NCBI GenBank assembly: GCA_036337035.1
Contig: JAYZFC010000002.1
Location: 115,051 to 179,050, forward strand
From: Pseudomonadota bacterium
Lineage (GTDB): Bacteria; Pseudomonadota; Gammaproteobacteria; Steroidobacterales; Rariloculaceae
Reading direction: 5' to 3'
Length of the DNA stretch: 64,000 nt
Shown: positions 1 to 64,000 of the stretch, one piece after another
Layout of the letters: every line of letters begins with the position of its first letter
Numbering within the stretch: position 1 is the stretch's first letter
Made by a program: the position numbers and the translations under genes
Notes under the pieces: model-generated
Databases searched by the model: none
Seen by the model: the letters and a program-made list of their open reading frames with translations, nothing else
What the model was told of the DNA's origin: nothing

Positions 1-2
1 CT

Positions 3-458
3 GAAGGAAAGAAAATTATCAATAAAATGTCTCTTGATGATTGGCAATCAGTTATTAATGTAAACCTAACTGGAGTCTTTTTATGTGGTAGAGAGGCAGC
101 CCAACATATGATAAAGACAGGATCAAATGGCTGCATTATAAATATATCAAGCATTTCTAGAAGGGGAAACTTTGGGCAAACTAATTATTCAGCAGCTAAA
201 GCCGGAGTAGCTGCTCTTACTAAAGTTTGGGCCAAAGAGTTAGCTAAATATAATATTAGGACTAATGCAATAGCTCCTGGACTTGTGAATACAGAAATGG
301 TTAAAAACATGAGACCTGAAATATTAGAAAAAGGAATTAAGAAAGTTCCACTTAGAAGATTATGCAACCCTGAAGAGATTGCTCATACATCAATCTATAT
401 TGCAGAAAATGACTACTTAAATGGTGCCATAATAGAAGTAGATGGAGGCCCAAGATAA
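3..458 (+). CDS. Short-chain dehydrogenase/reductase, FabG-like (5'-truncated by window)
   Basis: NISS and YSAAKAG (YxxxK) motifs, NAIAPG, C-terminal VDGG; frame is open upstream to the window edge and the Rossmann N-terminus is missing. Confidence 0.85.
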   Translation, partial: EGKKIINKMSLDDWQSVINVNLTGVFLCGREAAQHMIKTGSNGCIINISSISRRGNFGQTNYSAAKAGVAALTKVWAKELAKYNIRTNAIAPGLVNTEMVKNMRPEILEKGIKKVPLRRLCNPEEIAHTSIYIAENDYLNGAIIEVDGGPR

Positions 459-463
459 GAAAT

Positions 464-493
464 GGCCGGCCCATGAAAAAAAATGAGCCGACC
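464..493 (-). terminator. Probable intrinsic terminator of the TorF porin gene
   Basis: Minus strand GGTCGGCTCAT-loop-ATGGGCCGGCC forms an 11-bp stem with 2 GU pairs, followed by ATTTCTT; lies between convergent genes. Confidence 0.6.
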
Positions 494-559
494 AAATACA
501 CCAAACAGTAGGGGAAAAATTACTGTAGGTGTTGGAAAAAAATCAGCTGCCTACTCTCT

Positions 560-1225
560 TTATAAACCAAAACCATAACTAACGCCAAAAACAAGCTGAT
601 TAGAAGGTGTAGTTAATATATTGCTATTATTAATATGAGTGGCCGTAGCGTTATCTTGCGTAACACCTAAATTATCACTAGAAATTAAAGCAACTGACAT
701 TCCAACTCCTGAATCAAGCTCAATACCATAACCAATTTCTGTCCAATCTCCACTATTATCTTTACCAAAACTACCTGCTGTTATATATAGACCAACCGGT
801 GTTTCAATCGTCAAAGAAGTAACTGAATATTTGGTTTCAACTGGGGCTTTGTATGTTCCATCAGCATAATCAAGAGTTACAAAACCATAGCCAAAGCTTA
901 GATTAATCTCCTCATATGCATTATCCCAACCGTCACTATAATAATAACCGGTAAAACCCAAGCCATAACTAAAATTATCATAAGAACCTCCAAAACCAGC
1001 ATAAAAATCTGACTCAATACCGTCTCCAACATCAGCCATCCAGGTTCCAACATAAATACCATTTTCTGCTTCATAGTCAACGCCGAAAGAAGCTGAGGAT
1101 TCCTCCTGATAAATTCCTCGGTAAACATAGTCACTAACATACCCGACATTGCCTGAAAGCTCAGCTATTGATATGGTGGGGAGTAGTGCCAGTGAAGTTA
1201 ACACTATTTTATTATAAAATTTCAT
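560..1225 (-). CDS. TorF family putative porin (TIGR02001-like)
   Basis: Signal peptide; SGNVGYVSDYVYRG N-terminal motif; GIYVGTW; E.D.YAG; alternating aromatic beta strands; C-terminal VFGVSYGF. Confidence 0.8.
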   Translation of the reverse strand: MKFYNKIVLTSLALLPTISIAELSGNVGYVSDYVYRGIYQEESSASFGVDYEAENGIYVGTWMADVGDGIESDFYAGFGGSYDNFSYGLGFTGYYYSDGWDNAYEEINLSFGYGFVTLDYADGTYKAPVETKYSVTSLTIETPVGLYITAGSFGKDNSGDWTEIGYGIELDSGVGMSVALISSDNLGVTQDNATATHINNSNILTTPSNQLVFGVSYGFGL

Positions 1226-1263
1226 TTTAGCTCCTTAAAAATAAATATAAATAATTTATATAA

Positions 1264-1279
1264 TGCAGGATCTATGCCA
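1264..1279 (-). promoter_or_regulatory. Sigma54 (-24/-12) promoter of the TorF porin gene
   Basis: Minus strand TGGCATAGATCCTGCA is GG-N10-GC with a TGGCA...TGCA consensus, about 40 nt upstream of the ATG. Confidence 0.7.
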
Positions 1280-1343
1280 TTTATTTTTTTTATTTAAAAA
1301 ACAAATATTTAGATTAGTTAAATAAAATCATAAAATGGTATAG

Positions 1344-1381
1344 TGCACTAAAGATTATCCCCTACGCACCAAAAAAGTTAA
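1344..1381. promoter_or_regulatory. Possible tandem NtrC-like enhancer half-sites
   Basis: TGCACTAAA (1344) and CGCACCAAAA (1365), 21 bp apart and 65-100 bp upstream of the sigma54 element; only the left half of TGCAC-N7-GTGCA matches. Confidence 0.4.
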
Positions 1382-1385
1382 AAAA

Positions 1386-2087
1386 ATGAAAAAAAAAGAT
1401 GTAAAACTATTGGCAATAATTATCCTCTTTTCAGCTATTCTAATTTTAGCTAATTATTTCCCTACTAAAGAATGGATTGATCAATTGCTTTTGTGGAGTA
1501 ATGATAATCCCAAGTTTGCCTGGGTTACCTTCTCACTGATCTATTTGATTTCATCATTATTCCTACTTCCAGGAGCTATCATTACTCTTGCAGGGGGTTT
1601 TATTTTTGGTCTTAAACAAGGAGTTATCTTAGCATCAATTGCTAGCACAATTGGCGCAACAGCCTCTTTTGTATTAGGAAGATATCTAATGAAAGAATCA
1701 ATTCAAAATAAACTCAATCTAAAATTTAAATCAATAGATAGGCTAATTTATGAACAAGGATTTCTAATTATATTATTATTAAGATTAACGCCAATTATCC
1801 CCTACAATATTTTGAATTATGTGCTATCAATTTCTAATGTAAATATTAAAAAATTTATCTTAGCTTCTTGGTTAGGAATGTTGCCAATGACTATATTATA
1901 TACATACTTAGGAACTTTAGCTGTGAGTTTAAAGAAAGTTAATAATGTTCTTCTTGATCATCATCATAGTTTAAGTGCAATTTTTCTAATAGGTCTAGTT
2001 ATCACAATCTTATTAGTCTTATATTTAACAACCATTGCTAAAAGAATTATAAAAAAAAGATTAATAAAATGTTCGGAAATTTATTAA
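1386..2087 (+). CDS. TVP38/TMEM64 (VTT/DedA superfamily) membrane protein
   Basis: LPGAIITLAGGFIFG, GATASFVLGRY, LRLTPIIPYNILNY motifs; multiple TM helices. Confidence 0.9.
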   Translation: MKKKDVKLLAIIILFSAILILANYFPTKEWIDQLLLWSNDNPKFAWVTFSLIYLISSLFLLPGAIITLAGGFIFGLKQGVILASIASTIGATASFVLGRYLMKESIQNKLNLKFKSIDRLIYEQGFLIILLLRLTPIIPYNILNYVLSISNVNIKKFILASWLGMLPMTILYTYLGTLAVSLKKVNNVLLDHHHSLSAIFLIGLVITILLVLYLTTIAKRIIKKRLIKCSEIY

Positions 2088-2161
2088 AGCAACAGTATAA
2101 TAAAGGCCTTCTTATATTTAATAATATCAAAATAATAATTTATTGATGGGGAGTATGCATC

Positions 2162-3550
2162 ATGATAGATCTTTTAAAAATTGCTCAAACTGAGGCTGCT
2201 GGTGGAGATCTTTTTTCTGAGCTTCAAAAACTATTTAATGATGCAGATATAAAACCAAATGGATATCCTGACGCAGTTGTTTGGATGGGTGGCAATCATA
2301 ATGATCAAATAAACCCTATTGCCCACTCCCTAACAGATGCATATGCATTGTTAGGCACCATCGCTGCGATTGATATTTTAGGCCTCCCTTATTATGCAGT
2401 TCCAATGTGGTCTCAATATAGACACGATCTAAAACTTAAATCACTTTCTTGGTTTGGTAATATGCCTTGTACATCAATTAAATGGTCTACGGCTGGAGAT
2501 GCTTATGTAATAGATGAAAACGGAAAAAAAGTAGTTGTTATGGGAAAATCAGGCAATGCGCCATTAAGAACTCAAGCTGGAGTCTATTGTAATGTGAGGC
2601 CTTATGGTCCAATTACAGTAGTTAGATGTATGCCCTGCTTGCCTTATTCTCAAGATAGGGCTGTTTTTAATGTTGATAAAAATACTGGAATCATCCACTC
2701 TGAAATGAATACACCAGCACTTCAAATGGCTTATGCGAACCGCCGATTTTTAAAAATGGTCCATGAATCAGGTAAGCTTGGCAGAGTGGCATTTAAACCT
2801 ACACAAGCAATGGAGGACGGTATAAATTCTGGGATTCTTTCTTGGCTACTAGATGGCACAAAATTTAAAATAGGTAGAAAGTATGCTGTCGATGGTTATA
2901 AAGAACACAAAGAGCTTATTGATAGAGTTATTACTCTCCTTCCAGACAACTTCAAAGAAGGTATGGATTCCTGGGAAGGACAAATTGAACAACATATTTC
3001 TGATACAAATTACGGCCTTCTGCTATGGGATTTAATCGAACAAAAAGATGTTATTGTGCTAGCAACTGATTTAGATGGGGATAGATTGACAGACTTATTA
3101 GCTGATGTATCAGATCCTTTAAGAGCATTTGGTCAAAGAATAATTAACCATATTGATAAAAAAAATAGCATTACTTCTGAAACAAAGATGAATTATATAT
3201 GGAATGAAATGGGTTATGTGACTGGAAACGGCAGAGATATGACATCTGTAATGTATAGAATGGAGGGCCCACCAATACACGAACAAACCCTTGGCTCAGC
3301 TGATGCTATGCTACTTAGATTACTTGATGGTGATGAATCTCTAGGAGGAACAAAACAACCATATGATCCTAGAATACATTTTGTATTAATTCGTGACGCA
3401 TATATAGATGCTAATCCAGATAATAAAAAACTTAGGAATTGGCTTGATGATGCTATTAATACATTTGATAATATTTATTCTGGAAATAGACCTAAATTCC
3501 TAGATGGTTATAAAAAATTAAAAGATGCAATTAAGCCTTGGGGAGTATAA
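2162..3550 (+). CDS. Divergent isocitrate/isopropylmalate dehydrogenase-family protein
   Basis: IKWST...KSGNAPLR...NVRP...VVR...PY, FKPT, ISD, DLDGDRLTD and HEQTLGSA match the order of IDH motifs KCAT/KSPNGTIR/KNT/IDD/NYDGDVQSD/EAAHGT; GGGGAG Shine-Dalgarno. Confidence 0.65.
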   Translation: MIDLLKIAQTEAAGGDLFSELQKLFNDADIKPNGYPDAVVWMGGNHNDQINPIAHSLTDAYALLGTIAAIDILGLPYYAVPMWSQYRHDLKLKSLSWFGNMPCTSIKWSTAGDAYVIDENGKKVVVMGKSGNAPLRTQAGVYCNVRPYGPITVVRCMPCLPYSQDRAVFNVDKNTGIIHSEMNTPALQMAYANRRFLKMVHESGKLGRVAFKPTQAMEDGINSGILSWLLDGTKFKIGRKYAVDGYKEHKELIDRVITLLPDNFKEGMDSWEGQIEQHISDTNYGLLLWDLIEQKDVIVLATDLDGDRLTDLLADVSDPLRAFGQRIINHIDKKNSITSETKMNYIWNEMGYVTGNGRDMTSVMYRMEGPPIHEQTLGSADAMLLRLLDGDESLGGTKQPYDPRIHFVLIRDAYIDANPDNKKLRNWLDDAINTFDNIYSGNRPKFLDGYKKLKDAIKPWGV

Positions 3551-3553
3551 TTA

Positions 3554-4807
3554 TCAAGGCCGAATCTGGCCATCCCCTCTAACAATATATTTATAGCTTG
3601 TAAGCTGTTCAGAGCCGACTGGACCTCTTGCATGAATTCTCCCTGTAGCTATTCCTATTTCTGCCCCCATGCCAAATTCACCACCATCAGCAAATTGTGT
3701 AGAAGTATTGTGCATTACAATTGAACTATCCAATTCGGTCAAAAACTTATCAGCAGCAGCTTGATTGCTACTAATAATTGCTTCAGTATGCCCAGATCCA
3801 TATTTTCTAATATATTCTAATGCCTCTTCAATACCATCAACGAGCCTGATAGCAACAACTGCATCTAAAAACTCTTTACCCCAATCAGAATCTTTAGCCT
3901 TATTGGCTCGACTATCTATTGAAACAACTTCTTTGCTGCCCTTTATTTCGCAACCAGCATTAATAAGAATATCTAAAATTGGTGGTAAAAATTCATTAGC
4001 AATTACTCTGTCTATCAACACAGTTTCAGTAGCTCCACATATACCTGTTCGCCTCATCTTAGCATTAAGAATAATCTCTATTGCCATATTAAGATCTGCA
4101 TTCTTATGCACATAAGTATGGCAAATACCCTCAAGATGGCCAATGACTGGAACTCTTGCATCCTCCTGTATACGAGCAATAAGATTTTTACCGCCTCTAG
4201 GAATAATTATATCGATATATTCAGTCATATCTCGAAGAAGAAACCCTACTGCTTCACGGTCTTGAGTTGGGATCATTTGAATCGAGGCGCTAGGTAATCC
4301 AGCTTTTTCTAAACCCTCTATAAGGCAAGAATGAAGTATTCTATTTGAGTTAACTGCCTCAGTTCCACCTCTTAATATTACCGCATTACCACTCTTAAGG
4401 CATAACCCTCCTGCATCTGCTGTGACATTTGGCCTACTTTCATAAATAATTCCTATCACTCCTAATGGTACCTTGACTCTTTGTATCACTAATCCATTTG
4501 GTCTCTCTATCTCATTAATTATCTTACCAATAGGATCATCAAAATCTGATATCTTCTTCAAACTCAAAGCTATTGCTTCAATTCTCTCATAATTAAGTAC
4601 CAATCTATCAATCATTGCTTCAGATAGTTGATTTTTTTCTGCATTCTTAATATCCAAACTATTTGATTTTAATATTTTATCCTTAGATGAAATTATTATG
4701 TCTGCTGAATTTCTTAATGCCTGATTTTTAGAATGAGTTGAAGCCCTACTAAGAATACTACTTGCCTCTTTGGCCATCCTGCCTATTTTTAATATCTCTT
4801 TCTTCAT
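3554..4807 (-). CDS. proA: Gamma-glutamyl phosphate reductase
   Basis: VPLGVIGIIYESRPNVT, CGATET, NTSTQFADGGEFGMGAEIGI, HARGPVG. Confidence 0.97.
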   Translation of the reverse strand: MKKEILKIGRMAKEASSILSRASTHSKNQALRNSADIIISSKDKILKSNSLDIKNAEKNQLSEAMIDRLVLNYERIEAIALSLKKISDFDDPIGKIINEIERPNGLVIQRVKVPLGVIGIIYESRPNVTADAGGLCLKSGNAVILRGGTEAVNSNRILHSCLIEGLEKAGLPSASIQMIPTQDREAVGFLLRDMTEYIDIIIPRGGKNLIARIQEDARVPVIGHLEGICHTYVHKNADLNMAIEIILNAKMRRTGICGATETVLIDRVIANEFLPPILDILINAGCEIKGSKEVVSIDSRANKAKDSDWGKEFLDAVVAIRLVDGIEEALEYIRKYGSGHTEAIISSNQAAADKFLTELDSSIVMHNTSTQFADGGEFGMGAEIGIATGRIHARGPVGSEQLTSYKYIVRGDGQIRP

Positions 4808-4815
4808 AAAATTCC

Positions 4816-5940
4816 CTAAGCTAAAACAAGATCGTTTCTGTGAATCATTTCATTTCCACCTAAATAATCTAGCTTATCCTTAATATCATTAGAGTGACAT
4901 CCCATAATTTTATTTGCATCAATTGAGTCATATGCTATTAGACCACAACCAATATAATTTCCTTTATGATCTTTTATCTTTACTGCATCGCCCTTTCCAA
5001 ATTCTCCCTCTACTCCAATAACACCTACTGGTAAAAGACTACTTCCTAAATCTAAAGCCTTCTTTGCACCAGAATCAATTAAAATAGAGCCTTGTATTTC
5101 TAGACTACCCAAAATCCATTGTTTTCTTGCAGCTTTTGGATCCAAGCTAGGTATAAACCAAGTACCCTTATTACTTTCAATACTTGAAACAATTGGATTA
5201 TTCTCTAATCCTGAAGCAATCAGCATCTTACAGCCAGCTGACATAGCTAATCTTGCGGCATCAAGCTTTGTGATCATACCACCTGAACTATGGCTTGTGC
5301 CTGGTCCGCTAGCCATATCAAAATAATCCTGATTAAGATCATTGACCTCATTAATTAATTTAGCATTATCATTCTTACCAGGATCTGATGTGTATAGACC
5401 ATTGACATCAGATAACAAAATAAGACAGTCAGCACTAATCATTTGGGCTACTCGGGCTGCAAGTCTATCATTATCGCCATATCTTATTTCTTGTGTTGCA
5501 ACAGTATCATTTTCATTAATAACAGGTATAACATCTTTTTTAACTAAGGCATTTAATGTATTAGTTGCATTTAAATACCTTCTCCTATTATTGCTATCAT
5601 CGATGGTTAATAATACTTGAGCAACAACCAAACCCTTATTTGCTAATCTATCTTGATACAAATGGGCAAGTTGAACCTGTCCAATAGCAGCTGCTGCCTG
5701 GCTATCCTCTAGACGAGCTAAAGAGGATAATTTCATCTTATTTGCACCTAAAGCAATAGCACCAGAAGAAACAATAATAACTTCTTTTCCATTTTCTTGT
5801 AAAAATTTTATATCTTCACATAAGCTCTCAAACCAAGAATAGTTAATTTTTCCACTATCCTCATTTACCAATAGAGCAGAACCAATTTTTAAAATAATTC
5901 TTTTTGCTTCCTCTATGTTTTTATTATTTTTTGATATCAT
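4816..5940 (-). CDS. proB: Glutamate 5-kinase with PUA domain
   Basis: LKIGSA, VSSGAIA, NENDTV, GDNDRLAA, GGMITKL; C-terminal PUA domain; adjacent to proA. Confidence 0.97.
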   Translation of the reverse strand: MISKNNKNIEEAKRIILKIGSALLVNEDSGKINYSWFESLCEDIKFLQENGKEVIIVSSGAIALGANKMKLSSLARLEDSQAAAAIGQVQLAHLYQDRLANKGLVVAQVLLTIDDSNNRRRYLNATNTLNALVKKDVIPVINENDTVATQEIRYGDNDRLAARVAQMISADCLILLSDVNGLYTSDPGKNDNAKLINEVNDLNQDYFDMASGPGTSHSSGGMITKLDAARLAMSAGCKMLIASGLENNPIVSSIESNKGTWFIPSLDPKAARKQWILGSLEIQGSILIDSGAKKALDLGSSLLPVGVIGVEGEFGKGDAVKIKDHKGNYIGCGLIAYDSIDANKIMGCHSNDIKDKLDYLGGNEMIHRNDLVLA

Positions 5941-5965
5941 TTTCTAATAATCACAAAAGTAAAAA

Positions 5966-6490
5966 CTAAGAGGAAAAAAACAATATAGGTTTTCCTTTGG
6001 CTACAGCCATGGAGCCACTCCTAATTACTGACAAAACATCAGTTGACTTAGAGAAAAAATTAATAATTTTATCAATATCTTCACTACTGCCAACAATCTG
6101 AAAAGTTAAATAGTCATCTGAATTGTCTATTATCTCAATATCTAACAACATACCTATAGATTCTTTATGATCAGAAACTAATTTTAATAAATTTTCTTCA
6201 TTATGATGTTTGCTAACTAGCTTTATCATAGCAAGCTCTCTCTCTATATATTCTCCATCAGTCATATTAATAATATTTACTACATCAATGAGTTTGCTTA
6301 GCTGCTTAATTATTTGCTCTATAATATCTTCTGAGCCTGAAGTAACAAGAGTTACTCTTGAAACAATAGGGTCATTAGTTGGAGCAACATTCAAACTCTC
6401 TATATTATATCCTCTAGATGAAAACATATTTGAAACACGAGCGAGTGCACCTGCTTCGTTTTGTAGTAAAATTGAAATAATATGTCTCAT
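5966..6490 (-). CDS. ilvH: Acetolactate synthase small (regulatory) subunit
   Basis: MRHIISILLQNEAGALARV..FSSRGYNIESL ACT domain; KQLSKLIDV; ERELAMIK. Confidence 0.93.
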   Translation of the reverse strand: MRHIISILLQNEAGALARVSNMFSSRGYNIESLNVAPTNDPIVSRVTLVTSGSEDIIEQIIKQLSKLIDVVNIINMTDGEYIERELAMIKLVSKHHNEENLLKLVSDHKESIGMLLDIEIIDNSDDYLTFQIVGSSEDIDKIINFFSKSTDVLSVIRSGSMAVAKGKPILFFSS

Positions 6491-6650
6491 AAATTCCCCT
6501 GGAGGCTCAATAAAAAAGTTCCAAATAGTTATGGTGTCTCATAATAATTATTATTGCAATGTGTAATGTTTTGGTCAAAAATCTAAATAAAAGAAGGATT
6601 TTAAATATAAGCATTAGTACAATAATAAATAATTAATTAATATAACTACT

Positions 6651-8492
6651 ATGGAAAATAAAGTTAAGGAAAATATGGTCTCAAAAGGCCTCTCTAACGA
6701 AGAAATGACTGGAGCAGACATAATTGTTCAAGTTATTGCTGATGAAGGCGTAGATACGATTTTTGGCTACAGTGGTGGCGCAATTCTGCCAACTTATGAC
6801 GCTGTATTCCGCTACAATAATCAGTCAAACAATAAACATAAAATGCCCCTAATAGTACCCGCTAATGAGCAAGGAGCTAGTTTTATGGCTTCTGGATACT
6901 CTAGGTCTAGCGGTAATGTAGGGGTAGCAATTGTCACATCAGGCCCAGGAGCTACAAATTGTGTCACTGCAGTGCGTGATTGTATGGCCGACTCTATACC
7001 AATAATAGTTATTTGTGGTCAAGTAGCTACAAATGCGATAGGTACAGATGCATTTCAAGAAGCACCTGTTAGTAGCATTATGGGAGCAGTAGCTAAACAT
7101 GTTTATCTAGTAACAGAACCCGAGCTTCTTGAAGATACTGTTAGATCAGCTTTTGAAATAGCGCGAACTGGAAGGCCAGGACCTGTTGTTATAGATATAC
7201 CTAAAGACATCCAAAACTGGAAAGGTAGGTATAAAGGATTAGGCTTACTTCCTATGCCTGGCTATAAGTCAAGACTAAAAAAAGTTAGCAGTAGTAGTCT
7301 TAACGTAGAAAGCTGTAAAAGTTTTTTTAATCTTTTACAAAATAGTAAGAGGCCGCTGATTTATGCTGGAGGTGGAATAGTAAATAGTAACTCTAGTGAA
7401 GAATTAAGAAAATTTGCTATTGAGCATCAAATACCTGTAGTTACAACTCTAATGGGCATAGGATCATTTGATACAAAGCATACATTAGCAATGCATATGT
7501 TAGGCATGCATGGAACAGCTTATGCAAATTACGCTGTTGATGATTGTGATCTTCTAATAACCTTTGGAGCTAGATTTGATGATAGAGTAGCTGGTGATGC
7601 AAACAAATTTGCACCTAAAGCAAAAAATATAGCTCATTTTGATATTGACCCATCTGAAATACATAAAGTTAAAAAAGCTAACTGGCACTTCACTGGGTCG
7701 CTAAAAAAAGCTATTAATGAATTAAATGCATATAGTAGATCCAATGGATTGGAGTTTAATTTTTCTTCATGGCATAAAGAAATTAAATCATTAAAAGAAA
7801 TATATGCACTGAATTATAATAAAAAAAGCGAATTAATCCAGCCACACTATGTAATAGAGGAAATAAACAAGATTACAAAAGGACAAGCAATTATAACAAC
7901 TGGTGTAGGTCAGCATCAAATGTGGGCTGCACAATATTTTGACTTTTGTGAACCAAGACTATGGTTAACATCTGGAAGTATGGGAACAATGGGATTTGGA
8001 CTACCAGCTGCTATAGGGGCTCAATTTGCATGTCCTGATCGTCTAGTAATAGATCTAGATGGAGATGCAAGTATTAGAATGAATATTGGTGAAATGGAAA
8101 CAGTAACTTCGCATGGTCTCCCAATTAAAGTTATAGTTTTAAATAATTTTGGTGATGGAATGGTAATGCAATGGCAAAGAATGTTTTTTAAAGGGCGCCT
8201 GTCAGGAAGTGACAAATCACTAAGAAAGAAAAATTTTGTACAATCAGCAATTGCCGATGGATTTGAATATGCAAAAACACTTAAAAAAAATAATGATGTT
8301 AAAAAAGTCCTAAAAGAATTTCTTAACTTTAAAGGGCCGGCTTTTTTAGAAGTAATAATTGATCCTAAGGCAGATGTTTATCCAATGGTTCCTCCTGGAT
8401 TATGCTACAAAGATATAGTAACTGGAGAATTTATTCCTAATAGATATAAAGAAAAAGATAAATCTACACCGAACGAATCAGAGATGTTTTAA
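6651..8492 (+). CDS. ilvB: Acetolactate synthase large subunit
   Basis: FGYSGGAILP, TSGPGATN, DAFQE, GMHG, GARFDDRV, GQHQMW, GTMGFGLPAAIGA; TPP motif GDAS...NN. Confidence 0.93.
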   Translation: MENKVKENMVSKGLSNEEMTGADIIVQVIADEGVDTIFGYSGGAILPTYDAVFRYNNQSNNKHKMPLIVPANEQGASFMASGYSRSSGNVGVAIVTSGPGATNCVTAVRDCMADSIPIIVICGQVATNAIGTDAFQEAPVSSIMGAVAKHVYLVTEPELLEDTVRSAFEIARTGRPGPVVIDIPKDIQNWKGRYKGLGLLPMPGYKSRLKKVSSSSLNVESCKSFFNLLQNSKRPLIYAGGGIVNSNSSEELRKFAIEHQIPVVTTLMGIGSFDTKHTLAMHMLGMHGTAYANYAVDDCDLLITFGARFDDRVAGDANKFAPKAKNIAHFDIDPSEIHKVKKANWHFTGSLKKAINELNAYSRSNGLEFNFSSWHKEIKSLKEIYALNYNKKSELIQPHYVIEEINKITKGQAIITTGVGQHQMWAAQYFDFCEPRLWLTSGSMGTMGFGLPAAIGAQFACPDRLVIDLDGDASIRMNIGEMETVTSHGLPIKVIVLNNFGDGMVMQWQRMFFKGRLSGSDKSLRKKNFVQSAIADGFEYAKTLKKNNDVKKVLKEFLNFKGPAFLEVIIDPKADVYPMVPPGLCYKDIVTGEFIPNRYKEKDKSTPNESEMF

Positions 8493-8500
8493 TAAATTAT

Positions 8501-9739
8501 TTAAATATTTTCTAGTACATTTAAGACTGCAGAAGTAAGTTTAGTCAATTCTTTTTTGCTTATAATAAATGGCGGCATAATATAAATTACATTACCAAAT
8601 GGCCTTAGCCAAACCCCCTCCTCTAAAAAACTCTCTCTAACATATCTCAAATCTAGAGGTTTTTTCATTTCTACTACTCCTATTGCACCCTTTACTCTAA
8701 CCTCATAAACAGAATTAAAATTTTCACAATCTCTTAACTCCTCTAATAATTGAGATTCTATTATTCTCACCTGCTCTAATCTTGGTTCTAAATTAAATAA
8801 CTCTAAGGAAGCATTAGCTGCCTGACAAGCTAACGGATTGCCGCAATAGGTTGGGCCATGTGGAAAAGCGTTTGCTACACTTCCTGATAAAAAAGTATTA
8901 TATATATCCTTGGAAGATACTGTAGCAGCAAGAGGAATAGTGCCTCCAGTAAGTGCCTTTGATAATGTAATTATATCTGGAACAACTCCTGCCTGTTCGA
9001 AAGCAAACATACTGCCAGTTCTGCCAAATCCAGTTGCTATTTCATCAAAAATTATAATTAAATCATATTTTTTTACGATTCTGGTTATTTTTCTTAACAT
9101 ATCTGGACTATGAAATTTAAATCCTCCTGCAGCCTGAACAAGAGGCTCTATAATGATACCAATCATTTTTCTATGATTTTTACTTAGCACTTTTTCAAAT
9201 CTATCTAGATCTATCTGATTTTTGGGAAGATCTTCAATCATATGATTAACGAGAATATCTTTATAGATATCTCTAACACCATCTTGTCTATCACAAACAG
9301 ACATTGCAGCTAATGTATCTCCGTGATAACCATTTCTAAATCCTAAAAAAAATTTTTTATTAAAAATACCCTTATTTTTCCAATATTGCGATGCTATTTT
9401 TAAGGCAATTTCTACTGATACTGATCCAGATTCTGAAAAAAATACATAATTTAGATTTTCAGGAAGAAGATTAGAAATTCTATTACTAAGCTCTATAACT
9501 GGATCATGAACTAAACCTCCTAACATAATATGAGGCATCTCATTTAGCTGTTTTTCTACTTTCTCTATAATATATGGATGGTTATATCCATGGCAGGATG
9601 CCCACCAAGAAGAAATACCATCTATAAGGGATCTCCCGTCTCTCAAATGAATATGGCATCCTTCAGTGCCTATAACCTCAAGCTGTTTAGGCAAATTATA
9701 CATCTGAGAATAAGGAAGCCATAAATTAGATAAAGACAT
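8501..9739 (-). CDS. bioA: Adenosylmethionine-8-amino-7-oxononanoate aminotransferase
   Basis: [45 protein letters not shown] lysine in SKALTGG. Confidence 0.95.
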
Positions 9740-9802
9740 TGAAAAAAGATCCTATAAATTTCTAACAAAAGCTATACTATCAAATACAAGGAATAAAAAT
9801 AC

Positions 9803-11170
9803 ATGAAAAATATAAATTGTTTTAAAGCTTATGATATTAGAGGTTCTGTGCCCGAAGAGCTAAATGAAAATATTGCTTATCTTATTTCTAGAGCCTTCAT
9901 AGAATTTACCAATGCTAAAAATGTTGTTTTAGGTATGGATATTCGTCTCTCAAGTGAAAAAATTAAAAGGTCAATAATAGATGGAATAACTGATGCTGGT
10001 TCAGATATCATTGATATTGGTCTTGTTGGAACAGAAGTTGTCAACTTTACAACATCTTATGGAAAGTTTGATGGGGGAATTATGGTAACAGCAAGCCATA
10101 ATCCTCCTAACTACAATGGAATGAAGATTGTTAGAAAAGGCTCAAAACCAATAAGCGAAAATACAGGGTTAAAAGAAATTAGAACTATTGCAGAAAGAAA
10201 TAATTTTAGAAAAAAGGAAAACAAAGGAAAAGTATATAATAAAAACTATATTAAACAATATATTGAGAAAATCTTATCCTTTATTGATATAAATTCATTA
10301 AAACCTCTTAAAATAGTTGTAAATGCAGGAAATGGAGCTGCTGGACCAACATTAGACGTATTAGAGAATTACTTACCATTTGATTTTATTAAAATTAATC
10401 ATAATCCTGATGGCTCTTTCCCTAATGATGTTCCTAATCCTATGATTAAAAAAAATAGGAGCATAACTTCAGACGCTGTAATTAAATCAAACGCTGATAT
10501 TGGTATAGCATGGGATGGGGACTATGATAGATGCTTCTTTTTTGATGAGGAAGGAAAATTTATAGATGGGTACTACCTTGTTGGGCTATTATCCAATTTT
10601 TTCCTAACTAGAAATCCTAATAATAATATAATTTATGATCCTAGATTAATCTGGAATACCTTAGAATTAGTAGAAAAAAGTAGAGGTAAAGCTATTCAAT
10701 GCAAATCTGGTCATGCATTTATAAAAGAAAAAATGAGAGAACATGATGCCATATATGGTGGTGAAATGAGTGCTCATCATTATTTTCGTGATTTTTATTT
10801 TTGTGATAGCGGTATGATACCATGGCTAATAATTACTCAAATTATGAGTTCCGAAAATAGATCTTTATCTAGTTTAGTAAAAGATAGAATGAAGCTTTTT
10901 CCAATTAGTGGAGAAATAAACCTTTCAGTTGATGATGCATCAGAAATAACTAAATTACTTGAAAAGAAATATACAAAGTATGCTAAAAAAATCGATAAAA
11001 TGGATGGCATAAGCTTTGAATTTGAAGATTGGAGATTTAACTTAAGATCTTCTAACACAGAACCATTAATAAGATTGAATATAGAAACTAAGAATAATGC
11101 TTCACTATTAAATGAAAAAACTAAAAGCCTTCTTAAAGATATAAACTATAATGAAAATGTTATTGAATAG
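9803..11170 (+). CDS. manB: Phosphomannomutase/phosphoglucomutase (CpsG/ManB type)
   Basis: FKAYDIRG, TASHNP, DGDYDR, GEMSAHHYF, RSSNTEP. Confidence 0.92.
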   Translation: MKNINCFKAYDIRGSVPEELNENIAYLISRAFIEFTNAKNVVLGMDIRLSSEKIKRSIIDGITDAGSDIIDIGLVGTEVVNFTTSYGKFDGGIMVTASHNPPNYNGMKIVRKGSKPISENTGLKEIRTIAERNNFRKKENKGKVYNKNYIKQYIEKILSFIDINSLKPLKIVVNAGNGAAGPTLDVLENYLPFDFIKINHNPDGSFPNDVPNPMIKKNRSITSDAVIKSNADIGIAWDGDYDRCFFFDEEGKFIDGYYLVGLLSNFFLTRNPNNNIIYDPRLIWNTLELVEKSRGKAIQCKSGHAFIKEKMREHDAIYGGEMSAHHYFRDFYFCDSGMIPWLIITQIMSSENRSLSSLVKDRMKLFPISGEINLSVDDASEITKLLEKKYTKYAKKIDKMDGISFEFEDWRFNLRSSNTEPLIRLNIETKNNASLLNEKTKSLLKDINYNENVIE

Positions 11171-12317
11171 TAAATTAGATATATTTTCTAAGAATAAACT
11201 ATCAGAATTAGATAAAGATCTTCTGTTAAGAGAATTATTATATTCAGATAGATTAAATAATTCTAAAATCAAAATTAATAGAGATAAGTTTGTTTCCTTT
11301 GCATGTAATGACTATCTTGGCTTATCTCACCATCCAGAACTAATAAAAATAAACAACAATGTTACAAAAAAATATGGTTTAGGTGCTGGTAGCTCTAGAC
11401 TAGTATCAGGAAATAGTTCTCTCTATAAAAAACTAGAATCTAAACTGGCAAAAATAAAAAATACTGAGGATGCAATAGTTTTTGGAAGTGGCTACTTAGC
11501 AAATATAGGCACTATCCCAGTATTGATGGGAGAAAAAGACCTTATTCTTATAGATGAGCTATCTCACTCCTGTTTATTTTCAGGATCATACCTAGCAAAA
11601 AGCAAATTAATAAAATTTAGACATAATAATGTTTCTGATGTAAAAAAAATATTAGAAAAAAACAGAACAAAGTACGAAAAATGTTTATTAATTACGGAAG
11701 GTGTTTTCAGTATGGAGGGAGATCAGGCTCCATTAGCTGAGTTATTAGACTTAGTTAATTCTTATGACACATGGATGATGGTTGATGACGCACATGGATT
11801 TGGAGTTGTTAATGAAGGTAAAGGTTCTAATTTCATTAATAATGATTTTCTACCAATACCAATACAAATGGGTACTCTATCAAAATCTATAGGAACATAT
11901 GGCGGCTATGTCTGCTCAAGTAAACCTGTTATAGATTTAATTAGAAATAGAGCTAGGAGTCTAATTTATACAACTGGCCTTCCACCTGGTATTATTGGCG
12001 CCTCAATTAAAGCCTTAGAAATTATTGATAATGACCATAAACTTGTCAAAAAACCAATCATAGCCTCAACATATTTTACCAGATTGCTTAATTTGAAGAA
12101 GCCGAAAAGTGCGATAGTGCCAATTATATTAGGATCAGAAAGAAAAGTTCTAAATTTGAGTAAAATTCTTATGGAAAACGGCTTCTTAGTTGGTGCAATC
12201 AGGCCTCCTACTGTTCCAAAAAATACAGCAAGAATTAGATGTTCCTTTAATGCTAATCATAAAATGAAAGATATTGAAAAAATAGTATCAATTATTAAAA
12301 AGAGTGGCTATGGGTAA
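11151..12317 (+). CDS. bioF: 8-amino-7-oxononanoate synthase
   Basis: FACNDYLGL, GAGSSRLVSG, EGVFSMEGD, DDAHG, GTLSK, AIRPPTVP; upstream of bioD. Confidence 0.93.
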   Translation: MKMLLNSKLDIFSKNKLSELDKDLLLRELLYSDRLNNSKIKINRDKFVSFACNDYLGLSHHPELIKINNNVTKKYGLGAGSSRLVSGNSSLYKKLESKLAKIKNTEDAIVFGSGYLANIGTIPVLMGEKDLILIDELSHSCLFSGSYLAKSKLIKFRHNNVSDVKKILEKNRTKYEKCLLITEGVFSMEGDQAPLAELLDLVNSYDTWMMVDDAHGFGVVNEGKGSNFINNDFLPIPIQMGTLSKSIGTYGGYVCSSKPVIDLIRNRARSLIYTTGLPPGIIGASIKALEIIDNDHKLVKKPIIASTYFTRLLNLKKPKSAIVPIILGSERKVLNLSKILMENGFLVGAIRPPTVPKNTARIRCSFNANHKMKDIEKIVSIIKKSGYG

Positions 12318-12981
12318 TATATTCATAACATCTTCAGGAACAGAAATAGGTAAAACATTTATAACAACTACTCTACTAAGTGAATTAAAAAAATTAGAGT
12401 ACAATACTAATGCACTAAAACCGGTAGCGACAGGCTTTGATGAAAAAGACATTCTTAAATCTGATAGTGCACTATTGTTACAAGCTATGGGCCTAAAAGT
12501 AAATATAGAAAATATAAAAAAAATTACTCCTTGGAGGTATAAAAAACCATTATCGCCAAATATTACATCTAAATTAGAAAATAAACCTATTGTATTTGAT
12601 GAGCTAGTTAAATTTAGTCAATCTCAAAAAAATGTAGATATTACTCTAATAGAGGGTATTGGAGGAGTAATGGTGCCAATAAATAATGAGCATACTGTAA
12701 TAGATTGGATTGAAGCTATAGAAGTACCAGTAATATTAGTTGTTGGTAGCTACTTAGGCTCATTAAGTCATTCATTAACTGCTATTAAATGCCTTATATC
12801 AAAAAAAATTAAAATAATTGGCATTATTATTAATGAATCAGAAAATCAACCCATGTCTCAAGAAGAAACTGCTAGTACTATAGAAAAATTTACTCAATCT
12901 ATACCAATTATTATTTTTCCAAAAGTTAAAAAAGGAGTAAAAATTCCAAGTCTATTACCATTAATCAAAAAATACTTATAA
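12310..12981 (+). CDS. bioD: Dethiobiotin synthase
   Basis: FITSSGTEIGKT P-loop, KPVATG, IEGIGG, LGSLSH; ATG at 12310 preferred over GTG at 12304. Confidence 0.93.
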   Translation: MGNIFITSSGTEIGKTFITTTLLSELKKLEYNTNALKPVATGFDEKDILKSDSALLLQAMGLKVNIENIKKITPWRYKKPLSPNITSKLENKPIVFDELVKFSQSQKNVDITLIEGIGGVMVPINNEHTVIDWIEAIEVPVILVVGSYLGSLSHSLTAIKCLISKKIKIIGIIINESENQPMSQEETASTIEKFTQSIPIIIFPKVKKGVKIPSLLPLIKKYL

Positions 12982-13005
12982 AATTTTTGGTAGATTTTAA
13001 TTAAT

Positions 13006-14013
13006 CTAAGTTATTAAAGATGGAAGAGCCACAAAAGTTCCGCCATTTCTCTGGCACAAAGCTCTCATTAAAATAGCAAATCTTGCTGAAGATAGAAGTT
13101 CTCCATTAGTTACTTCATAGTATACTGGAAATGCAACTGCATGAATTCTTACTCTTCTCTGACCATCATCTCCTAACTTATTCCTTCTATCAACTTCTCT
13201 TACTACAGCATTAATAGATCCCGAGGCAAAGTCATCGCTATAAACATATAGGCTAATTTTCTTATCTGGATCATAAAAAGACCTTATAGCTTCAATAATA
13301 CCTTCTCTTGGGCTTGAGTTTGAAAATGCTGTCCAGTTTCTTAAACCATCAATTATAGATTCACGCCTTGCTTGTGAGTCAGGAATCCATTCATTTCTAT
13401 AACTCTTAAACATATATTCACCCATATCATTAAAGATTTGAATCCCCTTAACCTCTGGATAGACCTCAAGCGTTTCTCTTATCTGTTGCTGCACTCTTGG
13501 CCAAGCATATCGTTGCATACTGCCAGAAGTATCCACAATAAAAATAATATATTCACTATCAACAGGAATTCCTCCTACCTTATAGTCATCTGGATCTGGC
13601 TTGAAGTCAGATAGAAGCCTCTGCATCTCTTCTGTTAGCCTTTGCTTAGCAAGAGCAAGTCTTCCTGCAAGATCTGAAGCCTCCTCAGCATCATTCTGCG
13701 TTGCTAAAAAATCTGATCTAATTCGAACTAGCTGATCTTGAAGCTCATTGATTTGAAGCTTATCTATATCAACCTGATTAGTAGTAAAAACTATCTCTCG
13801 CTCTATACTTTCTATCTCACCAACAATCTCTTCTAACTCTTGTTCATACTTTACAATTAAACCTTCTAGCTCAATATGACTTTCTTCTAATCTAATCGGT
13901 TCAAAAATTTTGGTTAAAACTAAAAGAAGAATTATGGCACCAAAACCACAACAAATTACATCTAAGAACGATAGACTTCCAGACTCAACTTCTCTTCTGT
14001 ACCTTCTTCTCAT
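13006..14013 (-). CDS. ExbD-like TM anchor + coiled coil + VWA domain protein
   Basis: N-terminal SLSFLDVICCGFGAIILLLV; long heptad region; IIFIVDTSGSM (MIDAS DxSxS); LYVYSDD; ATG at 14013 overlaps the upstream TGA (ATGA). Confidence 0.8.
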   Translation of the reverse strand: MRRRYRREVESGSLSFLDVICCGFGAIILLLVLTKIFEPIRLEESHIELEGLIVKYEQELEEIVGEIESIEREIVFTTNQVDIDKLQINELQDQLVRIRSDFLATQNDAEEASDLAGRLALAKQRLTEEMQRLLSDFKPDPDDYKVGGIPVDSEYIIFIVDTSGSMQRYAWPRVQQQIRETLEVYPEVKGIQIFNDMGEYMFKSYRNEWIPDSQARRESIIDGLRNWTAFSNSSPREGIIEAIRSFYDPDKKISLYVYSDDFASGSINAVVREVDRRNKLGDDGQRRVRIHAVAFPVYYEVTNGELLSSARFAILMRALCQRNGGTFVALPSLIT

Positions 14014-15101
14014 GGCCAATCCTCAGATGGAGCCATCATAGATCCACCAGTATTTAAAGCCATCCACCAATATGCTGGCGCTGCTTGGGGATCTCCTTCC
14101 ATAGCATATAAAATTACATTAACAGGAACATTAAATGGTAATGTTCTTGCAGCACGATTAAAGTGATTTTGTCTTTCTTTACCAGTGACTCCTGCCCGAT
14201 TTGGTAAAATCTCACCCATTGTTGGTAAGCCATCGACTAAAAGATAGATATTGTCAGGCTTTGGCTCCAATGGCCGAAGCATTGAGAAGGCAGCGTGAAG
14301 GCTTGTAGGACCTTCAGGTACTGTCGAAGATAGTACGCTTACAGCCTCTTCTAATTTACTACCATCAGTAACTGTCAACCATTCGCTTTCAGTATCTTGA
14401 ATTAAAGACCAGCCTTTATCATTAAAAGCAAATATTTGAAACTGCGTTCCTGGTGTTATTTGTGTCGTAAGCCAATCTAAAGTTTGAACAACCTGTTTCC
14501 ATTTTGGAGCTATAAGTTGTTGGTCTCTTGACATATTTCGTCTTCTTAAAATATTTACTATTGTTCTATCTAACATACTTGTTGAAGCATCAACCAAAAT
14601 AACGATTCTTTCTCCACCCATTCTAAGACCAGTAAGATACTGCCTATTTCCATCTCCATTGAAACTTCTAATTCTATTCCCTGCAACTTCTGGAGTTATA
14701 CTTTCTGCTGATAGTCTTTTAGATTCCTCTTCTAATGTAGCAAGCTCAATATTTAAATCTTTAATTAGCTCTTCTTGTGCAGAATTTTCTGAAGAAAGCT
14801 TACCAAACTCTTCTTGAGTGAGATTAACTTCAGAAACAATTTCATCTTTAACGCCCCTTAGAATTGCCCATTCTTCAATTAATTCTGATAAATCCTGTTT
14901 TGTTTGAAGAAGATTTTTCTTTCCAGTCGTAACTCTTAACTCCATTCTATTTACTTCACTTGCTCTATCATTTAATAAAACTTCGCTTCTTAAATCTACA
15001 TTAGCATTTACAATCATAAAAAAAAGAATTACTGCTCCAAAACCACAAGTCATAGCATCCAAGAATGATAATGAAAAAACATTTAATTTCTTTCTTGCCA
15101 T
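14010..15101 (-). CDS. ExbD-like TM anchor + coiled coil + VWA domain protein (paralog)
   Basis: SLSFLDAMTCGFGAVILFF; coiled coil; VILVDASTSM MIDAS; GPTSL; IYLLVDGLPT. Confidence 0.8.
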   Translation of the reverse strand: MARKKLNVFSLSFLDAMTCGFGAVILFFMIVNANVDLRSEVLLNDRASEVNRMELRVTTGKKNLLQTKQDLSELIEEWAILRGVKDEIVSEVNLTQEEFGKLSSENSAQEELIKDLNIELATLEEESKRLSAESITPEVAGNRIRSFNGDGNRQYLTGLRMGGERIVILVDASTSMLDRTIVNILRRRNMSRDQQLIAPKWKQVVQTLDWLTTQITPGTQFQIFAFNDKGWSLIQDTESEWLTVTDGSKLEEAVSVLSSTVPEGPTSLHAAFSMLRPLEPKPDNIYLLVDGLPTMGEILPNRAGVTGKERQNHFNRAARTLPFNVPVNVILYAMEGDPQAAPAYWWMALNTGGSMMAPSEDWP

Positions 15102-15112
15102 AACTAATCCAT

Positions 15113-16144
15113 TTAATTATTTTTAAAAGACATTATATTCAAAAGCTTTATCTCATTTTTATCAAAATCCAGCATACCTTGTTCAAAAAACTTCAGAGCA
15201 TTGAACGCTTCATAGCCAAACTCTAATGAGTGTACAAAAGAATCATCATTATTATCAAATAACTTAGTCATATTTGGAATTTTTGATAGACTGCTAGAGA
15301 GAAAAAACTGTTTCTTTGACGCAGATCTCGAGGCATATGTATTAATTAAATCCGAAATGCCATTATAAAAATAAGATGTTGAATTTAGCAATTGATCCCT
15401 ATGAATTTCAATAGATAGCATTTTACTGCCATTAGATAATTCCATATTGAAATAATCATTATTATCCATTTCTTCTAGCCAATTAGGTAAAGATTTTTGA
15501 AGCTCATATTCACTATCAGCAGAATAGAGTGGGTCAAATCTAGTCTTCAATATAAATATTTCAGCAATTCTATTACTCCATTCTTTCTCCAAATTAGAAA
15601 TTCCTGAAAAATCTAAAGAATTACTTTCTAATACCTCTCTATTTAAATCTTGATCAATCATTGATGATATAAAAACTTGGTTTAGCCCAATATCTAAATA
15701 TAATAATTGATCCTCATATAATAAATTATCATTAACCATTAATGCTGGATTAACCATTCCTAAAACTTTGATCTTGCACTCATTCGCTACACCAAGTAGT
15801 AATCCTAACTGATAGTTAGTATAATGAGTGGGAGGTATTAAAATAATATTTTCTTCGCCGCTAAGATATTTTTTACAAATATTATTTAATTGGATAAATG
15901 CTATTTCTGCATTACTAGAGAAATCTCCTAAATTTTGTATCACTTTATTTTTTTCAAGATTTAATTTATCCCAAAAAGAGTTAATAACAAGATGAGGGGA
16001 AGCGCTTCTTCTTTTATATGCATCAAGACCAGTAATAATCTCATCGCCATTTATTAAGGCGTATCCAGGCTCACAGGCCAGAACTTTAGATCTATTTGCA
16101 ACTAATATATTTGAGTCGTTAATATGTATTGCTATATTTTTCAA
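15113..16144 (-). CDS. Hypothetical cytoplasmic protein, probable actin/Hsp70-like fold
   Basis: IAIHINDSNILVA resembles a degenerate phosphate-1 strand and LYLDIGLNQV the phosphate-2 motif; no signal peptide or TM helix. Confidence 0.5.
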   Translation of the reverse strand: MKNIAIHINDSNILVANRSKVLACEPGYALINGDEIITGLDAYKRRSASPHLVINSFWDKLNLEKNKVIQNLGDFSSNAEIAFIQLNNICKKYLSGEENIILIPPTHYTNYQLGLLLGVANECKIKVLGMVNPALMVNDNLLYEDQLLYLDIGLNQVFISSMIDQDLNREVLESNSLDFSGISNLEKEWSNRIAEIFILKTRFDPLYSADSEYELQKSLPNWLEEMDNNDYFNMELSNGSKMLSIEIHRDQLLNSTSYFYNGISDLINTYASRSASKKQFFLSSSLSKIPNMTKLFDNNDDSFVHSLEFGYEAFNALKFFEQGMLDFDKNEIKLLNIMSFKNN

Positions 16145-16160
16145 ATCTTCACTTTTAATT

Positions 16161-16964
16161 TTATTTATTTTGAGAATGCATGTGGCGAATTACCTTATGA
16201 TCAATATAACTCTGAGTATCAAAAATAAGACGCTCTTGAAGAGACTGTAATTGATGAACTAAAAACATAACTACTATAGAAATTAACAATGCAATAAAAG
16301 TTGAATTAAAAGCAGTTCCTAGACTTTGAGTCACGCCTGCTATATCCCCATCAACTGCGCGATGAGCTTGGCCAAGAGCTTCTCCGATACCCCTCACAGT
16401 TCCAATAAATCCCACTGAAGGAATAGCCCAAGCTATATATCTAATCATAGATAATTCTGATTCTAATTTTTCACCCTCAGACTCACATAAAGTATTAGTA
16501 ACTGATGAAACATCCTGAACATTCCTTGTTGAGCCAAATCTCTCAAGTGACGCTAACAAGATCCTTGATAAAAGCATTTCTCTTGATTGATCTGGAAGTG
16601 ATTCAACTATTCGTGAATACTGTCTAGTATCATCAGGTAAAATTTTATCTCCATCATTAATTGGAACTAAATTTTCTTTTAAAAAATTTTTTTCATTAAT
16701 AAGTCTTGCAGCCTTATATCCCATTATAGAAAAGGCCCAAAACATGAGAACAATACATGCCTCTTGCTCAAAATCCTTTATTAATACCCAAACAGATCTC
16801 TCTACTGTATAGTTCTCATCTTCTTGTATTGCTAAGGCCTGTTCAGATAAAGCATCAGCAGCTCTTGGGCGAATATTAGTAACATATATAGCATGAATAA
16901 TAATAATTGAGATAATTAGGGCAAAAATCTGGTATAAGAATTCATTTGGCAATCTTATCTTCAT
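16161..16964 (-). CDS. MotA/TolQ/ExbB proton channel family protein
   Basis: AIPSVGFIGTVRGI and SLGTAFNSTFIALLISIV hairpin signature; two extra N-terminal TM helices. Confidence 0.9.
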   Translation of the reverse strand: MKIRLPNEFLYQIFALIISIIIIHAIYVTNIRPRAADALSEQALAIQEDENYTVERSVWVLIKDFEQEACIVLMFWAFSIMGYKAARLINEKNFLKENLVPINDGDKILPDDTRQYSRIVESLPDQSREMLLSRILLASLERFGSTRNVQDVSSVTNTLCESEGEKLESELSMIRYIAWAIPSVGFIGTVRGIGEALGQAHRAVDGDIAGVTQSLGTAFNSTFIALLISIVVMFLVHQLQSLQERLIFDTQSYIDHKVIRHMHSQNK

Positions 16965-16985
16965 TTTTTTTCTCCAAAAAAAAAA

Positions 16986-17180
16986 TTAAATATTTACTGG
17001 AAAAGTCACTTCCTCATCTGCAGAAATTTCTTCACTAGGAGTAAAAATTTCGTCAAGAGGTCTCGTATCATCTTCTTCTGAGGATTCTGATATTTCATTT
17101 TCAACTAAATCATCCTGACTAAAAGATAATGATATAAACAGTATCCAAAGACTAATAAATAAAAAAAACTTCAAAATCAT
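16986..17180 (-). CDS. Small exported acidic protein
   Basis: Signal peptide, then acidic tract and FTPSEEISADEEVTFPVNI; tightly embedded in the operon on the same strand. Confidence 0.7.
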   Translation of the reverse strand: MILKFFLFISLWILFISLSFSQDDLVENEISESSEEDDTRPLDEIFTPSEEISADEEVTFPVNI

Positions 17181-17214
17181 TAAGTAAATTCCAAAATAAA
17201 TTACATTACATATC

Positions 17215-19635
17215 TTATTCTAAATTACGCGCGATCCTAAAACCAAGATCTTCTCTTGCATTATTCTCATAATATCTAAAAGAAAGTCTCAAATCTGTAA
17301 TAGTTGCGCTTTTCCAGCTAGATCCTCTAATGACATGAAAGCTTCCTTCCTCTGGACCCAATGGATCAATATAAGTGATGTCATTATTCAATACTGGTAT
17401 CTCCCAATAATCATGAATCCACTCTGCAACATTCCCACCTAGATCAAATATACCAAAATTATTGGCAGGAAAACTTCCAGGAGGTGCTAAAACTTGAAAA
17501 CTATCATTATAAGTAACTAGAGAAGGAGTTATGAGCTTATTAGACGAAATATCCGCAAAATTTCCTGATCTATCTGGTGGTGGTAAATTATTGCCCCAAG
17601 AATAAATCATTGGTGATTCGACTTGGGAGAATTTTGCAGCAAGTGCCCATTCTGCTTCAGTTGGTAGACGATATCCATTTCTTAAGGGGATAACAGCTGT
17701 CCAGATCCCATTATCCTCTTCATAAACTGGCTGCAATCCATCACGAATACTTAACCAATTTAAAAATTCTACAGCCTCTTCCCAAGTAAGCCTAACAACA
17801 GGGTATTCATCTAGATTGAGAGATATTCCTGAATATTCACCAGAATCATGGCTTTGTTTGAATTGTCTATATTCAAAATTAGTTACTTCCTTTGTTCCTA
17901 GATAAAAGGCTTTACTAATTTTTACTGATCGAAGCGTTTCATTTGATCTGCGGCCCTGCTCTCGTCTTGAAGAACCCATTTGAAAATCTCGGGGTGGTAT
18001 TAAAACTAAATTTTGACCTAATGAAGTAATAATAGTCTTCTCATAACCAGATCCTGTAATTGGATCTAATATCTCAAGGTCAATATCGATATTGCTTTTA
18101 TATCCTGGAATTGGAACTATATCCATAAACTCACTCTTATATCCATCTTGCCTTATTTCAATTTTATGATTTATTGACATCAACTCAATTTCAAGTGGTG
18201 TACTGCCAATATTATTCCCATCAATAAATACTTGAGAAATGCTAGGATTACTAGAAATTGAGACTAGTCCAAGTAGAGGAGTTAATCTATAAGAAAGTTG
18301 ATTATCAATCCCGCCTTCAATGGGAACTAATTCAGTAATTCCTTGATATCCTGGTTTTGATAGTGATATCTCATAATCATCTTTAGGAGGCAAATTAATA
18401 CTTATGGGGCTTCTGCCAACAAAATTTCCATTTATATTGATTACAACATCATTAGGTTCTGTTGCTATCTCTAGCACTCCTTTAGCCTCTTCTAATTCTA
18501 TTAAAGGAAGTGACTGAGATTTATTAGCAGAAATAAATATCCTATCGCTCCATTGATTATATCCACTTAAATCTAATGAAAGGAGATGTTCACCAGAAAC
18601 TACTTCTAATTTAATTGGAGTAATACCCATGAATTGACTATCTAAAGAAACACTAGCACCAATAGGCTCGCTTTTTATTTCTACCTCCGACCAATTAGGA
18701 ACCAGATTAAAAGAAAATTCTTGTCTATTTCCTCCGCCGAGTATTTCTATTTCCTCAATTTTTGGTAAATAGCGAGAGGATAATATTTCCAAGGAGTGGG
18801 TCCCTGTTGGTATCTCTAGATTAAAAATAGGAGATATACCGATATCATTTCCGTTAAGGCTAATAAGTGATTCAACCGCTGGATTTGTTTTTAAAGTTAT
18901 AATTCCAGGAAGACGATCCATACTTAAAAAAAATGATTGATCCTGAGAATCATCAACAATTATTTCAGTATCTAGATCATAATATTGATTTAAAGCAGCT
19001 TCAATTTTATGTTTTCCTGGCTGAAGCAAGTACCTATCACCAATCTTAAATTTTAAGAATGTATCTGGAATATAAACAGAATCAGGTTGTGGTTCTATAA
19101 CTAACTCAATAGACTTAGATGTAAAAGCAAACCAAGCCAAACAACCTAAAAAAAAGAAAGATAAATATAAAAAAATATTAGATTTGCTTATAGCGCTATT
19201 TTTATTGCTTCTAACATGGCCTATATCTGAACTAATATTAATAGGCTCTACTATAATATCGTCTACCTTATTTTTATATGGGCTGCTCTCAACATTCCTT
19301 CTATATTCTTTAAAAATACTAATATCTAAATAAAGAGAATGATTTTCTAATGAAGCATAAATTTTATTTTTTCCAAATGAAATAATATCTTTATTATTTA
19401 TAGATATAGCTTCAGTTACTTTAACATCATTAATTAATAAGTTTTTAGTTTCGCTATTAGGCTGAATAAAAAAATTATTTTCTATAAATCCAATTTGAAA
19501 AAATCCATTCACATTTTCGAGATATATATCATGCAGATCTTTATCTCCTATCTCAATTGGAAGATTTTCAGAATCAAATATTAGCTGTTTTCCTTTATAA
19601 AGAAGGACAATATTTCTATCTATTTTTTTATTCAT
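17215..19635 (-). CDS. FHA-like + TM + PEGA repeats + FGE-sulfatase (SUMF1/PvdO/GldK-like) domain protein
   Basis: About four PEGA repeats (SEPIGASVSLD..GITP..GY); C-terminal FQMGS, EVTN, RLPTEAEW, DLGGNVAEW, RGSSW, GFRIAR; single TM near residues 155-172. Confidence 0.85.
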   Translation of the reverse strand: MNKKIDRNIVLLYKGKQLIFDSENLPIEIGDKDLHDIYLENVNGFFQIGFIENNFFIQPNSETKNLLINDVKVTEAISINNKDIISFGKNKIYASLENHSLYLDISIFKEYRRNVESSPYKNKVDDIIVEPINISSDIGHVRSNKNSAISKSNIFLYLSFFFLGCLAWFAFTSKSIELVIEPQPDSVYIPDTFLKFKIGDRYLLQPGKHKIEAALNQYYDLDTEIIVDDSQDQSFFLSMDRLPGIITLKTNPAVESLISLNGNDIGISPIFNLEIPTGTHSLEILSSRYLPKIEEIEILGGGNRQEFSFNLVPNWSEVEIKSEPIGASVSLDSQFMGITPIKLEVVSGEHLLSLDLSGYNQWSDRIFISANKSQSLPLIELEEAKGVLEIATEPNDVVININGNFVGRSPISINLPPKDDYEISLSKPGYQGITELVPIEGGIDNQLSYRLTPLLGLVSISSNPSISQVFIDGNNIGSTPLEIELMSINHKIEIRQDGYKSEFMDIVPIPGYKSNIDIDLEILDPITGSGYEKTIITSLGQNLVLIPPRDFQMGSSRREQGRRSNETLRSVKISKAFYLGTKEVTNFEYRQFKQSHDSGEYSGISLNLDEYPVVRLTWEEAVEFLNWLSIRDGLQPVYEEDNGIWTAVIPLRNGYRLPTEAEWALAAKFSQVESPMIYSWGNNLPPPDRSGNFADISSNKLITPSLVTYNDSFQVLAPPGSFPANNFGIFDLGGNVAEWIHDYWEIPVLNNDITYIDPLGPEEGSFHVIRGSSWKSATITDLRLSFRYYENNAREDLGFRIARNLE

Positions 19636-19645
19636 TCTTGATAAA

Positions 19646-21157
19646 TTAAATTTCTTCTGTACATGAAACTAAAATTTGCATATTTTCTTTTTCTGGCAAT
19701 ACATCAAAATTTATTCTTACATCTCTGTAGCCATTACGATTTCCTACAATAGTGTAATTACCGGGTCTTAGCTTGATCGTAATACTATCAAATCTACCTA
19801 ATGAACCTTTACGATATAAAATAGTATTGGTAAGACCATCTGAATTAATAACTATGTTAACTGGTGTAGAAGCAAGCTGAATTATTCTTTTTAGAGTATC
19901 TACTTGCTCGGTAATTCTTGTTCCAGCCTGATTTACAGATAATGCTTCTAATAATATTACTTCAGCTTGCTCTAACACCTCATCATCAAATAAAAATCTT
20001 GGATTTTCTATAAGATTATTTAGTTTCTTATCAAGATCATCTCTTAATCTTGATCTCATTAAACCATTTTTTGCAAACTCTAAATTAGGATCAGTTCCTA
20101 AAATTGCCTCATATTGACTAATTGCATTCTCCCACAATTCTCTCCTTTCAAAAGCAAAAGCTCGAGCTTCGACCAACAATATTTCATCAAGCTTCTGGCC
20201 TTGTTCTGCTTGTAAAATTCCTATTTTAGCCTCTTCTGAATTTGACCGCATTAATAATGCCTGACTAAAAAAATTATGGGCTTCATTAAAATCCTCTATT
20301 CCTAAAGATGAGTATCCATTAGATATTAAATTATCGAAAGTATTTTTCTCGATTGTCTCTAGAACTAAATTTAACTCATCTTTAGCCTGTTGCCATTCAG
20401 GATCTATTTCGAGAGCCTGCCTGTATAGCTCTGAAGAAGCTACATATTCTTCACTTAATTCCTTCTCTCTTGCTTGTTCAATAATCTCAAGAACTTCTGG
20501 TAAATTTTTAGCTCTAGCCAATCCATCCAAGGCAATAGAGTTATTCTCCTCAATCTTTAAAACTACCTCAAATTGATTACGAGCAGCTAGGTGATCGCCC
20601 ACATCTAGTGCGTTATTTCCATAACTAATAGAAGCCTGAACAATTTTACTAGCATTCTCTAATAACTCTTCTCCTAAGGCTATAGCTCTTTCATATGAGT
20701 TTATAGCATCCTGGAAATTATCAGAAAGAAAAGCATCATCACCAAAGCTTATTAAATCCAAATATATTAACCAATCATCATTAGCCCATATATCAGGAGA
20801 TAAAATACTAATCTTGCTTTGTTGGCCTATAATATCTGACAGTAATTTTTCTGCAAAAGATCTTAGACGAATAATTTCTTCTTCTGTATAAAATTCTTCT
20901 GATTCATCTACTAAGCTATCTTTTAATATGCTGTTAGACAGAACTTTCTCAGTAGAATCATTATCGTTAGAAATAATTTTCGGTAAAAAGAAAAATACAA
21001 AAAATAATAACGCTAAAAGAAAAAATATAGCTAAATAATATTTATAATAAATAGCTAATGAATTGTCTTTAGTAGATAAACTATTTTTACCTATACTAGG
21101 CTTAACTTCGATGATTGATTTATTTCGAAGGTTCTTTTTTTTAGAGTTATTCTTCAA
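19646..21157 (-). CDS. Single-pass membrane protein with TPR repeats and C-terminal PEGA-like domain
   Basis: N-terminal TM; TPR-like YERAIALG, YRQALEIDPEWQQA, YEAILGTDPNLEFA; C-terminal LRPGNYTIVGNRNGYRDVR. Confidence 0.75.
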   Translation of the reverse strand: MKNNSKKKNLRNKSIIEVKPSIGKNSLSTKDNSLAIYYKYYLAIFFLLALLFFVFFFLPKIISNDNDSTEKVLSNSILKDSLVDESEEFYTEEEIIRLRSFAEKLLSDIIGQQSKISILSPDIWANDDWLIYLDLISFGDDAFLSDNFQDAINSYERAIALGEELLENASKIVQASISYGNNALDVGDHLAARNQFEVVLKIEENNSIALDGLARAKNLPEVLEIIEQAREKELSEEYVASSELYRQALEIDPEWQQAKDELNLVLETIEKNTFDNLISNGYSSLGIEDFNEAHNFFSQALLMRSNSEEAKIGILQAEQGQKLDEILLVEARAFAFERRELWENAISQYEAILGTDPNLEFAKNGLMRSRLRDDLDKKLNNLIENPRFLFDDEVLEQAEVILLEALSVNQAGTRITEQVDTLKRIIQLASTPVNIVINSDGLTNTILYRKGSLGRFDSITIKLRPGNYTIVGNRNGYRDVRINFDVLPEKENMQILVSCTEEI

Positions 21158-22382
21158 AATTATCTAAAGGATCAATAAATATATCAACATCTGACTCAAA
21201 ACCTGTCTCAGATTTATATAATTCTAACAAGAGATCCTTCCACTCCTGATATTGAGCATCAGCTGTCCCAGTTAAACGATGTTGAGTCCCCTCAATTTGA
21301 ATAACCATTGGCATCACCTCATCATCAAAACTTAGTGATAATTCCTCAAGTGTCTGGGTATGCAAGCGCTTCTCCTCTCTTCTTACTCCTGCAGACTTTA
21401 TCATTTCAACACCTGTATACATCATAGTATCTCTTATCACCCTGCTATTAAAATCACCATCACTATTGGAGTCATAAACTATAGAAGCAACTATAGTTGC
21501 TACTCCAATACCAGTTCTCCACCTACTTGACGATTCTAGCTCTTTTATGGCAATTGACTCTTCTCTAGAATATTCTCTCCATCCATCATATGACTCTGTT
21601 GAATTATTATAAAAACCAACATAGTGCTCATTAAGAGTCTCAATAAATGCATGCTCTCTATCTCTAGCTCTCTGAATTCTATTAAACTGTGGATCATCTA
21701 CAGAAGGCAAGCGATTAATTGATATTCTACCTCTACTATTGTTTAAATATCCCTGAAAAGACTCCGGACTAATTTCTTCTGCAAACCTTAATTCTGTAAT
21801 TCTCCTAATATTTTTACCCTCTCCTGGCTCAAGCCTTACCTGTAGAACAGCAAGATCATTTGCAATTCTATTAAAAATATCTTGATATGGGTCTTTATCA
21901 GGATAAATATTTCTATTGAAAGCTCCAGCTGCAGTAAACATTTGATAATTTCTCTTAAGCCAAGTTCTGCCTGAAGCATCTACGGCATGAATATCTAGAC
22001 TAACCCTATCACCATCTGAATGTAATATTTTTCCCATTATCTCAAGATCTGCAATGAGTGATCTATCTGGAGTCACCCAAACTGAACCCCAATAACCACT
22101 ATTTTGGAGCGTATCCCTAAGATGAGTAGCCATATATCTAGATTCTGTTCTTCTTATATGAACAAATGTACCTTCATTAATAAGCTCTTCAAGTAATTCC
22201 TTATCTATTTCTCCTTCAGGAACACCAGAGTCAAATAATACAATCGATACATCTAATAAATCTTCCTCATTTATACTGTTGATAGAAGAGTTTAATGAAA
22301 CTTGATGAGGTATACGAACTTCATTTGATCCGCAACCAAACAAAAATAATAAAAAAAGGAATAATGTCGTTCTATGTATCAT
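21147..22382 (-). CDS. Uncharacterised lipoprotein
   Basis: Lipobox LFGC after a hydrophobic stretch; 411 aa; overlaps the downstream gene. Confidence 0.7.
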   Translation of the reverse strand: MIHRTTLFLFLLFLFGCGSNEVRIPHQVSLNSSINSINEEDLLDVSIVLFDSGVPEGEIDKELLEELINEGTFVHIRRTESRYMATHLRDTLQNSGYWGSVWVTPDRSLIADLEIMGKILHSDGDRVSLDIHAVDASGRTWLKRNYQMFTAAGAFNRNIYPDKDPYQDIFNRIANDLAVLQVRLEPGEGKNIRRITELRFAEEISPESFQGYLNNSRGRISINRLPSVDDPQFNRIQRARDREHAFIETLNEHYVGFYNNSTESYDGWREYSREESIAIKELESSSRWRTGIGVATIVASIVYDSNSDGDFNSRVIRDTMMYTGVEMIKSAGVRREEKRLHTQTLEELSLSFDDEVMPMVIQIEGTQHRLTGTADAQYQEWKDLLLELYKSETGFESDVDIFIDPLDNFEE

Positions 22383-22387
22383 ATTTA

Positions 22388-23425
22388 CTACTGCCTAAGT
22401 ATTATGTTCTTATACTGGTTGTACTCATCCCACAAAGCAGCACGTAAAAATGGATCTTCCTCTTCTGTAGCTGCTTCACATAGTTGTCTTGCAACCTTAT
22501 CCTCGTCTTCACAACCCTCAACTGTATTATTAATATCATCTTCATCATTTCCAGAAATACCTATAACTGGAGAAGCGCCTCTTGATTCACTACTACCTTC
22601 TTGTCCCACTCCTGGTATTCCTGAATTAGCTGGTATCTGGGAAGATGGATCTGAAGAGCTACCTATTGAACTTGCTGAACCAAAAGCTTGATCTGCTGCT
22701 GAACCTATCCCAGAGCTTGCTATTGCCTCTCTTTCGGCACCTATAATTGAATCAAACTCTTCTAAAGATTGGTTAAAAACATCTTCAGCACTAGAGCCTA
22801 TAGTACCTATTCCACTATTTGATTCGCCAAACATTCCTGAATCTGGATTTGATGGATATTGTCCTTGCATGCCTTGTTGACCTTGCTGGCCTTGCATGCC
22901 TTGCTGGCCTTGTTGATTACCTTGTTGACCTTGCATGCCTTGTTGACCTTGTTGACCTTGCTGGCCTTGCATGCCTTGCTGGCCTTGTTGGCCTTGTTGA
23001 CCTTGCATGCCTTGCTGGCCTTGTTGACCTTGCATACCTTGTTGACCTTGCATGCCTTGCTGGCCTTGTTGGCCTTGCATGCCTTGCTGGCCTTGTTGAC
23101 CTTGCATGCCTTGCATACCTTGTTGGCCTTGTTGGCCTTGTTGACCTTGTTGGCCTTGTTGACCTTGTTGGCCTTGTTGACCTTGTTGGCCTTGTTGACC
23201 TTGCATGCCTTGTTGGCCTTGTTGACCTTGTTGACCTTGCATGCCTTGTTGGCCTTGTTGACCTTGTTGGCCTTGTTGACCTTGCATGCCTTGTTGGCCT
23301 TGTTGGCCACCTTGTTGGCCACCTTGTTGGCCCTGACTCTGGCTTGGCATCTGCTGTGTTGCGCAACCAAATATTGCAAATAAACAGATAAATACAAAGA
23401 GATTGATATTCTTATACATATTCAT
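22388..23425 (-). CDS. Lipoprotein with collagen-like (Gly-Gln-Gln/Gly-Met-Gln)n repeat
   Basis: Lipobox IFGC; about 50 Gly-X-Y triplets; C-terminal helical domain [28 protein letters not shown]. Confidence 0.8.
22860..23332. repeat. Coding 9-bp tandem repeat (CCTTGYTGR / CCTTGCATR units)
   Basis: About 50 contiguous 9-nt units; variation lies mostly at synonymous positions of the minus-strand GQQ/GMQ frame. Confidence 0.95.
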
Positions 23426-23566
23426 ATTTTAACATTTTCCCAGTAACTACAACGTATAATATACCTTACCGTTGACTAAAAAAAATCTAAATAATAAATA
23501 TTTGTAATATTTTATGGTATGTAATTAAAAAAATCTCATATAAACTGAAATTAAATTATAACTTTC

Positions 23567-24211
23567 TTATCTTTGCCTAACGCTACTATCTACTCCGGTA
23601 TAACGGATGCTTTTCCCATTTTCATCAAGAAATTCTAATGACTGATTAAAAAAGCTTGGAGGATAGCCCTCAGGAGATCTTCCTTCAAGGATATATAAAT
23701 AATTATTATTAATATTATCTTGATTTGAATGGAAATAAATTCCAATATGAGAGATTGAATTATCTGCATTTATTGTGTGCAATTGATGCCCATTTATAAA
23801 ATTAATATGTCCCCAAGCATCATGGGTTATATCTACTCCTCTTGATCTAATATTGCTAGCAGCATAGGCAATAGAACCTTTTCGATCATAAATTGCTAAT
23901 CCAGGGTAATCATCTGTGCCTAGAACATCTGAAAGTTGGCTATATGCCACACTTTCATCTAAATTATAATTAACAGCAGTTAATGAATAAAAGTGATTAT
24001 TATGCTCTGCTGTATAGACTCTACCTGGATAAAAACCTCCCCATTCTGAAGCATATATTATTTCCTCTATCTCTGGTTCATTAGGAAAGTTGACTGAAAA
24101 AAACCATTCTTCATCAGAATAATTAAACCAATCCTGTGATAAAGATTTTCCGAAAGCAAAAAGAGTAATCAGAAAAGCTGTAAAAAAAATATTTATCTTA
24201 ATCATAATCAA
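23567..24211 (-). CDS. Exported hypothetical protein
   Basis: Signal peptide; FSVNFPNEP...YSLTAVNY; overlaps the stop of the upstream PLP enzyme. Confidence 0.65.
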   Translation of the reverse strand: MIMIKINIFFTAFLITLFAFGKSLSQDWFNYSDEEWFFSVNFPNEPEIEEIIYASEWGGFYPGRVYTAEHNNHFYSLTAVNYNLDESVAYSQLSDVLGTDDYPGLAIYDRKGSIAYAASNIRSRGVDITHDAWGHINFINGHQLHTINADNSISHIGIYFHSNQDNINNNYLYILEGRSPEGYPPSFFNQSLEFLDENGKSIRYTGVDSSVRQR

Positions 24212-25386
24212 AAAATTGTATCAAATGATTTCTTTAAATCTAAAATTAAATCATCTATGTGTTCTAAACCTATTGATAGTCTTATTGTACTTTCAATTAT
24301 ACCAGATAACTCAACTTCTTTTTTAATAAAGTCTTTAGTAAAAAAAAGATGGGCTGGAATCGCTAGTGATTCAGGTGACCCCAAGCTTGAAGCAGTTATA
24401 AATAGCTTCAATGAATCAATAAAATTCCATGCCTTGTCTTTATTACAATCTAAATGAAAAGTAACAACCCCTCCGTATCCTCTCATCTGCTTCTTCGCTA
24501 AATCATATCCATCATCTTCCTCTAATCCTGGATAGAATACTTTTATTACTTCAGGCCTATTATTTAAAAAATGTGCTATCTTTATTGCATTAGATTCATG
24601 CTTATCTATTCTCAGATGATAAGTTTTTAGCCCTCTCATAATTAAGTAAGCAGTATTTGGATCAAGAGTTGAGCCCATACTAACTGCTAAACCTTTTAAC
24701 TTTTTTATATTTTTCTCTGAAGAGATAACAGCACCACCCATAACATCTCCATGACCACTAGCATACTTTGTTAAGCTATGAACAAAATAATCTATTCCAA
24801 ATTGTCCATGATTATGGAGTCCTGCCCAAGTATTATCCATAATAGTGACTACTGAATTCTTCTTTGCTATTAAACAAATTTCTTCGATATCAGGAATTTG
24901 TAGCATAGGGTTAGTAGGAGATTCAAAAATTAATAGTTTTACTTCATCTTTCGAGAGAGATTTTTTAATTGATTGGATATCTTTTATGCTATGAGCTATA
25001 GAATTAATTCCAAAATTTTTAAGGAATTTCTTTAGCATTACTCTAGTAGGCTGATAACTTTCTATAAAATATAAAACAGAATCTCCAGACTTCAAGTTAC
25101 CGAGAAGAGATAACCAGATTGCAGCCATCCCAGATGATACGCAAATTGAATCATCTCTACCCTGTAAGTCTGCTAACATAAATTCTAACTGTCTTATCGT
25201 TGGATTAGATACTCGACTATATTCAAATCCATCAGCTAAAGACTTCTCCTCTAGAGACTCTTTTAATGAAGGAAAAGAAAATTTAACTGATTGATAAATA
25301 GGACTAATTAGGGATTCATTGCCATCTTGTAACTCTATTTTCTTCTCATGTATTAGCCTTGTATCGCGTTTCATTAATTTAACCAT
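24208..25386 (-). CDS. Cys/Met metabolism PLP-dependent enzyme (cystathionine gamma-synthase/lyase family)
   Basis: YSRVSNPT, SSGMAA, ESPTNP, DNT, HSLTKYASGHGD, IRLSIGLE. Confidence 0.9.
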   Translation of the reverse strand: MVKLMKRDTRLIHEKKIELQDGNESLISPIYQSVKFSFPSLKESLEEKSLADGFEYSRVSNPTIRQLEFMLADLQGRDDSICVSSGMAAIWLSLLGNLKSGDSVLYFIESYQPTRVMLKKFLKNFGINSIAHSIKDIQSIKKSLSKDEVKLLIFESPTNPMLQIPDIEEICLIAKKNSVVTIMDNTWAGLHNHGQFGIDYFVHSLTKYASGHGDVMGGAVISSEKNIKKLKGLAVSMGSTLDPNTAYLIMRGLKTYHLRIDKHESNAIKIAHFLNNRPEVIKVFYPGLEEDDGYDLAKKQMRGYGGVVTFHLDCNKDKAWNFIDSLKLFITASSLGSPESLAIPAHLFFTKDFIKKEVELSGIIESTIRLSIGLEHIDDLILDLKKSFDTIF

Positions 25387-25430
25387 AATTATATTTAGAT
25401 AAGATTATCATTATATAATAATATAAAGAC

Positions 25431-25463
25431 TGATAATAAAATATTACAATTATTTTATTATCA
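25431..25463. promoter_or_regulatory. Perfect inverted repeat in divergent promoter region (possible operator)
   Basis: TGATAATAAAATA-N7-TATTTTATTATCA; AT-rich context lowers its significance. Confidence 0.35.
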
Positions 25464-25488
25464 TATTATCAATAAAAGGGGGTATTTA

Positions 25489-25623
25489 ATGATTAAAAAA
25501 ATTAGCTTATTAATAATTGTTATAGGTATATTAATAGAAATCATATCTCCAATTAATGATATTGGAGTAATTATTGCCTCTATAGGTATCATGATTTATG
25601 TATATAAGTTCTATAAAAAATAA
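25489..25623 (+). CDS. 44-aa small two-helix membrane protein (not in ORF track)
   Basis: MIKKISLLIIVIGILIEIISPINDIGVIIASIGIMIYVYKFYKK; AAAGGGGGT Shine-Dalgarno; stop 8 nt before the cytochrome start. Confidence 0.55.
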   Translation: MIKKISLLIIVIGILIEIISPINDIGVIIASIGIMIYVYKFYKK

Positions 25624-25631
25624 ATCGTTCT

Positions 25632-27899
25632 ATGCTAATAGATATAAAATTTATTAAAAAGAATATTATTTTTTTATTTTTTTTTCTAAGCATTAGCTGT
25701 TCTCAAGATAATGCTCAATTTAAAAAAGAGGATAAAATAATATTTAACTATGTTGGTGGTGAAAAATGTTCATCATGTCACATTGAAGAATTTTCATCAT
25801 GGCAGAATTCTCATCATCAATTAGCAATGCTAGAAGCTAGCCAAGAAAATATTATAGCTAACTTTAATAATAGTAAGTTTAAATATAATGATACAGAATC
25901 AATATTTTATAAAGAAAATGATAAGTTTTGGGTAACAACTGAAAATGAGAAAGGGGAATTTGAAAATTTTGAAATAGCATATACCTTTGGGGTATATCCT
26001 CTTCAGCAATATTTAATTGATATAGGAAAAGGTCGCTTCAATGCTCTAAGTATTGCTTGGGATTCAAGATCTAAAAATGACGGAGGGCAAAGATGGTTTC
26101 ACCTTTATCCTGAAGAAGATATTAGTTTTGATGATCCATTGCATTGGACTGGAACATTCCAAAATTGGAATAGCATATGTGCAGAATGTCATTCAACAAA
26201 TTTAATAAAAAACTATTCCTTATCTGACGATTCATATAGTACAACTTTTAGCAGTATCAATGTTGATTGTGAGTCATGTCATGGTCCAGGATCAGGACAT
26301 ATAGAAAATCCATATGAAAATAAGTTAATTCTGTCAAAAAATGATAATTCCTGGGAATTTGAAATAGGTGAAAAAATAGCTAGAAAAAATATCTCTACAT
26401 TTTCTCATAATGAGCTTAATACCTGTGGGCAATGTCATTCTAGAAGGAGTCAAATTACCGATAATTTTAATCCTGGCGATGATCTACTAGATGGATATCA
26501 AATTTCTTTATTGGATGAAGGGCTTTATCACCCAGATGGTCAAATTCAAGATGAGGTGTATGTTTATGGATCTTTTTTACAGAGCAAAATGTATCAAGCT
26601 GGTGTTACATGTTCAGACTGTCATGATCCACATTCAGTTGAACTAAAGTTTGAAGGGAATGCTTTATGTGGACAATGTCATTTAGCTAGCAGTTACGATA
26701 ACCCAAAACATCATTTTCATCAACAAAGTGAAGAAGGTGCATTATGTGTTAATTGCCACATGCCTTCAAAAACATATATGGTTGTTGATCCTAGGAGAGA
26801 TCATGGATTTAAAATACCAAGACCAGATCTTTCTTTAGACCTAGATGTACCTAATGCTTGTAGCTCTTGTCATGAAGAATATACAACTCAATTCCTTGCT
26901 GATAAGGTATCTGAATGGTACCCACAAGGGGTTCAAAATGATAAGCATTTTTCTTATGCTATTCATGCTGGAAGAAATTGGGGAGAGAATGGAAAAAATG
27001 AGCTAAAGACAATAATCCAAGACAATAATATCCCAGCAATCATAAAAGCAACTGCGGTTAATTTATTAAGTAGGCAAATAGATGATCAAGTAATTGATAT
27101 TATTGAAATGTCATTAAGTATTGATGAGCCAATAATTCAGCAATCAGCATTAGATGCACTAGATAATGTACAATTAGATCAGAGAATAAATCTAGCACAA
27201 AAATTTCTTACTCACCCTCTTAGGTCACTAAGGATTTCTGCTGCTAGAGTATTGCTCCCTGTAGCAAATAATTTAAATGAAAAAAGAGTTATTGATTTTA
27301 ATAATGCCTTTAAAGAATATCAGGATGCACAAATCTTTAATAGTGATAGAGCTGAAGGCTTGATAAATCTATCTAATATAGCCCTGTATCAAAATAACTT
27401 AAGTGAAGCAGAAAATATTTTAAATAGAGCTATTAATAATGAAAATTACTTTGCTCCAGCTTATATTAATCTAGCAGATATTTATCAACAAACTGGAAGA
27501 AATATAGAAAGCATTCCTTTACTAAATGAAGCCATTGAGAATAATGTCTTAGATTCTAATTTATATTATTCTCTTGCACTGGCCTATGCTAGAAACAACC
27601 AATACAAAGAATCAATTGATAACCTAACAAAAGCTGTAAATATCTCTCCTAATGATCCTAATCTACATTTTGCGATGAATATTGCACTCAATGATTATGG
27701 CGACAAGGAAAAGGCTATTAATAATCTAGAAATAGCACATCAAAAATTTCCAGAGTATAAGCCAATAATTTTAGCCCTAGCGACAATCAATAGAGACTTA
27801 GGGCAAAATGAAAAAGCTATAAATTATGCAATGAAATTATTAAAAATATCTCCTAGTGATAGAAGTTATCAAAACTTACTTAATAGCTTAAAGCAATAA
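25632..27899 (+). CDS. Multiheme (8 x CxxCH) c-type cytochrome with HEAT/TPR C-terminus
   Basis: CSSCH, CAECH, CESCH, CGQCH, CSDCH, CGQCH, CVNCH, CSSCH; lipobox-like LSISC; TPR repeats. Confidence 0.9.
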   Translation: MLIDIKFIKKNIIFLFFFLSISCSQDNAQFKKEDKIIFNYVGGEKCSSCHIEEFSSWQNSHHQLAMLEASQENIIANFNNSKFKYNDTESIFYKENDKFWVTTENEKGEFENFEIAYTFGVYPLQQYLIDIGKGRFNALSIAWDSRSKNDGGQRWFHLYPEEDISFDDPLHWTGTFQNWNSICAECHSTNLIKNYSLSDDSYSTTFSSINVDCESCHGPGSGHIENPYENKLILSKNDNSWEFEIGEKIARKNISTFSHNELNTCGQCHSRRSQITDNFNPGDDLLDGYQISLLDEGLYHPDGQIQDEVYVYGSFLQSKMYQAGVTCSDCHDPHSVELKFEGNALCGQCHLASSYDNPKHHFHQQSEEGALCVNCHMPSKTYMVVDPRRDHGFKIPRPDLSLDLDVPNACSSCHEEYTTQFLADKVSEWYPQGVQNDKHFSYAIHAGRNWGENGKNELKTIIQDNNIPAIIKATAVNLLSRQIDDQVIDIIEMSLSIDEPIIQQSALDALDNVQLDQRINLAQKFLTHPLRSLRISAARVLLPVANNLNEKRVIDFNNAFKEYQDAQIFNSDRAEGLINLSNIALYQNNLSEAENILNRAINNENYFAPAYINLADIYQQTGRNIESIPLLNEAIENNVLDSNLYYSLALAYARNNQYKESIDNLTKAVNISPNDPNLHFAMNIALNDYGDKEKAINNLEIAHQKFPEYKPIILALATINRDLGQNEKAINYAMKLLKISPSDRSYQNLLNSLKQ

Positions 27900-27907
27900 T
27901 ATAAATA

Positions 27908-28243
27908 ATGTTTCACCTATTTCTTCACCTATTAATACCTCTTATAATTGCATTAGGATTTTATAAAAAAAATTGGTTAAAGCCATTTCTTATAATGATG
28001 ATGGGTATGATAGTTGATATAGATCACTTTCTTGCTAGCCCTATCTATGATCCATTAAGGTGCAGCATTGGTTTCCATCCCTTACATACGATCTATCCTA
28101 TTATTGGCTACCTATTATTAACCGTATTTAATAGTACTCGCTTATTCGGAGTAGGATTAATAACCCATATGGTACTTGACTCTATCGACTGCAGATTAAG
28201 TAATGGAGTATGGTTCTACAAAAAAATATTAGACTTCAGCTAA
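27908..28243 (+). CDS. DUF6122-like small membrane protein
   Basis: VDIDHFLA.PIYDP.RCSIGFHPLH and HMVLD motifs. Confidence 0.75.
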   Translation: MFHLFLHLLIPLIIALGFYKKNWLKPFLIMMMGMIVDIDHFLASPIYDPLRCSIGFHPLHTIYPIIGYLLLTVFNSTRLFGVGLITHMVLDSIDCRLSNGVWFYKKILDFS

Positions 28244-28248
28244 AAAAA

Positions 28249-29613
28249 TCAAACTAGCACTAAAAAACAAACAACTGTTATTACTATAGCTCCAATAAAA
28301 TTCAATATGGCACCTTCATAGGTCATTGTTTTAATAGGTATTCGACCAGAAGAAAAAATAACTGCATTTGGTCCAGTAGCAACTGGTAGCATAAATGCAC
28401 AACTAGCGCTTAAAGCTGCTGGAACCATCATAAAGCTTGGATCAATTCCTGCTCCAACACCTGCGGCAGCTAAAACTGGCATGAGAAGAGCTGTTGTAGC
28501 AGTATTGCTAGTTATTTCTGTTAAAAAAGTAACGCTTAAACATATCAAAGCAATTAATATTACAATATTTATTCCGCTTAATTGTGCTAAAAATTCTCCA
28601 ATTAATTGACTTATTCCAGAGCTTACGAAAGCACTAGCAATACAGATACCACCAGAAAACAGAAGTAAGATCCCCCAAGGAATCTTAACAGCAGACTTCC
28701 AGTTTAATAAAAAATCTCCATTACCGTTTGGTATCATAAACATAAATGCAGCAGCAAGGAGAGCAACACTTGCATCATTCGCGTGAGGTAAATTAAACCA
28801 TTCGCTCCAACCGCCGAATGGATCAACTCTTGTCATCCAAGCCAGCGCTGTCAAAAAAAAGACCGCTAACGTTCTCTTTTCTTCGTCTCTCCAGCTACCA
28901 ACTGAAGGAATTACAAGCTTTTCGCTAATCGACAAATTTCTTGTTAGCCATATTCCAATTATAGGTATAAAGATTACTACTACTGGTATACCCCACTTCA
29001 TCCAACTAATAAAACTCAACTGGATGCCTGTAGTCTCTTGATAAACTTGCATAAAGATTAAATTTGGTGGGGTACCTATAGGAGTGCCAAGTCCTCCAAC
29101 ATTACATGCATAAGCAATACCCAAAAGAAGAGCTATTGAAAGCTTTGTATCTTTAGAGCTTTCTAAAACTGCTAGAGCAATAGGTAGCAACATCAAACTG
29201 GTAGCTGTATTAGAGATCCACATACTTAAAAAAGCTGCCGCTGCCATAAATCCATAAACAATCCCTTTACCCCCGCCACCAAAAATATTAATCATTCCAA
29301 GAGCAATCCTCCTATGAGCTCCACTTTTTTCCATAGCCATAGAAAGCATAAACCCTCCTAAATATAAAAGAATCAATGGGCTTCCATAAGCCTCGCCAAC
29401 CTCTTTTGAAGACAGGACACCTACTAAAGGAAAAATAGCCATTGGTAAAATAGAGGTAACTGGCATTGGGATTGGCTCTGTTACCCACCAAATAGCACAA
29501 AGGAAAGTTACTCCCGCTGTCCAACATATCTCTGAAGAGTAACCATTAATAGATAGTAATAAACCCAATAGAAAGGCTAGTATTGGAGCAGCTAATAAGA
29601 CAAATAATCTCAT
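28249..29613 (-). CDS. DASS/SLC13 sodium:dicarboxylate or sulfate symporter
   Basis: WWVTEPIP, SMWISNTAT, GTPPN, TEITSNTAT, AFMLPVATGPNA. Confidence 0.92.
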   Translation of the reverse strand: MRLFVLLAAPILAFLLGLLLSINGYSSEICWTAGVTFLCAIWWVTEPIPMPVTSILPMAIFPLVGVLSSKEVGEAYGSPLILLYLGGFMLSMAMEKSGAHRRIALGMINIFGGGGKGIVYGFMAAAAFLSMWISNTATSLMLLPIALAVLESSKDTKLSIALLLGIAYACNVGGLGTPIGTPPNLIFMQVYQETTGIQLSFISWMKWGIPVVVIFIPIIGIWLTRNLSISEKLVIPSVGSWRDEEKRTLAVFFLTALAWMTRVDPFGGWSEWFNLPHANDASVALLAAAFMFMIPNGNGDFLLNWKSAVKIPWGILLLFSGGICIASAFVSSGISQLIGEFLAQLSGINIVILIALICLSVTFLTEITSNTATTALLMPVLAAAGVGAGIDPSFMMVPAALSASCAFMLPVATGPNAVIFSSGRIPIKTMTYEGAILNFIGAIVITVVCFLVLV

Positions 29614-29627
29614 AAATTAGTTATAAT

Positions 29628-31055
29628 TTAATATCGATATTGATCAGTTTTGTATGGCCCGTTAGAGTCAATGCCTAAATATTCTGCCTGCTTATTATTT
29701 AGCTTATCTAAAGACACTCCTAACTTGCCTAAATGCAACCTTGCTACTTTTTCATCCAAATGCTTTGGAAGAGTATAAACACCTAATGAATAATCTTCCT
29801 CTTTATTGAAAATCTCTACCTGTGCAAGAGTTTGATTAGTAAAGCTATTTGACATAACAAAACTTGGGTGGCCCGTAGCACATCCTAAATTAACCAGCCT
29901 GCCCTCTGCCAAAAGAATAATACTTTTACCATCCGGGAGAGTTATTTTATTTACTTGAGGTTTTATCTCATCCCATTCATATTTTTTTAATTTTTCTACT
30001 TCTATCTCATTATCAAAATGACCAATATTACAAACAATGGCGTTATTTTTCATTTTCTTAACATGAGACTCGGTGATCACATCTACACAACCAGTAGTGG
30101 TAACAAAAATATCTCCGATGCTTGCTGCATCTTCCATCTTCATCACCTCATAACCCTCCATAGAAGCTTGTAATGCACAAATAGGATCTATCTCTGTTAC
30201 TATTACTCGAGCTGACTGTGATCTTAATGACTGGCAACTACCTTTCCCTACATCTCCATAACCAGCTACTACAGCTATTTTTCCTGATATCATTACATCA
30301 GTCGCTCTCATGATTGCATCAACCAATGAATGTCTACAGCCATACAAATTATCAAATTTTGATTTAGTAACAGAATCATTTACATTAATTGCTGGGAATA
30401 ATAACTCTTTTCTTTCAAGCATTTGGTATAATCTATGAACACCTGTTGTAGTTTCTTCAGTCACTCCTTTAATTTCTTTTACCATGCGGTGAAAACGTTT
30501 TGGATCTTTGTGTATTGATTTTTTTAATTGAGAAAATAAATATCCCTCTTCTTCACTTTCTGGATCATTTTCAAGTATTGAATGATCTTTCTCTGCCCTA
30601 TAACCAAGATGCACAAAAAGAGTTGCATCGCCGCCATCATCTAAAATCATATTTGGTCCGTTTTCTCCCTCCCATGACAAAGTTTTATCTACATATTCCC
30701 AATAATCTTCTAACGGCTCTCCTTTTATTGCAAAAACTGGTGTACCATTTGCTGCGATTGCTGCAGCAGCATGATCTTGAGTAGAGAAAATATTGCAGCT
30801 GCACCACCTAACTTCTGCTCCAAGACTCTCAAGCGTCTCAATCAAAACTGCTGTTTGAATAGTCATATGAAGGGATCCTGATATTCTAGCTCCTTTTAAA
30901 GGCTTTTCTTTGCTCAGCTCTTCTCTAATTGCCATAAGGCCTGGCATCTCTACTTCTGCTAGTTTAATTTCTTTTCTCCCAAATTCTGAAAGAGTAATAT
31001 CCTTAATAGCATAATCGTTAAAAGATTTATTGATTTTCAAATTGGTTTTTGACAT
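29628..31055 (-). CDS. ahcY: S-adenosylhomocysteine hydrolase
   Basis: [47 protein letters not shown]. Confidence 0.98.
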
Positions 31056-31059
31056 CTAT

Positions 31060-31998
31060 CTACTCCGGTATTGGTGAGCTAAAATTATCTAAATACATCT
31101 TTTTAAATTCATCTTTAGTAAAAAAATGATTTTGAGTTCCATTATATTCTACCTTAATCGAACCTAATAAACTTGAAATCCTTCCAATAGTTAGCCAATC
31201 ATAGCTATTAGAAAGACCATAAATTAGTCCTGCTCGATAAGCATCGCCACAACCAGTTGGATCTTTAGATACACTTGCTTTAACTGCTGGTATTTTTATC
31301 TCTTGACCGCCTGAATAAATTGTTGATCCATTAGCGCCATGAGTAACAATAAATGCTTCAACCTTTGATCTTACTTCTGATAAATTTAAATTTACTCTAT
31401 CTAGCAGCATCTGACATTCGTAATCATTTACAATAACCCATGTTGACTTCTCAATAAAAAAGCTCAGTTCATCTTTATTAAACATAGGTAAGCCTTGTCC
31501 GGGATCAAAAATAAAAGGGATTTCTGCTTCAAAAAATTCTTTTGCATGGCTAATCATGCCATTTCGACCATCTGGTGATAAAATACCAATATCTACATCC
31601 TTGGCTTCTGAAACCTTAATCTTATCTGAAAAATCCATTGCTCCAGGATGAAAAACAGTTATTTGGTTACCCCTATTATCAGTTATTATGAAAGCTTGAG
31701 CAGTATAAACTTCGTCAAAAGTCCTAATATGATTTTGAAATATACCTTTTGATTCTAGCCATGTGGAATAGGGACCAAAATCTTTCCCTACTGAACCCAT
31801 TGGATATGAATCATAACCTAGTAGTTTGAGATTATAGGCTATATTTATTGCACAACCACCAAACTCCCTTCTCATCGAAGATGATAAAAAAGAAACATTT
31901 AAATTATTTAGTTGCTCAGCAAGTATCTGATTCTCAAAATTTCCTTCAAACAACATTATATTGTCATAAGCAATAGAACCACAAACTAAAGCAGTCAT
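31060..31998 (-). CDS. PfkB-family kinase, probable adenosine kinase
   Basis: GSIAYD, FGGCA.NIAY, FDPGQ, DPTGCGDAYRAG; located between metK and ahcY. Confidence 0.85.
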   Translation of the reverse strand: MTALVCGSIAYDNIMLFEGNFENQILAEQLNNLNVSFLSSSMRREFGGCAINIAYNLKLLGYDSYPMGSVGKDFGPYSTWLESKGIFQNHIRTFDEVYTAQAFIITDNRGNQITVFHPGAMDFSDKIKVSEAKDVDIGILSPDGRNGMISHAKEFFEAEIPFIFDPGQGLPMFNKDELSFFIEKSTWVIVNDYECQMLLDRVNLNLSEVRSKVEAFIVTHGANGSTIYSGGQEIKIPAVKASVSKDPTGCGDAYRAGLIYGLSNSYDWLTIGRISSLLGSIKVEYNGTQNHFFTKDEFKKMYLDNFSSPIPE

Positions 31999-32014
31999 AC
32001 ATATTATCCTTTTT

Positions 32015-33166
32015 TTATTGTGTTTTTAGAGCTTCTACTTTATTGGTTGCTTCCCAAGTAAAGTCTGGATCATTCCTACCAAAATGTCCATATGAAGCTG
32101 TTTTTTGGTATATTGGCTTCAGCAAATCTAACATCTTTAAAATACCATAAGGTCGCAGATCAAAGTTTTGATTTACTAGCTCTACTATCTTTTCTTCTTC
32201 TATCTTGTTTGTGCCAAAAGTTTGAACCATTACAGAAGTAGGTTCTGCTACTCCAATAGCATAAGAGACTTGGATCTCACATTTGTCTGCCAATCCTGCT
32301 GCAACAACATTCTTAGCAACATATCTCGCTGCATAAGTTGCAGATCTGTCGACTTTTGATGGATCTTTCCCAGAAAAAGCACCGCCGCCGTGTCTCGACA
32401 TGCCACCATATGTATCAACTATGATCTTTCTTCCAGTTAATCCACAATCTCCTACAGGGCCTCCAACAACAAATCGTCCTGTCGGATTAATATGAAATTT
32501 AGTTTTTGAATCTAGCCATTTTTTTGGCAAGACAGGCTTTATAATAGTCTCCATAACTCCCTCTACTAGATCATTATAAGAAACATCTGGATCATGTTGA
32601 GTAGACAATACAACTGCATCTATTGATACTGGCGAAGAGTTGACATATCTAAATGTAACTTGGCTTTTTGCATCAGGCCTCAACCAAGCTAAATTACCAG
32701 ATCTTCTAACTTCGGATTGGCGTTCTACTAGCTTGTGGGCATATATTATTGGTGCAGGCATTAATACCTCTGTTTCATTTGTAGCATAACCAAACATTAT
32801 CCCCTGATCACCAGCTCCCTGCTCTTCCTTTGCAGAACGATCTACTCCTTGAGCAATATCCTCTGACTGCTTTCCAATTTCATTCATTATTTTACAATTA
32901 TTGCCATTAAACCCTAAATCATCTTTATCATATCCAATTTCTGTAATGACGCCCCTTATTAAATCCTCAACTTCAAAATTATTTTTAGTAGATATTTCTC
33001 CAGCAACAATCACTAGTCCAGTTTTGACTAGAGTCTCACAAGCTACGCGTGAAGCAGTGTCATCAGATATTACCAGATCAAGAACTGCGTCAGAAATCTG
33101 ATCACACATTTTATCTGGGTGGCCTGCTGAAACTGATTCAGAGGTAAATAAATAATTATTTTTCAT
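32015..33166 (-). CDS. metK: S-adenosylmethionine synthetase
   Basis: [28 protein letters not shown]. Confidence 0.98.
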
Positions 33167-33278
33167 TTTTTACTATTCCTATTATTAATATTTTATGAAT
33201 AAGCAAGTTGTTTATTTTGATTTAAATAGATAAAGTTTACAACTTACTTCGGTACATAGCCTGATTAAGATATAATAA

Positions 33279-34241
<963 letters not shown>

Positions 34242-34931
34242 CTACAATGAAATTAAATTATCTAGTAATTGAGTCTTAACTTGCTCTCTGTCTAGAAAAT
34301 ATTTTTTATAACTATCAGTGTTTTCAGCCCTATTATCTACCACATCAGGAAAAAGTCCGAGCATACCGACAAACAATTCAGAAACCTCTCTTAATGCTTG
34401 GTTACCTCCATTATGAGCAGAAACATAATCACAATATCTTTTTTTCTTAATAAATTCTTCTAATAATGGACTAGATTTTTTTCGGATTAAGAAACGTACT
34501 CCGCAATCTTTTGCCATACCAATATCATTAATATCATCAAAAAAACAAGCGATATTAGTCTTATTAATGCTATATGCCAGACTGATTTTATTTATTGCTA
34601 ATGATTTATTTTTTACTCCGTAATAAATAGAATTAAAATGCTCTCTTTTTGCAAATCCTTCTGCTATAGAATTCTTTTCTCCAGTAATGATTATTGTTTT
34701 TGGTAAATTTCTATCCTTTAACCAAAGTGCAAACCTTAGCATATTTATACCCATAGCATCAGATTCATTAAACCCATTACCCTCATCTAAAAACTTATTG
34801 CCAGAATTAAAAACACCGTCCCAATCAAAAATAAGAGTATTAATATTTTTTAATTTTTCAACAAGATCCGAAAAATCAGAAATAAAATGACCGCCTAAAT
34901 TCTCAAATTGCTCTTGAATATTATCAAACAT
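34242..34931 (-). CDS. kdsC: KdsC/YrbI-like HAD phosphatase (Kdo-8-phosphate phosphatase)
   Basis: FDWDGVF motif I, IITG, K, DDIND, GG..ALRE; downstream of kdsA. Confidence 0.7.
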   Translation of the reverse strand: MFDNIQEQFENLGGHFISDFSDLVEKLKNINTLIFDWDGVFNSGNKFLDEGNGFNESDAMGINMLRFALWLKDRNLPKTIIITGEKNSIAEGFAKREHFNSIYYGVKNKSLAINKISLAYSINKTNIACFFDDINDIGMAKDCGVRFLIRKKSSPLLEEFIKKKRYCDYVSAHNGGNQALREVSELFVGMLGLFPDVVDNRAENTDSYKKYFLDREQVKTQLLDNLISL

Positions 34932-34937
34932 TTTTTA

Positions 34938-35975
34938 TCAAAGACGCTCTTGCCCTAAAAGACCTAGCTTAATAAGGTCTTGAATATCTAAAATACCTTC
35001 TGGTTTATTATTATTCTCTACAATAATGCTATCAACTTCTGATTTAGAAAATAGTTTTACTGCCTCCTCAAGATTTGCTTTGGAATTTATAATTACAGGA
35101 GATTTAGAGAAGCCTATCTTGCTTAATGAATCCTCAAGAGCAGATTGATCATTGCTCTGCAAATATCTTCTAATATCCCCATCAGTAAAAATACCTAAAA
35201 TATTATTTTTATTATCCACGACTGTTACTGCTCCCAAGCGTGATTCAGTCATCTTATTCATAGCAGCCTTCAATGAATCGCCTTCACTACAAGTTGGATT
35301 ATTTGTTCTAATTAAATCAGAAACTTTAACTGTAATAAGCTGAGTATGTTCCTTAAATTGCTCCGTACCAATAGAGCTTAAAGAGTTATCACAAAGATTC
35401 TTCATTACTTTATAAGGAACTGTACATACATGAACACCAGATAACAAAGCTTGCCTAACATGCTCAGGATAACGAACTGATGAAAACATTACCTTACTAG
35501 AGAACCCGTAATGATCAATTATATCTACACATTGTTCATATAGCTGAATCGCATCATGCCCTTGATCTTGCATTCTCCCAGCCAAAGGACAAACAAATGC
35601 GGCTCCTGCTGCCATTGCCATATAAGCTTGATTCAAAGTATAAATTAAATGAACATTAACTCTATGGCCCTTTTCAGTCAGCCTCTGGCAAGCAGTTACT
35701 CCAGCATTTGAAATAGGGACTTTAAATACAGGTTCATTTTTTAGAGGCAATGAAAGAATTCTATCAGCTTCCTTAAGTATCTCGTCTACAGACTCTCCTA
35801 AGGCTTCAACCTGTAATTCAGGAACCATGCCTGAAAGTTTTACAATTGCACCATCAATGTCAGTAATGCCATGACGATGCATAAAAGTTGGTGTAGTTGT
35901 TAATCCTTTTATAAATCCAAAATCTAATGCTTTTTCAATCTCTTCGAAATCTACAGAGTCTAAATATAGGTCCAT
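34938..35975 (-). CDS. Transaldolase/fructose-6-phosphate aldolase family domain fused to a KdsD/KpsF-type CBS pair
   Basis: YLDS, GLTTTP, VFKVP (Schiff-base Lys), GR.QD.G, SSVR; C-terminal GIFTDGDIRR and GILDIQDLIKLG. Confidence 0.85.
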   Translation of the reverse strand: MDLYLDSVDFEEIEKALDFGFIKGLTTTPTFMHRHGITDIDGAIVKLSGMVPELQVEALGESVDEILKEADRILSLPLKNEPVFKVPISNAGVTACQRLTEKGHRVNVHLIYTLNQAYMAMAAGAAFVCPLAGRMQDQGHDAIQLYEQCVDIIDHYGFSSKVMFSSVRYPEHVRQALLSGVHVCTVPYKVMKNLCDNSLSSIGTEQFKEHTQLITVKVSDLIRTNNPTCSEGDSLKAAMNKMTESRLGAVTVVDNKNNILGIFTDGDIRRYLQSNDQSALEDSLSKIGFSKSPVIINSKANLEEAVKLFSKSEVDSIIVENNNKPEGILDIQDLIKLGLLGQERL

Positions 35976-35987
35976 TTTTATACCTTC

Positions 35988-36836
35988 CTAAGATGTTTTT
36001 ATTAATTGCTCTCTAACTAAAGCATGAATATCTAGTAATGGACGAACAAAATCTGGTAATTGTTCCAAATAATACTGACTAGCTGCGTCACATAATGCAT
36101 CAGGTGGATTTGGGTGTGCTTCTATAAAAATTCCATCAACACCTGCTGCTACTCCTGCTCTAGATAAAACTGATAAGTATTCTCTACTGCCGCCTTTAGG
36201 GTCCTTGCTTGGTATGCCATACTTTCTTATTGTATGAGTAATATCAAAAATTACAGGATACCCTATCTGATTTAGCAGTAGAAAGCTTCTCGGATCAACT
36301 ACTAAATCATTATATCCAAATGTGTAGCCTCTCTCTGTCAATAAAATTTTTTCACTTCCAGAATCTTCAATCTTTTTTACTGGTTTAATCATATTATCTG
36401 GAGCTATAAACTGTCCATGCTTAAGATTAACAACTGCATTAGTTTTTGCTGCAGAGACTACTAATTCACTCTGCATACATAAATAAGCTGGAATTTGAAG
36501 TATATCGACAACCTCTGATGCTGGCGTTGCTTGATCTGGATAATGAATATCTGTTAGTAAGGGTAATTCAAATTCTTTCTTAATTTTTTCTAATATTCTC
36601 AATCCCTCATCTAGACCAGGCCCTTGATAATAATCTAGAGAGCTTCTATTATCTTTAGAGAATGATGATTTAAAAATTAAAGGTAAATTTAAATCTAATG
36701 AAATGCTTTTTAATTTCTCAGCAGTGCTTAGCATCATTGATTCTTTTTCAATAACACAAGGTCCGCATATTAAAAAGAGCTGATCAGATCCGCAAACCAC
36801 ATTACCAACTTTCACTTGCTTTTTTTCAATCATCAC
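35988..36836 (-). CDS. kdsA: 3-deoxy-8-phosphooctulonate synthase (metal-dependent type, divergent)
   Basis: GPCVIE, FKSSFSKDNRSS, TERG..FGY, FDITH, FIEAHP, CDA. Confidence 0.88.
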   Translation of the reverse strand: MMIEKKQVKVGNVVCGSDQLFLICGPCVIEKESMMLSTAEKLKSISLDLNLPLIFKSSFSKDNRSSLDYYQGPGLDEGLRILEKIKKEFELPLLTDIHYPDQATPASEVVDILQIPAYLCMQSELVVSAAKTNAVVNLKHGQFIAPDNMIKPVKKIEDSGSEKILLTERGYTFGYNDLVVDPRSFLLLNQIGYPVIFDITHTIRKYGIPSKDPKGGSREYLSVLSRAGVAAGVDGIFIEAHPNPPDALCDAASQYYLEQLPDFVRPLLDIHALVREQLIKTS

Positions 36837-38113
36837 AATAAGTCCATTCTCTCCAATAATTCATAATTATCTTTAGTTGCGCCTTGCCCCTCTAGAATAA
36901 CTTTTCTGGCCATTCTTCCAGATTCTAACCTAAATCTATCGTCATCTGATAATTTAGTTAAGGCTATCTTTAAGTCCCTACTATCATATACTTTATAACC
37001 AGCTCCTACATCAATCAAATTATTACCAACTTCTTCAAAACTATAGTTATGCGGACCAAAAATAACAGGAACACCAAGGATAGCAGGCTCCATTAAATTG
37101 TGCCCACCTTTATCACTAAATCGATAATATAAAGCCCCGCCAATAAATGCTATATCTGAAATCCCATAGAAATCTCTTAATTCTCCCAAAGTATCAACAA
37201 TTAAGATGCTTGTTCTATCCAATTTATTGCTTAATTCTATGAGCTCTGTTCTTCTAATTGGTAAAAAGTTAAAACTCTTTATCTTATGTTCAATATTTTT
37301 AGAATCATTAGGATACCTTGGAGCAATGATTATCCTTATTCTATCATTATCTAAAGATAATTCTGAGATTGCATCTAGAAATATATCTACCTCTTCTAAA
37401 TGAATACTCCCAGCAATAATTACGATATTATTCTCAGATAAGTTTAAAGATTTCCTAAGATTTATATTTTTACCTATTCTTGAGTCATCTATCAAATCAT
37501 ATTTCATATCACCAGTAGTACTTATATTTTTTGAATCAATACCTAACTCAATTAATCGATTCTTATAAACATCTTTTTGAACACAAAAATAAAAAATATT
37601 CCTCATTAAAGGTAGCATCAGATAAGTATTTTTAATTCTATTTAATGAGCCTTTTGATATTTTCGCATTAACAACAAAAATTGGAATTTTTCTCTTATTC
37701 AATAAATATATAAAATTAGGCCAAAAATCCGATTCAGCTACAATAACTAACCTAGGATTCAGTTTATTAATAAAAGAATTTACTATGAACGATAAATCAA
37801 AAGGGAAATAAATTACCTTACAATCTGTATATGTTTTAGATGCAAGCTCCAAACCAGTAGATGAGCAAACACTGATAATAATTTCATCAGATGGATATTT
37901 TTTTTTTATTAACTTAACTAGCTTTTTTAATGAAATTATTTCACCAGCTGATGCTCCATGCAACCAAATAGAAGAACTAGAAGATGGTACTAAATCATAT
38001 CCAAATCTAGAGAATATTCTATACAAATCTCCTTTAAATAAAAGTCTATAAAATAACCAGGGAAAGGAAATTATAATTAAGAGGAAATAGATTAAATTAA
38101 ATATTAGAGTCAT
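36833..38113 (-). CDS. waaA: Kdo transferase
   Basis: IWLHGASAGE, YFPFD, ESDFWPN, NAKIS, GSIH, APRYP, DTLGEL, GGHNLMEPA. Confidence 0.92.
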   Translation of the reverse strand: MTLIFNLIYFLLIIISFPWLFYRLLFKGDLYRIFSRFGYDLVPSSSSSIWLHGASAGEIISLKKLVKLIKKKYPSDEIIISVCSSTGLELASKTYTDCKVIYFPFDLSFIVNSFINKLNPRLVIVAESDFWPNFIYLLNKRKIPIFVVNAKISKGSLNRIKNTYLMLPLMRNIFYFCVQKDVYKNRLIELGIDSKNISTTGDMKYDLIDDSRIGKNINLRKSLNLSENNIVIIAGSIHLEEVDIFLDAISELSLDNDRIRIIIAPRYPNDSKNIEHKIKSFNFLPIRRTELIELSNKLDRTSILIVDTLGELRDFYGISDIAFIGGALYYRFSDKGGHNLMEPAILGVPVIFGPHNYSFEEVGNNLIDVGAGYKVYDSRDLKIALTKLSDDDRFRLESGRMARKVILEGQGATKDNYELLERMDLL

Positions 38114-38208
38114 ATGGTAAATTTTAAAAATTAGAATTAAATAAAAGCATATTCTAATGCTAAAAAAATTACCAAAGGTGTTTTTATTTAATTATTTTTT
38201 AATTATGG

Positions 38209-38682
38209 CTACATGCTCGCTACCCGAGCTTCACCTCGACTACCAAATAAAACCTTAACTCGATCACCTTCATCAACAATACCTTCATTAGATTGAATAA
38301 TGGCAATGGTATTGCCATTGTCCATTTTGATCATAATCTCAATTCCTACCTCAGAAGTTAACTCTTTTTCTATTGCTTTACCGGCAGCTGCTCCTGCTAT
38401 AGCACCTACCGAGCCAGCTATAGGATTTCTTCTTCTGTCACCTACCTTTTGGCCAATATCTCTTCCAATTTGCGCTCCTCCCCAGGTACCTATGAATGAT
38501 GAATTACCCTCTATCTTTACTTCCTTTATAGATAAAACTTCTCCATAAGACACATCATATGCAGTCCTTACATCATTTTTAGAAAAAATATTACCCGAAG
38601 CGTTATAAGAAGCACAACCATTAGAAAGCAGTACAATACAAATAATTGTAATAAGTCTAAATAACATAAATTTCTCCTTCAT
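38209..38682 (-). CDS. Glycine-zipper outer-membrane lipoprotein (SlyB/Pcp-like)
   Basis: Lipobox SNGC; GA.AGA.AG zipper; EI.IKMDNG..I.I.Q; GDRV. Confidence 0.85.
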   Translation of the reverse strand: MKEKFMLFRLITIICIVLLSNGCASYNASGNIFSKNDVRTAYDVSYGEVLSIKEVKIEGNSSFIGTWGGAQIGRDIGQKVGDRRRNPIAGSVGAIAGAAAGKAIEKELTSEVGIEIMIKMDNGNTIAIIQSNEGIVDEGDRVKVLFGSRGEARVASM

Positions 38683-38726
38683 ATAGATAAAAACGTATCA
38701 AACCAATGTAGGTTTACATGAGAATG

Positions 38727-39188
38727 TTAAGAAGGAATAACATGCATCGTAAGCCACTCAGCTGCAACAGCTGGCTTACTCTCACCATCTATTTCAATTT
38801 TAACTTTAGCCTTAACAAGTATATTGCCGCCTCTTTCACGAGCTTCTGAAAGAATAGCTCTAGCTCTGATCTTCGAATTGACTTTTACTTGATTAGTAAA
38901 TCGTATTTTGTCAAAACCGTAATTAATTACCATTGACACACCTTCTATAGAGGGCCTAAATGAATTAGATAAGCCTATAATCATTGATAATGTAAGCATG
39001 CCATGCGCAATAGTATCTTCAAACCCTGCTTCAATAGCCTTAGCGCGACTAGTATGAATAAACTGATGATCATTAGTGACATCAGCAAATGTATTAATCA
39101 TAGTCTGATCAATCACAACCCATTCAGAAACTCCCAATTCCTGACCTACCATAGAAAATAACTGATCCTTACTAACTATCTTTGACAT
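38727..39188 (-). CDS. MaoC/NodN-like dehydratase
   Basis: FADVTNDHQFIH, TIAHGMLTLS, NYGFDKIRF. Confidence 0.92.
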   Translation of the reverse strand: MSKIVSKDQLFSMVGQELGVSEWVVIDQTMINTFADVTNDHQFIHTSRAKAIEAGFEDTIAHGMLTLSMIIGLSNSFRPSIEGVSMVINYGFDKIRFTNQVKVNSKIRARAILSEARERGGNILVKAKVKIEIDGESKPAVAAEWLTMHVIPS

Positions 39189-39248
39189 TTATATCTCCAG
39201 AAAAATAAATATATCGCAATATATTCAAATAATTATAAAATAATATAT

Positions 39249-40472
39249 ATGAAACCACTAATTAAACCATTTTCTGCCCTAAGGCCAAATAATTCAAATG
39301 CTCCATTAGTAATAGCACCGCCTTATGATGTTATTAATCGTAAAGAAGCATTTAACATTGCTAAAGATAAGCCTTCAAATTTTTTACATATTTCTAGGCC
39401 TGAAATAGATTTTCCCTTAGATGTTGATCCATATTCTGAAAAAGTTTATGAGAAAGGCAAAGAAAATTTAAGCAAATTAATTAATAAAGGTATTCTTCAT
39501 AAAAAAGATAATCCTAGTTATTATGTTTATTCGATAATCTCAAGAAACCATGAGCAAACTGGTCTTGCTGCCATAGCATCTGTAGAAGCATATAATACTA
39601 ATAGAATAAAAAAACATGAGCTAACCAAGCCATTAAAAGAAAATGATAGAGTAAAAAATATACTTTCCCTTAATGCTCAAACTGGTCCAGTTTTGTGTTC
39701 TTATAAAGCAGATAATAATATAAAAAATATTTATGAATTAATAAAAAAAGATAGGCCAATAATAAATGTAAAAGACTTATATGATATTTCTCATATAATT
39801 TGGAAAATAGACAAAGAAGAAGATATTAACAAAATATCATCTTATTTTAATTTAATGGATTCTATATATATAGCAGATGGTCACCATAGATCTGCAGCAG
39901 CATCAAAAGTATCTAAAAAAATAGAAAATAAAGATAGCGTAAATAATTCTTTTCTTGTAGTTCTTTTTCCCCATGATGAGCTTCAAATTATTGATTATAA
40001 TAGAGTGGTAAAAGATCTGAATAAATATAATCCTGACCAATTGGTAAATAAAATTAGTAAATATTTTATTGTAGAGCAAACGAATAAGATACAAAAACCT
40101 TGCTCAAAAAATACATTCGGAATGTACCTAGATAGTAAATGGTACTCTCTATCAATTAAAAACAATATCATACCAGAAGATCCAGTGAGTAAGTTGGATG
40201 TAAGCCTTCTTCAAGATTATATTCTTGGTCCTATTCTAGGAATTGATGATCCTAGGACAAATTCAAGAATAGATTTTGTAGGGGGAAGTAGAGGTGTTAA
40301 AGAGCTAATCAGTAGAGTTGATAGCGGAGAAAATAAAATTGCATTTGCTTTATTCCCAACATCTATGGAAGATCTTATGTCTGTAGCAGACTCAGGACTG
40401 CTGATGCCTCCAAAATCAACTTGGTTTGAGCCTAAACTAGCAGATGGGCTACTATCACATACATTTTTTTAA
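39249..40472 (+). CDS. DUF1015 family protein
   Basis: PPYDV, IKKHELT, YIADGHHR, MPPKSTWFEPKL. Confidence 0.9.
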   Translation: MKPLIKPFSALRPNNSNAPLVIAPPYDVINRKEAFNIAKDKPSNFLHISRPEIDFPLDVDPYSEKVYEKGKENLSKLINKGILHKKDNPSYYVYSIISRNHEQTGLAAIASVEAYNTNRIKKHELTKPLKENDRVKNILSLNAQTGPVLCSYKADNNIKNIYELIKKDRPIINVKDLYDISHIIWKIDKEEDINKISSYFNLMDSIYIADGHHRSAAASKVSKKIENKDSVNNSFLVVLFPHDELQIIDYNRVVKDLNKYNPDQLVNKISKYFIVEQTNKIQKPCSKNTFGMYLDSKWYSLSIKNNIIPEDPVSKLDVSLLQDYILGPILGIDDPRTNSRIDFVGGSRGVKELISRVDSGENKIAFALFPTSMEDLMSVADSGLLMPPKSTWFEPKLADGLLSHTFF

Positions 40473-40477
40473 TTTAA

Positions 40478-41032
40478 ATGTTCAATAAAAAATATATTCT
40501 TTCTTTTATAGTATTATTGTTGCATTCATTAGGTTTCTCTAATGAAATAGAAGTTGGCAGCTTACTATACTCTTCTGATCTACTTAACAATACGCAGTTA
40601 GAAAAAACTATTCTTCTAGTAATTTACTACGAAGATGACGGCTGTATAACATTAGCAATAAATCGCCCTACAAATGTTACATTAAATGAATTTTTACTAG
40701 CTAACTCTGAATATGAAGATAAAAATATTTTTTTTGGCGGTACAGATGACTCCTCTAATGTCCTAGCATTAATCGAAAGCTCTAATATAACAATATCTCA
40801 ATCCGAACCTATTTTTGAAAACCTATACCTCATATCTAGTATAGATTTAATTGATTATGTAGAAGAAGAAATAAACGATATGAGATTATTTTCTGGATAT
40901 TTTTCATGGGATATAAATAAAATTAATGAAGATCTAGACTTAGGTCTATGGAATATTAGTCACTATAATTCTGAAGTTTTATTTAGCAATAATCCCCTTC
41001 AGCTATGGTTTGAATTTTATTCGGAGAAATAA
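40478..41032 (+). CDS. YqgE/AlgH (UPF0301)-like protein, divergent
   Basis: G.LL, LAINRPT, FFGG, RLFSGYFSW, G.W; apparent N-terminal signal peptide. Confidence 0.7.
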   Translation: MFNKKYILSFIVLLLHSLGFSNEIEVGSLLYSSDLLNNTQLEKTILLVIYYEDDGCITLAINRPTNVTLNEFLLANSEYEDKNIFFGGTDDSSNVLALIESSNITISQSEPIFENLYLISSIDLIDYVEEEINDMRLFSGYFSWDINKINEDLDLGLWNISHYNSEVLFSNNPLQLWFEFYSEK

Positions 41033-41527
41033 TTGCCTCTTGCTTACTACCATAACCTAAATCGATCAGATAAATCTATTTATAGGAAAAGTGATAAAAT
41101 AAAAAATATTAAATTAAAAAAATTAATGATTTTAAGAAAACTAATCATCTCTATTAAGAATAATCTTAAAGCTGAAGATAAAAAAAATCTTGAAAAAAAA
41201 ATTCGGGAATTTTTAAATGAATTAACTGATTCGCTTGGTATTGAAAAAGTTAATATAAAGCTACTTGGTAGTAGGCCAGATAATAGCTGGGGTGAATTAC
41301 ATGGTCTATATGAACAAGCAGAGGGTAGAAAAAAAGCTATAATTACTCTGTGGATGAAAACAGCAAAAAGAAAAAAAGTTATTGCTTATAAAACTTTTGT
41401 TAGAACTCTGCTTCATGAAGTTTGCCATCATTTTGATTATACTCTTCTGAAACTTGAAGATTCTTTCCACACAGAAGGATTTTTTTATAGAGAATCTAGC
41501 CTTTATAAGCAACTAGTAATAAATTAA
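41033..41527 (+). CDS. Hypothetical basic protein with HExxH zinc motif
   Basis: RTLLHEVCHHFD followed by SFHTEGF; TTG start immediately after the upstream stop. Confidence 0.65.
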   Translation: MPLAYYHNLNRSDKSIYRKSDKIKNIKLKKLMILRKLIISIKNNLKAEDKKNLEKKIREFLNELTDSLGIEKVNIKLLGSRPDNSWGELHGLYEQAEGRKKAIITLWMKTAKRKKVIAYKTFVRTLLHEVCHHFDYTLLKLEDSFHTEGFFYRESSLYKQLVIN

Positions 41528-41530
41528 TTC

Positions 41531-42088
41531 TCAGTCAGATTCTAGCCTACTATATTTTTTTTCTAATACTGGTATTTCAAAAACATTTATTGTCATAGAA
41601 ATAAATGAGTAATATCCTACTAAGGCAGTCATGTCAACAAGTCCTTCTTCTCCAAAATAATTTTTTGCACTCTCATAAAGATCATCTTCTATAATTTTTT
41701 TCTCAAGTATCGACTTCGTAAAGGCATAAATACATTCTTCCTGATTACTCCGAAATTCTGGAACTTGACTCTCCTTAATTGATTTAATAATGCTTTTAGG
41801 AATGCCTAGATCTAAAGCAATTTCTTTATGAAATTCCCATTCATATTTTGAATCCCAATACCTTGCTACCAATAAAATAATTATTTCTATCAATTCAGGT
41901 CTCAAAGAGCTTTCATACCTAATAGACTCGCCTAATAATTGCGCACGATCTGCTAATTCTGGCTTAACTAACCACTTATAAATAGGGCTAGGCACTTTAC
42001 CTCTAGGTCCATCTATTATTTTATTAATTACTTTAATTTGTTGGGTATTCAAAGCATCTTTATCAGGAATGGTAAACCTTCTAATCAT
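41531..42088 (-). CDS. Carboxymuconolactone decarboxylase/AhpD family protein
   Basis: GPRG, EI.IL.VAR.W.S.YEW..H, GEEGLVD...LVGYY. Confidence 0.85.
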   Translation of the reverse strand: MIRRFTIPDKDALNTQQIKVINKIIDGPRGKVPSPIYKWLVKPELADRAQLLGESIRYESSLRPELIEIIILLVARYWDSKYEWEFHKEIALDLGIPKSIIKSIKESQVPEFRSNQEECIYAFTKSILEKKIIEDDLYESAKNYFGEEGLVDMTALVGYYSFISMTINVFEIPVLEKKYSRLESD

Positions 42089-42194
42089 ATAATCTCCTAA
42101 ATAAAATTCAATTTATATTACAAAACTTGCTTTCAAAATAAATAATTAGCTATGCTGTAATAGTAAATTATCATGAATCTAGGGGATCATTATA

Positions 42195-42704
42195 ATGCTA
42201 TATTTAAAATTGTTTTTTAGTTTTTTTATTATTTTTTTTATATTGGGTTGTAGTGAATCAACCAACGATGTTTCTTCTAGCGAGAACACTCTCTCCATAG
42301 ATACTGATTCTCCTGAATATCGTGCCATAGTGTTCAGACAATCATTACTTCAGGTCATTGCATATAAATCAGGCTCGATTAGAGATATGGCTAATGGAGA
42401 AATAGAGGTAAATGAACAAATATTTGTGAGAGATTCAAATGATTTAGCCGCTGCTTCAAATATGCTAGTAGAAGGTTTTATTGAAGGATCTAGTAGAGCA
42501 TCATACTCAAATAGTTTTGCTTCGCCTGATATATGGTCAAACTGGGATGATTTTTTAGAAAAAGCTGTTAATTTACAAGTAGCTGCAAAAGAAGTTAGCG
42601 AACTAGCAATGACAGGCGGTTTTGTAGCAGCTCAAGCAGCTGTGCAAGAACTAGGAAGCAATTGCGGTGCTTGCCATAGACCATATAGGATAAGAAACGA
42701 TTAA
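42195..42704 (+). CDS. Cytochrome c' (class II), probable lipoprotein
   Basis: C-terminal CGACHRPYR; A.P.IW.NW..F; lipobox ILGC. Confidence 0.88.
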   Translation: MLYLKLFFSFFIIFFILGCSESTNDVSSSENTLSIDTDSPEYRAIVFRQSLLQVIAYKSGSIRDMANGEIEVNEQIFVRDSNDLAAASNMLVEGFIEGSSRASYSNSFASPDIWSNWDDFLEKAVNLQVAAKEVSELAMTGGFVAAQAAVQELGSNCGACHRPYRIRND

Positions 42705-42716
42705 TTTTTCATCTAG

Positions 42717-43397
42717 CTATATATTTGATAGCAATAGAACAATTATTGATGCTGCTAGCAATGCAATTAAAGCTTTAATTATTTTTGATTCTTTTATTTC
42801 TTCACTTGCATCAATGTCTCCCTTCTTTCCAGAAAACATAGGGAAGATTAAATTCTCTTTTTTAACAAGGAGATGAAAAAATATCGCAAAGAGATGAATA
42901 AAAATCATGCTAACAATAAATAACTCAAAATTTTCATGGTGAAGTCCGGTAATTGAACTACCGGCAGCCGATGAGATAAAATCATTTAATGGCCCCTTAA
43001 AGTAGCCGTCATAATCAGTAGCAAAAAGGCCTGTAATTGTCTGAAACAATAACAAAGACAACATAATAAATACTGCGATAGATCCTAGTGGATTATGGCC
43101 AACATATTTTTTAGCGCTAGAAGAAAAAATACTCTTCAGATAGAAGATAACTTCTTTAATACCAAAAATAAAATTCTTAAATAAAGAATGTCTTGTACCA
43201 ATAAAGCCCCAAATAATCCTAAAGATAAGAAGAGCAAGTATGGCTTGTCCGGCGAGCATGTGTAAATCCATATCTCCAGAAACCTTAACTGTATACCAAG
43301 CAAGGGCAACAAAAATTACTAAAAGCCAATGAAATATTCTCAGAGGTAGGTCCCAAATCATTTTTTTCAACTTTTTCTCCAAAAAAAGGTTAATCAA
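42717..43397 (-). CDS. Di-heme cytochrome b (Ni/Fe-hydrogenase b-type family)
   Basis: IWDLPLRIFHW, H..AG, RIIWGFIG, GHNPLG, H...H; start may be the ATG at 43361. Confidence 0.88.
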   Translation of the reverse strand: MINLFLEKKLKKMIWDLPLRIFHWLLVIFVALAWYTVKVSGDMDLHMLAGQAILALLIFRIIWGFIGTRHSLFKNFIFGIKEVIFYLKSIFSSSAKKYVGHNPLGSIAVFIMLSLLLFQTITGLFATDYDGYFKGPLNDFISSAAGSSITGLHHENFELFIVSMIFIHLFAIFFHLLVKKENLIFPMFSGKKGDIDASEEIKESKIIKALIALLAASIIVLLLSNI

Positions 43398-43454
43398 TTA
43401 GCAAGGATATGAGATGATCAGCATTTATTCAACAAATTAACTAAGGAATCTTTT

Positions 43455-44033
43455 ATGATAAATACAAAAAAAGTTATAACATTTTTTCTAATATCGATGG
43501 GTATAACCTCTATTACTTATTCTGTTGCTGCAGAATATGATATAGATATTGGAGGACAACATGCATCTATTCAATGGAAAACAAGTCATCAGGGATTTAG
43601 TATGCTAACTGGAAGGTTTAATACTTTTGATGGAAGTTTTTACTGGGATGAAAATGACCCCTCTTCTGCTTCTGTTGAAATAACTATTGATATGACTAGT
43701 AGTGACTCTAATCATTCTGTTCGAGATGGACATCTTCAAGGACCAAACTATATGAATGCTGCCGAGCATCCTACTGCAACTTTCTCTAGTACTAGCTATG
43801 AAGGTGACAGTCAAAGTGGAACTCTAAATGGTAACCTAACCATGAATGGAGTGACCCGATCAATCGCATTACCTATTAACAAAATAGGAGAAGGTTCAGG
43901 AATGCAGATGGGTATGAATGTTTATAAAGCTGGCTTCGAAGGCAATATGATTATAAACCCTCAGGATTTTAATTTTGAAAGGCCAGCAACACCAGTTGAA
44001 ATCGAAATCAATTTTGAAGGAAATAGAAGATAA
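43455..44033 (+). CDS. YceI-like polyisoprenoid-binding periplasmic protein
   Basis: HASI.W..SH.GFS...GRF, RDGHL, P.ATF.ST, GNLTMNGVT. Confidence 0.9.
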   Translation: MINTKKVITFFLISMGITSITYSVAAEYDIDIGGQHASIQWKTSHQGFSMLTGRFNTFDGSFYWDENDPSSASVEITIDMTSSDSNHSVRDGHLQGPNYMNAAEHPTATFSSTSYEGDSQSGTLNGNLTMNGVTRSIALPINKIGEGSGMQMGMNVYKAGFEGNMIINPQDFNFERPATPVEIEINFEGNRR

Positions 44034-44053
44034 TATTAATTTTTTATTAGCTG

Positions 44054-44090
44054 AAATACCGGTTTTTGCGATTAGCATTAACCGGTATTT
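44054..44090. terminator. Probable bidirectional terminator
   Basis: AAATACCGGTT...AACCGGTATTT inverted repeat between convergent genes. Confidence 0.7.
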
Positions 44091-44108
44091 ATTAAAAATA
44101 TAATTCCA

Positions 44109-45002
44109 TTAATGACTTAGGCTCTGATAAAGAAGCCTATTGAAATTCTCTGGATTCATAAAGCCACCACCATAAATTTCATCAAACTCAGAAGTAGCTC
44201 CTGCAGCTATAGCTTGATCTTCAGACAGGCCTTGATCAATTAGATTTTGCATATTAGCTCTTGCTACCTTAAGCATGTCTAACCAAACACCTAGTCCCTT
44301 AGCATCTGACAGAGATCCATGACCTGGAATTATCCTAGTATCTTTATCTGCTAATGATAATGCTTGATAGCCTGCTGATATTATCCCATTTATATCTCCC
44401 CCACTACCAACATCAATAAACGGATAATATCCATTAAAAAAATTATCTCCCATATGAATAATATTAGCTTCTTCAAAATGTAGAATAGAGTCTCCATCAG
44501 TATGGGCTGGAGCAACATGGATCACTCTAATTGTGTCAGCGTTCCAGTGGAAAGTTAATTCATCAGTAAAAGTTACAACTGGAAGAGAGGCATCTGATGA
44601 GGCGGGTATAGTTTGATTAAATATGGCCCTAAATTGATCAGTACTCATTCTTTCCCTAACATTCTCATGGGCAATAATTAATGCACCTTGCTCACCCATA
44701 GCCTCATTACCTCCAGTGTGATCTCCATGATAATGAGTATTAACTAAAAATTTTATCTCTCCATCATCAATATCAGCTACAGCAGATAATATTTTTTCAC
44801 TTAGAGGTGCATATTGATCATCAATCATAAAAATACCATCATCTCCAACACTTACTCCAATATTGCCTCCAGCTCCAATCAACATATAAACACCGTTAGA
44901 TATATGAACAGTTTGTATCTGAACTTGTGAAAAATCTTGTGCTAAGGCATTAGTAAAGAAAATTAATAATAATAATCTAAATATATTTTTCATCGTTATC
45001 AC
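44109..45002 (-). CDS. Exported metallo-beta-lactamase-fold protein (cyclase-like)
   Basis: Signal peptide; GGNIG, NTHYHGDHTGGN, AHTDGD, HMGD, IPGHG. Confidence 0.9.
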   Translation of the reverse strand: MITMKNIFRLLLLIFFTNALAQDFSQVQIQTVHISNGVYMLIGAGGNIGVSVGDDGIFMIDDQYAPLSEKILSAVADIDDGEIKFLVNTHYHGDHTGGNEAMGEQGALIIAHENVRERMSTDQFRAIFNQTIPASSDASLPVVTFTDELTFHWNADTIRVIHVAPAHTDGDSILHFEEANIIHMGDNFFNGYYPFIDVGSGGDINGIISAGYQALSLADKDTRIIPGHGSLSDAKGLGVWLDMLKVARANMQNLIDQGLSEDQAIAAGATSEFDEIYGGGFMNPENFNRLLYQSLSH

Positions 45003-45394
45003 TTACTCCTTAATATCTCATCAATAATAAATAAATCAGTTAGTAAAGCTCTCAAATGAATAGAAGCATTAACATTGTCTATTAGCTGAGAACTTATTCC
45101 ATCTTTCTCTATCAACAGACTAACTAAACCTTGAGTAACCTTAATATCTTGACCAAACGCTAATAAAAAATCATCACTAGAAGCACTAGTGCTATCAAAT
45201 AGATCCTTGACAACTAAATCAAGGCCATTTAATGCTTTCTGCATTTTTAGCAAAAAATCTCTTAAATCAGAAGAAGAACCATCCTTACTATCTGACTCTT
45301 TACCTTGCGCCGCATATGCGAGCATATATTCATAGCAAGACTCTATTGCATCAATACGAACTTCTAAATTATTACTTTCATTATTATTTTTCAT
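44999..45394 (-). CDS. Hypothetical protein
   Basis: IE..YEYMLAYAAQG and ISSQLIDN.NASIHLRALLTDLF; overlaps the downstream gene. Confidence 0.65.
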   Translation of the reverse strand: MKNNNESNNLEVRIDAIESCYEYMLAYAAQGKESDSKDGSSSDLRDFLLKMQKALNGLDLVVKDLFDSTSASSDDFLLAFGQDIKVTQGLVSLLIEKDGISSQLIDNVNASIHLRALLTDLFIIDEILRSK

Positions 45395-45420
45395 ATTTTA
45401 TTAGTTAGTTATCTTTTTAG

Positions 45421-46068
45421 CTAATCATCTAATTTCCATTGGTTTTTATCATAATATTTTTCATATTCATCTTTCGTGATTAAGCCAGTTATCATAGATC
45501 TCAATAATCTTATTCTGACAACACCAAAATATACATGAATTATGACTAAAGTTATCAGAAATAAAGCGCCGATATCATGAAAAGTATATATCAATCCCCA
45601 TAACTCTTCTGAAAAATAATATAAATTACTACTCCAAAAAGGAGAATCAATCTTTATCATCATAAGTATTCCAGTCACTATGGTGATTAAAATAAATAAA
45701 GTAAAAGCATGATGAACTAATTTAGCTGATAAAGAATATTTTCCAGATTTATTATTTAGAATCTTCAATGATGTAAAAAATAATAAGAAGCTTTTAATAA
45801 GATTAGCTAATTCTTCTTTACTTATAAACATTGATTTTATTTTTTGAAAAAATATTACTCTCAAAATATGAAATATAATAAGAACAAGCAATACCAAACC
45901 TGTAAACCAATGGATAAACAACCAGGAAAAATTAAATCCTAAAATTGGTAAAAAACCAGTAATAAGCAAAATAAGAGTACAGATAGCAAATAACCAATGA
46001 AGAGCTCTATCAATGAGGCTATGCTTTATAATCAAATGATCAGATATATTGGCGTTTTTTTTTGACAC
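45421..46068 (-). CDS. Cytochrome b/b6-type (formate dehydrogenase gamma-like) membrane protein
   Basis: KH...DR.LHW, HW.TG, H, GKY....K, HD, HVYF, SMITG; 4 TM helices. Confidence 0.85.
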   Translation of the reverse strand: MSKKNANISDHLIIKHSLIDRALHWLFAICTLILLITGFLPILGFNFSWLFIHWFTGLVLLVLIIFHILRVIFFQKIKSMFISKEELANLIKSFLLFFTSLKILNNKSGKYSLSAKLVHHAFTLFILITIVTGILMMIKIDSPFWSSNLYYFSEELWGLIYTFHDIGALFLITLVIIHVYFGVVRIRLLRSMITGLITKDEYEKYYDKNQWKLDD

Positions 46069-46083
46069 ACGATTTCCAAAAAA

Positions 46084-46230
46084 CTATCTTTTCTTTAATA
46101 GCCAATTAAAAAAAGCGTGGATTATAATAACAGCTACAGCAAAGAAAAAGAAAATCGGTATCAAGTCCCAAGATGCTCCTTGAATTATTTTTTGACCCCA
46201 TATGTTATTACTAAAACGTAAGACTTCCAT
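46084..46230 (-). CDS. 48-aa membrane peptide in frame with the downstream cytochrome b (not in ORF track)
   Basis: MEVLRFSNNIWGQKIIQGASWDLIPIFFFFAVAVIIIHAFFNWLLKKR then TAG; fills the gap after the FAD subunit. Confidence 0.65.
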   Translation of the reverse strand: MEVLRFSNNIWGQKIIQGASWDLIPIFFFFAVAVIIIHAFFNWLLKKR

Positions 46231-46240
46231 TAAAATATAG

Positions 46241-47230
46241 TTACGCGTCTCTTATAGATCTTTTTACAAGATTTTCTAAAAGCGGAATTTTAAAATGATT
46301 ATAGTTAAGAGGGGTTGCTCCTCTTATTGCAGCTTGGCCCGCTAAGCTAGCAGTATCTTCATTTTTTGGGCTTCCTTTCACTACCTGCTCAACAACAGAT
46401 AATCTTCTTGGTGTGCACTGAACAGCGCCTGCAACAATACGAATATCAATAATTGTATCATTCTCAATTATCATTGCTGTAGCTATATTAACAAGGGAAA
46501 AATCCCAGGTATTTCTATCAGATACTTTTTCAAAATAAAAAGTGGCGCCAGACCAAGTGGAGGGAATAATAACTTTAGTCAATATTTCACCAGGCTCAAT
46601 AATAGTCATTCTCTCTATATCTATATCTGGACCAATAAAAAATTCTTCAGCAGGAACTTCTCTCTCTCCACTGGCGCCTCTAATAACCATCAATGCATCA
46701 AGCGCAACCATTGAAGAAGCTGTATCTGATGGCGTTACAGCTACACAGCGATCCGCCCCCCAAAGACAATGTTCTCTATTTTGGCCTTGTGGAGTATCTG
46801 CATAGCAAGAACTGCCACCAGCTCTATAACAATCTACTCCATAACGATAATACCAACATCTTGCATCTTGATTTAAATTTCCACCTATAGTTCCAGTATT
46901 TCTGATTTGTGGACTAGCTACCTTTCTCGCAGAGTCACTTAATAGAGAGAAATTATTTTTTATTACTGGGCTCGATGCAATCTCAGCTAAAGAAGTTAGT
47001 GCACCAATTTCGACTCCCCTATTGGTCTCAGTAATACCTTTCAACTCATTGATCCCATTTAAATCAATTAAATTAGGTGAATATTTAGCTCGGTCCTTAA
47101 ACCAAGAAAATGTATCGTGACCTCCAGCTAATATCCATCCATCTCCTTTAAACTTATCTAAAAGATTAACAGCATCATCCAAATTATCAGGCTGGAATAA
47201 CTCAAAATTTTGCATCATATCTTTTGGCAT
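46241..47230 (-). CDS. Xanthine dehydrogenase family FAD-binding subunit (PaoB/YagS-like)
   Basis: LAGGHD, IGAL, ASPQIRN.GTIGGN; RCWYYR..C..C..HC insertion typical of the 4Fe-4S-bearing type; N.FK. Confidence 0.9.
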   Translation of the reverse strand: MPKDMMQNFELFQPDNLDDAVNLLDKFKGDGWILAGGHDTFSWFKDRAKYSPNLIDLNGINELKGITETNRGVEIGALTSLAEIASSPVIKNNFSLLSDSARKVASPQIRNTGTIGGNLNQDARCWYYRYGVDCYRAGGSSCYADTPQGQNREHCLWGADRCVAVTPSDTASSMVALDALMVIRGASGEREVPAEEFFIGPDIDIERMTIIEPGEILTKVIIPSTWSGATFYFEKVSDRNTWDFSLVNIATAMIIENDTIIDIRIVAGAVQCTPRRLSVVEQVVKGSPKNEDTASLAGQAAIRGATPLNYNHFKIPLLENLVKRSIRDA

Positions 47231-47862
47231 TAACTTACCTCTGAAGCTTTCATAACTGAATTTAAATAATGATCATATGCCCCACATCTACATAAATTTC
47301 CTGACATTGCTTGACGCGCCTCATCTCTTGATGGATGAGGGTTTGACTCAAGTAGAGCAACTGCTGACATAACTTGTCCTGGAGTGCAAAAACCACACTG
47401 AGGTCCAAGCTCATCAATCATTGCTTGCTGCACAGGATGGAGTTCGCCATTGGGTCCTTGTAATCCTTCTATAGAAGTAACTTGTCTGTCTTTTACAGAA
47501 TGAGTAAGTGTAGAACAAGAATAATTTGGCACACCATCAATTAGTAAGGTACAAGCACCACACTCTCCTCTATCACAGCCTAACTTAGTTCCAGTTAAGC
47601 CTAACTTATATCTTAAAGTCATGGCTAGAGTTTCGTTAGGAAGAACATCAACCCTTCTAACCTGCCCATTAACATTTAGAGAAATTAACCTTTCTACCGA
47701 TCCTAAAACAGACTGATCCGATGAACACCCAGCTAAACTAAAAACATAACCACTTGATGATATTGCTGTTCCAGAAGCTATAACCCCTTTAATAAATGTT
47801 CTTCTAGATGATCGAATTACTTCTAAATTTTTATTTTCTTCAAGCATATAATTAATATCCAA
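47230..47862 (-). CDS. Xanthine dehydrogenase family 2x[2Fe-2S] subunit with Tat signal (PaoA/YagT-like)
   Basis: SSRRTFIKG twin-arginine motif; GCDRGECGACT..C; QCGFC..GNLCRC. Confidence 0.93.
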   Translation of the reverse strand: MDINYMLEENKNLEVIRSSRRTFIKGVIASGTAISSSGYVFSLAGCSSDQSVLGSVERLISLNVNGQVRRVDVLPNETLAMTLRYKLGLTGTKLGCDRGECGACTLLIDGVPNYSCSTLTHSVKDRQVTSIEGLQGPNGELHPVQQAMIDELGPQCGFCTPGQVMSAVALLESNPHPSRDEARQAMSGNLCRCGAYDHYLNSVMKASEVS

Positions 47863-47868
47863 TCTAAA

Positions 47869-50271
47869 TTAAGCAGTATTTACATCTAGAGGACTATGGG
47901 ACTGTCCTCGCCCAGAAACAACATTAACAATCATGTCGGGTGTTATCGGAACACGATTAAAATAATGTCCGCCTAGTGCATCTGAAATAGCACAAACTAA
48001 GGCAGCGGCGGCACAACCTTGTACTGGCTCACCCATACCTTTAGCTCCAACGGGATTTTGAGGATCAGGAATCTCAGCAGCTGCAGTCTTCATCACAGAA
48101 GGGACATCCAAATAACTTGCAGGTTTATGATCTAAAAATCCTAGGTTCCCGGGCAGTCCATTCTGGGGATCATATATATGCTTCTCAAAAGCTGCTAAAC
48201 CAAACCCCTGAACTGCTCCGCCACTTATTTGTGTTGATAATCCTTTTGGATGTAAAACAGTTCCGCAATCAGAAACTCCCAGATAATCTATAATTTCAAA
48301 CTTGCCAGTTTCAATATCTAATTCTATTTCAATAAAACCAACTGCTATTCCAGCAACCAATCCATTTCGATACAGATTATCTTTAGATACGCCGATTAAA
48401 CCAGTTCCTGCCAAACTTGAAACTGAGGATTTGGTAATAGGATGTAAATCCTCTGGTGAATCATACCCAGAATACTTGCCACCAATCTCAATAGCTCTTT
48501 TTGCTATGTCTGAAAATGTCATTCTTTTCGTTGGCTCTAGAATTAAAAATACCTCTTCGCCTGCAATATCATAATCTTCTTCCGAACCTCCCATATCAAG
48601 AGCTGCTATTTCTTTTATTTTTTGGAGAGCATCAATTGCAGCAACATAACTTTGGCGAGTCGTAGTAAAAGAGGTATTACTTCCACTTTGAGTTGGGCTC
48701 CATGCAAGATGTTTTCTGCTGTCTCCTCTAACAACAACACAGTTATCCCAATTATATTTCAATACCTCTGCTGCCACTCTTGAAGTTGATGTATGAGAAT
48801 AAGTACCTAGGTTTCCGACTCCACTATGAATATGTAACTTACCATCAGGGGTAATCCTGATTAAGCCATCATAACCATTTCTACCGGCTGGATGAAAACC
48901 CTGGCCAATGCCAACGCCTCGAACTTTTGATCCATTTTTTTGTCCACTTCTTTGCTTCATTTCATTCCACATAGATAAGCCTTTATCTAAACATTCTCTC
49001 TGATAAGCGCTTGTAACAGGACCTTGATTTGCATAATATTTGGCATCATTATCAGCGGCATTAACCCTTCTAATCTCAATACGATCAATATTAAGTTCCT
49101 TTGCAGCCTTATCAATTAGAGGCTCAACTGCAGCTGCAATTTGATTTTCTCCAGGTCCTCTCATAGCTGCTCTTGGTGGTGTATTTGTTTCAACAGGTAC
49201 TGCTTGCATTCGTAATGCTTCAGGCTGATATAACAAAGAAACCGCTGAAGCTGCAGCATCAAAATCATCAAAACCTCTATATGGACCATTTTCTTGGACA
49301 ACATAAAGATCAGCGGCCATCATTCTTCCATCATTTCGAAATCCTAGTTTTACTCTTCCTTGAAAGCCTGGTCTTGCCCTGCCAATATAAAATTCTTCTG
49401 CTCGACTAATGCGCATCATTACCGGTCTTTGAATTTTTTTTGCCATAAATGCAGGAATAGCCATAGTAGAATAGGGAGCTGCCTTTGAGCCAAATCCCCC
49501 GCCACAAAATTCGCCTATATAAACTAAATTCTCAATCTTTATTCCTAAAAAATTTGCTAGGCCTGGCATAATAGCTGACTGACTTTGAGTGGAGCCATAG
49601 ATATAACATTTATTATTCTCCCAATTAGCCATAGTCGTTCTGGGCTCCATACATAAATGTGAATTACCAGCTGTAACAAAAGTCTCATCAATCACTAAAT
49701 CAGAAGAATTAAACGCAGATTGTAAATCTCCAAAACTCCATGATTCTGTTGGCTCACCCATCGGTAAAGTATTTTCATCGACGCTTACAAAATCTCTTGC
49801 TGTCCACTTATGTGAAGCAATAGAGCGAGGATTTGCAAACTTCATTATATTTCCATCAGATCTTGCGTCAGGACCTCCAGGGTATAAGCTTTCAAGTGGA
49901 TCTAATGTAAATGGCAATACATCATAATTAATTTGAATACTATCTATTGCATCCTGAGCAATAGCTTCACTGGTTGCAGCTACTGCAAGTATTGGGTCAC
50001 CTACATATAAAGGTTCATTAGTTAAAATTGGTTCAACTACATTGTTCTGTTCAGGAACTTCGTCAGCAGTTAGAACGCCCAAAACACCTTCCATAGCTAA
50101 GGCTTCAGAATAATTTATATTAGAAATCTTTGCATGAGGAACTGGGCTAGTAAGTAAGCGACAAAAAACCATCCCCTCAAGTCGAAAGTCTTCAGCATAT
50201 TTAGCCTTACCAGTTACCTTTGCACGGATATCAGGTGGAATAAAGTCTTTTCCAATTATTTTATATGACAT
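47869..50271 (-). CDS. Xanthine dehydrogenase family molybdopterin-binding subunit
   Basis: KVTGKAKYAED, GGGFGSK, AMRGPG, QISGG, GAKGMGEP (catalytic Glu). Confidence 0.93.
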   Translation of the reverse strand: MSYKIIGKDFIPPDIRAKVTGKAKYAEDFRLEGMVFCRLLTSPVPHAKISNINYSEALAMEGVLGVLTADEVPEQNNVVEPILTNEPLYVGDPILAVAATSEAIAQDAIDSIQINYDVLPFTLDPLESLYPGGPDARSDGNIMKFANPRSIASHKWTARDFVSVDENTLPMGEPTESWSFGDLQSAFNSSDLVIDETFVTAGNSHLCMEPRTTMANWENNKCYIYGSTQSQSAIMPGLANFLGIKIENLVYIGEFCGGGFGSKAAPYSTMAIPAFMAKKIQRPVMMRISRAEEFYIGRARPGFQGRVKLGFRNDGRMMAADLYVVQENGPYRGFDDFDAAASAVSLLYQPEALRMQAVPVETNTPPRAAMRGPGENQIAAAVEPLIDKAAKELNIDRIEIRRVNAADNDAKYYANQGPVTSAYQRECLDKGLSMWNEMKQRSGQKNGSKVRGVGIGQGFHPAGRNGYDGLIRITPDGKLHIHSGVGNLGTYSHTSTSRVAAEVLKYNWDNCVVVRGDSRKHLAWSPTQSGSNTSFTTTRQSYVAAIDALQKIKEIAALDMGGSEEDYDIAGEEVFLILEPTKRMTFSDIAKRAIEIGGKYSGYDSPEDLHPITKSSVSSLAGTGLIGVSKDNLYRNGLVAGIAVGFIEIELDIETGKFEIIDYLGVSDCGTVLHPKGLSTQISGGAVQGFGLAAFEKHIYDPQNGLPGNLGFLDHKPASYLDVPSVMKTAAAEIPDPQNPVGAKGMGEPVQGCAAAALVCAISDALGGHYFNRVPITPDMIVNVVSGRGQSHSPLDVNTA

Positions 50272-50433
50272 GATTGAATCCCTAGTTCTATATATTATTC
50301 TACATAAATTTTATTTTCTGTCTTGCTTAATTGGCAAATTAGAATAAATATCCAATACAATATAACCAACAAAATACTGTTTTTTCATCATTTTGTTTAA
50401 TATTATTATAGTAATTTAATAGAATTAACTATT

Positions 50434-51015
50434 ATGGAAAATTCAACTATAAACAGCCTATTATCTAGAAGATCCGTGTTAGCAAAAAATCTTTGCGAAC
50501 CAGGTCCAAAAGATGAAGAATTAGAGTTAATACTAAAAGCAGCAATAAGGGTTCCTGACCATGGCAGAATCGAACCTTGGAGGATTCAAATTTTACATAA
50601 GAATTCTCAATTAAAATTAGGCTCAATAATAGGAAAAATTTTTAAAAAAAATAATCCTGATGCGAGTGAAAAAAGGATACAGGTAGAAATTGATAAACCA
50701 TCTTTAGCGCCTTTACTATTAATTATCACCTCATATCCAGATAAAACTCGATTCGAAAAAATCCCTGAGATAGAACAAAAGCTGTCTTCGGCAGCAGTTT
50801 GTCAAAATATCTTAATAGCATCTTATGCTCTTAATTATGGAGCCCAATGGCTTACAGGATGGGCTACTTACTCAAAAGAAGTTAAGGAGGCTCTTGGGCA
50901 TCATAAGTCCATTGATATAGTTGGATTTATACACATAGGCACACCCGATAAATTACCTAATGAAAGAAAAAGACCGGAATTTGATTCAATCATCAGCAAA
51001 TGGCAAGATATATAA
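50434..51015 (+). CDS. Nitroreductase (YdjA-like)
   Basis: RRS, RVPDHG..EPWR, AQWLTG, GFIHIGTP. Confidence 0.9.
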   Translation: MENSTINSLLSRRSVLAKNLCEPGPKDEELELILKAAIRVPDHGRIEPWRIQILHKNSQLKLGSIIGKIFKKNNPDASEKRIQVEIDKPSLAPLLLIITSYPDKTRFEKIPEIEQKLSSAAVCQNILIASYALNYGAQWLTGWATYSKEVKEALGHHKSIDIVGFIHIGTPDKLPNERKRPEFDSIISKWQDI

Positions 51016-51042
51016 TCTTTAACTAGATCTAGGATATTTAAT

Positions 51043-51894
51043 ATGTTTTCGAAAATATTTAATTCTCTTATTTTACTAGCTGTTGTTTCTAATATTGCCT
51101 CAGGACAACCAGAACCAAGAATCAACCCAAGAAATGATTTAAGCCTTATGGCGAAAGAGCCTTTTCAAGTGTTTGATAATCTTTTTTTTGTTGGTCAAGG
51201 AGAAGTAGCTAGCTATGTTATAGAGACTAGTGATGGTTTAATTTTGATAGATACAATGTGGGATAATGATGGCTATACAGAATACTTACTAGATAACATA
51301 ATAAAAGTCGGTCTAGAACCAAAAAATATAAAATATGTTCTGATATTGCAAGGTCATAGAGACCATTATGGAGGTGCTCCTGCTTTACAAAAAATTCTTC
51401 ATGCTCAATTTGGTGCAGCAGAGGAAGACTGGCTAATGATTGAAAAAGATTTTGGAGAATATGCACCTACAAGAGATTTTGTTATCAAAGAAGGGGATGA
51501 GTTAACGCTTGGAAATACAACGCTTGCTTTTGAAATTACTCCTGGACACACACCTGGTACGGTGTCTATTAGATTTTCTGTTTTTGATAATGGAAAAGAG
51601 CATAAAGCCTATCTTCATGGAGGGCCTGCTTTGAGAACAGATGATCTCGATATTATGCGAGAGTTTTTAGCTGACCTTGAAAGAATAAAGTTAATTCCAG
51701 AGATAGAGGTACAGATCAGCAATCACTATGATATTCATGCGAGTACTTCTGATGATTTATTTGGCCGAGCAGAAAAACTAAAAAATAGAAAATCTGATGA
51801 ACCTCATCCATGGGTAGCACCAGATGAATTTCAACTATGGTTAGATGAATTAATTCTTGATACAAAAAATAGAATTTCAGATAGCTCTAACTAA
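51043..51894 (+). CDS. Exported subclass B3-like metallo-beta-lactamase-fold protein
   Basis: EPFQVFDNLFFVG, GLILIDT, QGHRDHYGG, TPGHTPG, SNH. Confidence 0.8.
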   Translation: MFSKIFNSLILLAVVSNIASGQPEPRINPRNDLSLMAKEPFQVFDNLFFVGQGEVASYVIETSDGLILIDTMWDNDGYTEYLLDNIIKVGLEPKNIKYVLILQGHRDHYGGAPALQKILHAQFGAAEEDWLMIEKDFGEYAPTRDFVIKEGDELTLGNTTLAFEITPGHTPGTVSIRFSVFDNGKEHKAYLHGGPALRTDDLDIMREFLADLERIKLIPEIEVQISNHYDIHASTSDDLFGRAEKLKNRKSDEPHPWVAPDEFQLWLDELILDTKNRISDSSN

Positions 51895-52993
51895 GCGCTT
51901 TTAACAAATAAGGAATACTTATATCGAGTCTATAATCTATTCCCGAGTGTGTACCATCAAACTCTTCATAGATATGCGGTATCTTAAGATGCTGCATTTT
52001 TTTTGACAGGATCCTTGTTCCATAATGAATGTGGTACTGATCTTTCCAGCCACAATCAATGAAAATACCTCTAAGTTTTTTTAGATTATGTTTATACTGA
52101 TTTACAAGGTTTATAGGATCATGTTTTAACCATTGCTTCCAACGCATAGGTATTATTTCACCAGTCTCTAAGTTGAATGGTAATCTAAAATTATTAGCCA
52201 CAGAAATATCTGGATCATAAGTAGCAGCCATTGCTAAATTCATCAAACAATGCAAATCATCAGAAGTTAGTTTTTGTTTTTTCCATACATGCTTTAGAAA
52301 ACTCTTTACTCTGCCATCATCTATTCCATCTAGTAAAATATTTGATTTAGAGTTTAAATTGATTCTTCCATTGCTCCTCTTTCTTCCTGTAAAGTTACCT
52401 AAATGAGTAAGTGTTTTTGGCCACTCAGATCTATAAACAAAATCAAAATAGGAATCCCCAGAATGATTTGCTATTGCGCCCCAATAACGAGAATATTTCA
52501 TACCATGAATCATTGCTCCATAGCCTCCTGACGACTTACCGAAACAACCGCGATGGTCTCTTGAAGCTTTTGTTCTAAATTCTTTATCAATTAATGGGAT
52601 TAGTTCTTTAGTCAAATAATCAGCATACGGCCCAATTGCTGGTGAATTAACATACTGATTTCCACCTAAAGAAGTAAAACAATCTGGAAAAACAATAATA
52701 AAAGGCTCTAATTTTTTCTCATGCAATAAGCGAGCTGCTCTTTCTGGAATATTTTCATCAAAATTTTTCCAGTTTGTATGAGACTTTCCCGAACCAGCAT
52801 AACCAGCTAAATCAAACAAGACAGGAAATCTCTTTCCCATCTTAATGCCCTTTGACTGATCATATTGAGGAGGAAGCCAAACATCTATCTGTCTAGAACT
52901 AGGATCACCTAAAGGATTCTCTGACAAAAGTTTTGAATCAAACTCTATAGATATAGTCCTACCTGATGATTTAATAAAATTCTTCTTAGCCAT
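51887..52993 (-). CDS. Alpha/beta hydrolase, enterochelin esterase (Fes)-like
   Basis: NPLGDP, VWLPP, GKSSGG nucleophile elbow, DCG..D, EEFDGTH. Confidence 0.85.
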   Translation of the reverse strand: MAKKNFIKSSGRTISIEFDSKLLSENPLGDPSSRQIDVWLPPQYDQSKGIKMGKRFPVLFDLAGYAGSGKSHTNWKNFDENIPERAARLLHEKKLEPFIIVFPDCFTSLGGNQYVNSPAIGPYADYLTKELIPLIDKEFRTKASRDHRGCFGKSSGGYGAMIHGMKYSRYWGAIANHSGDSYFDFVYRSEWPKTLTHLGNFTGRKRSNGRINLNSKSNILLDGIDDGRVKSFLKHVWKKQKLTSDDLHCLMNLAMAATYDPDISVANNFRLPFNLETGEIIPMRWKQWLKHDPINLVNQYKHNLKKLRGIFIDCGWKDQYHIHYGTRILSKKMQHLKIPHIYEEFDGTHSGIDYRLDISIPYLLKALS

Positions 52994-53004
52994 TTCTCAA
53001 AAAA

Positions 53005-53484
53005 TTATTTATCCCAATCTTCTACTGGTGTTTCTGGATCAGTCATAAATCCCGCTTCCTTAATTGCAGATATTGCAACAAATTCATCTCTCTCTGAAGT
53101 ATCGCCGCTCACTCCAACAGATCCGATGACATTCTTCTTATCATCTAAAATGAGGACCCCGCCTGCAGCTGTTGCAAATTTTCCATCAGAAATACTCGAT
53201 AAAGCTGTTGCAAAAACTGGTTTTGTGCTGAGCCCAATACCTATTCCTCTTGAAGAGCAGCCCATTCCTAAAGCACCATATGCCTTAGCAATTGAGATTT
53301 CAATCCTAATGATTCCAGCTCCATCTTCTCTTTGCGAAGAAACTTGATGCCCCCCAGAATCAAGAACAACAATAGCTAAAGGGCTAATGTTGTGTTTGCG
53401 AGCAATCTTAAAGCCCTCACTAACAATTTTGTTAGCTTTTTCTAGTGTTAATAATACTTTTAACGGATTGTGATTATAAGCCAT
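53005..53484 (-). CDS. GlcG/HbpS family heme-binding protein
   Basis: VVLDSGG, REDGA, AKAYGA, GGV, GSVGVSGDTS..DE. Confidence 0.9.
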   Translation of the reverse strand: MAYNHNPLKVLLTLEKANKIVSEGFKIARKHNISPLAIVVLDSGGHQVSSQREDGAGIIRIEISIAKAYGALGMGCSSRGIGIGLSTKPVFATALSSISDGKFATAAGGVLILDDKKNVIGSVGVSGDTSERDEFVAISAIKEAGFMTDPETPVEDWDK

Positions 53485-53540
53485 ACAAATACCTCCAAAG
53501 TAATGTTATTATCCACGGCCTGAGCAAATAAGGAAAGCTA

Positions 53541-55559
53541 ATGATTGAAGCATTTTTATCGGGCCTAGGGCTAATATTCCAGTTAGATGTAATTGGTTAT
53601 TTTATTGTAGGCTGTTTAGTTGGTATTTGGCTTGGAGCGATACCTGGTCTTGGGGGAGCAATAGGCCTTGTTCTTCTTCTCCCATTTACATTCAGTATGG
53701 AACCAATTGCGGCTTTTGCTCTATTAATCTCTTCTTGGGCATCAACTTCAACTAGTGGAGCAATTACCTCTATTCTTTTAGGTATACCTAGTACAGCTGC
53801 TTCACAAGCTACCGTCGTAGATGGCTATCCGTTAGCTAAAAAAGGGGAGTCAGCAAGGGCTTTAGGTGCTGCATTTACATCATCTGCCATTGGTGGTGTT
53901 TTTGGTGCAGCTGCACTCGGTTTTTCGCTGCCTTTGATACTTCCAATCATTCTTGCTTTTGAATCACCTGAAACTTTTATGCTAGGTGTACTTGGTTTAA
54001 CTATGGTTGGTTCTCTTGCAGGTAGCTCAATTTTAAAAGGCATAACAGCAGCTATGCTTGGTTTGCTACTTGCACTTATAGGTTTTCCTGAATCTCTAGC
54101 AATACCTCGTTATACATTTGGAACTTTATATTTACTAGACGAACTTCCTCTAATACCGGTTTTGCTAGGGTTGTTTGCAATACCTGAAATAATGGAATTA
54201 GCAATAAAAAATATCTCTATTACAAGAACTGGAGAAGCTTCTGATACTCGCACTGGATTAATGCAAGGAGTTAATGATGCACTGAAACGATGGTGGTTAA
54301 TCATTCGTTGTAGCGTTATTGGTGCCTATATTGGCATGTTACCTGGATTGGGTGCTTCAATAGTTGGTTGGGTAACATATGGTCATGCCAAACAAAGCTC
54401 TAAAGATCAATCGGAATTTGGTAATGGAGACATTAGAGGTGTCCTTGCCCCTGAAGCTGCTAATAATGCATTAAGAGGTGGCGCACTTATTCCTACTCTT
54501 ACCATGGGTATACCTGGAAGCGTTGGAACAGCGGTTTTAATGGGTGCCCTACTAATGCTTGGTCTCAGACCAGGACCATCAATGCTAGATGAAAATCTAA
54601 ACATGACTTTTAGTTTTGTTTGGATGATCGCAATTGCAAGTGTAATAGCGACTTTAATCCTGCTAGGTTTGATTAGGTACGTTGTCAAATTAGCACTAAT
54701 GCCAGGACACCTAATAGTCCCTGGTGTTGTGCTATTTATATTTATGGGTGCCTGGCTAGGAGGTGCTTCTCTTGGTGATTGGATAAGTTGCGCTCTATTT
54801 GGCGTAGTAGGATTTTTAATGAAGAAAGGTAACTGGCCTAGGCCTCCAGTTGTTTTAGCTCTTGTTCTAGGTGGAATACTTGAAGGATACTACCAAATTA
54901 GTGTTAGAGTTTATCAAGGAGTAGGATGGCTGAATCGACCGATTGTTATCGGTTTAATTATTATTACTATCATAACATTATTTTTTGCAGCTCGTGGATA
55001 TAACAAAAAAGATAATCAATCAGAAAAAAATACTAAGACAAAAAATAAAAATCCATTAGTTTCTCTTTTTATCTCTTTAGGACTAATGATTATCTTTGCG
55101 ATAGCAGCAATTGCTTCCTTAGAATGGCCACCTCCAGTTAGGCAGATACCACTATTAGTGTGTATTCCAGCAACAATACTTTCAGCAATTCTAGCTTTTT
55201 CTGATTTTAAAAAAGTTCTAGAAGAAAAAAATGAGATGGGTGACTGGAAAGTAGTTTTTAATAACTCTTATAAAAATGCTTGGATTGGCAAAGCCTTAGT
55301 TTTCTTTGGATATCTCGCTGGAATAATTATTACGACTATTTTAGTTGGACAAAAAATTGCTCTTCCTCTTTTTATTGGCATTTATTTAATAAGATGGGGA
55401 AACTATAGTAAAAAATTAGCTATTAGTTATGCGGCAGCATGCTGGGGGATTGTTGTTTTATTTTATGGTGAAATAATGGGTATTCTATTTTATCCATCTC
55501 TTCTAGGTGTATGGGTTCAAGATAATATTAGTGGTATACCTGATTGGTTAATATTTTAA
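53541..55559 (+). CDS. Tripartite tricarboxylate transporter TctA with C-terminal TctB-like extension
   Basis: GAIPGLGG, ATVVDGYPLAKKG, GLFAIPE, APEAANNA, IPTL..GIPG; about 170 extra residues with about 4 TM helices. Confidence 0.88.
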   Translation: MIEAFLSGLGLIFQLDVIGYFIVGCLVGIWLGAIPGLGGAIGLVLLLPFTFSMEPIAAFALLISSWASTSTSGAITSILLGIPSTAASQATVVDGYPLAKKGESARALGAAFTSSAIGGVFGAAALGFSLPLILPIILAFESPETFMLGVLGLTMVGSLAGSSILKGITAAMLGLLLALIGFPESLAIPRYTFGTLYLLDELPLIPVLLGLFAIPEIMELAIKNISITRTGEASDTRTGLMQGVNDALKRWWLIIRCSVIGAYIGMLPGLGASIVGWVTYGHAKQSSKDQSEFGNGDIRGVLAPEAANNALRGGALIPTLTMGIPGSVGTAVLMGALLMLGLRPGPSMLDENLNMTFSFVWMIAIASVIATLILLGLIRYVVKLALMPGHLIVPGVVLFIFMGAWLGGASLGDWISCALFGVVGFLMKKGNWPRPPVVLALVLGGILEGYYQISVRVYQGVGWLNRPIVIGLIIITIITLFFAARGYNKKDNQSEKNTKTKNKNPLVSLFISLGLMIIFAIAAIASLEWPPPVRQIPLLVCIPATILSAILAFSDFKKVLEEKNEMGDWKVVFNNSYKNAWIGKALVFFGYLAGIIITTILVGQKIALPLFIGIYLIRWGNYSKKLAISYAAACWGIVVLFYGEIMGILFYPSLLGVWVQDNISGIPDWLIF

Positions 55560-55580
55560 AAAATCCCTAAACCAATTTGA

Positions 55581-56675
55581 CTAAAATCCATTATTTTTTG
55601 AAATTTGCCTTTCGATATACTCTTTTACTTCAGGCTTTACTTCCGCTGTGGCAGAAAAAATATCTTCTTGTCTTTCATAATCAACTGCCTCAGGAGTATA
55701 ACTTAGGATCCGAGTTGCCTCATCAATAAATGCGGGTGAAGACATCATAGGTCCAAGTACATTTCTAATTTCTTCAATAGCTTGCCTATTCATTCTAGGT
55801 GGTCCTAAAAAAACATGCTGCATAGTTTGATCAATCTCAAGCATAGTTTTAATTGCATCCCAATTTATTCCTGAAGGTTCAATTCCATTAATCTCAGTAT
55901 ATAGTTCATTAATTGTTGGAATATCTGGAACGAGTTGGCTTTTGACTAAATTACCCTCATTATCAATTAAAGGAAGAGAAAATAGAGGGGCATTTAAATC
56001 CTGCTGCTCTAGAAGCGGAACTGCTTCATTCAAATATGCATGAGCTGCATCAGTTGCCATGTTAACTTCACCACTCAACACAGCTGCTCTAATTCTTCCA
56101 CTTCCAGGATAGCCTCCAACAAAATGGTAATTTACACCAAGCAAATCTAAACCTAATGTACTAGCAATCATCCTGCCATGCTCAGCAGAAATACCACCAA
56201 AAACTAGATCCTCGGCTTTTAATACATCACTTGGCTGCTGAATACCTCCATCAAGCATATCCTTTCTTGTATAAGTTACTAAAGGTGCTAACTGTACCCC
56301 TCCTAAAGGAGTAAATTGGCTATATTTGAAAGAATGTCCAGGAAATTCCAGAAGTTCTCCAAGAGAAGATCGTGGTCCGTAATAAAGAGTTGTTCCATCT
56401 CTTGGAGCTTTAAGTAAAACATAGATGTGTGCAGATATCATTGAAGCGCCTGGCATATTTCTTACTATTACAGTTGGATTTCCTGGCAAATTTAATTCCA
56501 AATGCTTAGCCATTAAGCGACCTACAGTAGTTCCACCAGCTGAAGCGTCTAAGCCCATAATTAAAGTTATTGTTTCACCTTCATAATATCCCTCAGCTGA
56601 CGAATAATGAATCGGTAAAAGAAAACACACAATAAAGAAAATCTTTTTTATAACATCCTTATTAATCTTAATCAT
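55581..56675 (-). CDS. Tripartite tricarboxylate transporter substrate-binding protein (TctC/Bug-like)
   Basis: Signal peptide; AGG...GRL.AKHL, GNPTVIVRNMPGA, DGTT, GYPGSG, A..SGEV. Confidence 0.82.
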   Translation of the reverse strand: MIKINKDVIKKIFFIVCFLLPIHYSSAEGYYEGETITLIMGLDASAGGTTVGRLMAKHLELNLPGNPTVIVRNMPGASMISAHIYVLLKAPRDGTTLYYGPRSSLGELLEFPGHSFKYSQFTPLGGVQLAPLVTYTRKDMLDGGIQQPSDVLKAEDLVFGGISAEHGRMIASTLGLDLLGVNYHFVGGYPGSGRIRAAVLSGEVNMATDAAHAYLNEAVPLLEQQDLNAPLFSLPLIDNEGNLVKSQLVPDIPTINELYTEINGIEPSGINWDAIKTMLEIDQTMQHVFLGPPRMNRQAIEEIRNVLGPMMSSPAFIDEATRILSYTPEAVDYERQEDIFSATAEVKPEVKEYIERQISKNNGF

Positions 56676-56696
56676 TTTTTTAAATCTCCCTTAAAA

Positions 56697-57308
56697 TTAT
56701 TTGGGCCTATCCATGCTAAATGAATTATCTACAACAGTATATTCTTTATATCCAAGTCTTGCTAGCGGCTTGATCTTTACAGTATCAACAAAACCATCTT
56801 TAATTACTTCATCTTTAATATGAACTCCAACAACCTCTCCTAAAACTAAAATATTTTTAGAATTATCTGGCGCTTTTGGTAACTCAATGCATTTCCATGT
56901 TTTACACTCTAAGTTTATTGGCGACTCTAAAACTCTTGGAGCTTTTACAATCTCAGAATCTGTTCTAGTTAATTTAGAGTAATAAAACTCATCCTCTTCT
57001 CTTTTTAATGACTTAGAGCTCATATTCATAGCTTCTCTTGTATCCCAAGTAGCCATATTATAAACAAACTCTCCAGTTTCTTTGGCATTAAGGGCACTAT
57101 CTTTTATATCTCCATCAAGATGAAAGCCACTGCAACTATACATCACAATTGGAGGAGAAATACTTACTAAATTAAAATGACTAAATGGAGCAAGATTGAT
57201 AAGTCCCGATCTACTCAGTGTTGATATCCATCCAATTGGTCGCGGTACAACACACGCCTGTAGAGGGTTTCTTGTAAGCCCATGTCCATCTTGTGGTTTA
57301 TAAAACAT
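56697..57308 (-). CDS. Flavin reductase family protein (DIM6/NTAB)
   Basis: VPRPIGWIST, NLAPFS.FN, KDS..N..ETGEFV.N, SPINLEC, LARLGY. Confidence 0.92.
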   Translation of the reverse strand: MFYKPQDGHGLTRNPLQACVVPRPIGWISTLSRSGLINLAPFSHFNLVSISPPIVMYSCSGFHLDGDIKDSALNAKETGEFVYNMATWDTREAMNMSSKSLKREEDEFYYSKLTRTDSEIVKAPRVLESPINLECKTWKCIELPKAPDNSKNILVLGEVVGVHIKDEVIKDGFVDTVKIKPLARLGYKEYTVVDNSFSMDRPK

Positions 57309-57323
57309 TTCTAAAAAAATACC

Positions 57324-58571
57324 TCAAATAAACCTTTGTAATGCAACAAATGAGAAAAAAACTAATGTACCAAATAATAATAAAGTCGTAATTGCTTTAT
57401 TTTTATTTTTTTTACCAACCCAATCAGATCTGCCATTCATAACAAGTAAAGCAAAAGCTAAAAATGGGAAAAATAAAGCTCCAGTTATAGTATAAATCTT
57501 TTGAATCTCTTGATAAGTAAAGAATAAACCAATCATAGGTACAAATGTTATGGCATATAAAAAATATATATATAATTTTGATGAAGAATCTACATCCTGA
57601 TTATAGTTTTTTTTCTTATTTAAAGATGCAAGATTATAAGAGTTAGCAAATAGATATGGTACTGACTGCCAAACACCTAAAAGGCTACTAAATACTGTTC
57701 CAGTAGCACCAATTAGGAAAATCCAGCTCCCAACTTCACCAATAGAATCTTTTAATGTTTCTGATAAATTGATTAATAAAGATGCCCCACTCCCACTAAT
57801 TGTAACTGTGCTGCCAACAATAACCATACATATACCAAATAAAGCAGTCATAGCCCATCCAACTCCTAAATCAACTCTACACATCGATAAATTATTTAGT
57901 TCAACTTTATCTTCCTCTCTTAACCAGTAACCATAAGATAAAACAGAAAGCGTGCCTCCGACACCACCAATCAAAGCAATCGTCCATGTTAAACTTTCAC
58001 CTTTTAAACTAGTTATATTTGGTACAAAAAGTCCTTTAAGTATCTCACCAGTGCCAGGCCAAATTAAAATTGCAGTTATTACTATAGTAATAAACATAAC
58101 AGAAACAAAAAAACGCATTAGTTTCTCAAATAATAAATAACCTCCTTTAATCACCAATAAAAGGCCAACTAAACTACTTAAGATTGCAAAAAAATTTTTT
58201 CCTGTTTCAGGGTTTTCAAAGATTGGAAAAATTGCATAAAGCGCAATACCGCAAGAACTCATCATTGCCAAACCAACAAAAAAAGACCAGAGCAAAAGAT
58301 AAGGAATAAACAGCCAAATTATATAAGGGCCAAAATGATGTCTAACTCCTTCAAGAAACGTCTCTCCTGTAGCTAACTGCCACCTAGCTAAACCCTCTGT
58401 AATGATAAATTTCATCAAAGATCCAAGGATAACTGCCCAAAGAATTGATGTACCAACAAGACTGCCAACAATAGAGCCCGTTGCCATATCTGCTCCTCCA
58501 ACACCTGTTGCTGCCAATAACAAGCCTGGACCTATCATTAAAATAGGAAATCTTTTAATCTTCTGACTCAA
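57324..58571 (-). CDS. NRAMP-like (APC superfamily) transporter
   Basis: GPGLLLAATGVGGAD, EGLARWQLATG, GGVGG; about 11 TM helices. Confidence 0.8.
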   Translation of the reverse strand: MSQKIKRFPILMIGPGLLLAATGVGGADMATGSIVGSLVGTSILWAVILGSLMKFIITEGLARWQLATGETFLEGVRHHFGPYIIWLFIPYLLLWSFFVGLAMMSSCGIALYAIFPIFENPETGKNFFAILSSLVGLLLVIKGGYLLFEKLMRFFVSVMFITIVITAILIWPGTGEILKGLFVPNITSLKGESLTWTIALIGGVGGTLSVLSYGYWLREEDKVELNNLSMCRVDLGVGWAMTALFGICMVIVGSTVTISGSGASLLINLSETLKDSIGEVGSWIFLIGATGTVFSSLLGVWQSVPYLFANSYNLASLNKKKNYNQDVDSSSKLYIYFLYAITFVPMIGLFFTYQEIQKIYTITGALFFPFLAFALLVMNGRSDWVGKKNKNKAITTLLLFGTLVFFSFVALQRFI

Positions 58572-58598
58572 ATAAATTATATTAAATAAATTAATAAA

Positions 58599-59525
58599 CT
58601 AAAGGCCATCGCTCACTTCAGCATCTTCAGGGCTTAACTCTAAACCTGATGCTTTAGCCTGCTCTTCTAGTAAAACTAAGAAATCAGTATGGTCATGGCC
58701 TGCATCAATAGTTCTCTGAACCATTTCTCGAGTAGTAGCAGTTACCGGCAAATCTACTCCAAGGCTTTCTCCAGCTTTTAAGCCTAAGTCTAAATCTTTT
58801 CTTAAAAGCGCTGGAGTAAATGTTGGTGTCATATCTAGAGTAACAAATGCTGGTGTCTTGTATTGAGAAAACATTGATCCCATAACACTATTATTTATAA
58901 AATCCATTGTGGCATGACGAGGAACTCCGCCTTTCTCAGCAAGAACTGTAATTTCAGCCAAACATTGAGAATAGACACCTAACAAGAGGTTATGACAAAT
59001 CTTAACCATTCTTGCTAGTTCTCCTTCTCCAACATAGGTAACACCTCTTCCAATTTTATCAAGGTAAGGCTCAGCCATATCAAAAGATTCTTTAGGTCCA
59101 GATGCAACAATAGTTAACTTACCAGCTTTAACAACCTTACCGTTTCCGCTAACAGGTGCAGCTAACATATCTACTCCTAATTCACTTAACTTTGTTCTTA
59201 CATCAGCAGATGCTTCTTCTGACACACTAGAACAATCTACAAGCATTTTTGGCAATGAATCATTCGTAAATAAACCATTATCTCCAAAAGTCACTGATAA
59301 CAAATCATCTGAGGTTGAAACCATTGTAAAAACAATATCTCTATCGCTTAACTCTCCTGGAACATCAACAAGTTTTGCCCCTATCTTTTCTAATGGTTCC
59401 GCTTTGCTCTTTGTGCGATTATAGATAGAAACATCACAACCAGCCTCTATTAGTCTCTTCGCCATAGGAAAACCCATACGACCTACGCCTATCCAGCCAA
59501 TTGTATAACCTTTTAAATCTGACAT
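58599..59525 (-). CDS. NAD(P)-dependent beta-hydroxyacid dehydrogenase (3-hydroxyisobutyrate dehydrogenase/tartronate semialdehyde reductase family)
   Basis: GWIGVGRMG, APVSG, KICHN, KDL.L. Confidence 0.88.
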   Translation of the reverse strand: MSDLKGYTIGWIGVGRMGFPMAKRLIEAGCDVSIYNRTKSKAEPLEKIGAKLVDVPGELSDRDIVFTMVSTSDDLLSVTFGDNGLFTNDSLPKMLVDCSSVSEEASADVRTKLSELGVDMLAAPVSGNGKVVKAGKLTIVASGPKESFDMAEPYLDKIGRGVTYVGEGELARMVKICHNLLLGVYSQCLAEITVLAEKGGVPRHATMDFINNSVMGSMFSQYKTPAFVTLDMTPTFTPALLRKDLDLGLKAGESLGVDLPVTATTREMVQRTIDAGHDHTDFLVLLEEQAKASGLELSPEDAEVSDGL

Positions 59526-59552
59526 ATTTACACCTCTATTTTTTTATTATAA

Positions 59553-60980
59553 TTACCATTCAACCGCAATATATTTTTTTTCCATATATTCCATCATTCC
59601 ATCATGTGAACCTTCTCTTCCCAAACCACTTTGCTTGGTTCCACCAAAAGGAGCTGCTGGATCAGATACTAGGCCTCTATTCAAACCAATCATACCTGCA
59701 TCTAAACGCTCTGAAATAGCTAAGCCTCGACCGCTATCTTTTGTATAAAGATAAGATACTAAACCATATTCAGTATTATTAGCCAAGTCCACTACTTCAT
59801 CATCTTCTGTAAAACTAACTATCGGAGCAACCGGCCCAAACACTTCTTCTTTAAGTATCTTTGCATCGGTAGAAACATTTGCGAGAACTGTTGGAGGATA
59901 ATAGTAGCCCAATTGATCAAGAGGGGCTCCACCTGCTAAAACTTCAGCACCCTTATTCTTAGCATCCTGAACTAATACATCAATATCTTTAATTGCCCAC
60001 TCATTAACCATAGGGCCTAGCTCAACGCCTGGTTCTAGACCTGGCCCTACTTTCATTGCTGACATAGCTGAAGAAAACTTTTCGGAAAATTCTTGGTGCA
60101 CTTTATCATGCACATAAAACCTATTAGCAGCAGTACAGGCTTCTCCGCCATTTCTCATTTTAGCAATCATAGCTCCAGAAACTGCATCATCAATATCTGC
60201 ATCATCAAAAACAAGGAAAGGTGCATTACCACCTAATTCCATAGAACAATTCACTACACAATCAGAAGCCTCTTTAAGTAAATTTCTACCGACTTCTGTA
60301 GAGCCAGTAAATGAAAGTTTCCTGACAAGCGGGTTATGAAGCATAGCACTAACAATTTCTCCTGATCTTCTTGAGGGAATAACATTCATAACTCCATCTG
60401 GTATGCCTGCTTCAGCTAGAATTTCTGCAACTAGTAATGCAGTTAATGGCGTATCAGAGGCCGGCTTTAAAATTACAGGACAACCGGCAGCTATAGCTGG
60501 TGCTATTTTTCTTGTTGCCATTGCAGCAGGGTAGTTCCAAGGTGTAACTAAAATACTTACTCCAATTGGCTGTTGAAGAACAACAATCTTATTGCCCCCA
60601 GCTGGAGAAGTGAGTATCTCCCCATAGTTCCTAACAGCTTCTTCTGAATACCATCTAAAAAACTCTATTGCGTAATTCGTTTCACCTATAGCATCTGGAA
60701 GAGCCTTGCCATTCTCTCTTACAATATATTCAGCTATATCATCTCTTCTAGAAGAAAGTAGCTCCCACGCTTTTCTTAAAACTTCAGCACGATCTCTCGG
60801 AGAGCGCTTAGCCCATTCTTTACCTGCTGTATCTGCAATCTTTATGGCTCTATTGGCATCATCTATAGTTGCGCTCGAAACTTCAGCAATTGGCTTTTCG
60901 GTAGATGGATCAATAATCGGAAAAGTAGCATCATCTGAAGCCTTACACCATTGACCGCCGATAAATAATTCTGTTTTCAT
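59553..60980 (-). CDS. NAD(P)-dependent succinate-semialdehyde dehydrogenase family aldehyde dehydrogenase
   Basis: TPWNYP, FTGST, ELGGNAP, GEAC, EEVFGP, PFGG.KQSG.GREG. Confidence 0.9.
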   Translation of the reverse strand: MKTELFIGGQWCKASDDATFPIIDPSTEKPIAEVSSATIDDANRAIKIADTAGKEWAKRSPRDRAEVLRKAWELLSSRRDDIAEYIVRENGKALPDAIGETNYAIEFFRWYSEEAVRNYGEILTSPAGGNKIVVLQQPIGVSILVTPWNYPAAMATRKIAPAIAAGCPVILKPASDTPLTALLVAEILAEAGIPDGVMNVIPSRRSGEIVSAMLHNPLVRKLSFTGSTEVGRNLLKEASDCVVNCSMELGGNAPFLVFDDADIDDAVSGAMIAKMRNGGEACTAANRFYVHDKVHQEFSEKFSSAMSAMKVGPGLEPGVELGPMVNEWAIKDIDVLVQDAKNKGAEVLAGGAPLDQLGYYYPPTVLANVSTDAKILKEEVFGPVAPIVSFTEDDEVVDLANNTEYGLVSYLYTKDSGRGLAISERLDAGMIGLNRGLVSDPAAPFGGTKQSGLGREGSHDGMMEYMEKKYIAVEW

Positions 60981-61000
60981 TAAATTCAGTCCTAATTAAA

Positions 61001-62269
61001 TTAATATTTATTTGCAATAAAAAGATCCTTGGCTGGAAATAATGTAATTATCTCACAACCAGAAGGTGTAACTACAACCTCCTCTTCAATTCTTGCAGCC
61101 CCATTCCCATCTACCGCTGGACAATATGTCTCTAGTGCAAATACCATCCCAATTTCTAGTTCAAATGGATTATCTAATGACACAAGTCTACTGATGATAG
61201 GTCTTTCATGAAGGGCTAAGCCTAATCCATGACCAAACTGCAACCCAAAAGCTTCCATTTCATTAGCAAAACCAAAATCCTCCGCCTTGGGCCACTTCTT
61301 GGCAATCTTATCTGTAGTCATTCCAGGCTTAATAAGCTCAATAGCTGCATCTATCCATTCTCTTGCCTGACGGTAAGCATCCTCTTGAGCAGGGGTTGAT
61401 GAGCCAACATTAAGAGTACGATAATAACAAGTTCTATACCCCATGTATGACTGGATAACATCAAAAAAAGCTTGGTCCCCTGGTCTGTACATTCGATCAG
61501 TAAAATTATGTGGATGAGGACTACATCTTTCCCCAGAAACTGCATTAATTGCTTCTACATCATCAGAACCAGCTTCGTAAAGCTGCTTATTTGCAATTGC
61601 TACTATCTCATTTTCTCTTATACCTGGTTTAAGCACTTCCGCTATGAGCTGGTATGTACCATCAACCATTGAGGCTGCAGAATTTAATAATTCAATTTCA
61701 TCAATATTTTTTATTTGACGAGCATTAAGCATTACTTGCTGTGCATCTCTAACTTCTATCCCTTCAGATTGAAGCGCAAACATCATAGGAGGTTCACAAA
61801 CATCTACTCCTAATGGCATATCAGCCACTCCCTCTTGTTTTAATAATGAAGCTATCTCTTTTGCAGCACCTTTAAATAAGCCTGCCTCCTCGGCAACAGA
61901 ACCTCTCAGTCCAAGCATGCCTGCTCTACATCTATCATTTTCAAGCCATGGAGCATAAATCCTATGATGGGCTGCCGCAGAACCAAAATCCCATAGATAA
62001 GGCTCACAGTCACCAGTCATAAGAGTATATCTACAAATTTTATCTCTAGCCCACTCTCCTATAACACTACTAGTGATATATCTAATATTATTATTATCAA
62101 AGCATAGGACTGCACCTAAACCCGAATTCTTTAAAGCCTGTCGAGTTCTTGCTACACGATACTTCCTTAAGCGTTGAAAATTAACTCTCTGTTCAAAATC
62201 TACATTCATCCTTCCAGATGAAGCGATAGGTCTATCCCAATTCCAATTAGTATTCAAATCATCTTTCAT
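61001..62269 (-). CDS. M24 family (Xaa-Pro peptidase/creatinase-like) protein
   Basis: NIRY, R.IK..DEI, FFD...GYRTC..RT, GHGLG..LHERP, ALET, RIEE. Confidence 0.88.
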   Translation of the reverse strand: MKDDLNTNWNWDRPIASSGRMNVDFEQRVNFQRLRKYRVARTRQALKNSGLGAVLCFDNNNIRYITSSVIGEWARDKICRYTLMTGDCEPYLWDFGSAAAHHRIYAPWLENDRCRAGMLGLRGSVAEEAGLFKGAAKEIASLLKQEGVADMPLGVDVCEPPMMFALQSEGIEVRDAQQVMLNARQIKNIDEIELLNSAASMVDGTYQLIAEVLKPGIRENEIVAIANKQLYEAGSDDVEAINAVSGERCSPHPHNFTDRMYRPGDQAFFDVIQSYMGYRTCYYRTLNVGSSTPAQEDAYRQAREWIDAAIELIKPGMTTDKIAKKWPKAEDFGFANEMEAFGLQFGHGLGLALHERPIISRLVSLDNPFELEIGMVFALETYCPAVDGNGAARIEEEVVVTPSGCEIITLFPAKDLFIANKY

Positions 62270-62292
62270 TAATATCTAATCCTTTATTTTAA

Positions 62293-62547
62293 CTAGTGAT
62301 TATGCCCATGATGTCCACCTGACTTAGCGCACTTACAAGCAGTTGCAGCTGGTAAAGATTTATTAATAACTGTACTCCGCCTAATTACATTCCGCCTAAT
62401 ACCCTGCCCTCCAGTAATAATTTTTTTTATCGGCTTGCCATTCTCAGGGTGCGTAAGCAAAGGGGCTTCTGACATTCTTTGAAAAATTTCAAAGCGCTCA
62501 GGAGTTTCGCTAGCTTTTGTTAAAGTCTCATAAATATAAGTTGGCAT
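62293..62547 (-). CDS. FmdB-like zinc-ribbon family small protein lacking the canonical cysteines
   Basis: MPTYIYE...RFEIFQRMSE.PL..HPE.G...KKII. Confidence 0.75.
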   Translation of the reverse strand: MPTYIYETLTKASETPERFEIFQRMSEAPLLTHPENGKPIKKIITGGQGIRRNVIRRSTVINKSLPAATACKCAKSGGHHGHNH

Positions 62548-62657
62548 TAAAAGCTCCACAGTCCTAAATCAGATAATTATTAGTTTATTTTAACTTACCT
62601 AGCGAAATGCTGATAGGGTTATTAATAACATTCTTACATTAGATTTAATTAATATCC

Positions 62658-63407
62658 TTAAATAAACCAATTGTTATATATCAATCTAATAGCCATTATC
62701 ACTAATAAAGCTTTTATAATTCTTCGAAATATTAATGGAGACATAAATTTTCTAACTTTTGAGCCTAATGCAACAAAAATAACTGTTGGTAAAATTGCCC
62801 AAAGCCCCTCAACAAAAACAATCTTAGAATATGCTTGTAAAAAAATAAGAATAATAAAATGGGTACCTGATAGAGCAGTAAAAATAGACGCCACAGTAAA
62901 AACATATGCTTTAGGTGAAATTTTTATAGCATCTACATAAGAGGCTACTACTGGAGCAGATATCCCACTGCTTGACTGTAGTATTCCTGAAAAAAACCCT
63001 ACATAAGGTGCAATAATGTTTCTATTTCCCTGAGATAAAATTAAATTACTCCGAAATATGCTTATCAATAAATATATCAATATCCAAAAGGCTAAGAGCG
63101 ATGCTAATAGCTTCTCAGGAGAATAGTAGAGCAAGAATGCACCAATACTTGCTCCAGGTATTCCAAAAAAAATAATTCGCCTTAGCTCAGGCACTTCTGG
63201 ATAACAATCTCTTAGGCCAATCATTAGCCAAATATTAGTAACCAAAACTGGGATTATAATTATCATTACGGCTTGTTCGACTCCAAAAAAATTTGCAAGA
63301 ACTGGAACGCTCACCATAGGTAAACCAAGGCCTGTGAGCCCCTTTGTAAAGCCGGCAACCATTAATGCAAATAATATAACTAGTAATTCATTAGATAAAA
63401 CAATCAA
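62658..63407 (-). CDS. TauE/SafE family exporter
   Basis: AGFTKGLTGLGLP, G.PG..IGA, SG.L...SG..AP; about 8 TM helices. Confidence 0.85.
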   Translation of the reverse strand: MIVLSNELLVILFALMVAGFTKGLTGLGLPMVSVPVLANFFGVEQAVMIIIIPVLVTNIWLMIGLRDCYPEVPELRRIIFFGIPGASIGAFLLYYSPEKLLASLLAFWILIYLLISIFRSNLILSQGNRNIIAPYVGFFSGILQSSSGISAPVVASYVDAIKISPKAYVFTVASIFTALSGTHFIILIFLQAYSKIVFVEGLWAILPTVIFVALGSKVRKFMSPLIFRRIIKALLVIMAIRLIYNNWFI

Positions 63408-63465
63408 AATTTGCTCCTCAGAAAAGTTAATTTTATGTAATAATTAGAGAAAAGCGAGCATAGAA

Positions 63466-64000
63466 ATGAAGAAACCAAGAATTAGCTATATTAAACCAGA
63501 AGATATTAAAGATCCTAATATGGTTTCAGAGCTTAAAAGATGCGCAGAAATAGGCACCCCTCGTCCAGAAAGTCAGTCTATAAGGGCACATGTGCCAGAA
63601 ATTTTTTTTGGTTTTGCTAAAGTATGGAAAGACTCTTTTTATGAGGGTGTATTAGAAAATTCGATCAAAGAACTTTGTAGAATTTATGTTTCTCATTCAG
63701 TTAAATGTGAATACTGTGGAAATCAAAGATCTACAAAAGCAAAAGGTATAGTAAAAGAAGATTATTTTGATTTACTTAACTTTGAAAAATCTGATAGGTA
63801 TGATGAGAAACAAAAAACAGCTCTATCATATGCCGAAGCAATAACTTGGGACTTACAAACTAATGATGAACTATGGAATTCACTTCATAAGCACTTTAGT
63901 GAACCTGAAATAGTTGAACTGGGTTTCTTTATTGCATTAACCATGGGTCAGCAAAGGTGGCTAAGGACATTAAATCTTGATCACCATCAGATAATGGCTG
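63466..64000 (+). CDS. Carboxymuconolactone decarboxylase/AhpD family protein (3'-truncated; not in ORF track)
   Basis: MKKPRISY...GTPRPESQSIRAH...KELCRIYVS.SVKCEYCGNQRS...HFSEPEIVELG; CxxC motif; open to the window edge. Confidence 0.85.
   Translation, partial: MKKPRISYIKPEDIKDPNMVSELKRCAEIGTPRPESQSIRAHVPEIFFGFAKVWKDSFYEGVLENSIKELCRIYVSHSVKCEYCGNQRSTKAKGIVKEDYFDLLNFEKSDRYDEKQKTALSYAEAITWDLQTNDELWNSLHKHFSEPEIVELGFFIALTMGQQRWLRTLNLDHHQIMA

What the first reader, a model, noticed from the sequence alone, without database searches (positions are those of the whole stretch)
13006..23425. Nine-gene operon encoding a candidate undescribed ion-motive-force-driven envelope machine
Seen: nine co-oriented genes with gaps of at most about 35 nt or overlaps, in the order collagen-like lipoprotein, lipoprotein, TM-TPR protein, FHA-TM-PEGA-FGE protein, small exported peptide, MotA/TolQ/ExbB protein, actin/Hsp70-like protein and two TM-coiled-coil-VWA proteins. 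Known: MotAB, ExbBD, TolQR, AglRQS and GldLM are ion-driven motors that power flagella, Ton/Tol, myxobacterial gliding and T9SS; non-catalytic FGE-type domains occur in GldK/GldJ, and FHA, TPR and VWA proteins occur in the Agl-Glt gliding system. The operon has no TonB, TolA/TolB/Pal, flagellar or receptor genes. Inference: a distinct cytoplasm-to-outer-membrane motor complex for adhesion, surface motility, export or envelope remodelling.
Basis: partly seen in the sequence, partly recalled or inferred. Interest (0 to 1): 0.88.

Follow-up and report, generated by a model that had tools for sequence, protein, structure and literature searches.

The report
Conserved motor operon with VWA stalks
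Nine tightly packed genes encode a membrane ion-driven motor whose two rotor subunits carry long stalks with adhesive VWA heads, plus a conserved set of envelope partners; the motor core was predicted in print in 2025, while the full gene set and its function remain undescribed.

Summary
Nine minus-strand ORFs (13006-23425) lie 5-34 nt apart or overlap by 10-11 nt, and the domains are largely as described. The gene set is strongly co-conserved. The MotA/TolQ/ExbB gene is found in 41 of 41 genomes of the order. Of 54 loci from several phyla with enough flank, 47 hold seven core genes and 44 keep the window's order.

The two TM-coiled-coil-VWA proteins are paralogs. Each has an invariant Asp in its TM helix and a DxSxS motif, and no ExbD/TolR/MotB gene sits in the operon. 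This fits a 5:2 motor with a heterodimeric VWA-headed "B" subunit. That core was predicted in Mol Biol Evol 2025 (msaf138), function unknown, so it is not undescribed.

New here:
- The full conserved set.
- A small secreted protein with a near-invariant C-terminal 20-mer.
- An Hsp70-NBD-fold protein (AF2 pLDDT 92) that carries an FHA tail in most relatives.
- A Hanks kinase in about half of the loci. The window's streamlined genome lacks both the kinase and the tail.

Best reading: a proton-driven force transducer acting on an outer-membrane lipoprotein and PEGA/FGE/TPR scaffold, serving envelope maintenance. No 5:2 model could be run.

The parts
22388..23425 (-). g1: lipoprotein (lipobox IFGC). 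Long (GQQ/GMQ)n G-x-y repeat, then a conserved C-terminal ~40-aa motif (..[29 protein letters not shown]..).
   Evidence: Pfam Collagen E 1e-21; the C-terminal motif is conserved in all 48 relatives listed, and the G-x-y repeat is not; in-frame 3- and 12-nt length variants of the repeat in seawater metagenome contigs.
21147..22382 (-). g2: 411-aa lipoprotein (lipobox LFGC) of no known family.
   Evidence: no Pfam or NCBIfam family; no PDB sequence relative; Atlas: unnamed lipoprotein clusters only. Present in 52 of 54 full-flank loci.
19646..21157 (-). g3: bitopic inner-membrane protein, one TM (44-62), with periplasmic TPR repeats and an unassigned C-terminal domain.
   Evidence: TPR_2 E 4e-9; TPR_Slam E 2e-4, below cut-off; TM. 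Present in 53 of 54 loci.
17215..19635 (-). g4: weak FHA-like cytoplasmic N-terminus, one TM (154-172), at least 4 PEGA domains, and a C-terminal FGE-sulfatase-type domain without conserved cysteines.
   Evidence: PEGA 54/54, FGE 54/54; no invariant or near-invariant Cys; weak FHA. It is the only FGE-family gene in the genome.
16986..17180 (-). g5: 64-aa secreted protein with a signal peptide, an acidic variable linker and a near-invariant C-terminal motif F-x-P-[ST]-E-x-[IV]-x-x-D-x-x-[IV]-x-F-P-x-[DN]-I-COOH.
   Evidence: motif in 53 of 61 loci by strict pattern, near variants in others; invariant E50, P61, I64; only one such ORF in the own genome.
16161..16964 (-). g6: MotA/TolQ/ExbB-family channel subunit. 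It is a distinct subfamily, below the TolQ, ExbB and MotA equivalog cut-offs.
   Evidence: PF01618 E 9e-15; TolQ 30.8 bits against cut-off 221; invariant T189 in GFIGTVRGI and T222 in AFNSTF; 41 of 41 genomes of the order.
15113..16144 (-). g7: cytoplasmic protein with an Hsp70 nucleotide-binding-domain (ASKHA) fold and atypical phosphate loops. It lacks the C-terminal FHA domain that most orthologs carry.
   Evidence: fold; DnaK NBD E 7e-4; FHA E 1e-6 for the tail of relatives; FHA in 25 of 40; 343 and 348 aa in this genus against about 440-480 elsewhere; motifs.
14010..15101 (-). g8: TM helix with invariant Asp15, a ~100-aa coiled coil, and a VWA domain with DxSxS (171-175), T266 and D290.
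   Evidence: invariants; VWA_2 in 58 of 62; coiled-coil hits for residues ~40-150; paralog of g9.
13006..14019 (-). g9: paralog of g8. TM helix with invariant Asp20, a coiled coil, and a VWA-type domain with DxSxS (163-167). It is the most conserved protein of the set (49-81% identity across phyla).
   Evidence: identities; VWA_2 19/62, VWA 16/62; Atlas: all named neighbours are VWA, score 0.92.

Best explanation
The operon encodes one envelope-spanning machine.

Engine: a pentamer of the MotA/TolQ/ExbB-family protein g6. The two paralogs g8 and g9 insert their Asp-bearing TM helices into it as a heterodimeric 'B' subunit. In place of a TolR/ExbD/MotB periplasmic domain, each carries a ~100-residue coiled-coil stalk (about 15 nm if continuous) tipped by a metal-site (MIDAS-type) VWA head.

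Output: proton flow turns or cycles this stalk. The VWA heads engage acidic ligands in a periplasmic scaffold built from g4 (PEGA repeats plus a non-catalytic FGE-type binding domain), g3 (TPR), the small secreted protein g5 (through its invariant C-terminal peptide) and the two lipoproteins g1 and g2.

Cytoplasmic side: the Hsp70-fold protein g7 and the FHA-like head of g4 form a control platform. In fuller versions of the system this platform is switched by a Hanks Ser/Thr kinase and an FHA tail on g7. The window's streamlined genome has lost both, so the motor probably runs unregulated.

Most likely role: a housekeeping, Tol-Pal-like use of proton-motive force to hold or remodel links between outer membrane, peptidoglycan and inner membrane. 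Motility and multi-substrate secretion are less likely.

Shown: the gene set, its conservation, the domains, the paralogy and the invariant residues. Inferred: stoichiometry, contacts, the direction of force and the physiological role.
For: Motor:
- g6 is a PF01618 member with invariant Thr189 and Thr222.
- g8 and g9 each have an invariant TM Asp (D15, D20) in a ..LSFLDxxxCGFGA.. helix. By eye this resembles the ..INLTPMLDVVFIML.. helix of the genome's own ExbD proteins.
- No PF02472 gene lies in the operon. The genome's only two ExbD genes sit in a separate ExbB-ExbB-ExbD-ExbD-TonB cluster.
- g8 and g9 are paralogs over their full length and occur together in 53 of 54 loci.
- The same architecture was modelled as a 5:2 complex by AF3 for relatives in Mol Biol Evol 2025 msaf138.

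One machine:
- g6 is found in 41 of 41 genomes of the order (the tally includes unpublished G039).
- The order g2..g9 is kept in 7 of 8 loci from other genera and families; the eighth is cut by a contig end.
- Of 54 loci with at least 9.4 kb upstream of g9, the counts are g8 53, g4 53, g3 53, g2 52, g6 51, g7 50 and g1 48. All seven core genes occur in 47, in the window's order in 44. Record titles range over Gammaproteobacteria, Desulfobacterales, Acidobacteriota, Kiritimatiellia and Isosphaeraceae.
- The g5 motif is present in 53 of 61 loci.

Housekeeping role:
- The operon is retained in a 1.22-Mb genome, taking about 0.85% of it.
- It is present throughout the order.
- There is no plasmid copy in 72,556 records.
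- No other ORF in the genome bears the g5 tag.
- No FliG was found (the genome is 90.6% complete).
- An OmpA-type peptidoglycan-binding gene follows g9 in 14 of 68 loci.
- PEGA is treated as a peptidoglycan-associating domain in eLife 2020 e52696 (passages).

Regulation:
- A kinase lies between g2 and g3 in 25 of 54 loci, and in 7 of the 8 order-level loci.
- An FHA tail is present on g7 in 25 of 40 relatives.
Against: - No complex was folded, so no contact is shown.
- The g9 profile shows no detectable homology to ExbD (hhalign E 0.24). The 'B subunit' reading therefore rests on one helix motif and on context.
- VWA assignment for the window's own g9 is indirect: no Pfam hit for the window copy, and family-level, Atlas and paralogy evidence only.
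- Across the class the system is patchy: 14 of 201 genomes, one per family, including G000 and unpublished G079. A universal housekeeping role is therefore unlikely, and Tol-Pal coexists with it. TolB is over cut-off in 35 of 41 relatives, including the same genus; its absence from G000 is probably an assembly gap.
- Kinase, FHA, VWA and FGE domains are also typical of signalling and conflict systems.
- Lipoprotein sorting to the outer membrane is inferred from the residue after the Cys, by the recalled E. coli rule.
- Expression is not shown. Only four short contigs of one RNA library lie on g8, g4 and g2, and that library may hold DNA.
Confidence: 0.45

Rival explanations
1. Envelope-damage or contact sensor. 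The periplasmic FGE, VWA and lipoprotein parts detect a change at the outer membrane and signal inward through the kinase, FHA and Hsp70-like platform. This would resemble TagQ/TagR-PpkA-Fha1 of the Pseudomonas H1-T6SS, with the motor setting tension or acting as the sensing element.
For: The domain types match that pathway. In Nat Commun 2026 17:11187 the FGE domain of TagR is described as the protein-binding module that links the lipoprotein TagQ to the periplasmic domain of the kinase PpkA (passages only). A kinase is present in 25 of 54 loci, and an FHA tail on g7 in 25 of 40 relatives.
Against: The window and its genus keep all nine genes but have no kinase (nothing over cut-off) and no FHA tail, so phospho-signalling is accessory. 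No output gene (T6SS, regulator, effector) is conserved next to the operon.
Confidence: 0.15
2. Export or surface display device. The motor powers transfer of the lipoprotein g1 (or of g5) to the cell surface. This would be comparable to T9SS GldKLMN or, for lipoproteins, to Slam.
For: The FGE-type domain gives a partial GldK/PorK hit (TIGR03525 E 8e-30). There is a weak TPR_Slam hit in g3 (E 2e-4). There are two lipoproteins. The g1 repeat resembles surface collagen-like adhesins (SclB, Lcl hits). g5 ends in an invariant tag.
Against: No outer-membrane barrel, secretin or translocon gene is conserved in or beside the operon. Only g5 itself carries the tag in the genome. The GldK score is 104.5 bits against a cut-off of 350, and there are no GldL/M/N hits. 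The collagen-like repeat is not conserved.
Confidence: 0.12
3. Surface adhesion or gliding machine related in principle to Agl-Glt or Bacteroidota gliding.
For: The 2025 paper also floats gliding for the other vWA family.
Against: The system is universal in an order that includes 1.2-Mb planktonic genomes, and the stretch is held in 19 DNA runs labelled marine, seawater or marine plankton metagenome, from at least 12 studies. No TolR-type AglQ/S homologs, no Glt-type barrels and no conserved adhesin are present.
Confidence: 0.08
4. Anti-phage or conflict system of the Zorya kind, with a MotA-like sensor of envelope breach.
For: A weak ZorA hit for g6 (PADLOC E 0.0017). VWA, FGE, kinase and FHA domains are common in conflict systems. 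The distribution across the class is patchy.
Against: No effector (nuclease, protease, TIR and the like) and no ZorB/C/D. Gene order is fixed and identity is 49-81% across phyla. Present in 41 of 41 genomes of the order. No plasmid copy. Near-identical copies occur in independent seawater runs.
Confidence: 0.05
5. g8 and g9 are TonB/TolA-like transducers that dock on the outside of a motor whose true B subunit is encoded elsewhere.
For: A first vWA family with TonB-like topology exists. The genome has two ExbD genes elsewhere.
Against: The TM helices of g8 and g9 contain no His and carry an invariant Asp instead. The ExbD genes sit in their own complete ExbB/ExbD/TonB cluster. The 2025 paper separates the two families on exactly this criterion.
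Confidence: 0.05

Closest known systems
[quoted passage not shown]
   Same: A tolQ-like gene tightly linked to a heterologous pair of TM-tethered vWA genes. No tolR/exbD/motB. A TolR-like pore helix with a conserved Asp. A conserved Thr ring in the pentamer subunit. Spread over Proteobacteria and beyond. Function unknown.
   Different: The text I read treats only the three motor genes. Here six further genes (g1-g5, g7), an optional kinase and the g5 C-terminal motif are shown to be co-conserved. Direct sequence identity with the paper's Idiomarina seed could not be tested, because the text gives no accession and its supplements are closed.
Tol-Pal (TolQRA-TolB-Pal) and Ton (ExbBD-TonB)
   Same: A MotA/TolQ/ExbB-family channel with an Asp-bearing partner helix. 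Force is passed across the periplasm to outer-membrane lipoprotein partners. Housekeeping-type conservation within a lineage.
   Different: g6 scores far below the TolQ, ExbB and MotA equivalog cut-offs. The B subunit has no ExbD/TolR domain. There is no TolA/TonB, TolB or Pal. Tol-Pal and Ton coexist with it in relatives.
T9SS / gliding core GldKLMN (PorKLMN)
   Same: A 5:2-type motor whose B subunit reaches far into the periplasm towards an FGE-type (GldK/PorK-like) protein. Lipoproteins take part.
   Different: The FGE-type domain here ends a bitopic inner-membrane PEGA protein and is not an outer-membrane lipoprotein. GldK scores 104.5 bits against a cut-off of 350. There are no GldL/M/N or translocon genes.
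TagQRST-PpkA-PppA-Fha1 threonine-phosphorylation pathway of the P. aeruginosa H1-T6SS
   Same: An outer-membrane lipoprotein, an FGE-type binding protein, a periplasmic domain of a membrane protein (VWA in PpkA, by recall), a Hanks kinase and an FHA reader.
   Different: That pathway has no motor. Here the kinase is optional (25 of 54 loci), the VWA domains sit on the motor subunits, and no T6SS is linked.
PilMNOP alignment subcomplex of type IV pili (recalled, not tested)
   Same: An actin/Hsp70-fold cytoplasmic protein next to two paralogous bitopic proteins (TM, coiled coil, globular head) and lipoproteins.
   Different: No sequence relation was found. Here the bitopic pair carries a TM Asp and VWA heads and is coupled to a MotA-family gene. 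No secretin or pilus genes are in the operon.
Zorya (ZorAB)
   Same: A MotA-family pentamer used outside flagella, Ton and Tol.
   Different: There is only a weak ZorA hit (E 0.0017). There is no ZorB/C/D and no effector, and the conservation pattern is that of a core gene set.

Membership tests
MotA/TolQ/ExbB superfamily (PF01618) | Pfam domain over the gathering score | tested here: met
   g6 scores 55 bits against a cut-off of 22.9, E 9e-15.
MotA/TolQ/ExbB superfamily (PF01618) | Conserved Thr residues in the last two TM helices lining the pore (recalled for TolQ/ExbB/MotA; stated for the family) | tested here: met
   T189 and T222 are invariant in 23 of 23 sequences.
TolQ, ExbB or MotA proper (NCBIfam equivalogs) | Score over the equivalog cut-off | tested here: not met
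   TolQ 30.8 bits against 221; ExbB2 20.1 against 135; MotA1 16.1 against 304.
ExbD/TolR (PF02472) or MotB as B subunit | ExbD/TolR periplasmic domain or OmpA-type domain on the Asp-bearing TM protein | tested here: not met
   No PF02472 or OmpA hit in g8 or g9. hhalign of the g9 profile against the genome's own ExbD gives E 0.24. Only the TM-helix motif is alike.
TPH-vWA / TolQ-like motor family (msaf138) | tolQ-like gene adjacent, with no tolR/exbD/motB gene in the cluster | tested here: met
TPH-vWA / TolQ-like motor family (msaf138) | Heterologous pair of TM-tethered vWA proteins | tested here: met
   g8 and g9 are paralogs. VWA_2 hits in 58 of 62 and 19 of 62 family members. Both are present in 53 of 54 loci.
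TPH-vWA / TolQ-like motor family (msaf138) | Conserved Asp in the TM helix and no SHLS/His motif | tested here: met
   D15 (g8) and D20 (g9) are invariant in 62 sequences each. Neither window TM helix contains a His.
TPH-vWA / TolQ-like motor family (msaf138) | Predicted 5:2 assembly with Asp facing the Thr ring | not testable with these tools
   Complex prediction allows at most 6 chains and was unavailable.
TPH-vWA / TolQ-like motor family (msaf138) | Sequence relation to the paper's Idiomarina seed | not tested
Formylglycine-generating enzyme (catalytic FGE) | Pair of catalytic cysteines near the C-terminus (recalled) | tested here: not met
   The domain is present (E 3e-36), but no Cys is invariant or 90% conserved among 54 sequences. 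The window's C-terminal stretch has none.
GldK/PorK (T9SS ring lipoprotein) | Equivalog score, lipoprotein, GldL/M/N partners | tested here: not met
   104.5 bits against 350. g4 has an internal TM and no lipobox. There are no GldL/M/N hits.
Hsp70/actin (ASKHA) fold | Two-lobed NBD fold | tested here: met
   AF2 pLDDT 92. Foldseek hits to BiP, DnaK and Ssz1 NBDs at E about 1e-17, TM 0.67-0.76, identity 10-15%. The profile hits DnaK NBD at E 7e-4.
Hsp70/actin (ASKHA) fold | Canonical glycine-rich phosphate-1 and phosphate-2 loops (DxGTT, DxGGGT; recalled) | tested here: inconclusive
   D10 is invariant and D151 is at least 90% conserved, but the loops read NDAG and LDxxLHR in the family, and NDSN and LDIGLN in the window. 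ATPase activity is doubtful.
FHA domain (g4 N-terminus) | Pfam FHA over cut-off | tested here: inconclusive
   17.7 bits against 20.7 (E 0.0049). FHA in 5 of 40 relatives and YscD-type in 3 of 40. PDB FHA hits at E 0.04-0.9.
Zorya | ZorA with ZorB and ZorC/D or ZorE | tested here: not met
   Only ZorA at E 0.0017 for g6, and nothing else.

The most novel reading that the evidence does not exclude
The system is a fourth, independent way (besides Ton, Tol and Gld/Por) to deliver proton-motive force to the outer membrane. It would be a periplasmic 'winch' in which the rotating g8/g9 coiled-coil stalk uses its VWA metal sites to grip an acidic ligand. The ligand would be the invariant C-terminal peptide of g5, whose F-x-P-[ST]-E start resembles the C-x-P-x-R peptide that true FGE enzymes bind (recalled). 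That peptide could therefore be presented by the non-catalytic FGE pocket of g4, or the ligand could be the conserved acidic helix of lipoprotein g1. In this way the machine would do mechanical work on outer-membrane lipoproteins. In kinase-bearing species the winch would be licensed by Ser/Thr phosphorylation read by FHA domains on an Hsp70-fold clamp.
Probability: 0.2. Interest if true: 0.85.

Novelty: new variant of a known kind. Interest (0 to 1): 0.62.

Why it matters
Ion-driven 5:2 motors are the only known route by which diderm bacteria energise their outer membrane, and few kinds are understood (flagellar, Ton, Tol, gliding/T9SS, Agl, Zorya).

This locus belongs to a further kind, in which the rotor subunit itself carries a long stalk and a VWA head. 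It comes with a fixed set of at least six partners that no paper I could find discusses. The set is kept across several phyla and throughout an order of marine bacteria, down to a 1.2-Mb genome.

That gives a defined parts list for genetics and cryo-ET: the motor, a PEGA/FGE/TPR scaffold, two lipoproteins, a tagged mini-protein, an Hsp70-fold protein, and optional kinase/FHA control. It turns 'what do vWA motors do?' into a testable question.

Tried and rejected
Nothing was folded, so the g5-partner idea is untested.
- The single-sequence AF2 model of g7 was useless (pLDDT 32.6).
- The Atlas search for g2 gave only unnamed lipoprotein clusters.
- The g2 profile found nothing consistent in PDB sequences or Pfam.
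- g8 and g9 profiles against PDB sequences gave mainly coiled-coil hits; an integrin I-domain appeared only at E 0.78.
- hhalign of the g9 profile against ExbD gave no relation.
- A search for longer proteins carrying the g5 motif found none, which is weak evidence.
- The promoter and terminator scan was not above shuffles (40 found against 50.9 expected; 5 against 4.9).
- RNA evidence: one metatranscriptome run holds four short contigs on g8, g4 and g2 and nothing on the other genes. The tool warns that DNA may be in such a library, so neither expression nor silence is shown.
- No TolB or Pal was found in G000. I rejected this as evidence that the system replaces Tol-Pal, because the same-genus genome has TolB.
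- A second fold search (pdb_via_wide) was not accepted.
- Literature searches with no relevant hit.

Full report
**Observation.** Mechanical ORF listing gives nine minus-strand ORFs at exactly the coordinates reported, numbered g1 to g9 in the direction of transcription:

| Gene | Coordinates |
|---|---|
| g1 | 22388-23425 |
| g2 | 21147-22382 |
| g3 | 19646-21157 |
| g4 | 17215-19635 |
| g5 | 16986-17180 |
| g6 | 16161-16964 |
| g7 | 15113-16144 |
| g8 | 14010-15101 |
| g9 | 13006-14019 |

Successive genes are 5, 10, 34, 21, 16 and 11 nt apart, or overlap by 11 and 10 nt. Downstream on the other strand lie bioD, bioF and a phosphomannomutase. Upstream lie a 214-aa secreted protein and a Cys/Met-metabolism PLP enzyme. 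Neither neighbourhood is conserved with the set outside the order.

**Domains.**
- g1 is a lipoprotein with a (GQQ/GMQ)n repeat that scores as Collagen (E 1e-21).
- g2 is a lipoprotein of no family.
- g3 has one TM plus TPR repeats.
- g4 has one TM, at least four PEGA domains (E 2e-46) and an FGE-sulfatase-type domain (E 3e-36).
- g5 is a 64-aa protein with a signal peptide.
- g6 is a MotA_ExbB protein (E 9e-15).
- g8 has one TM, a coiled coil and a weak VWA_2 hit (E 0.007).
- g7 and g9 have no Pfam hit.

**Three labels needed more work.**
- g7 without an alignment folded badly (pLDDT 32.6). With 40 orthologs (A3) AF2 gave pLDDT 92 and pTM 0.91. All listed top Foldseek matches in the PDB were Hsp70 nucleotide-binding domains (BiP, DnaK, Ssz1; E about 1e-17, TM 0.67-0.76, 10-15% identity). 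The profile also hits the DnaK NBD by sequence (E 7e-4). 'Actin/Hsp70-like' is therefore right. The phosphate loops are atypical, however: NDAG and LDxxLHR in the family, NDSN and LDIGLN in the window. The best-conserved motif is family-specific (TRFDPLHxAxxEQ). ATPase activity is doubtful.
- g9 is a full-length paralog of g8 (hhalign 99.8%, E 6e-28). VWA_2 is hit by 58 of 62 g8 relatives and 19 of 62 g9 relatives. The nearest named Atlas clusters of the g9 head are all VWA (score 0.92, a lead only).
- The 'FHA' head of g4 is weak: 17.7 bits against a cut-off of 20.7. FHA is hit in 5 of 40 relatives and the YscD type in 3 of 40. PDB FHA domains appear only at E 0.04-0.9.

**Conservation.** The g6 protein is found in 41 of 41 genomes sampled from the window's order, covering 17 further families. 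Among genomes at least 90% complete the count is 31 of 31. Best-match identity is 39-91% (the tally includes unpublished G039). In eight loci cut from other genera and families, tblastn finds g2-g9 in the window's order in seven; the eighth is cut at a contig end.

The best 80 carry titles ranging over Gammaproteobacteria (Pseudomonadales, Woeseiaceae, Chromatiales, OM182), Desulfobacterales, Acidobacteriota (Vicinamibacteria, Holophagae, Thermoanaerobaculia, Sulfomarinibacter), Kiritimatiellia and Isosphaeraceae. g9 identity is 49-81%.

Of those 80, 54 have at least 9.4 kb upstream of g9. Their gene counts are below.

| Gene | Loci of 54 |
|---|---|
| g8 | 53 |
| g4 | 53 |
| g3 | 53 |
| g2 | 52 |
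| g6 | 51 |
| g7 | 50 |
| g1 | 48 |

All seven of g2, g3, g4, g6, g7, g8 and g9 occur in 47 loci, in the window's order in 44. The exceptions are as follows:
- In three loci a 40%-identical MotA gene sits after g9 instead.
- Two loci have no g6 hit.
- Three loci have no g7 hit.
- One locus lacks g2.
- One locus holds g9 alone.

Across the class the system is patchy: 14 of 201 genomes, one per family, including G000 and unpublished G079. No plasmid in 72,556 records has a g9 relative.

**The small gene g5 is real.** tblastn found it in few loci. An ORF between g4 and the next gene, however, ends in F-x-P-[ST]-E-x-[IV]-x-x-D-x-x-[IV]-x-F-P-x-[DN]-I-stop in 53 of 61 loci by a strict pattern. Several of the remaining eight show one-residue variants in the listing. 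Ahead of the motif lie a signal peptide and a variable acidic linker (A4: invariant E50, P61, I64). In the loci where the MotA gene has moved, g5 stays behind g4. In the window's own genome it is the only ORF with this ending, so the motif is not a sorting tag shared by many substrates.

**Parts missing from the window.**
- In relatives a 288-aa Hanks kinase (Pkinase E 3e-27) lies between g2 and g3 in 25 of 54 loci, and in 7 of the 8 order-level loci.
- Most g7 orthologs are about 440-480 aa, with a C-terminal FHA domain (25 of 40 by Pfam; lengths).
- The window's g7 (343 aa) and that of the same-genus genome (348 aa) lack the tail. The own genome has no kinase over cut-off.
- An OmpA/glycine-zipper protein follows g9 in 14 of 68 loci, and an unassigned 239-aa protein in 13 of 68.
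- The conserved part of g1 is only its last ~40 residues (..DDDIVARQLREAA..DPELR..LWEEY..YK). The collagen-like repeat is lineage-specific. It varies in length by in-frame 3- and 12-nt indels among seawater metagenome contigs.

**The motor.** g6 keeps invariant Thr189 (GFIGTVRGI) and Thr222 (AFNSTF) in 23 of 23 sequences. It scores far below the TolQ, ExbB and MotA equivalog cut-offs. g8 and g9 each have an invariant Asp (D15, D20) in a helix ..LSFLDxxxCGFGA.. among 62 sequences. There is no His in the window helices.

The genome's own ExbD proteins read ..INLTPMLDVVFIML.. at the same place. This is a likeness by eye only, since the g9 profile shows no statistical relation to ExbD. The only ExbD genes of the genome lie in a complete ExbB-ExbB-ExbD-ExbD-TonB cluster on another contig.

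Behind the helix come about 100 residues that match coiled coils, and then the VWA head. g8 carries invariant DxSxS plus T266 and D290, a full MIDAS set by the recalled canon. g9 carries DxSxS plus D262.

**What is already in print.** Full-text searches found one relevant paper: Mol Biol Evol 2025;42(6):msaf138. [quoted passage not shown] - It co-occurs tightly with tolQ homologs, without tolR/exbD.
- The vWA genes mostly come in heterologous pairs.
- They have a TolR-like transpore helix and a conserved Asp.
- AF3 places that Asp inside the Thr ring of the pentamer.
- The family is found mainly in Proteobacteria and Verrucomicrobia.
- Its function is unknown.

The window's g6, g8 and g9 meet every criterion I could test. 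The section does not mention PEGA, FGE or Hsp70 (0 occurrences) and does not discuss the other genes. Its Fig. 4c and supplementary figures, which I could not see, may draw them.

Two further papers were read as passages only:
- Nat Commun 2026 17:11187 describes the FGE domain of TagR as a protein-binding module joining lipoprotein TagQ to the periplasmic domain of kinase PpkA.
- eLife 2020 e52696 treats PEGA as peptidoglycan-associating and does not mention MotA, ExbB or TolQ.

**Mechanism.** I read the set as one machine. It has a g6 pentamer with a g8/g9 heterodimer in its pore, and a stalk of about 15 nm that carries two VWA heads towards the wall and outer membrane. It also has a periplasmic scaffold (g4 PEGA/FGE, g3 TPR, g5 peptide, lipoproteins g1 and g2) and a cytoplasmic platform (g7, the g4 head). 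In many species that platform is controlled by a kinase and FHA readers.

The following points favour a housekeeping, Tol-like envelope role over the other readings:
- The set is kept in a 1.22-Mb genome, where it takes about 0.85% of the DNA.
- It is present throughout the order.
- No translocon, adhesin or effector gene is conserved with it.
- Only g5 carries the C-terminal tag.
- No FliG was found (the genome is 90.6% complete).
- Peptidoglycan-linked domains occur in and beside the set.

Tol-Pal is not replaced. TolB is over cut-off in 35 of 41 relatives, including the same genus, and its absence from G000 is most likely an assembly gap.

Against a universal role stand the patchy spread across the class and the signalling flavour of the accessory parts. 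Stoichiometry, contacts and function are inferred. No complex could be folded.

**Presence in nature.** The stretch is held nearly unchanged in 19 DNA runs labelled marine, seawater or marine plankton metagenome, from at least 12 studies; one of them may be its source. Contigs of three runs cover all 30 bins with 0-3 differences per listed piece. One metatranscriptome run has four short contigs on g8, g4 and g2. This is not proof of transcription.

**Verdict.** The ten-part conserved system, its tagged mini-protein and its optional phospho-control are, as far as my searches reach, not in print, and its function is open.

Noticed in passing
window 22800-23400, both strands: Four further ORFs of 149-196 aa listed over the g1 repeat (22807-23397, 22819-23391, 22859-23383, 22917-23366) are low-complexity read-throughs of the (GQQ)n repeat in other frames. 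They are not genes.
   Followed up: partly
window 23261-23307: In-frame length variants (3 and 12 nt left out) of the G-x-y repeat of g1 in contigs of independent seawater metagenome runs. The repeat is polymorphic in nature.
   Followed up: no
G000:C4:35700-38240 (L104): A complete ExbB(long)-ExbB-ExbD-ExbD-TonB cluster holds the genome's only ExbD-family genes. No TolB or Pal was found in this 90.6%-complete assembly, although the same-genus genome has TolB.
   Followed up: partly
L024, L025, L028, L030, L032: In one gammaproteobacterial group the MotA-like gene is missing from its usual place. In three of the five loci a 40-42% identical MotA-family gene lies after g9 instead. g5 stays behind g4 in L028, L030 and L032.
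   Followed up: no
L013:5374-6183 (-), L032:11975-12703 (+) and 12 further loci: An OmpA-domain protein with a glycine zipper directly follows g9 in 14 of 68 loci, and an unassigned ~239-aa protein does so in 13 of 68. These are possible lineage-specific extra parts.
   Followed up: partly
L031, L054, L065, L069, L071, L082, L093: In these loci g6 is followed at once by g8, with no g7 (Hsp70-fold) hit. The cytoplasmic protein is therefore dispensable in some lineages.
   Followed up: no
window 9803-12981 (+) and 24208-25386 (-): The flanks hold a phosphomannomutase (CpsG-type), bioF, bioD and a Cys/Met-metabolism PLP enzyme. bioD lies 1-4 kb beyond g9 in the order-level and closest loci.
   Followed up: no
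window 23567-24211 (-): A 214-aa secreted protein of no family lies upstream of g1. It is not conserved with the set: one distant hit, in L031.
   Followed up: partly

Follow-up and report, generated by a model that had tools for sequence, protein, structure and literature searches.

Nearly every Gram-negative outer membrane requires Kdo, and KdsD is regarded as the universal entry step to its synthesis and as an antibiotic target. KdsD and its relatives KpsF and GutQ combine a SIS isomerase domain with a C-terminal CBS pair. The TalC-type small decameric transaldolases, known from Thermotoga maritima (TM0295, 1vpx), Bacillus subtilis (3r8r), Thermus thermophilus (1wx0) and Thermoplasma acidophilum (TacTal, 3s0c), are barrel enzymes. 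In functional transaldolases such as TalB and TacTal, a Glu-Thr pair holds the catalytic water, and a Ser and a Phe follow strand 6. This fold has taken on new work before: in the sulfofructose transaldolase BmSF-TAL (8bc3, 8c4i), a barrel of the small decameric TAL kind has come to act on a different substrate. For E. coli fructose-6-phosphate aldolase (FSA), one study reports that FsaA cleaves D-arabinose-5-phosphate (A5P) to glycolaldehyde and glyceraldehyde-3-phosphate with a KM of 0.65 mM and a kcat of 3.6 per s (PMC6900487), which bears out the interconversion invoked in the original prediction for this locus. Full-text searches of the open literature found no description of a natural transaldolase-type replacement of KdsD and brought up only work on synthetic pathways in which KdsD and FsaA are used together.

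Here we describe a gene, X, within the 64,000-nucleotide stretch of DNA that was analysed (the window), in which a transaldolase-like barrel is joined to a KdsD-type CBS pair. We put the probability that X feeds A5P to KdsA, standing in non-orthologously for the SIS isomerase domain of KdsD, at roughly 70%. The case for X as the A5P supplier is comparative throughout.

Organization of the locus and domains of X

X is the third gene of a Kdo operon with the order waaA-kdsA-X-kdsC-like (Table 1), in which waaA and kdsA overlap by 4 nt and gaps of 12 nt and 6 nt follow; the kdsC-like gene abuts a convergent trxB. The waaA product lies under its equivalog cut-off (NF004388, 276 against 438 bits), has a clear Pfam Kdo-transferase domain (157.8 bits) and is the only PF04413 match in the genome. 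KdsA, also the only one in the genome, clears both of its equivalog models (332 bits where 242 are required, 315.8 where 314 are). The HAD phosphatase encoded downstream of X scores under its cut-offs (59 against 208 bits for NF007019, 53 against 107 for TIGR01670); it is the only KdsC-family match in the genome and probably the Kdo-8-P phosphatase. KdsB is encoded in the genome as well.

Table 1. Coordinates of the Kdo operon genes, the domains of X and its active-site codons within the window.
Feature	Position	Strand	Remarks
waaA, Kdo transferase	36833..38113	minus	first operon gene; Pfam Glycos_transf_N 2.7e-46
kdsA, Kdo-8-phosphate synthase	35988..36836	minus	X-linked clade; NF003543 332 bits, cut-off 242
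X	34938-35975	minus	single 345-aa ORF without internal stop
X, N-terminal TAL/FSA-type (beta/alpha)8 barrel	35340..35975	minus	residues 1-212
X, C-terminal KdsD-type CBS pair	34938..35339	minus	residues 213-345 and stop codon
KdsC-like HAD phosphatase	34242..34931	minus	229 aa; last gene; NF007019 59, TIGR01670 53 bits
Asp6 codon	35958-35960	minus	
Glu57 codon	35805-35807	minus	
Lys85 codon	35721-35723	minus	
His109 codon	35649-35651	minus	
Cys129 codon	35589-35591	minus	
Leu131 codon	35583-35585	minus	
Arg134 codon	35574-35576	minus	
Ser166 codon	35478-35480	minus	
Arg168 codon	35472-35474	minus	

Pfam places TAL_FSA (PF00923) on residues 3-204 of X (E 1.2e-32, 113.8 bits, cut-off 27) and CBS on two stretches (E 2.9e-21). 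The AlphaFold model of the barrel (pLDDT 91.7) matches 1vpx in Foldseek with a TM of 0.92-0.94 and an rmsd of 1.4 A over 212 columns. Across the TalC-type transaldolases named above, phmmer E-values run from 2.4e-34 to 6.2e-26 and Foldseek gives TM 0.91-0.94, rmsd 1.4-1.6 A and 26-31% identity. X departs from these enzymes in its added CBS pair and in its setting, a Kdo operon instead of pentose-phosphate genes. E. coli FsaA (1l6w) belongs to the same fold family (E 3.5e-11), X being much nearer to the transaldolases than to FSA, which has neither a CBS pair nor a link to Kdo genes. BmSF-TAL (E 3.8e-18, Foldseek rank 45) likewise differs from X in substrate, in pathway and in having no CBS pair.

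For the tail, the best CBS-containing NCBIfam model was KpsF/GutQ TIGR00393 (60.5 bits, cut-off 203.7), whose positions 154-267 align with X residues 215-329. This is the portion of the model behind the SIS domain, and X itself has no SIS domain. A CBS-only model of X (pLDDT 90.4) gave 4o9k and 3k2v, CBS pairs of arabinose-5-phosphate isomerases, as Foldseek ranks 1-3; 4o9k is also the best CBS sequence match in the PDB (5.7e-11), and 3fna joins these two by sequence and fold. The ligand of 4o9k we take to be CMP-Kdo; a literature search on CMP-Kdo with CBS and arabinose-5-phosphate isomerase returned nothing relevant. X thus shares the C-terminal CBS pair of KdsD, KpsF and GutQ and differs from them in the fold of its catalytic domain.

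These results agree with the original prediction on three points. The gene order, with all four genes on the minus strand, was recovered from ORFs, Pfam and NCBIfam; the union of a TAL/FSA barrel with a KdsD/KpsF-like CBS pair was confirmed by Pfam, TIGR00393 and PDB sequence and fold matches; and every motif it named was found in its place, namely TTTP at residue 26, QVEA at 55, FKVP with Lys85, NVHL at 107 and CPL at 129 in the barrel, and GIFTDGDIRR at 261 and GILDIQDLIKLG at 327 in the CBS pair. Its term 'domain swap' describes the architecture of X, and stand-alone barrels of the same type exist too.

Active site of the barrel

In a residue-by-residue alignment, TTTP, NVHL and CPL of X have TTNP, NVTL and SPF as their counterparts in 1vpx, 3r8r, 1wx0 and 3s0c. 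The Schiff-base Lys85 on strand 4 and the N-terminal Asp6 both have their counterparts in 1vpx, 3r8r and 3s0c, and X shares with the TalC-type enzymes the Asp, Glu57, the Schiff-base Lys and the phosphate site Arg134/Ser166/Arg168. Unlike them, it has His109 for Thr, Cys129 for Ser and Leu131 for Phe/Tyr, and the Asn28 position is Thr or Asn. In transaldolases, the Thr, Ser and Phe counterparts surround the catalytic water and the position of the donor C1-OH. Of the functional-transaldolase set described above, X therefore keeps Glu57 only, and it stays under both transaldolase equivalog cut-offs (fsa/talC TIGR00875, 141.5 against 245.95 bits; TIGR02134, 69.6 against 281.95). Its residues are not those of FSA either, which has Gln and a catalytic Tyr at the positions of Glu57 and Leu131 (the title of 4xz9, 'variant E60Q/F132Y', is consistent with this); X has neither residue and scores 76.8 bits with the FSA model NF009296 (cut-off 306).

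The altered residues are strongly conserved. An alignment of 32 fusions that share 29-75% identity has 20 invariant barrel positions, and D6, E57, K85, H109, L110, C129, L131, R134, S166 and R168 do not vary. Among 390 proteins retrieved, about 255 were fusions, 243 of which carry the Lys/His/Leu combination, and the canonical short forms numbered 58 (Lys/Thr/Phe) and 6 (Lys/Thr/Tyr). Because His109, Cys129 and Leu131 are invariant across the fusion family, the alignments point to a fixed new active site and not to decay.

Linkage of X to kdsA

The gene directly upstream of X is kdsA in all 20 family loci, in 28 of 36 listed loci from other taxa (Bacteroidota, Desulfobacterales, Gemmatimonadota and other Gammaproteobacteria, the clade of fusion P0131, treated below, not among them) and in 5/5 IMG/VR contigs. 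On one of these contigs (L142) a stand-alone 221-aa barrel without a CBS pair lies downstream of kdsA, so the linkage to kdsA belongs to the barrel. A KdsC-like homologue follows X in 15/20 family loci and 21/36 of the listed loci from other taxa. Four KdsD-bearing Bacteroidia were examined, and all have KdsD adjacent to kdsA or less than about 2 kb away from it; X thus occupies the genomic slot of KdsD, and by our reading would serve the same pathway step.

The partner KdsA differs with the system. The window KdsA is 73-89% identical to the X-adjacent KdsAs of its relatives and 41-47% identical to those from members of its order that have KdsD; overall, the values are 62-89% for X-linked and 41-51% for KdsD-linked proteins (same order and Bacteroidia). 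In a KdsA tree the two sets split at 100/99 support, the X-linked proteins form their own clade across phyla, and the gammaproteobacterial X-linked clade (100/98) is nested among Bacteroidota rows. Identities and tree topology together indicate that kdsA and X are inherited and transferred as one unit. The two sets do not differ in the KdsA metal-binding motif: all 67 tblastn matches have the same Cys-containing motif, mostly GPCV[IV]E, with GNC in four viral rows.

A separate KdsA clade might also mean that the cassette makes a sugar other than Kdo, with X passing some other aldose phosphate to a KdsA-like synthase that evolved alongside it, and seven X-bearing genomes of the order sample do have a second, native-type kdsA (G008, G045, G114, G135, G149, G156 and G011). 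However, these genomes with both kdsA types still have no KdsD, and the X-linked KdsA is the sole KdsA of the window genome, G028, G062, G076, G088 and others, where it is accompanied by normal WaaA and KdsB. As the window KdsA also passes both equivalog cut-offs, we consider this explanation very unlikely.

Distribution of X and KdsD

No SIS-type KpsF/KdsD was found in the 1.22-Mb window genome (90.6% complete), where TIGR00393 matches CBS parts only, the best being X. SIS domains were matched in GlmS, in a giant GlmS-like protein and in two GmhA-like isomerases; the last two might in principle produce A5P. KdsD is likewise absent from a 98%-complete congener (G028). In the family of the window genome (85 genomes), X occurs in 68 and KdsD in 15 (X only 65, KdsD only 12, both 3, neither 5); genomes of the last group are 63-89% complete. 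KdsD is confined to one genus, which holds all 15 of its carriers, and the other 13 of 14 genera lack it. Among 301 Bacteroidia genomes, 58 have X, 176 KdsD, 1 both and 68 neither; about 34 with both would be expected under independence, a comparison whose 2x2 tables overstate significance since related genomes are not independent. The two genes occur together in G242, G243 and G247 of the family, in G461 of the Bacteroidia and in Chryseolinea sp. T2. G243 and G247 also carry both kdsA types, so that each could be a mixed bin or a genuine dual system.

The original prediction had asked whether genomes with the fusion lack a SIS-type KdsD, and 65/68 in the family and 57/58 in Bacteroidia do. 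A canonical kdsD consistently present elsewhere, one half of the refuting case named there, was found neither in the window genome and G028 nor in 13 of 14 genera or 57 of 58 Bacteroidia. The predicted non-orthologous replacement of KdsD has thus held up in its computationally testable parts, which are the absent KdsD, the occupied KdsD slot, the KdsD-type tail and the invariant residues.

These counts also bear on another account, in which X serves central metabolism as a CBS-regulated transaldolase or fructose-6-phosphate aldolase and has no more than its location in common with the Kdo genes, A5P coming from an unrecognised isomerase (GmhA-like SIS or promiscuous). X is the sole TAL_FSA-family gene in 33 of the 68 X-bearing family genomes, where it may act as a transaldolase, the Glu57 signature is retained with Asp6 and Lys85, and the two GmhA-like genes (157 and 159 bits) are at hand. 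Yet the window genome already has a second TAL, of staphylococcal type, and none of the 12 KdsD-only family genomes has a TAL_FSA gene, so a transaldolase is dispensable in this family. The barrel itself has invariant His109, Cys129 and Leu131 instead of Thr, Ser and Phe, and reaches 141.5 bits where the fsa/talC equivalog requires 246. Central metabolism would also leave unexplained the near-exclusivity with KdsD in two phyla, the KdsD-type tail and the co-inheritance with kdsA. We regard this account as improbable.

Possible chemistry and the degenerate fusions

As its catalytic fold differs from that of KdsD, X must use a different mechanism. A5P corresponds to fructose-6-phosphate minus C1 with identical stereocentres, so the TAL/FSA site should accommodate it in aldimine linkage to the catalytic lysine. 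From what is established for the family, A5P would be held as the Lys85 aldimine with its phosphate in the conserved Arg134/Ser166/Arg168 pocket. Precedents are the cleavage of A5P by FsaA and the reported covalent binding of A5P to transaldolase. The residues replaced in X are those around the donor C1-hydroxymethyl and the catalytic water, and the aldol core Asp6/Glu57/Lys85 is retained.

If X does supply A5P, our leading candidate, at somewhat under even odds, is an A5P aldolase working in the synthesis direction, from glycolaldehyde and glyceraldehyde-3-phosphate, a reaction that E. coli FSA performs in vitro. This route would need free glycolaldehyde, for which the Kdo operon encodes no source, and we know of no housekeeping source that is, by our own estimate, large enough for LPS synthesis. 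Less probable is a Schiff-base 2-epimerase converting ribose-5-phosphate to A5P, in which His109 and Glu57 would move the C2 proton. The remaining probability goes to other reactions, for example a lysine-independent Glu/His isomerisation of ribulose-5-phosphate. The CBS pair from KdsD would retain pathway-specific allosteric control.

About 12 of the roughly 255 fusions lack Lys85, His109 and other residues and still have a well-conserved CBS pair. These degenerate fusions (among them P0131 with P0271 and P0272, P0130, P0144, P0148 and P0390) have lost the Gly-Arg and Ser-x-Arg motifs and keep GVFTDGDLRR with the rest of the CBS pair, so a fusion can persist without barrel chemistry. We considered whether they sit beside a re-acquired SIS KdsD. 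The sole genome examined, G264, has neither KdsD nor a canonical KdsA; it has WaaA and, suggestively, a cluster of RPE-like, DAHPS-family and KdsC-family genes, with no CBS domain in the RPE-like protein at E up to 1.

Such proteins raise the alternative that X is mainly a sensor or regulator, with a nucleotide-sugar bound by its CBS pair and a sugar phosphate, A5P or some other, by its barrel; it would then control KdsA or Kdo flux, or act on a later intermediate. P0390, on a complete Bacteroidia chromosome and distant from any kdsA, would suit such a role. So would the covalent binding of A5P to transaldolase, as an inhibitor, that Light and Anderson reportedly described in 2014 (as cited in PMC7895386). 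On the other hand, most fusions keep the full Lys/His/Leu set, the many invariant barrel positions at 29-75% identity are typical of catalysis, the stand-alone barrel of L142 follows kdsA even without a CBS pair, and a purely regulatory X would leave the X-only genomes with no A5P source. We therefore think a mainly regulatory role unlikely and favour X as the supplier of A5P.

Implications

Taken over the whole family, we lean towards the view that the His/Cys/Leu TAL-barrel proteins, usually CBS-fused, represent a new lysine-Schiff-base first step of Kdo/LPS synthesis, as an A5P synthase or a ribose-5-phosphate 2-epimerase. The comparisons suggest that this step would operate in about one-fifth of the sampled Bacteroidia and in several further lineages, the gammaproteobacterial family of the window genome among them, through a kdsA-X cassette that displaces KdsD and spreads between phyla and onto viral-classed contigs. 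At least three cultured organisms carry X: Plebeiibacterium marinum D04, Marinilabiliaceae bacterium JC017 and Chryseolinea sp. T2, the first of which lacks KdsD.

Pipelines name X-type proteins 'transaldolase family protein' or 'CBS domain-containing protein', so a metabolic reconstruction of such a genome would wrongly show LPS synthesis as incomplete and a transaldolase as present. X would be a clean natural case of a regulatory module retained while the catalytic fold is exchanged, and a natural class I aldolase or epimerase specific for A5P may prove of use in biocatalysis. Should X be the A5P supplier, there would be two entry enzymes to the textbook Kdo pathway, unrelated in mechanism, of which the second is widespread among Bacteroidota and abundant marine Gammaproteobacteria.

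A transaldolase-type barrel joined to the tail of KdsD

The original prediction held that a TAL/FSA barrel replaces the SIS domain of KdsD, the SIS + CBS arabinose-5-phosphate (A5P) isomerase that feeds KdsA, in a Kdo operon. The open reading frame concerned (X) is real, and all motifs quoted for it were found in place; GGAAGG precedes its start codon. Pfam assigns residues 3–204 to a TAL_FSA barrel (E 1.2e-32), followed by two CBS domains (E 2.9e-21). The nearest NCBIfam model for the barrel is fsa/talC, at 141.5 bits and far below the equivalog cut-off of 245.95. The tail is nearest to KpsF/GutQ (TIGR00393, 60.5 bits), matching only model positions 154–267, which is the portion of KdsD behind the SIS domain.

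The order waaA-kdsA-X-kdsC holds on the strand of X, with the fourth gene, a 229-aa HAD phosphatase, being only KdsC-like, as it scores below the KdsC cut-offs. The kdsA product reaches 332 bits versus a cut-off of 242, and the four genes are spaced by a 4-nt overlap and gaps of 12 and 6 nt. Immediately upstream of waaA lies a small gene of lipoprotein-like, glycine-zipper type; its Gly-zipper matches are weak and fall short of the Pfam cut-offs, and it keeps this position in some relatives.

Coordinates of X and of other features discussed in the text
Feature	Location	Strand	Description
X	window 34938-35975	-	intact ORF, 345 aa
Glycine-zipper gene	window 38209-38682	-	157 aa
Second TAL of the window's genome	G000:C2:210817-213700 (L006, outside window)		232 aa; 207 bits, below cut-off 282
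GlmS-like frame of the window's genome	G000:C8 ~88786-92184 (L003, outside window)		open frame >1,000 aa
Fusion P0390 of G264	L081:7001-8008		not adjoining kdsA
Three-gene cluster of G264	L136:5179-7841		RPE-like, DAHP-synthase-subfamily and KdsC-family phosphatase genes in a row

Active site and structure

We placed X in a residue-level alignment with four small transaldolases of known structure (1vpx, 3r8r, 1wx0 and 3s0c). Asp6, Glu57, the Schiff-base Lys85 (FKVP), Arg134, Ser166 and Arg168 are retained, while TTNP becomes TTTP, NVTL becomes NVHL (His109) and SPF becomes CPL (Cys129, Leu131), bearing out the pattern of kept and changed residues that had been predicted. Across 32 catalytically intact fusions (29–75% identical to X), D6, T26, T27, P29, E57, K85, H109, L110, Q116, C129, L131, G133, R134, S166 and R168 are invariant; residue 28 is Thr or Asn across fusions.

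The barrel-profile alignment took in all 390 proteins retrieved, and positions 85, 109 and 131 were compared. Among fusions of at least 300 aa, 243 carry Lys/His/Leu and about 12 have lost the catalytic set. Short proteins are Lys/Thr/Phe of the transaldolase type (58), Lys/Thr/Tyr of the FSA type (6) or Lys/His/Leu (23, comprising fragments and true stand-alone barrels). As His109 and Leu131 co-occur, they define a separate subfamily. In an AlphaFold model built on this alignment (pLDDT 91.7), the barrel superposes on 1vpx with a TM-score of 0.92–0.94 and an rmsd of 1.4 Å. For a CBS-only model (pLDDT 90.4), the best fold matches are the CBS pairs of A5P isomerases (4o9k ahead of 3k2v; 3fna ranked 12th). 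By fold and profile, then, X is a member of the TAL/FSA superfamily, but it scores under the equivalog cut-offs for functional transaldolases and for FSA and departs from both in three features of the active site; it has the tail of KdsD without the SIS domain, so it is not a KdsD.

Near-exclusive distribution of X and KdsD

In the window's genome (1.22 Mb, 10 contigs, 90.6% complete), TIGR00393 detected no KdsD and gave two CBS-only matches, the better one being X. The SIS profile found only GlmS, a very long GlmS-like protein and two GmhA-like proteins. KdsB is present, WaaA occurs once, and the sole KdsA and sole KdsC-family match are those of the operon. No canonical kdsD was thus found elsewhere, and SIS-type KdsD is absent from this genome. 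At locus L003, a GlmS-like amidotransferase + SIS core is accompanied by long unassigned extensions, unusual for a 1.2-Mb genome.

The expectation that fusion-bearing genomes lack SIS-type KdsD was borne out as near-exclusivity in both groups surveyed, with all counts coming from related, non-independent genomes. Among 85 Rariloculaceae genomes, 65 have only X, 12 only KdsD, three both (G242, G243 and G247) and five, which are 63–89% complete, neither. X (E 1e-20 or better) thus occurs in 68 genomes; KdsD scores above cut-off in 15, all from one genus (15/17 of its genomes), and none was found in the other 13 genera of the family. Of the 201 Steroidobacterales genomes, full-length X occurs in 20/22 Rariloculaceae (including the window's) and, outside the family, only in G011, from another family. 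Other families of the order gave matches to the CBS part only, in frames of roughly KdsD length; one of these rows is the unpublished genome G016, without which the result is unchanged. Among 301 Bacteroidia genomes, 58 have X (52 of them at 49% identity or more), 176 have KdsD, 68 have neither and one (G461) has both, against about 34 expected under independence. KdsD was counted here at E 1e-25 or better (164/176 above cut-off), and the 176 include two unpublished genomes, G362 and G447. We also looked at five named carriers: X occurs without KdsD in Plebeiibacterium marinum D04, Marinilabiliaceae bacterium JC017 and a Flavobacteriales MAG, and together with it in Chryseolinea sp. T2; the fifth, G264, is described below.

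Both kdsA types are found in G243 and in G247 (estimated contamination 4% and 1%), which may reflect mixed binning or a genuine dual system. A role for X as a transaldolase is possible where it is the only TAL-family gene, as it is in 33/68 X-bearing family genomes; however, a TAL-family gene is missing altogether from every one of the family's 12 KdsD-only genomes. The window's genome holds a second TAL, of staphylococcal type, whose direct neighbours are a GmhA-like sedoheptulose-7-P isomerase gene and an SDR gene. This arrangement looks like a heptose-sugar module supplied by its own transaldolase.

Degenerate fusions and other barrels

A small set of fusions (P0131 with P0271 and P0272, P0130, P0144, P0148 and P0390) has a dead barrel, with Lys85, His109 and other residues gone and the CBS pair still well conserved. 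P0390, in which the catalytic Lys, His, Asp and Glu are all lost, comes from G264, a complete Bacteroidia chromosome. WaaA turned up in our searches of G264; neither KdsD nor a canonical KdsA did. Its three-gene cluster (RPE-like protein of 322 aa; DAHP-synthase-subfamily protein, 359 bits versus a cut-off of 335; KdsC-family phosphatase, 136 bits versus a cut-off of 107) may represent one more substitution for the initial steps of the Kdo pathway. Separately, a protein atlas contains a cluster of 115 proteins of about 334 aa, mostly from Bacteroidota, that join a ribulose-phosphate 3-epimerase barrel to CBS domains. Such proteins could represent a second way of exchanging the SIS domain for a barrel, a lead only (atlas score 0.78).

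Possible route to A5P

Every computational test run, including the one that the original prediction set against itself, supports reading X as a probable replacement for KdsD. Public names for X-type proteins are 'transaldolase family protein', 'CBS domain-containing protein', 'TalC/MipB family fructose-6-phosphate aldolase' and 'transaldolase'. Full-text literature, with subscription journals outside its scope, yielded no description of a natural transaldolase-type KdsD replacement, and matches were limited to engineered pathways pairing KdsD with FsaA.

We propose that X would make A5P by lysine-Schiff-base chemistry. A5P has the configuration of carbons 2–6 of fructose-6-phosphate and can therefore sit in a TAL/FSA site as a lysine aldimine, with its phosphate in the usual phosphate pocket. 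Cys129 lies at the position of Ser176 in TalB, which binds the donor's C1 hydroxyl, and of Ala129 in FSA; the change would suit a donor without a hydroxymethyl group, i.e., an aldehyde. PMC6900487 reports that E. coli FsaA cleaves A5P (KM 0.65 mM), and A5P is reported to inhibit a transaldolase covalently (Light and Anderson, 2014, as cited in PMC7895386).

If X supplies A5P, an aldolase route from glycolaldehyde and G3P is our tentative choice, at a little under even odds; it has a direct precedent in FsaA and lacks an evident glycolaldehyde supply at the scale of LPS synthesis. A ribose-5-phosphate 2-epimerase, judged unlikely at some three chances in ten, would go through the enamine of the aldolase route, its protons carried by His109 and Glu57; it would need a central metabolite alone but has no precedent. 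Something else is doubtful, at one chance in four. A Schiff-base isomerase acting on ribulose-5-phosphate was rejected on chemistry, as it would give a non-hydrolysable amino sugar; an isomerase starting from ribulose-5-phosphate must therefore be lysine-independent.

Co-inheritance of X with kdsA

In 20/20 family loci kdsA immediately precedes X, with waaA upstream in 17/20 and a KdsC-like gene downstream in 15/20. A second, divergent waaA-like gene (28–33% identical to the operon's waaA) follows X or the kdsC-like gene in 15/20 relatives (family loci L027–L045); it was not found in the window's own operon, and the genome has a single PF04413 match. Among the matches listed from other taxa, 28/36 barrel-containing loci have kdsA upstream of X, and at least two of the remaining eight (L056, L078) have too little upstream sequence for a judgement. 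IMG/VR contigs classed as viral (L138–L142) have kdsA upstream of a His-type barrel in 5/5 cases, the barrel genes including three fusions of 336 aa and one stand-alone 221-aa barrel. In the four KdsD-bearing Bacteroidia examined, KdsD adjoins kdsA or lies within about 2 kb, so X sits in the position of KdsD.

The KdsA proteins follow the same division. Those next to X are 73–89% identical to the window's KdsA within the family and 62–69% in Bacteroidota, Desulfobacterales and Gemmatimonadota, versus 41–47% for KdsD-bearing genomes of the same order and 43–51% for KdsD-bearing Bacteroidia. A second kdsA of native type (45–47% identity) persists in seven X-bearing genomes, with KdsD still absent. 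In a maximum-likelihood tree of 65 KdsAs (three duplicate rows dropped), KdsD-linked and X-linked sequences split at 100/99 support, where, by the program's warning, long branches meet; the viral row L138 groups on the KdsD-linked side. The 24 gammaproteobacterial X-linked KdsAs form one clade (100/98) nested among Bacteroidota rows. From this nesting, rather than from a test by rooting, we infer the direction of transfer: the pattern reads as a kdsA-X cassette that would have moved into this gammaproteobacterial lineage, which then lost KdsD.
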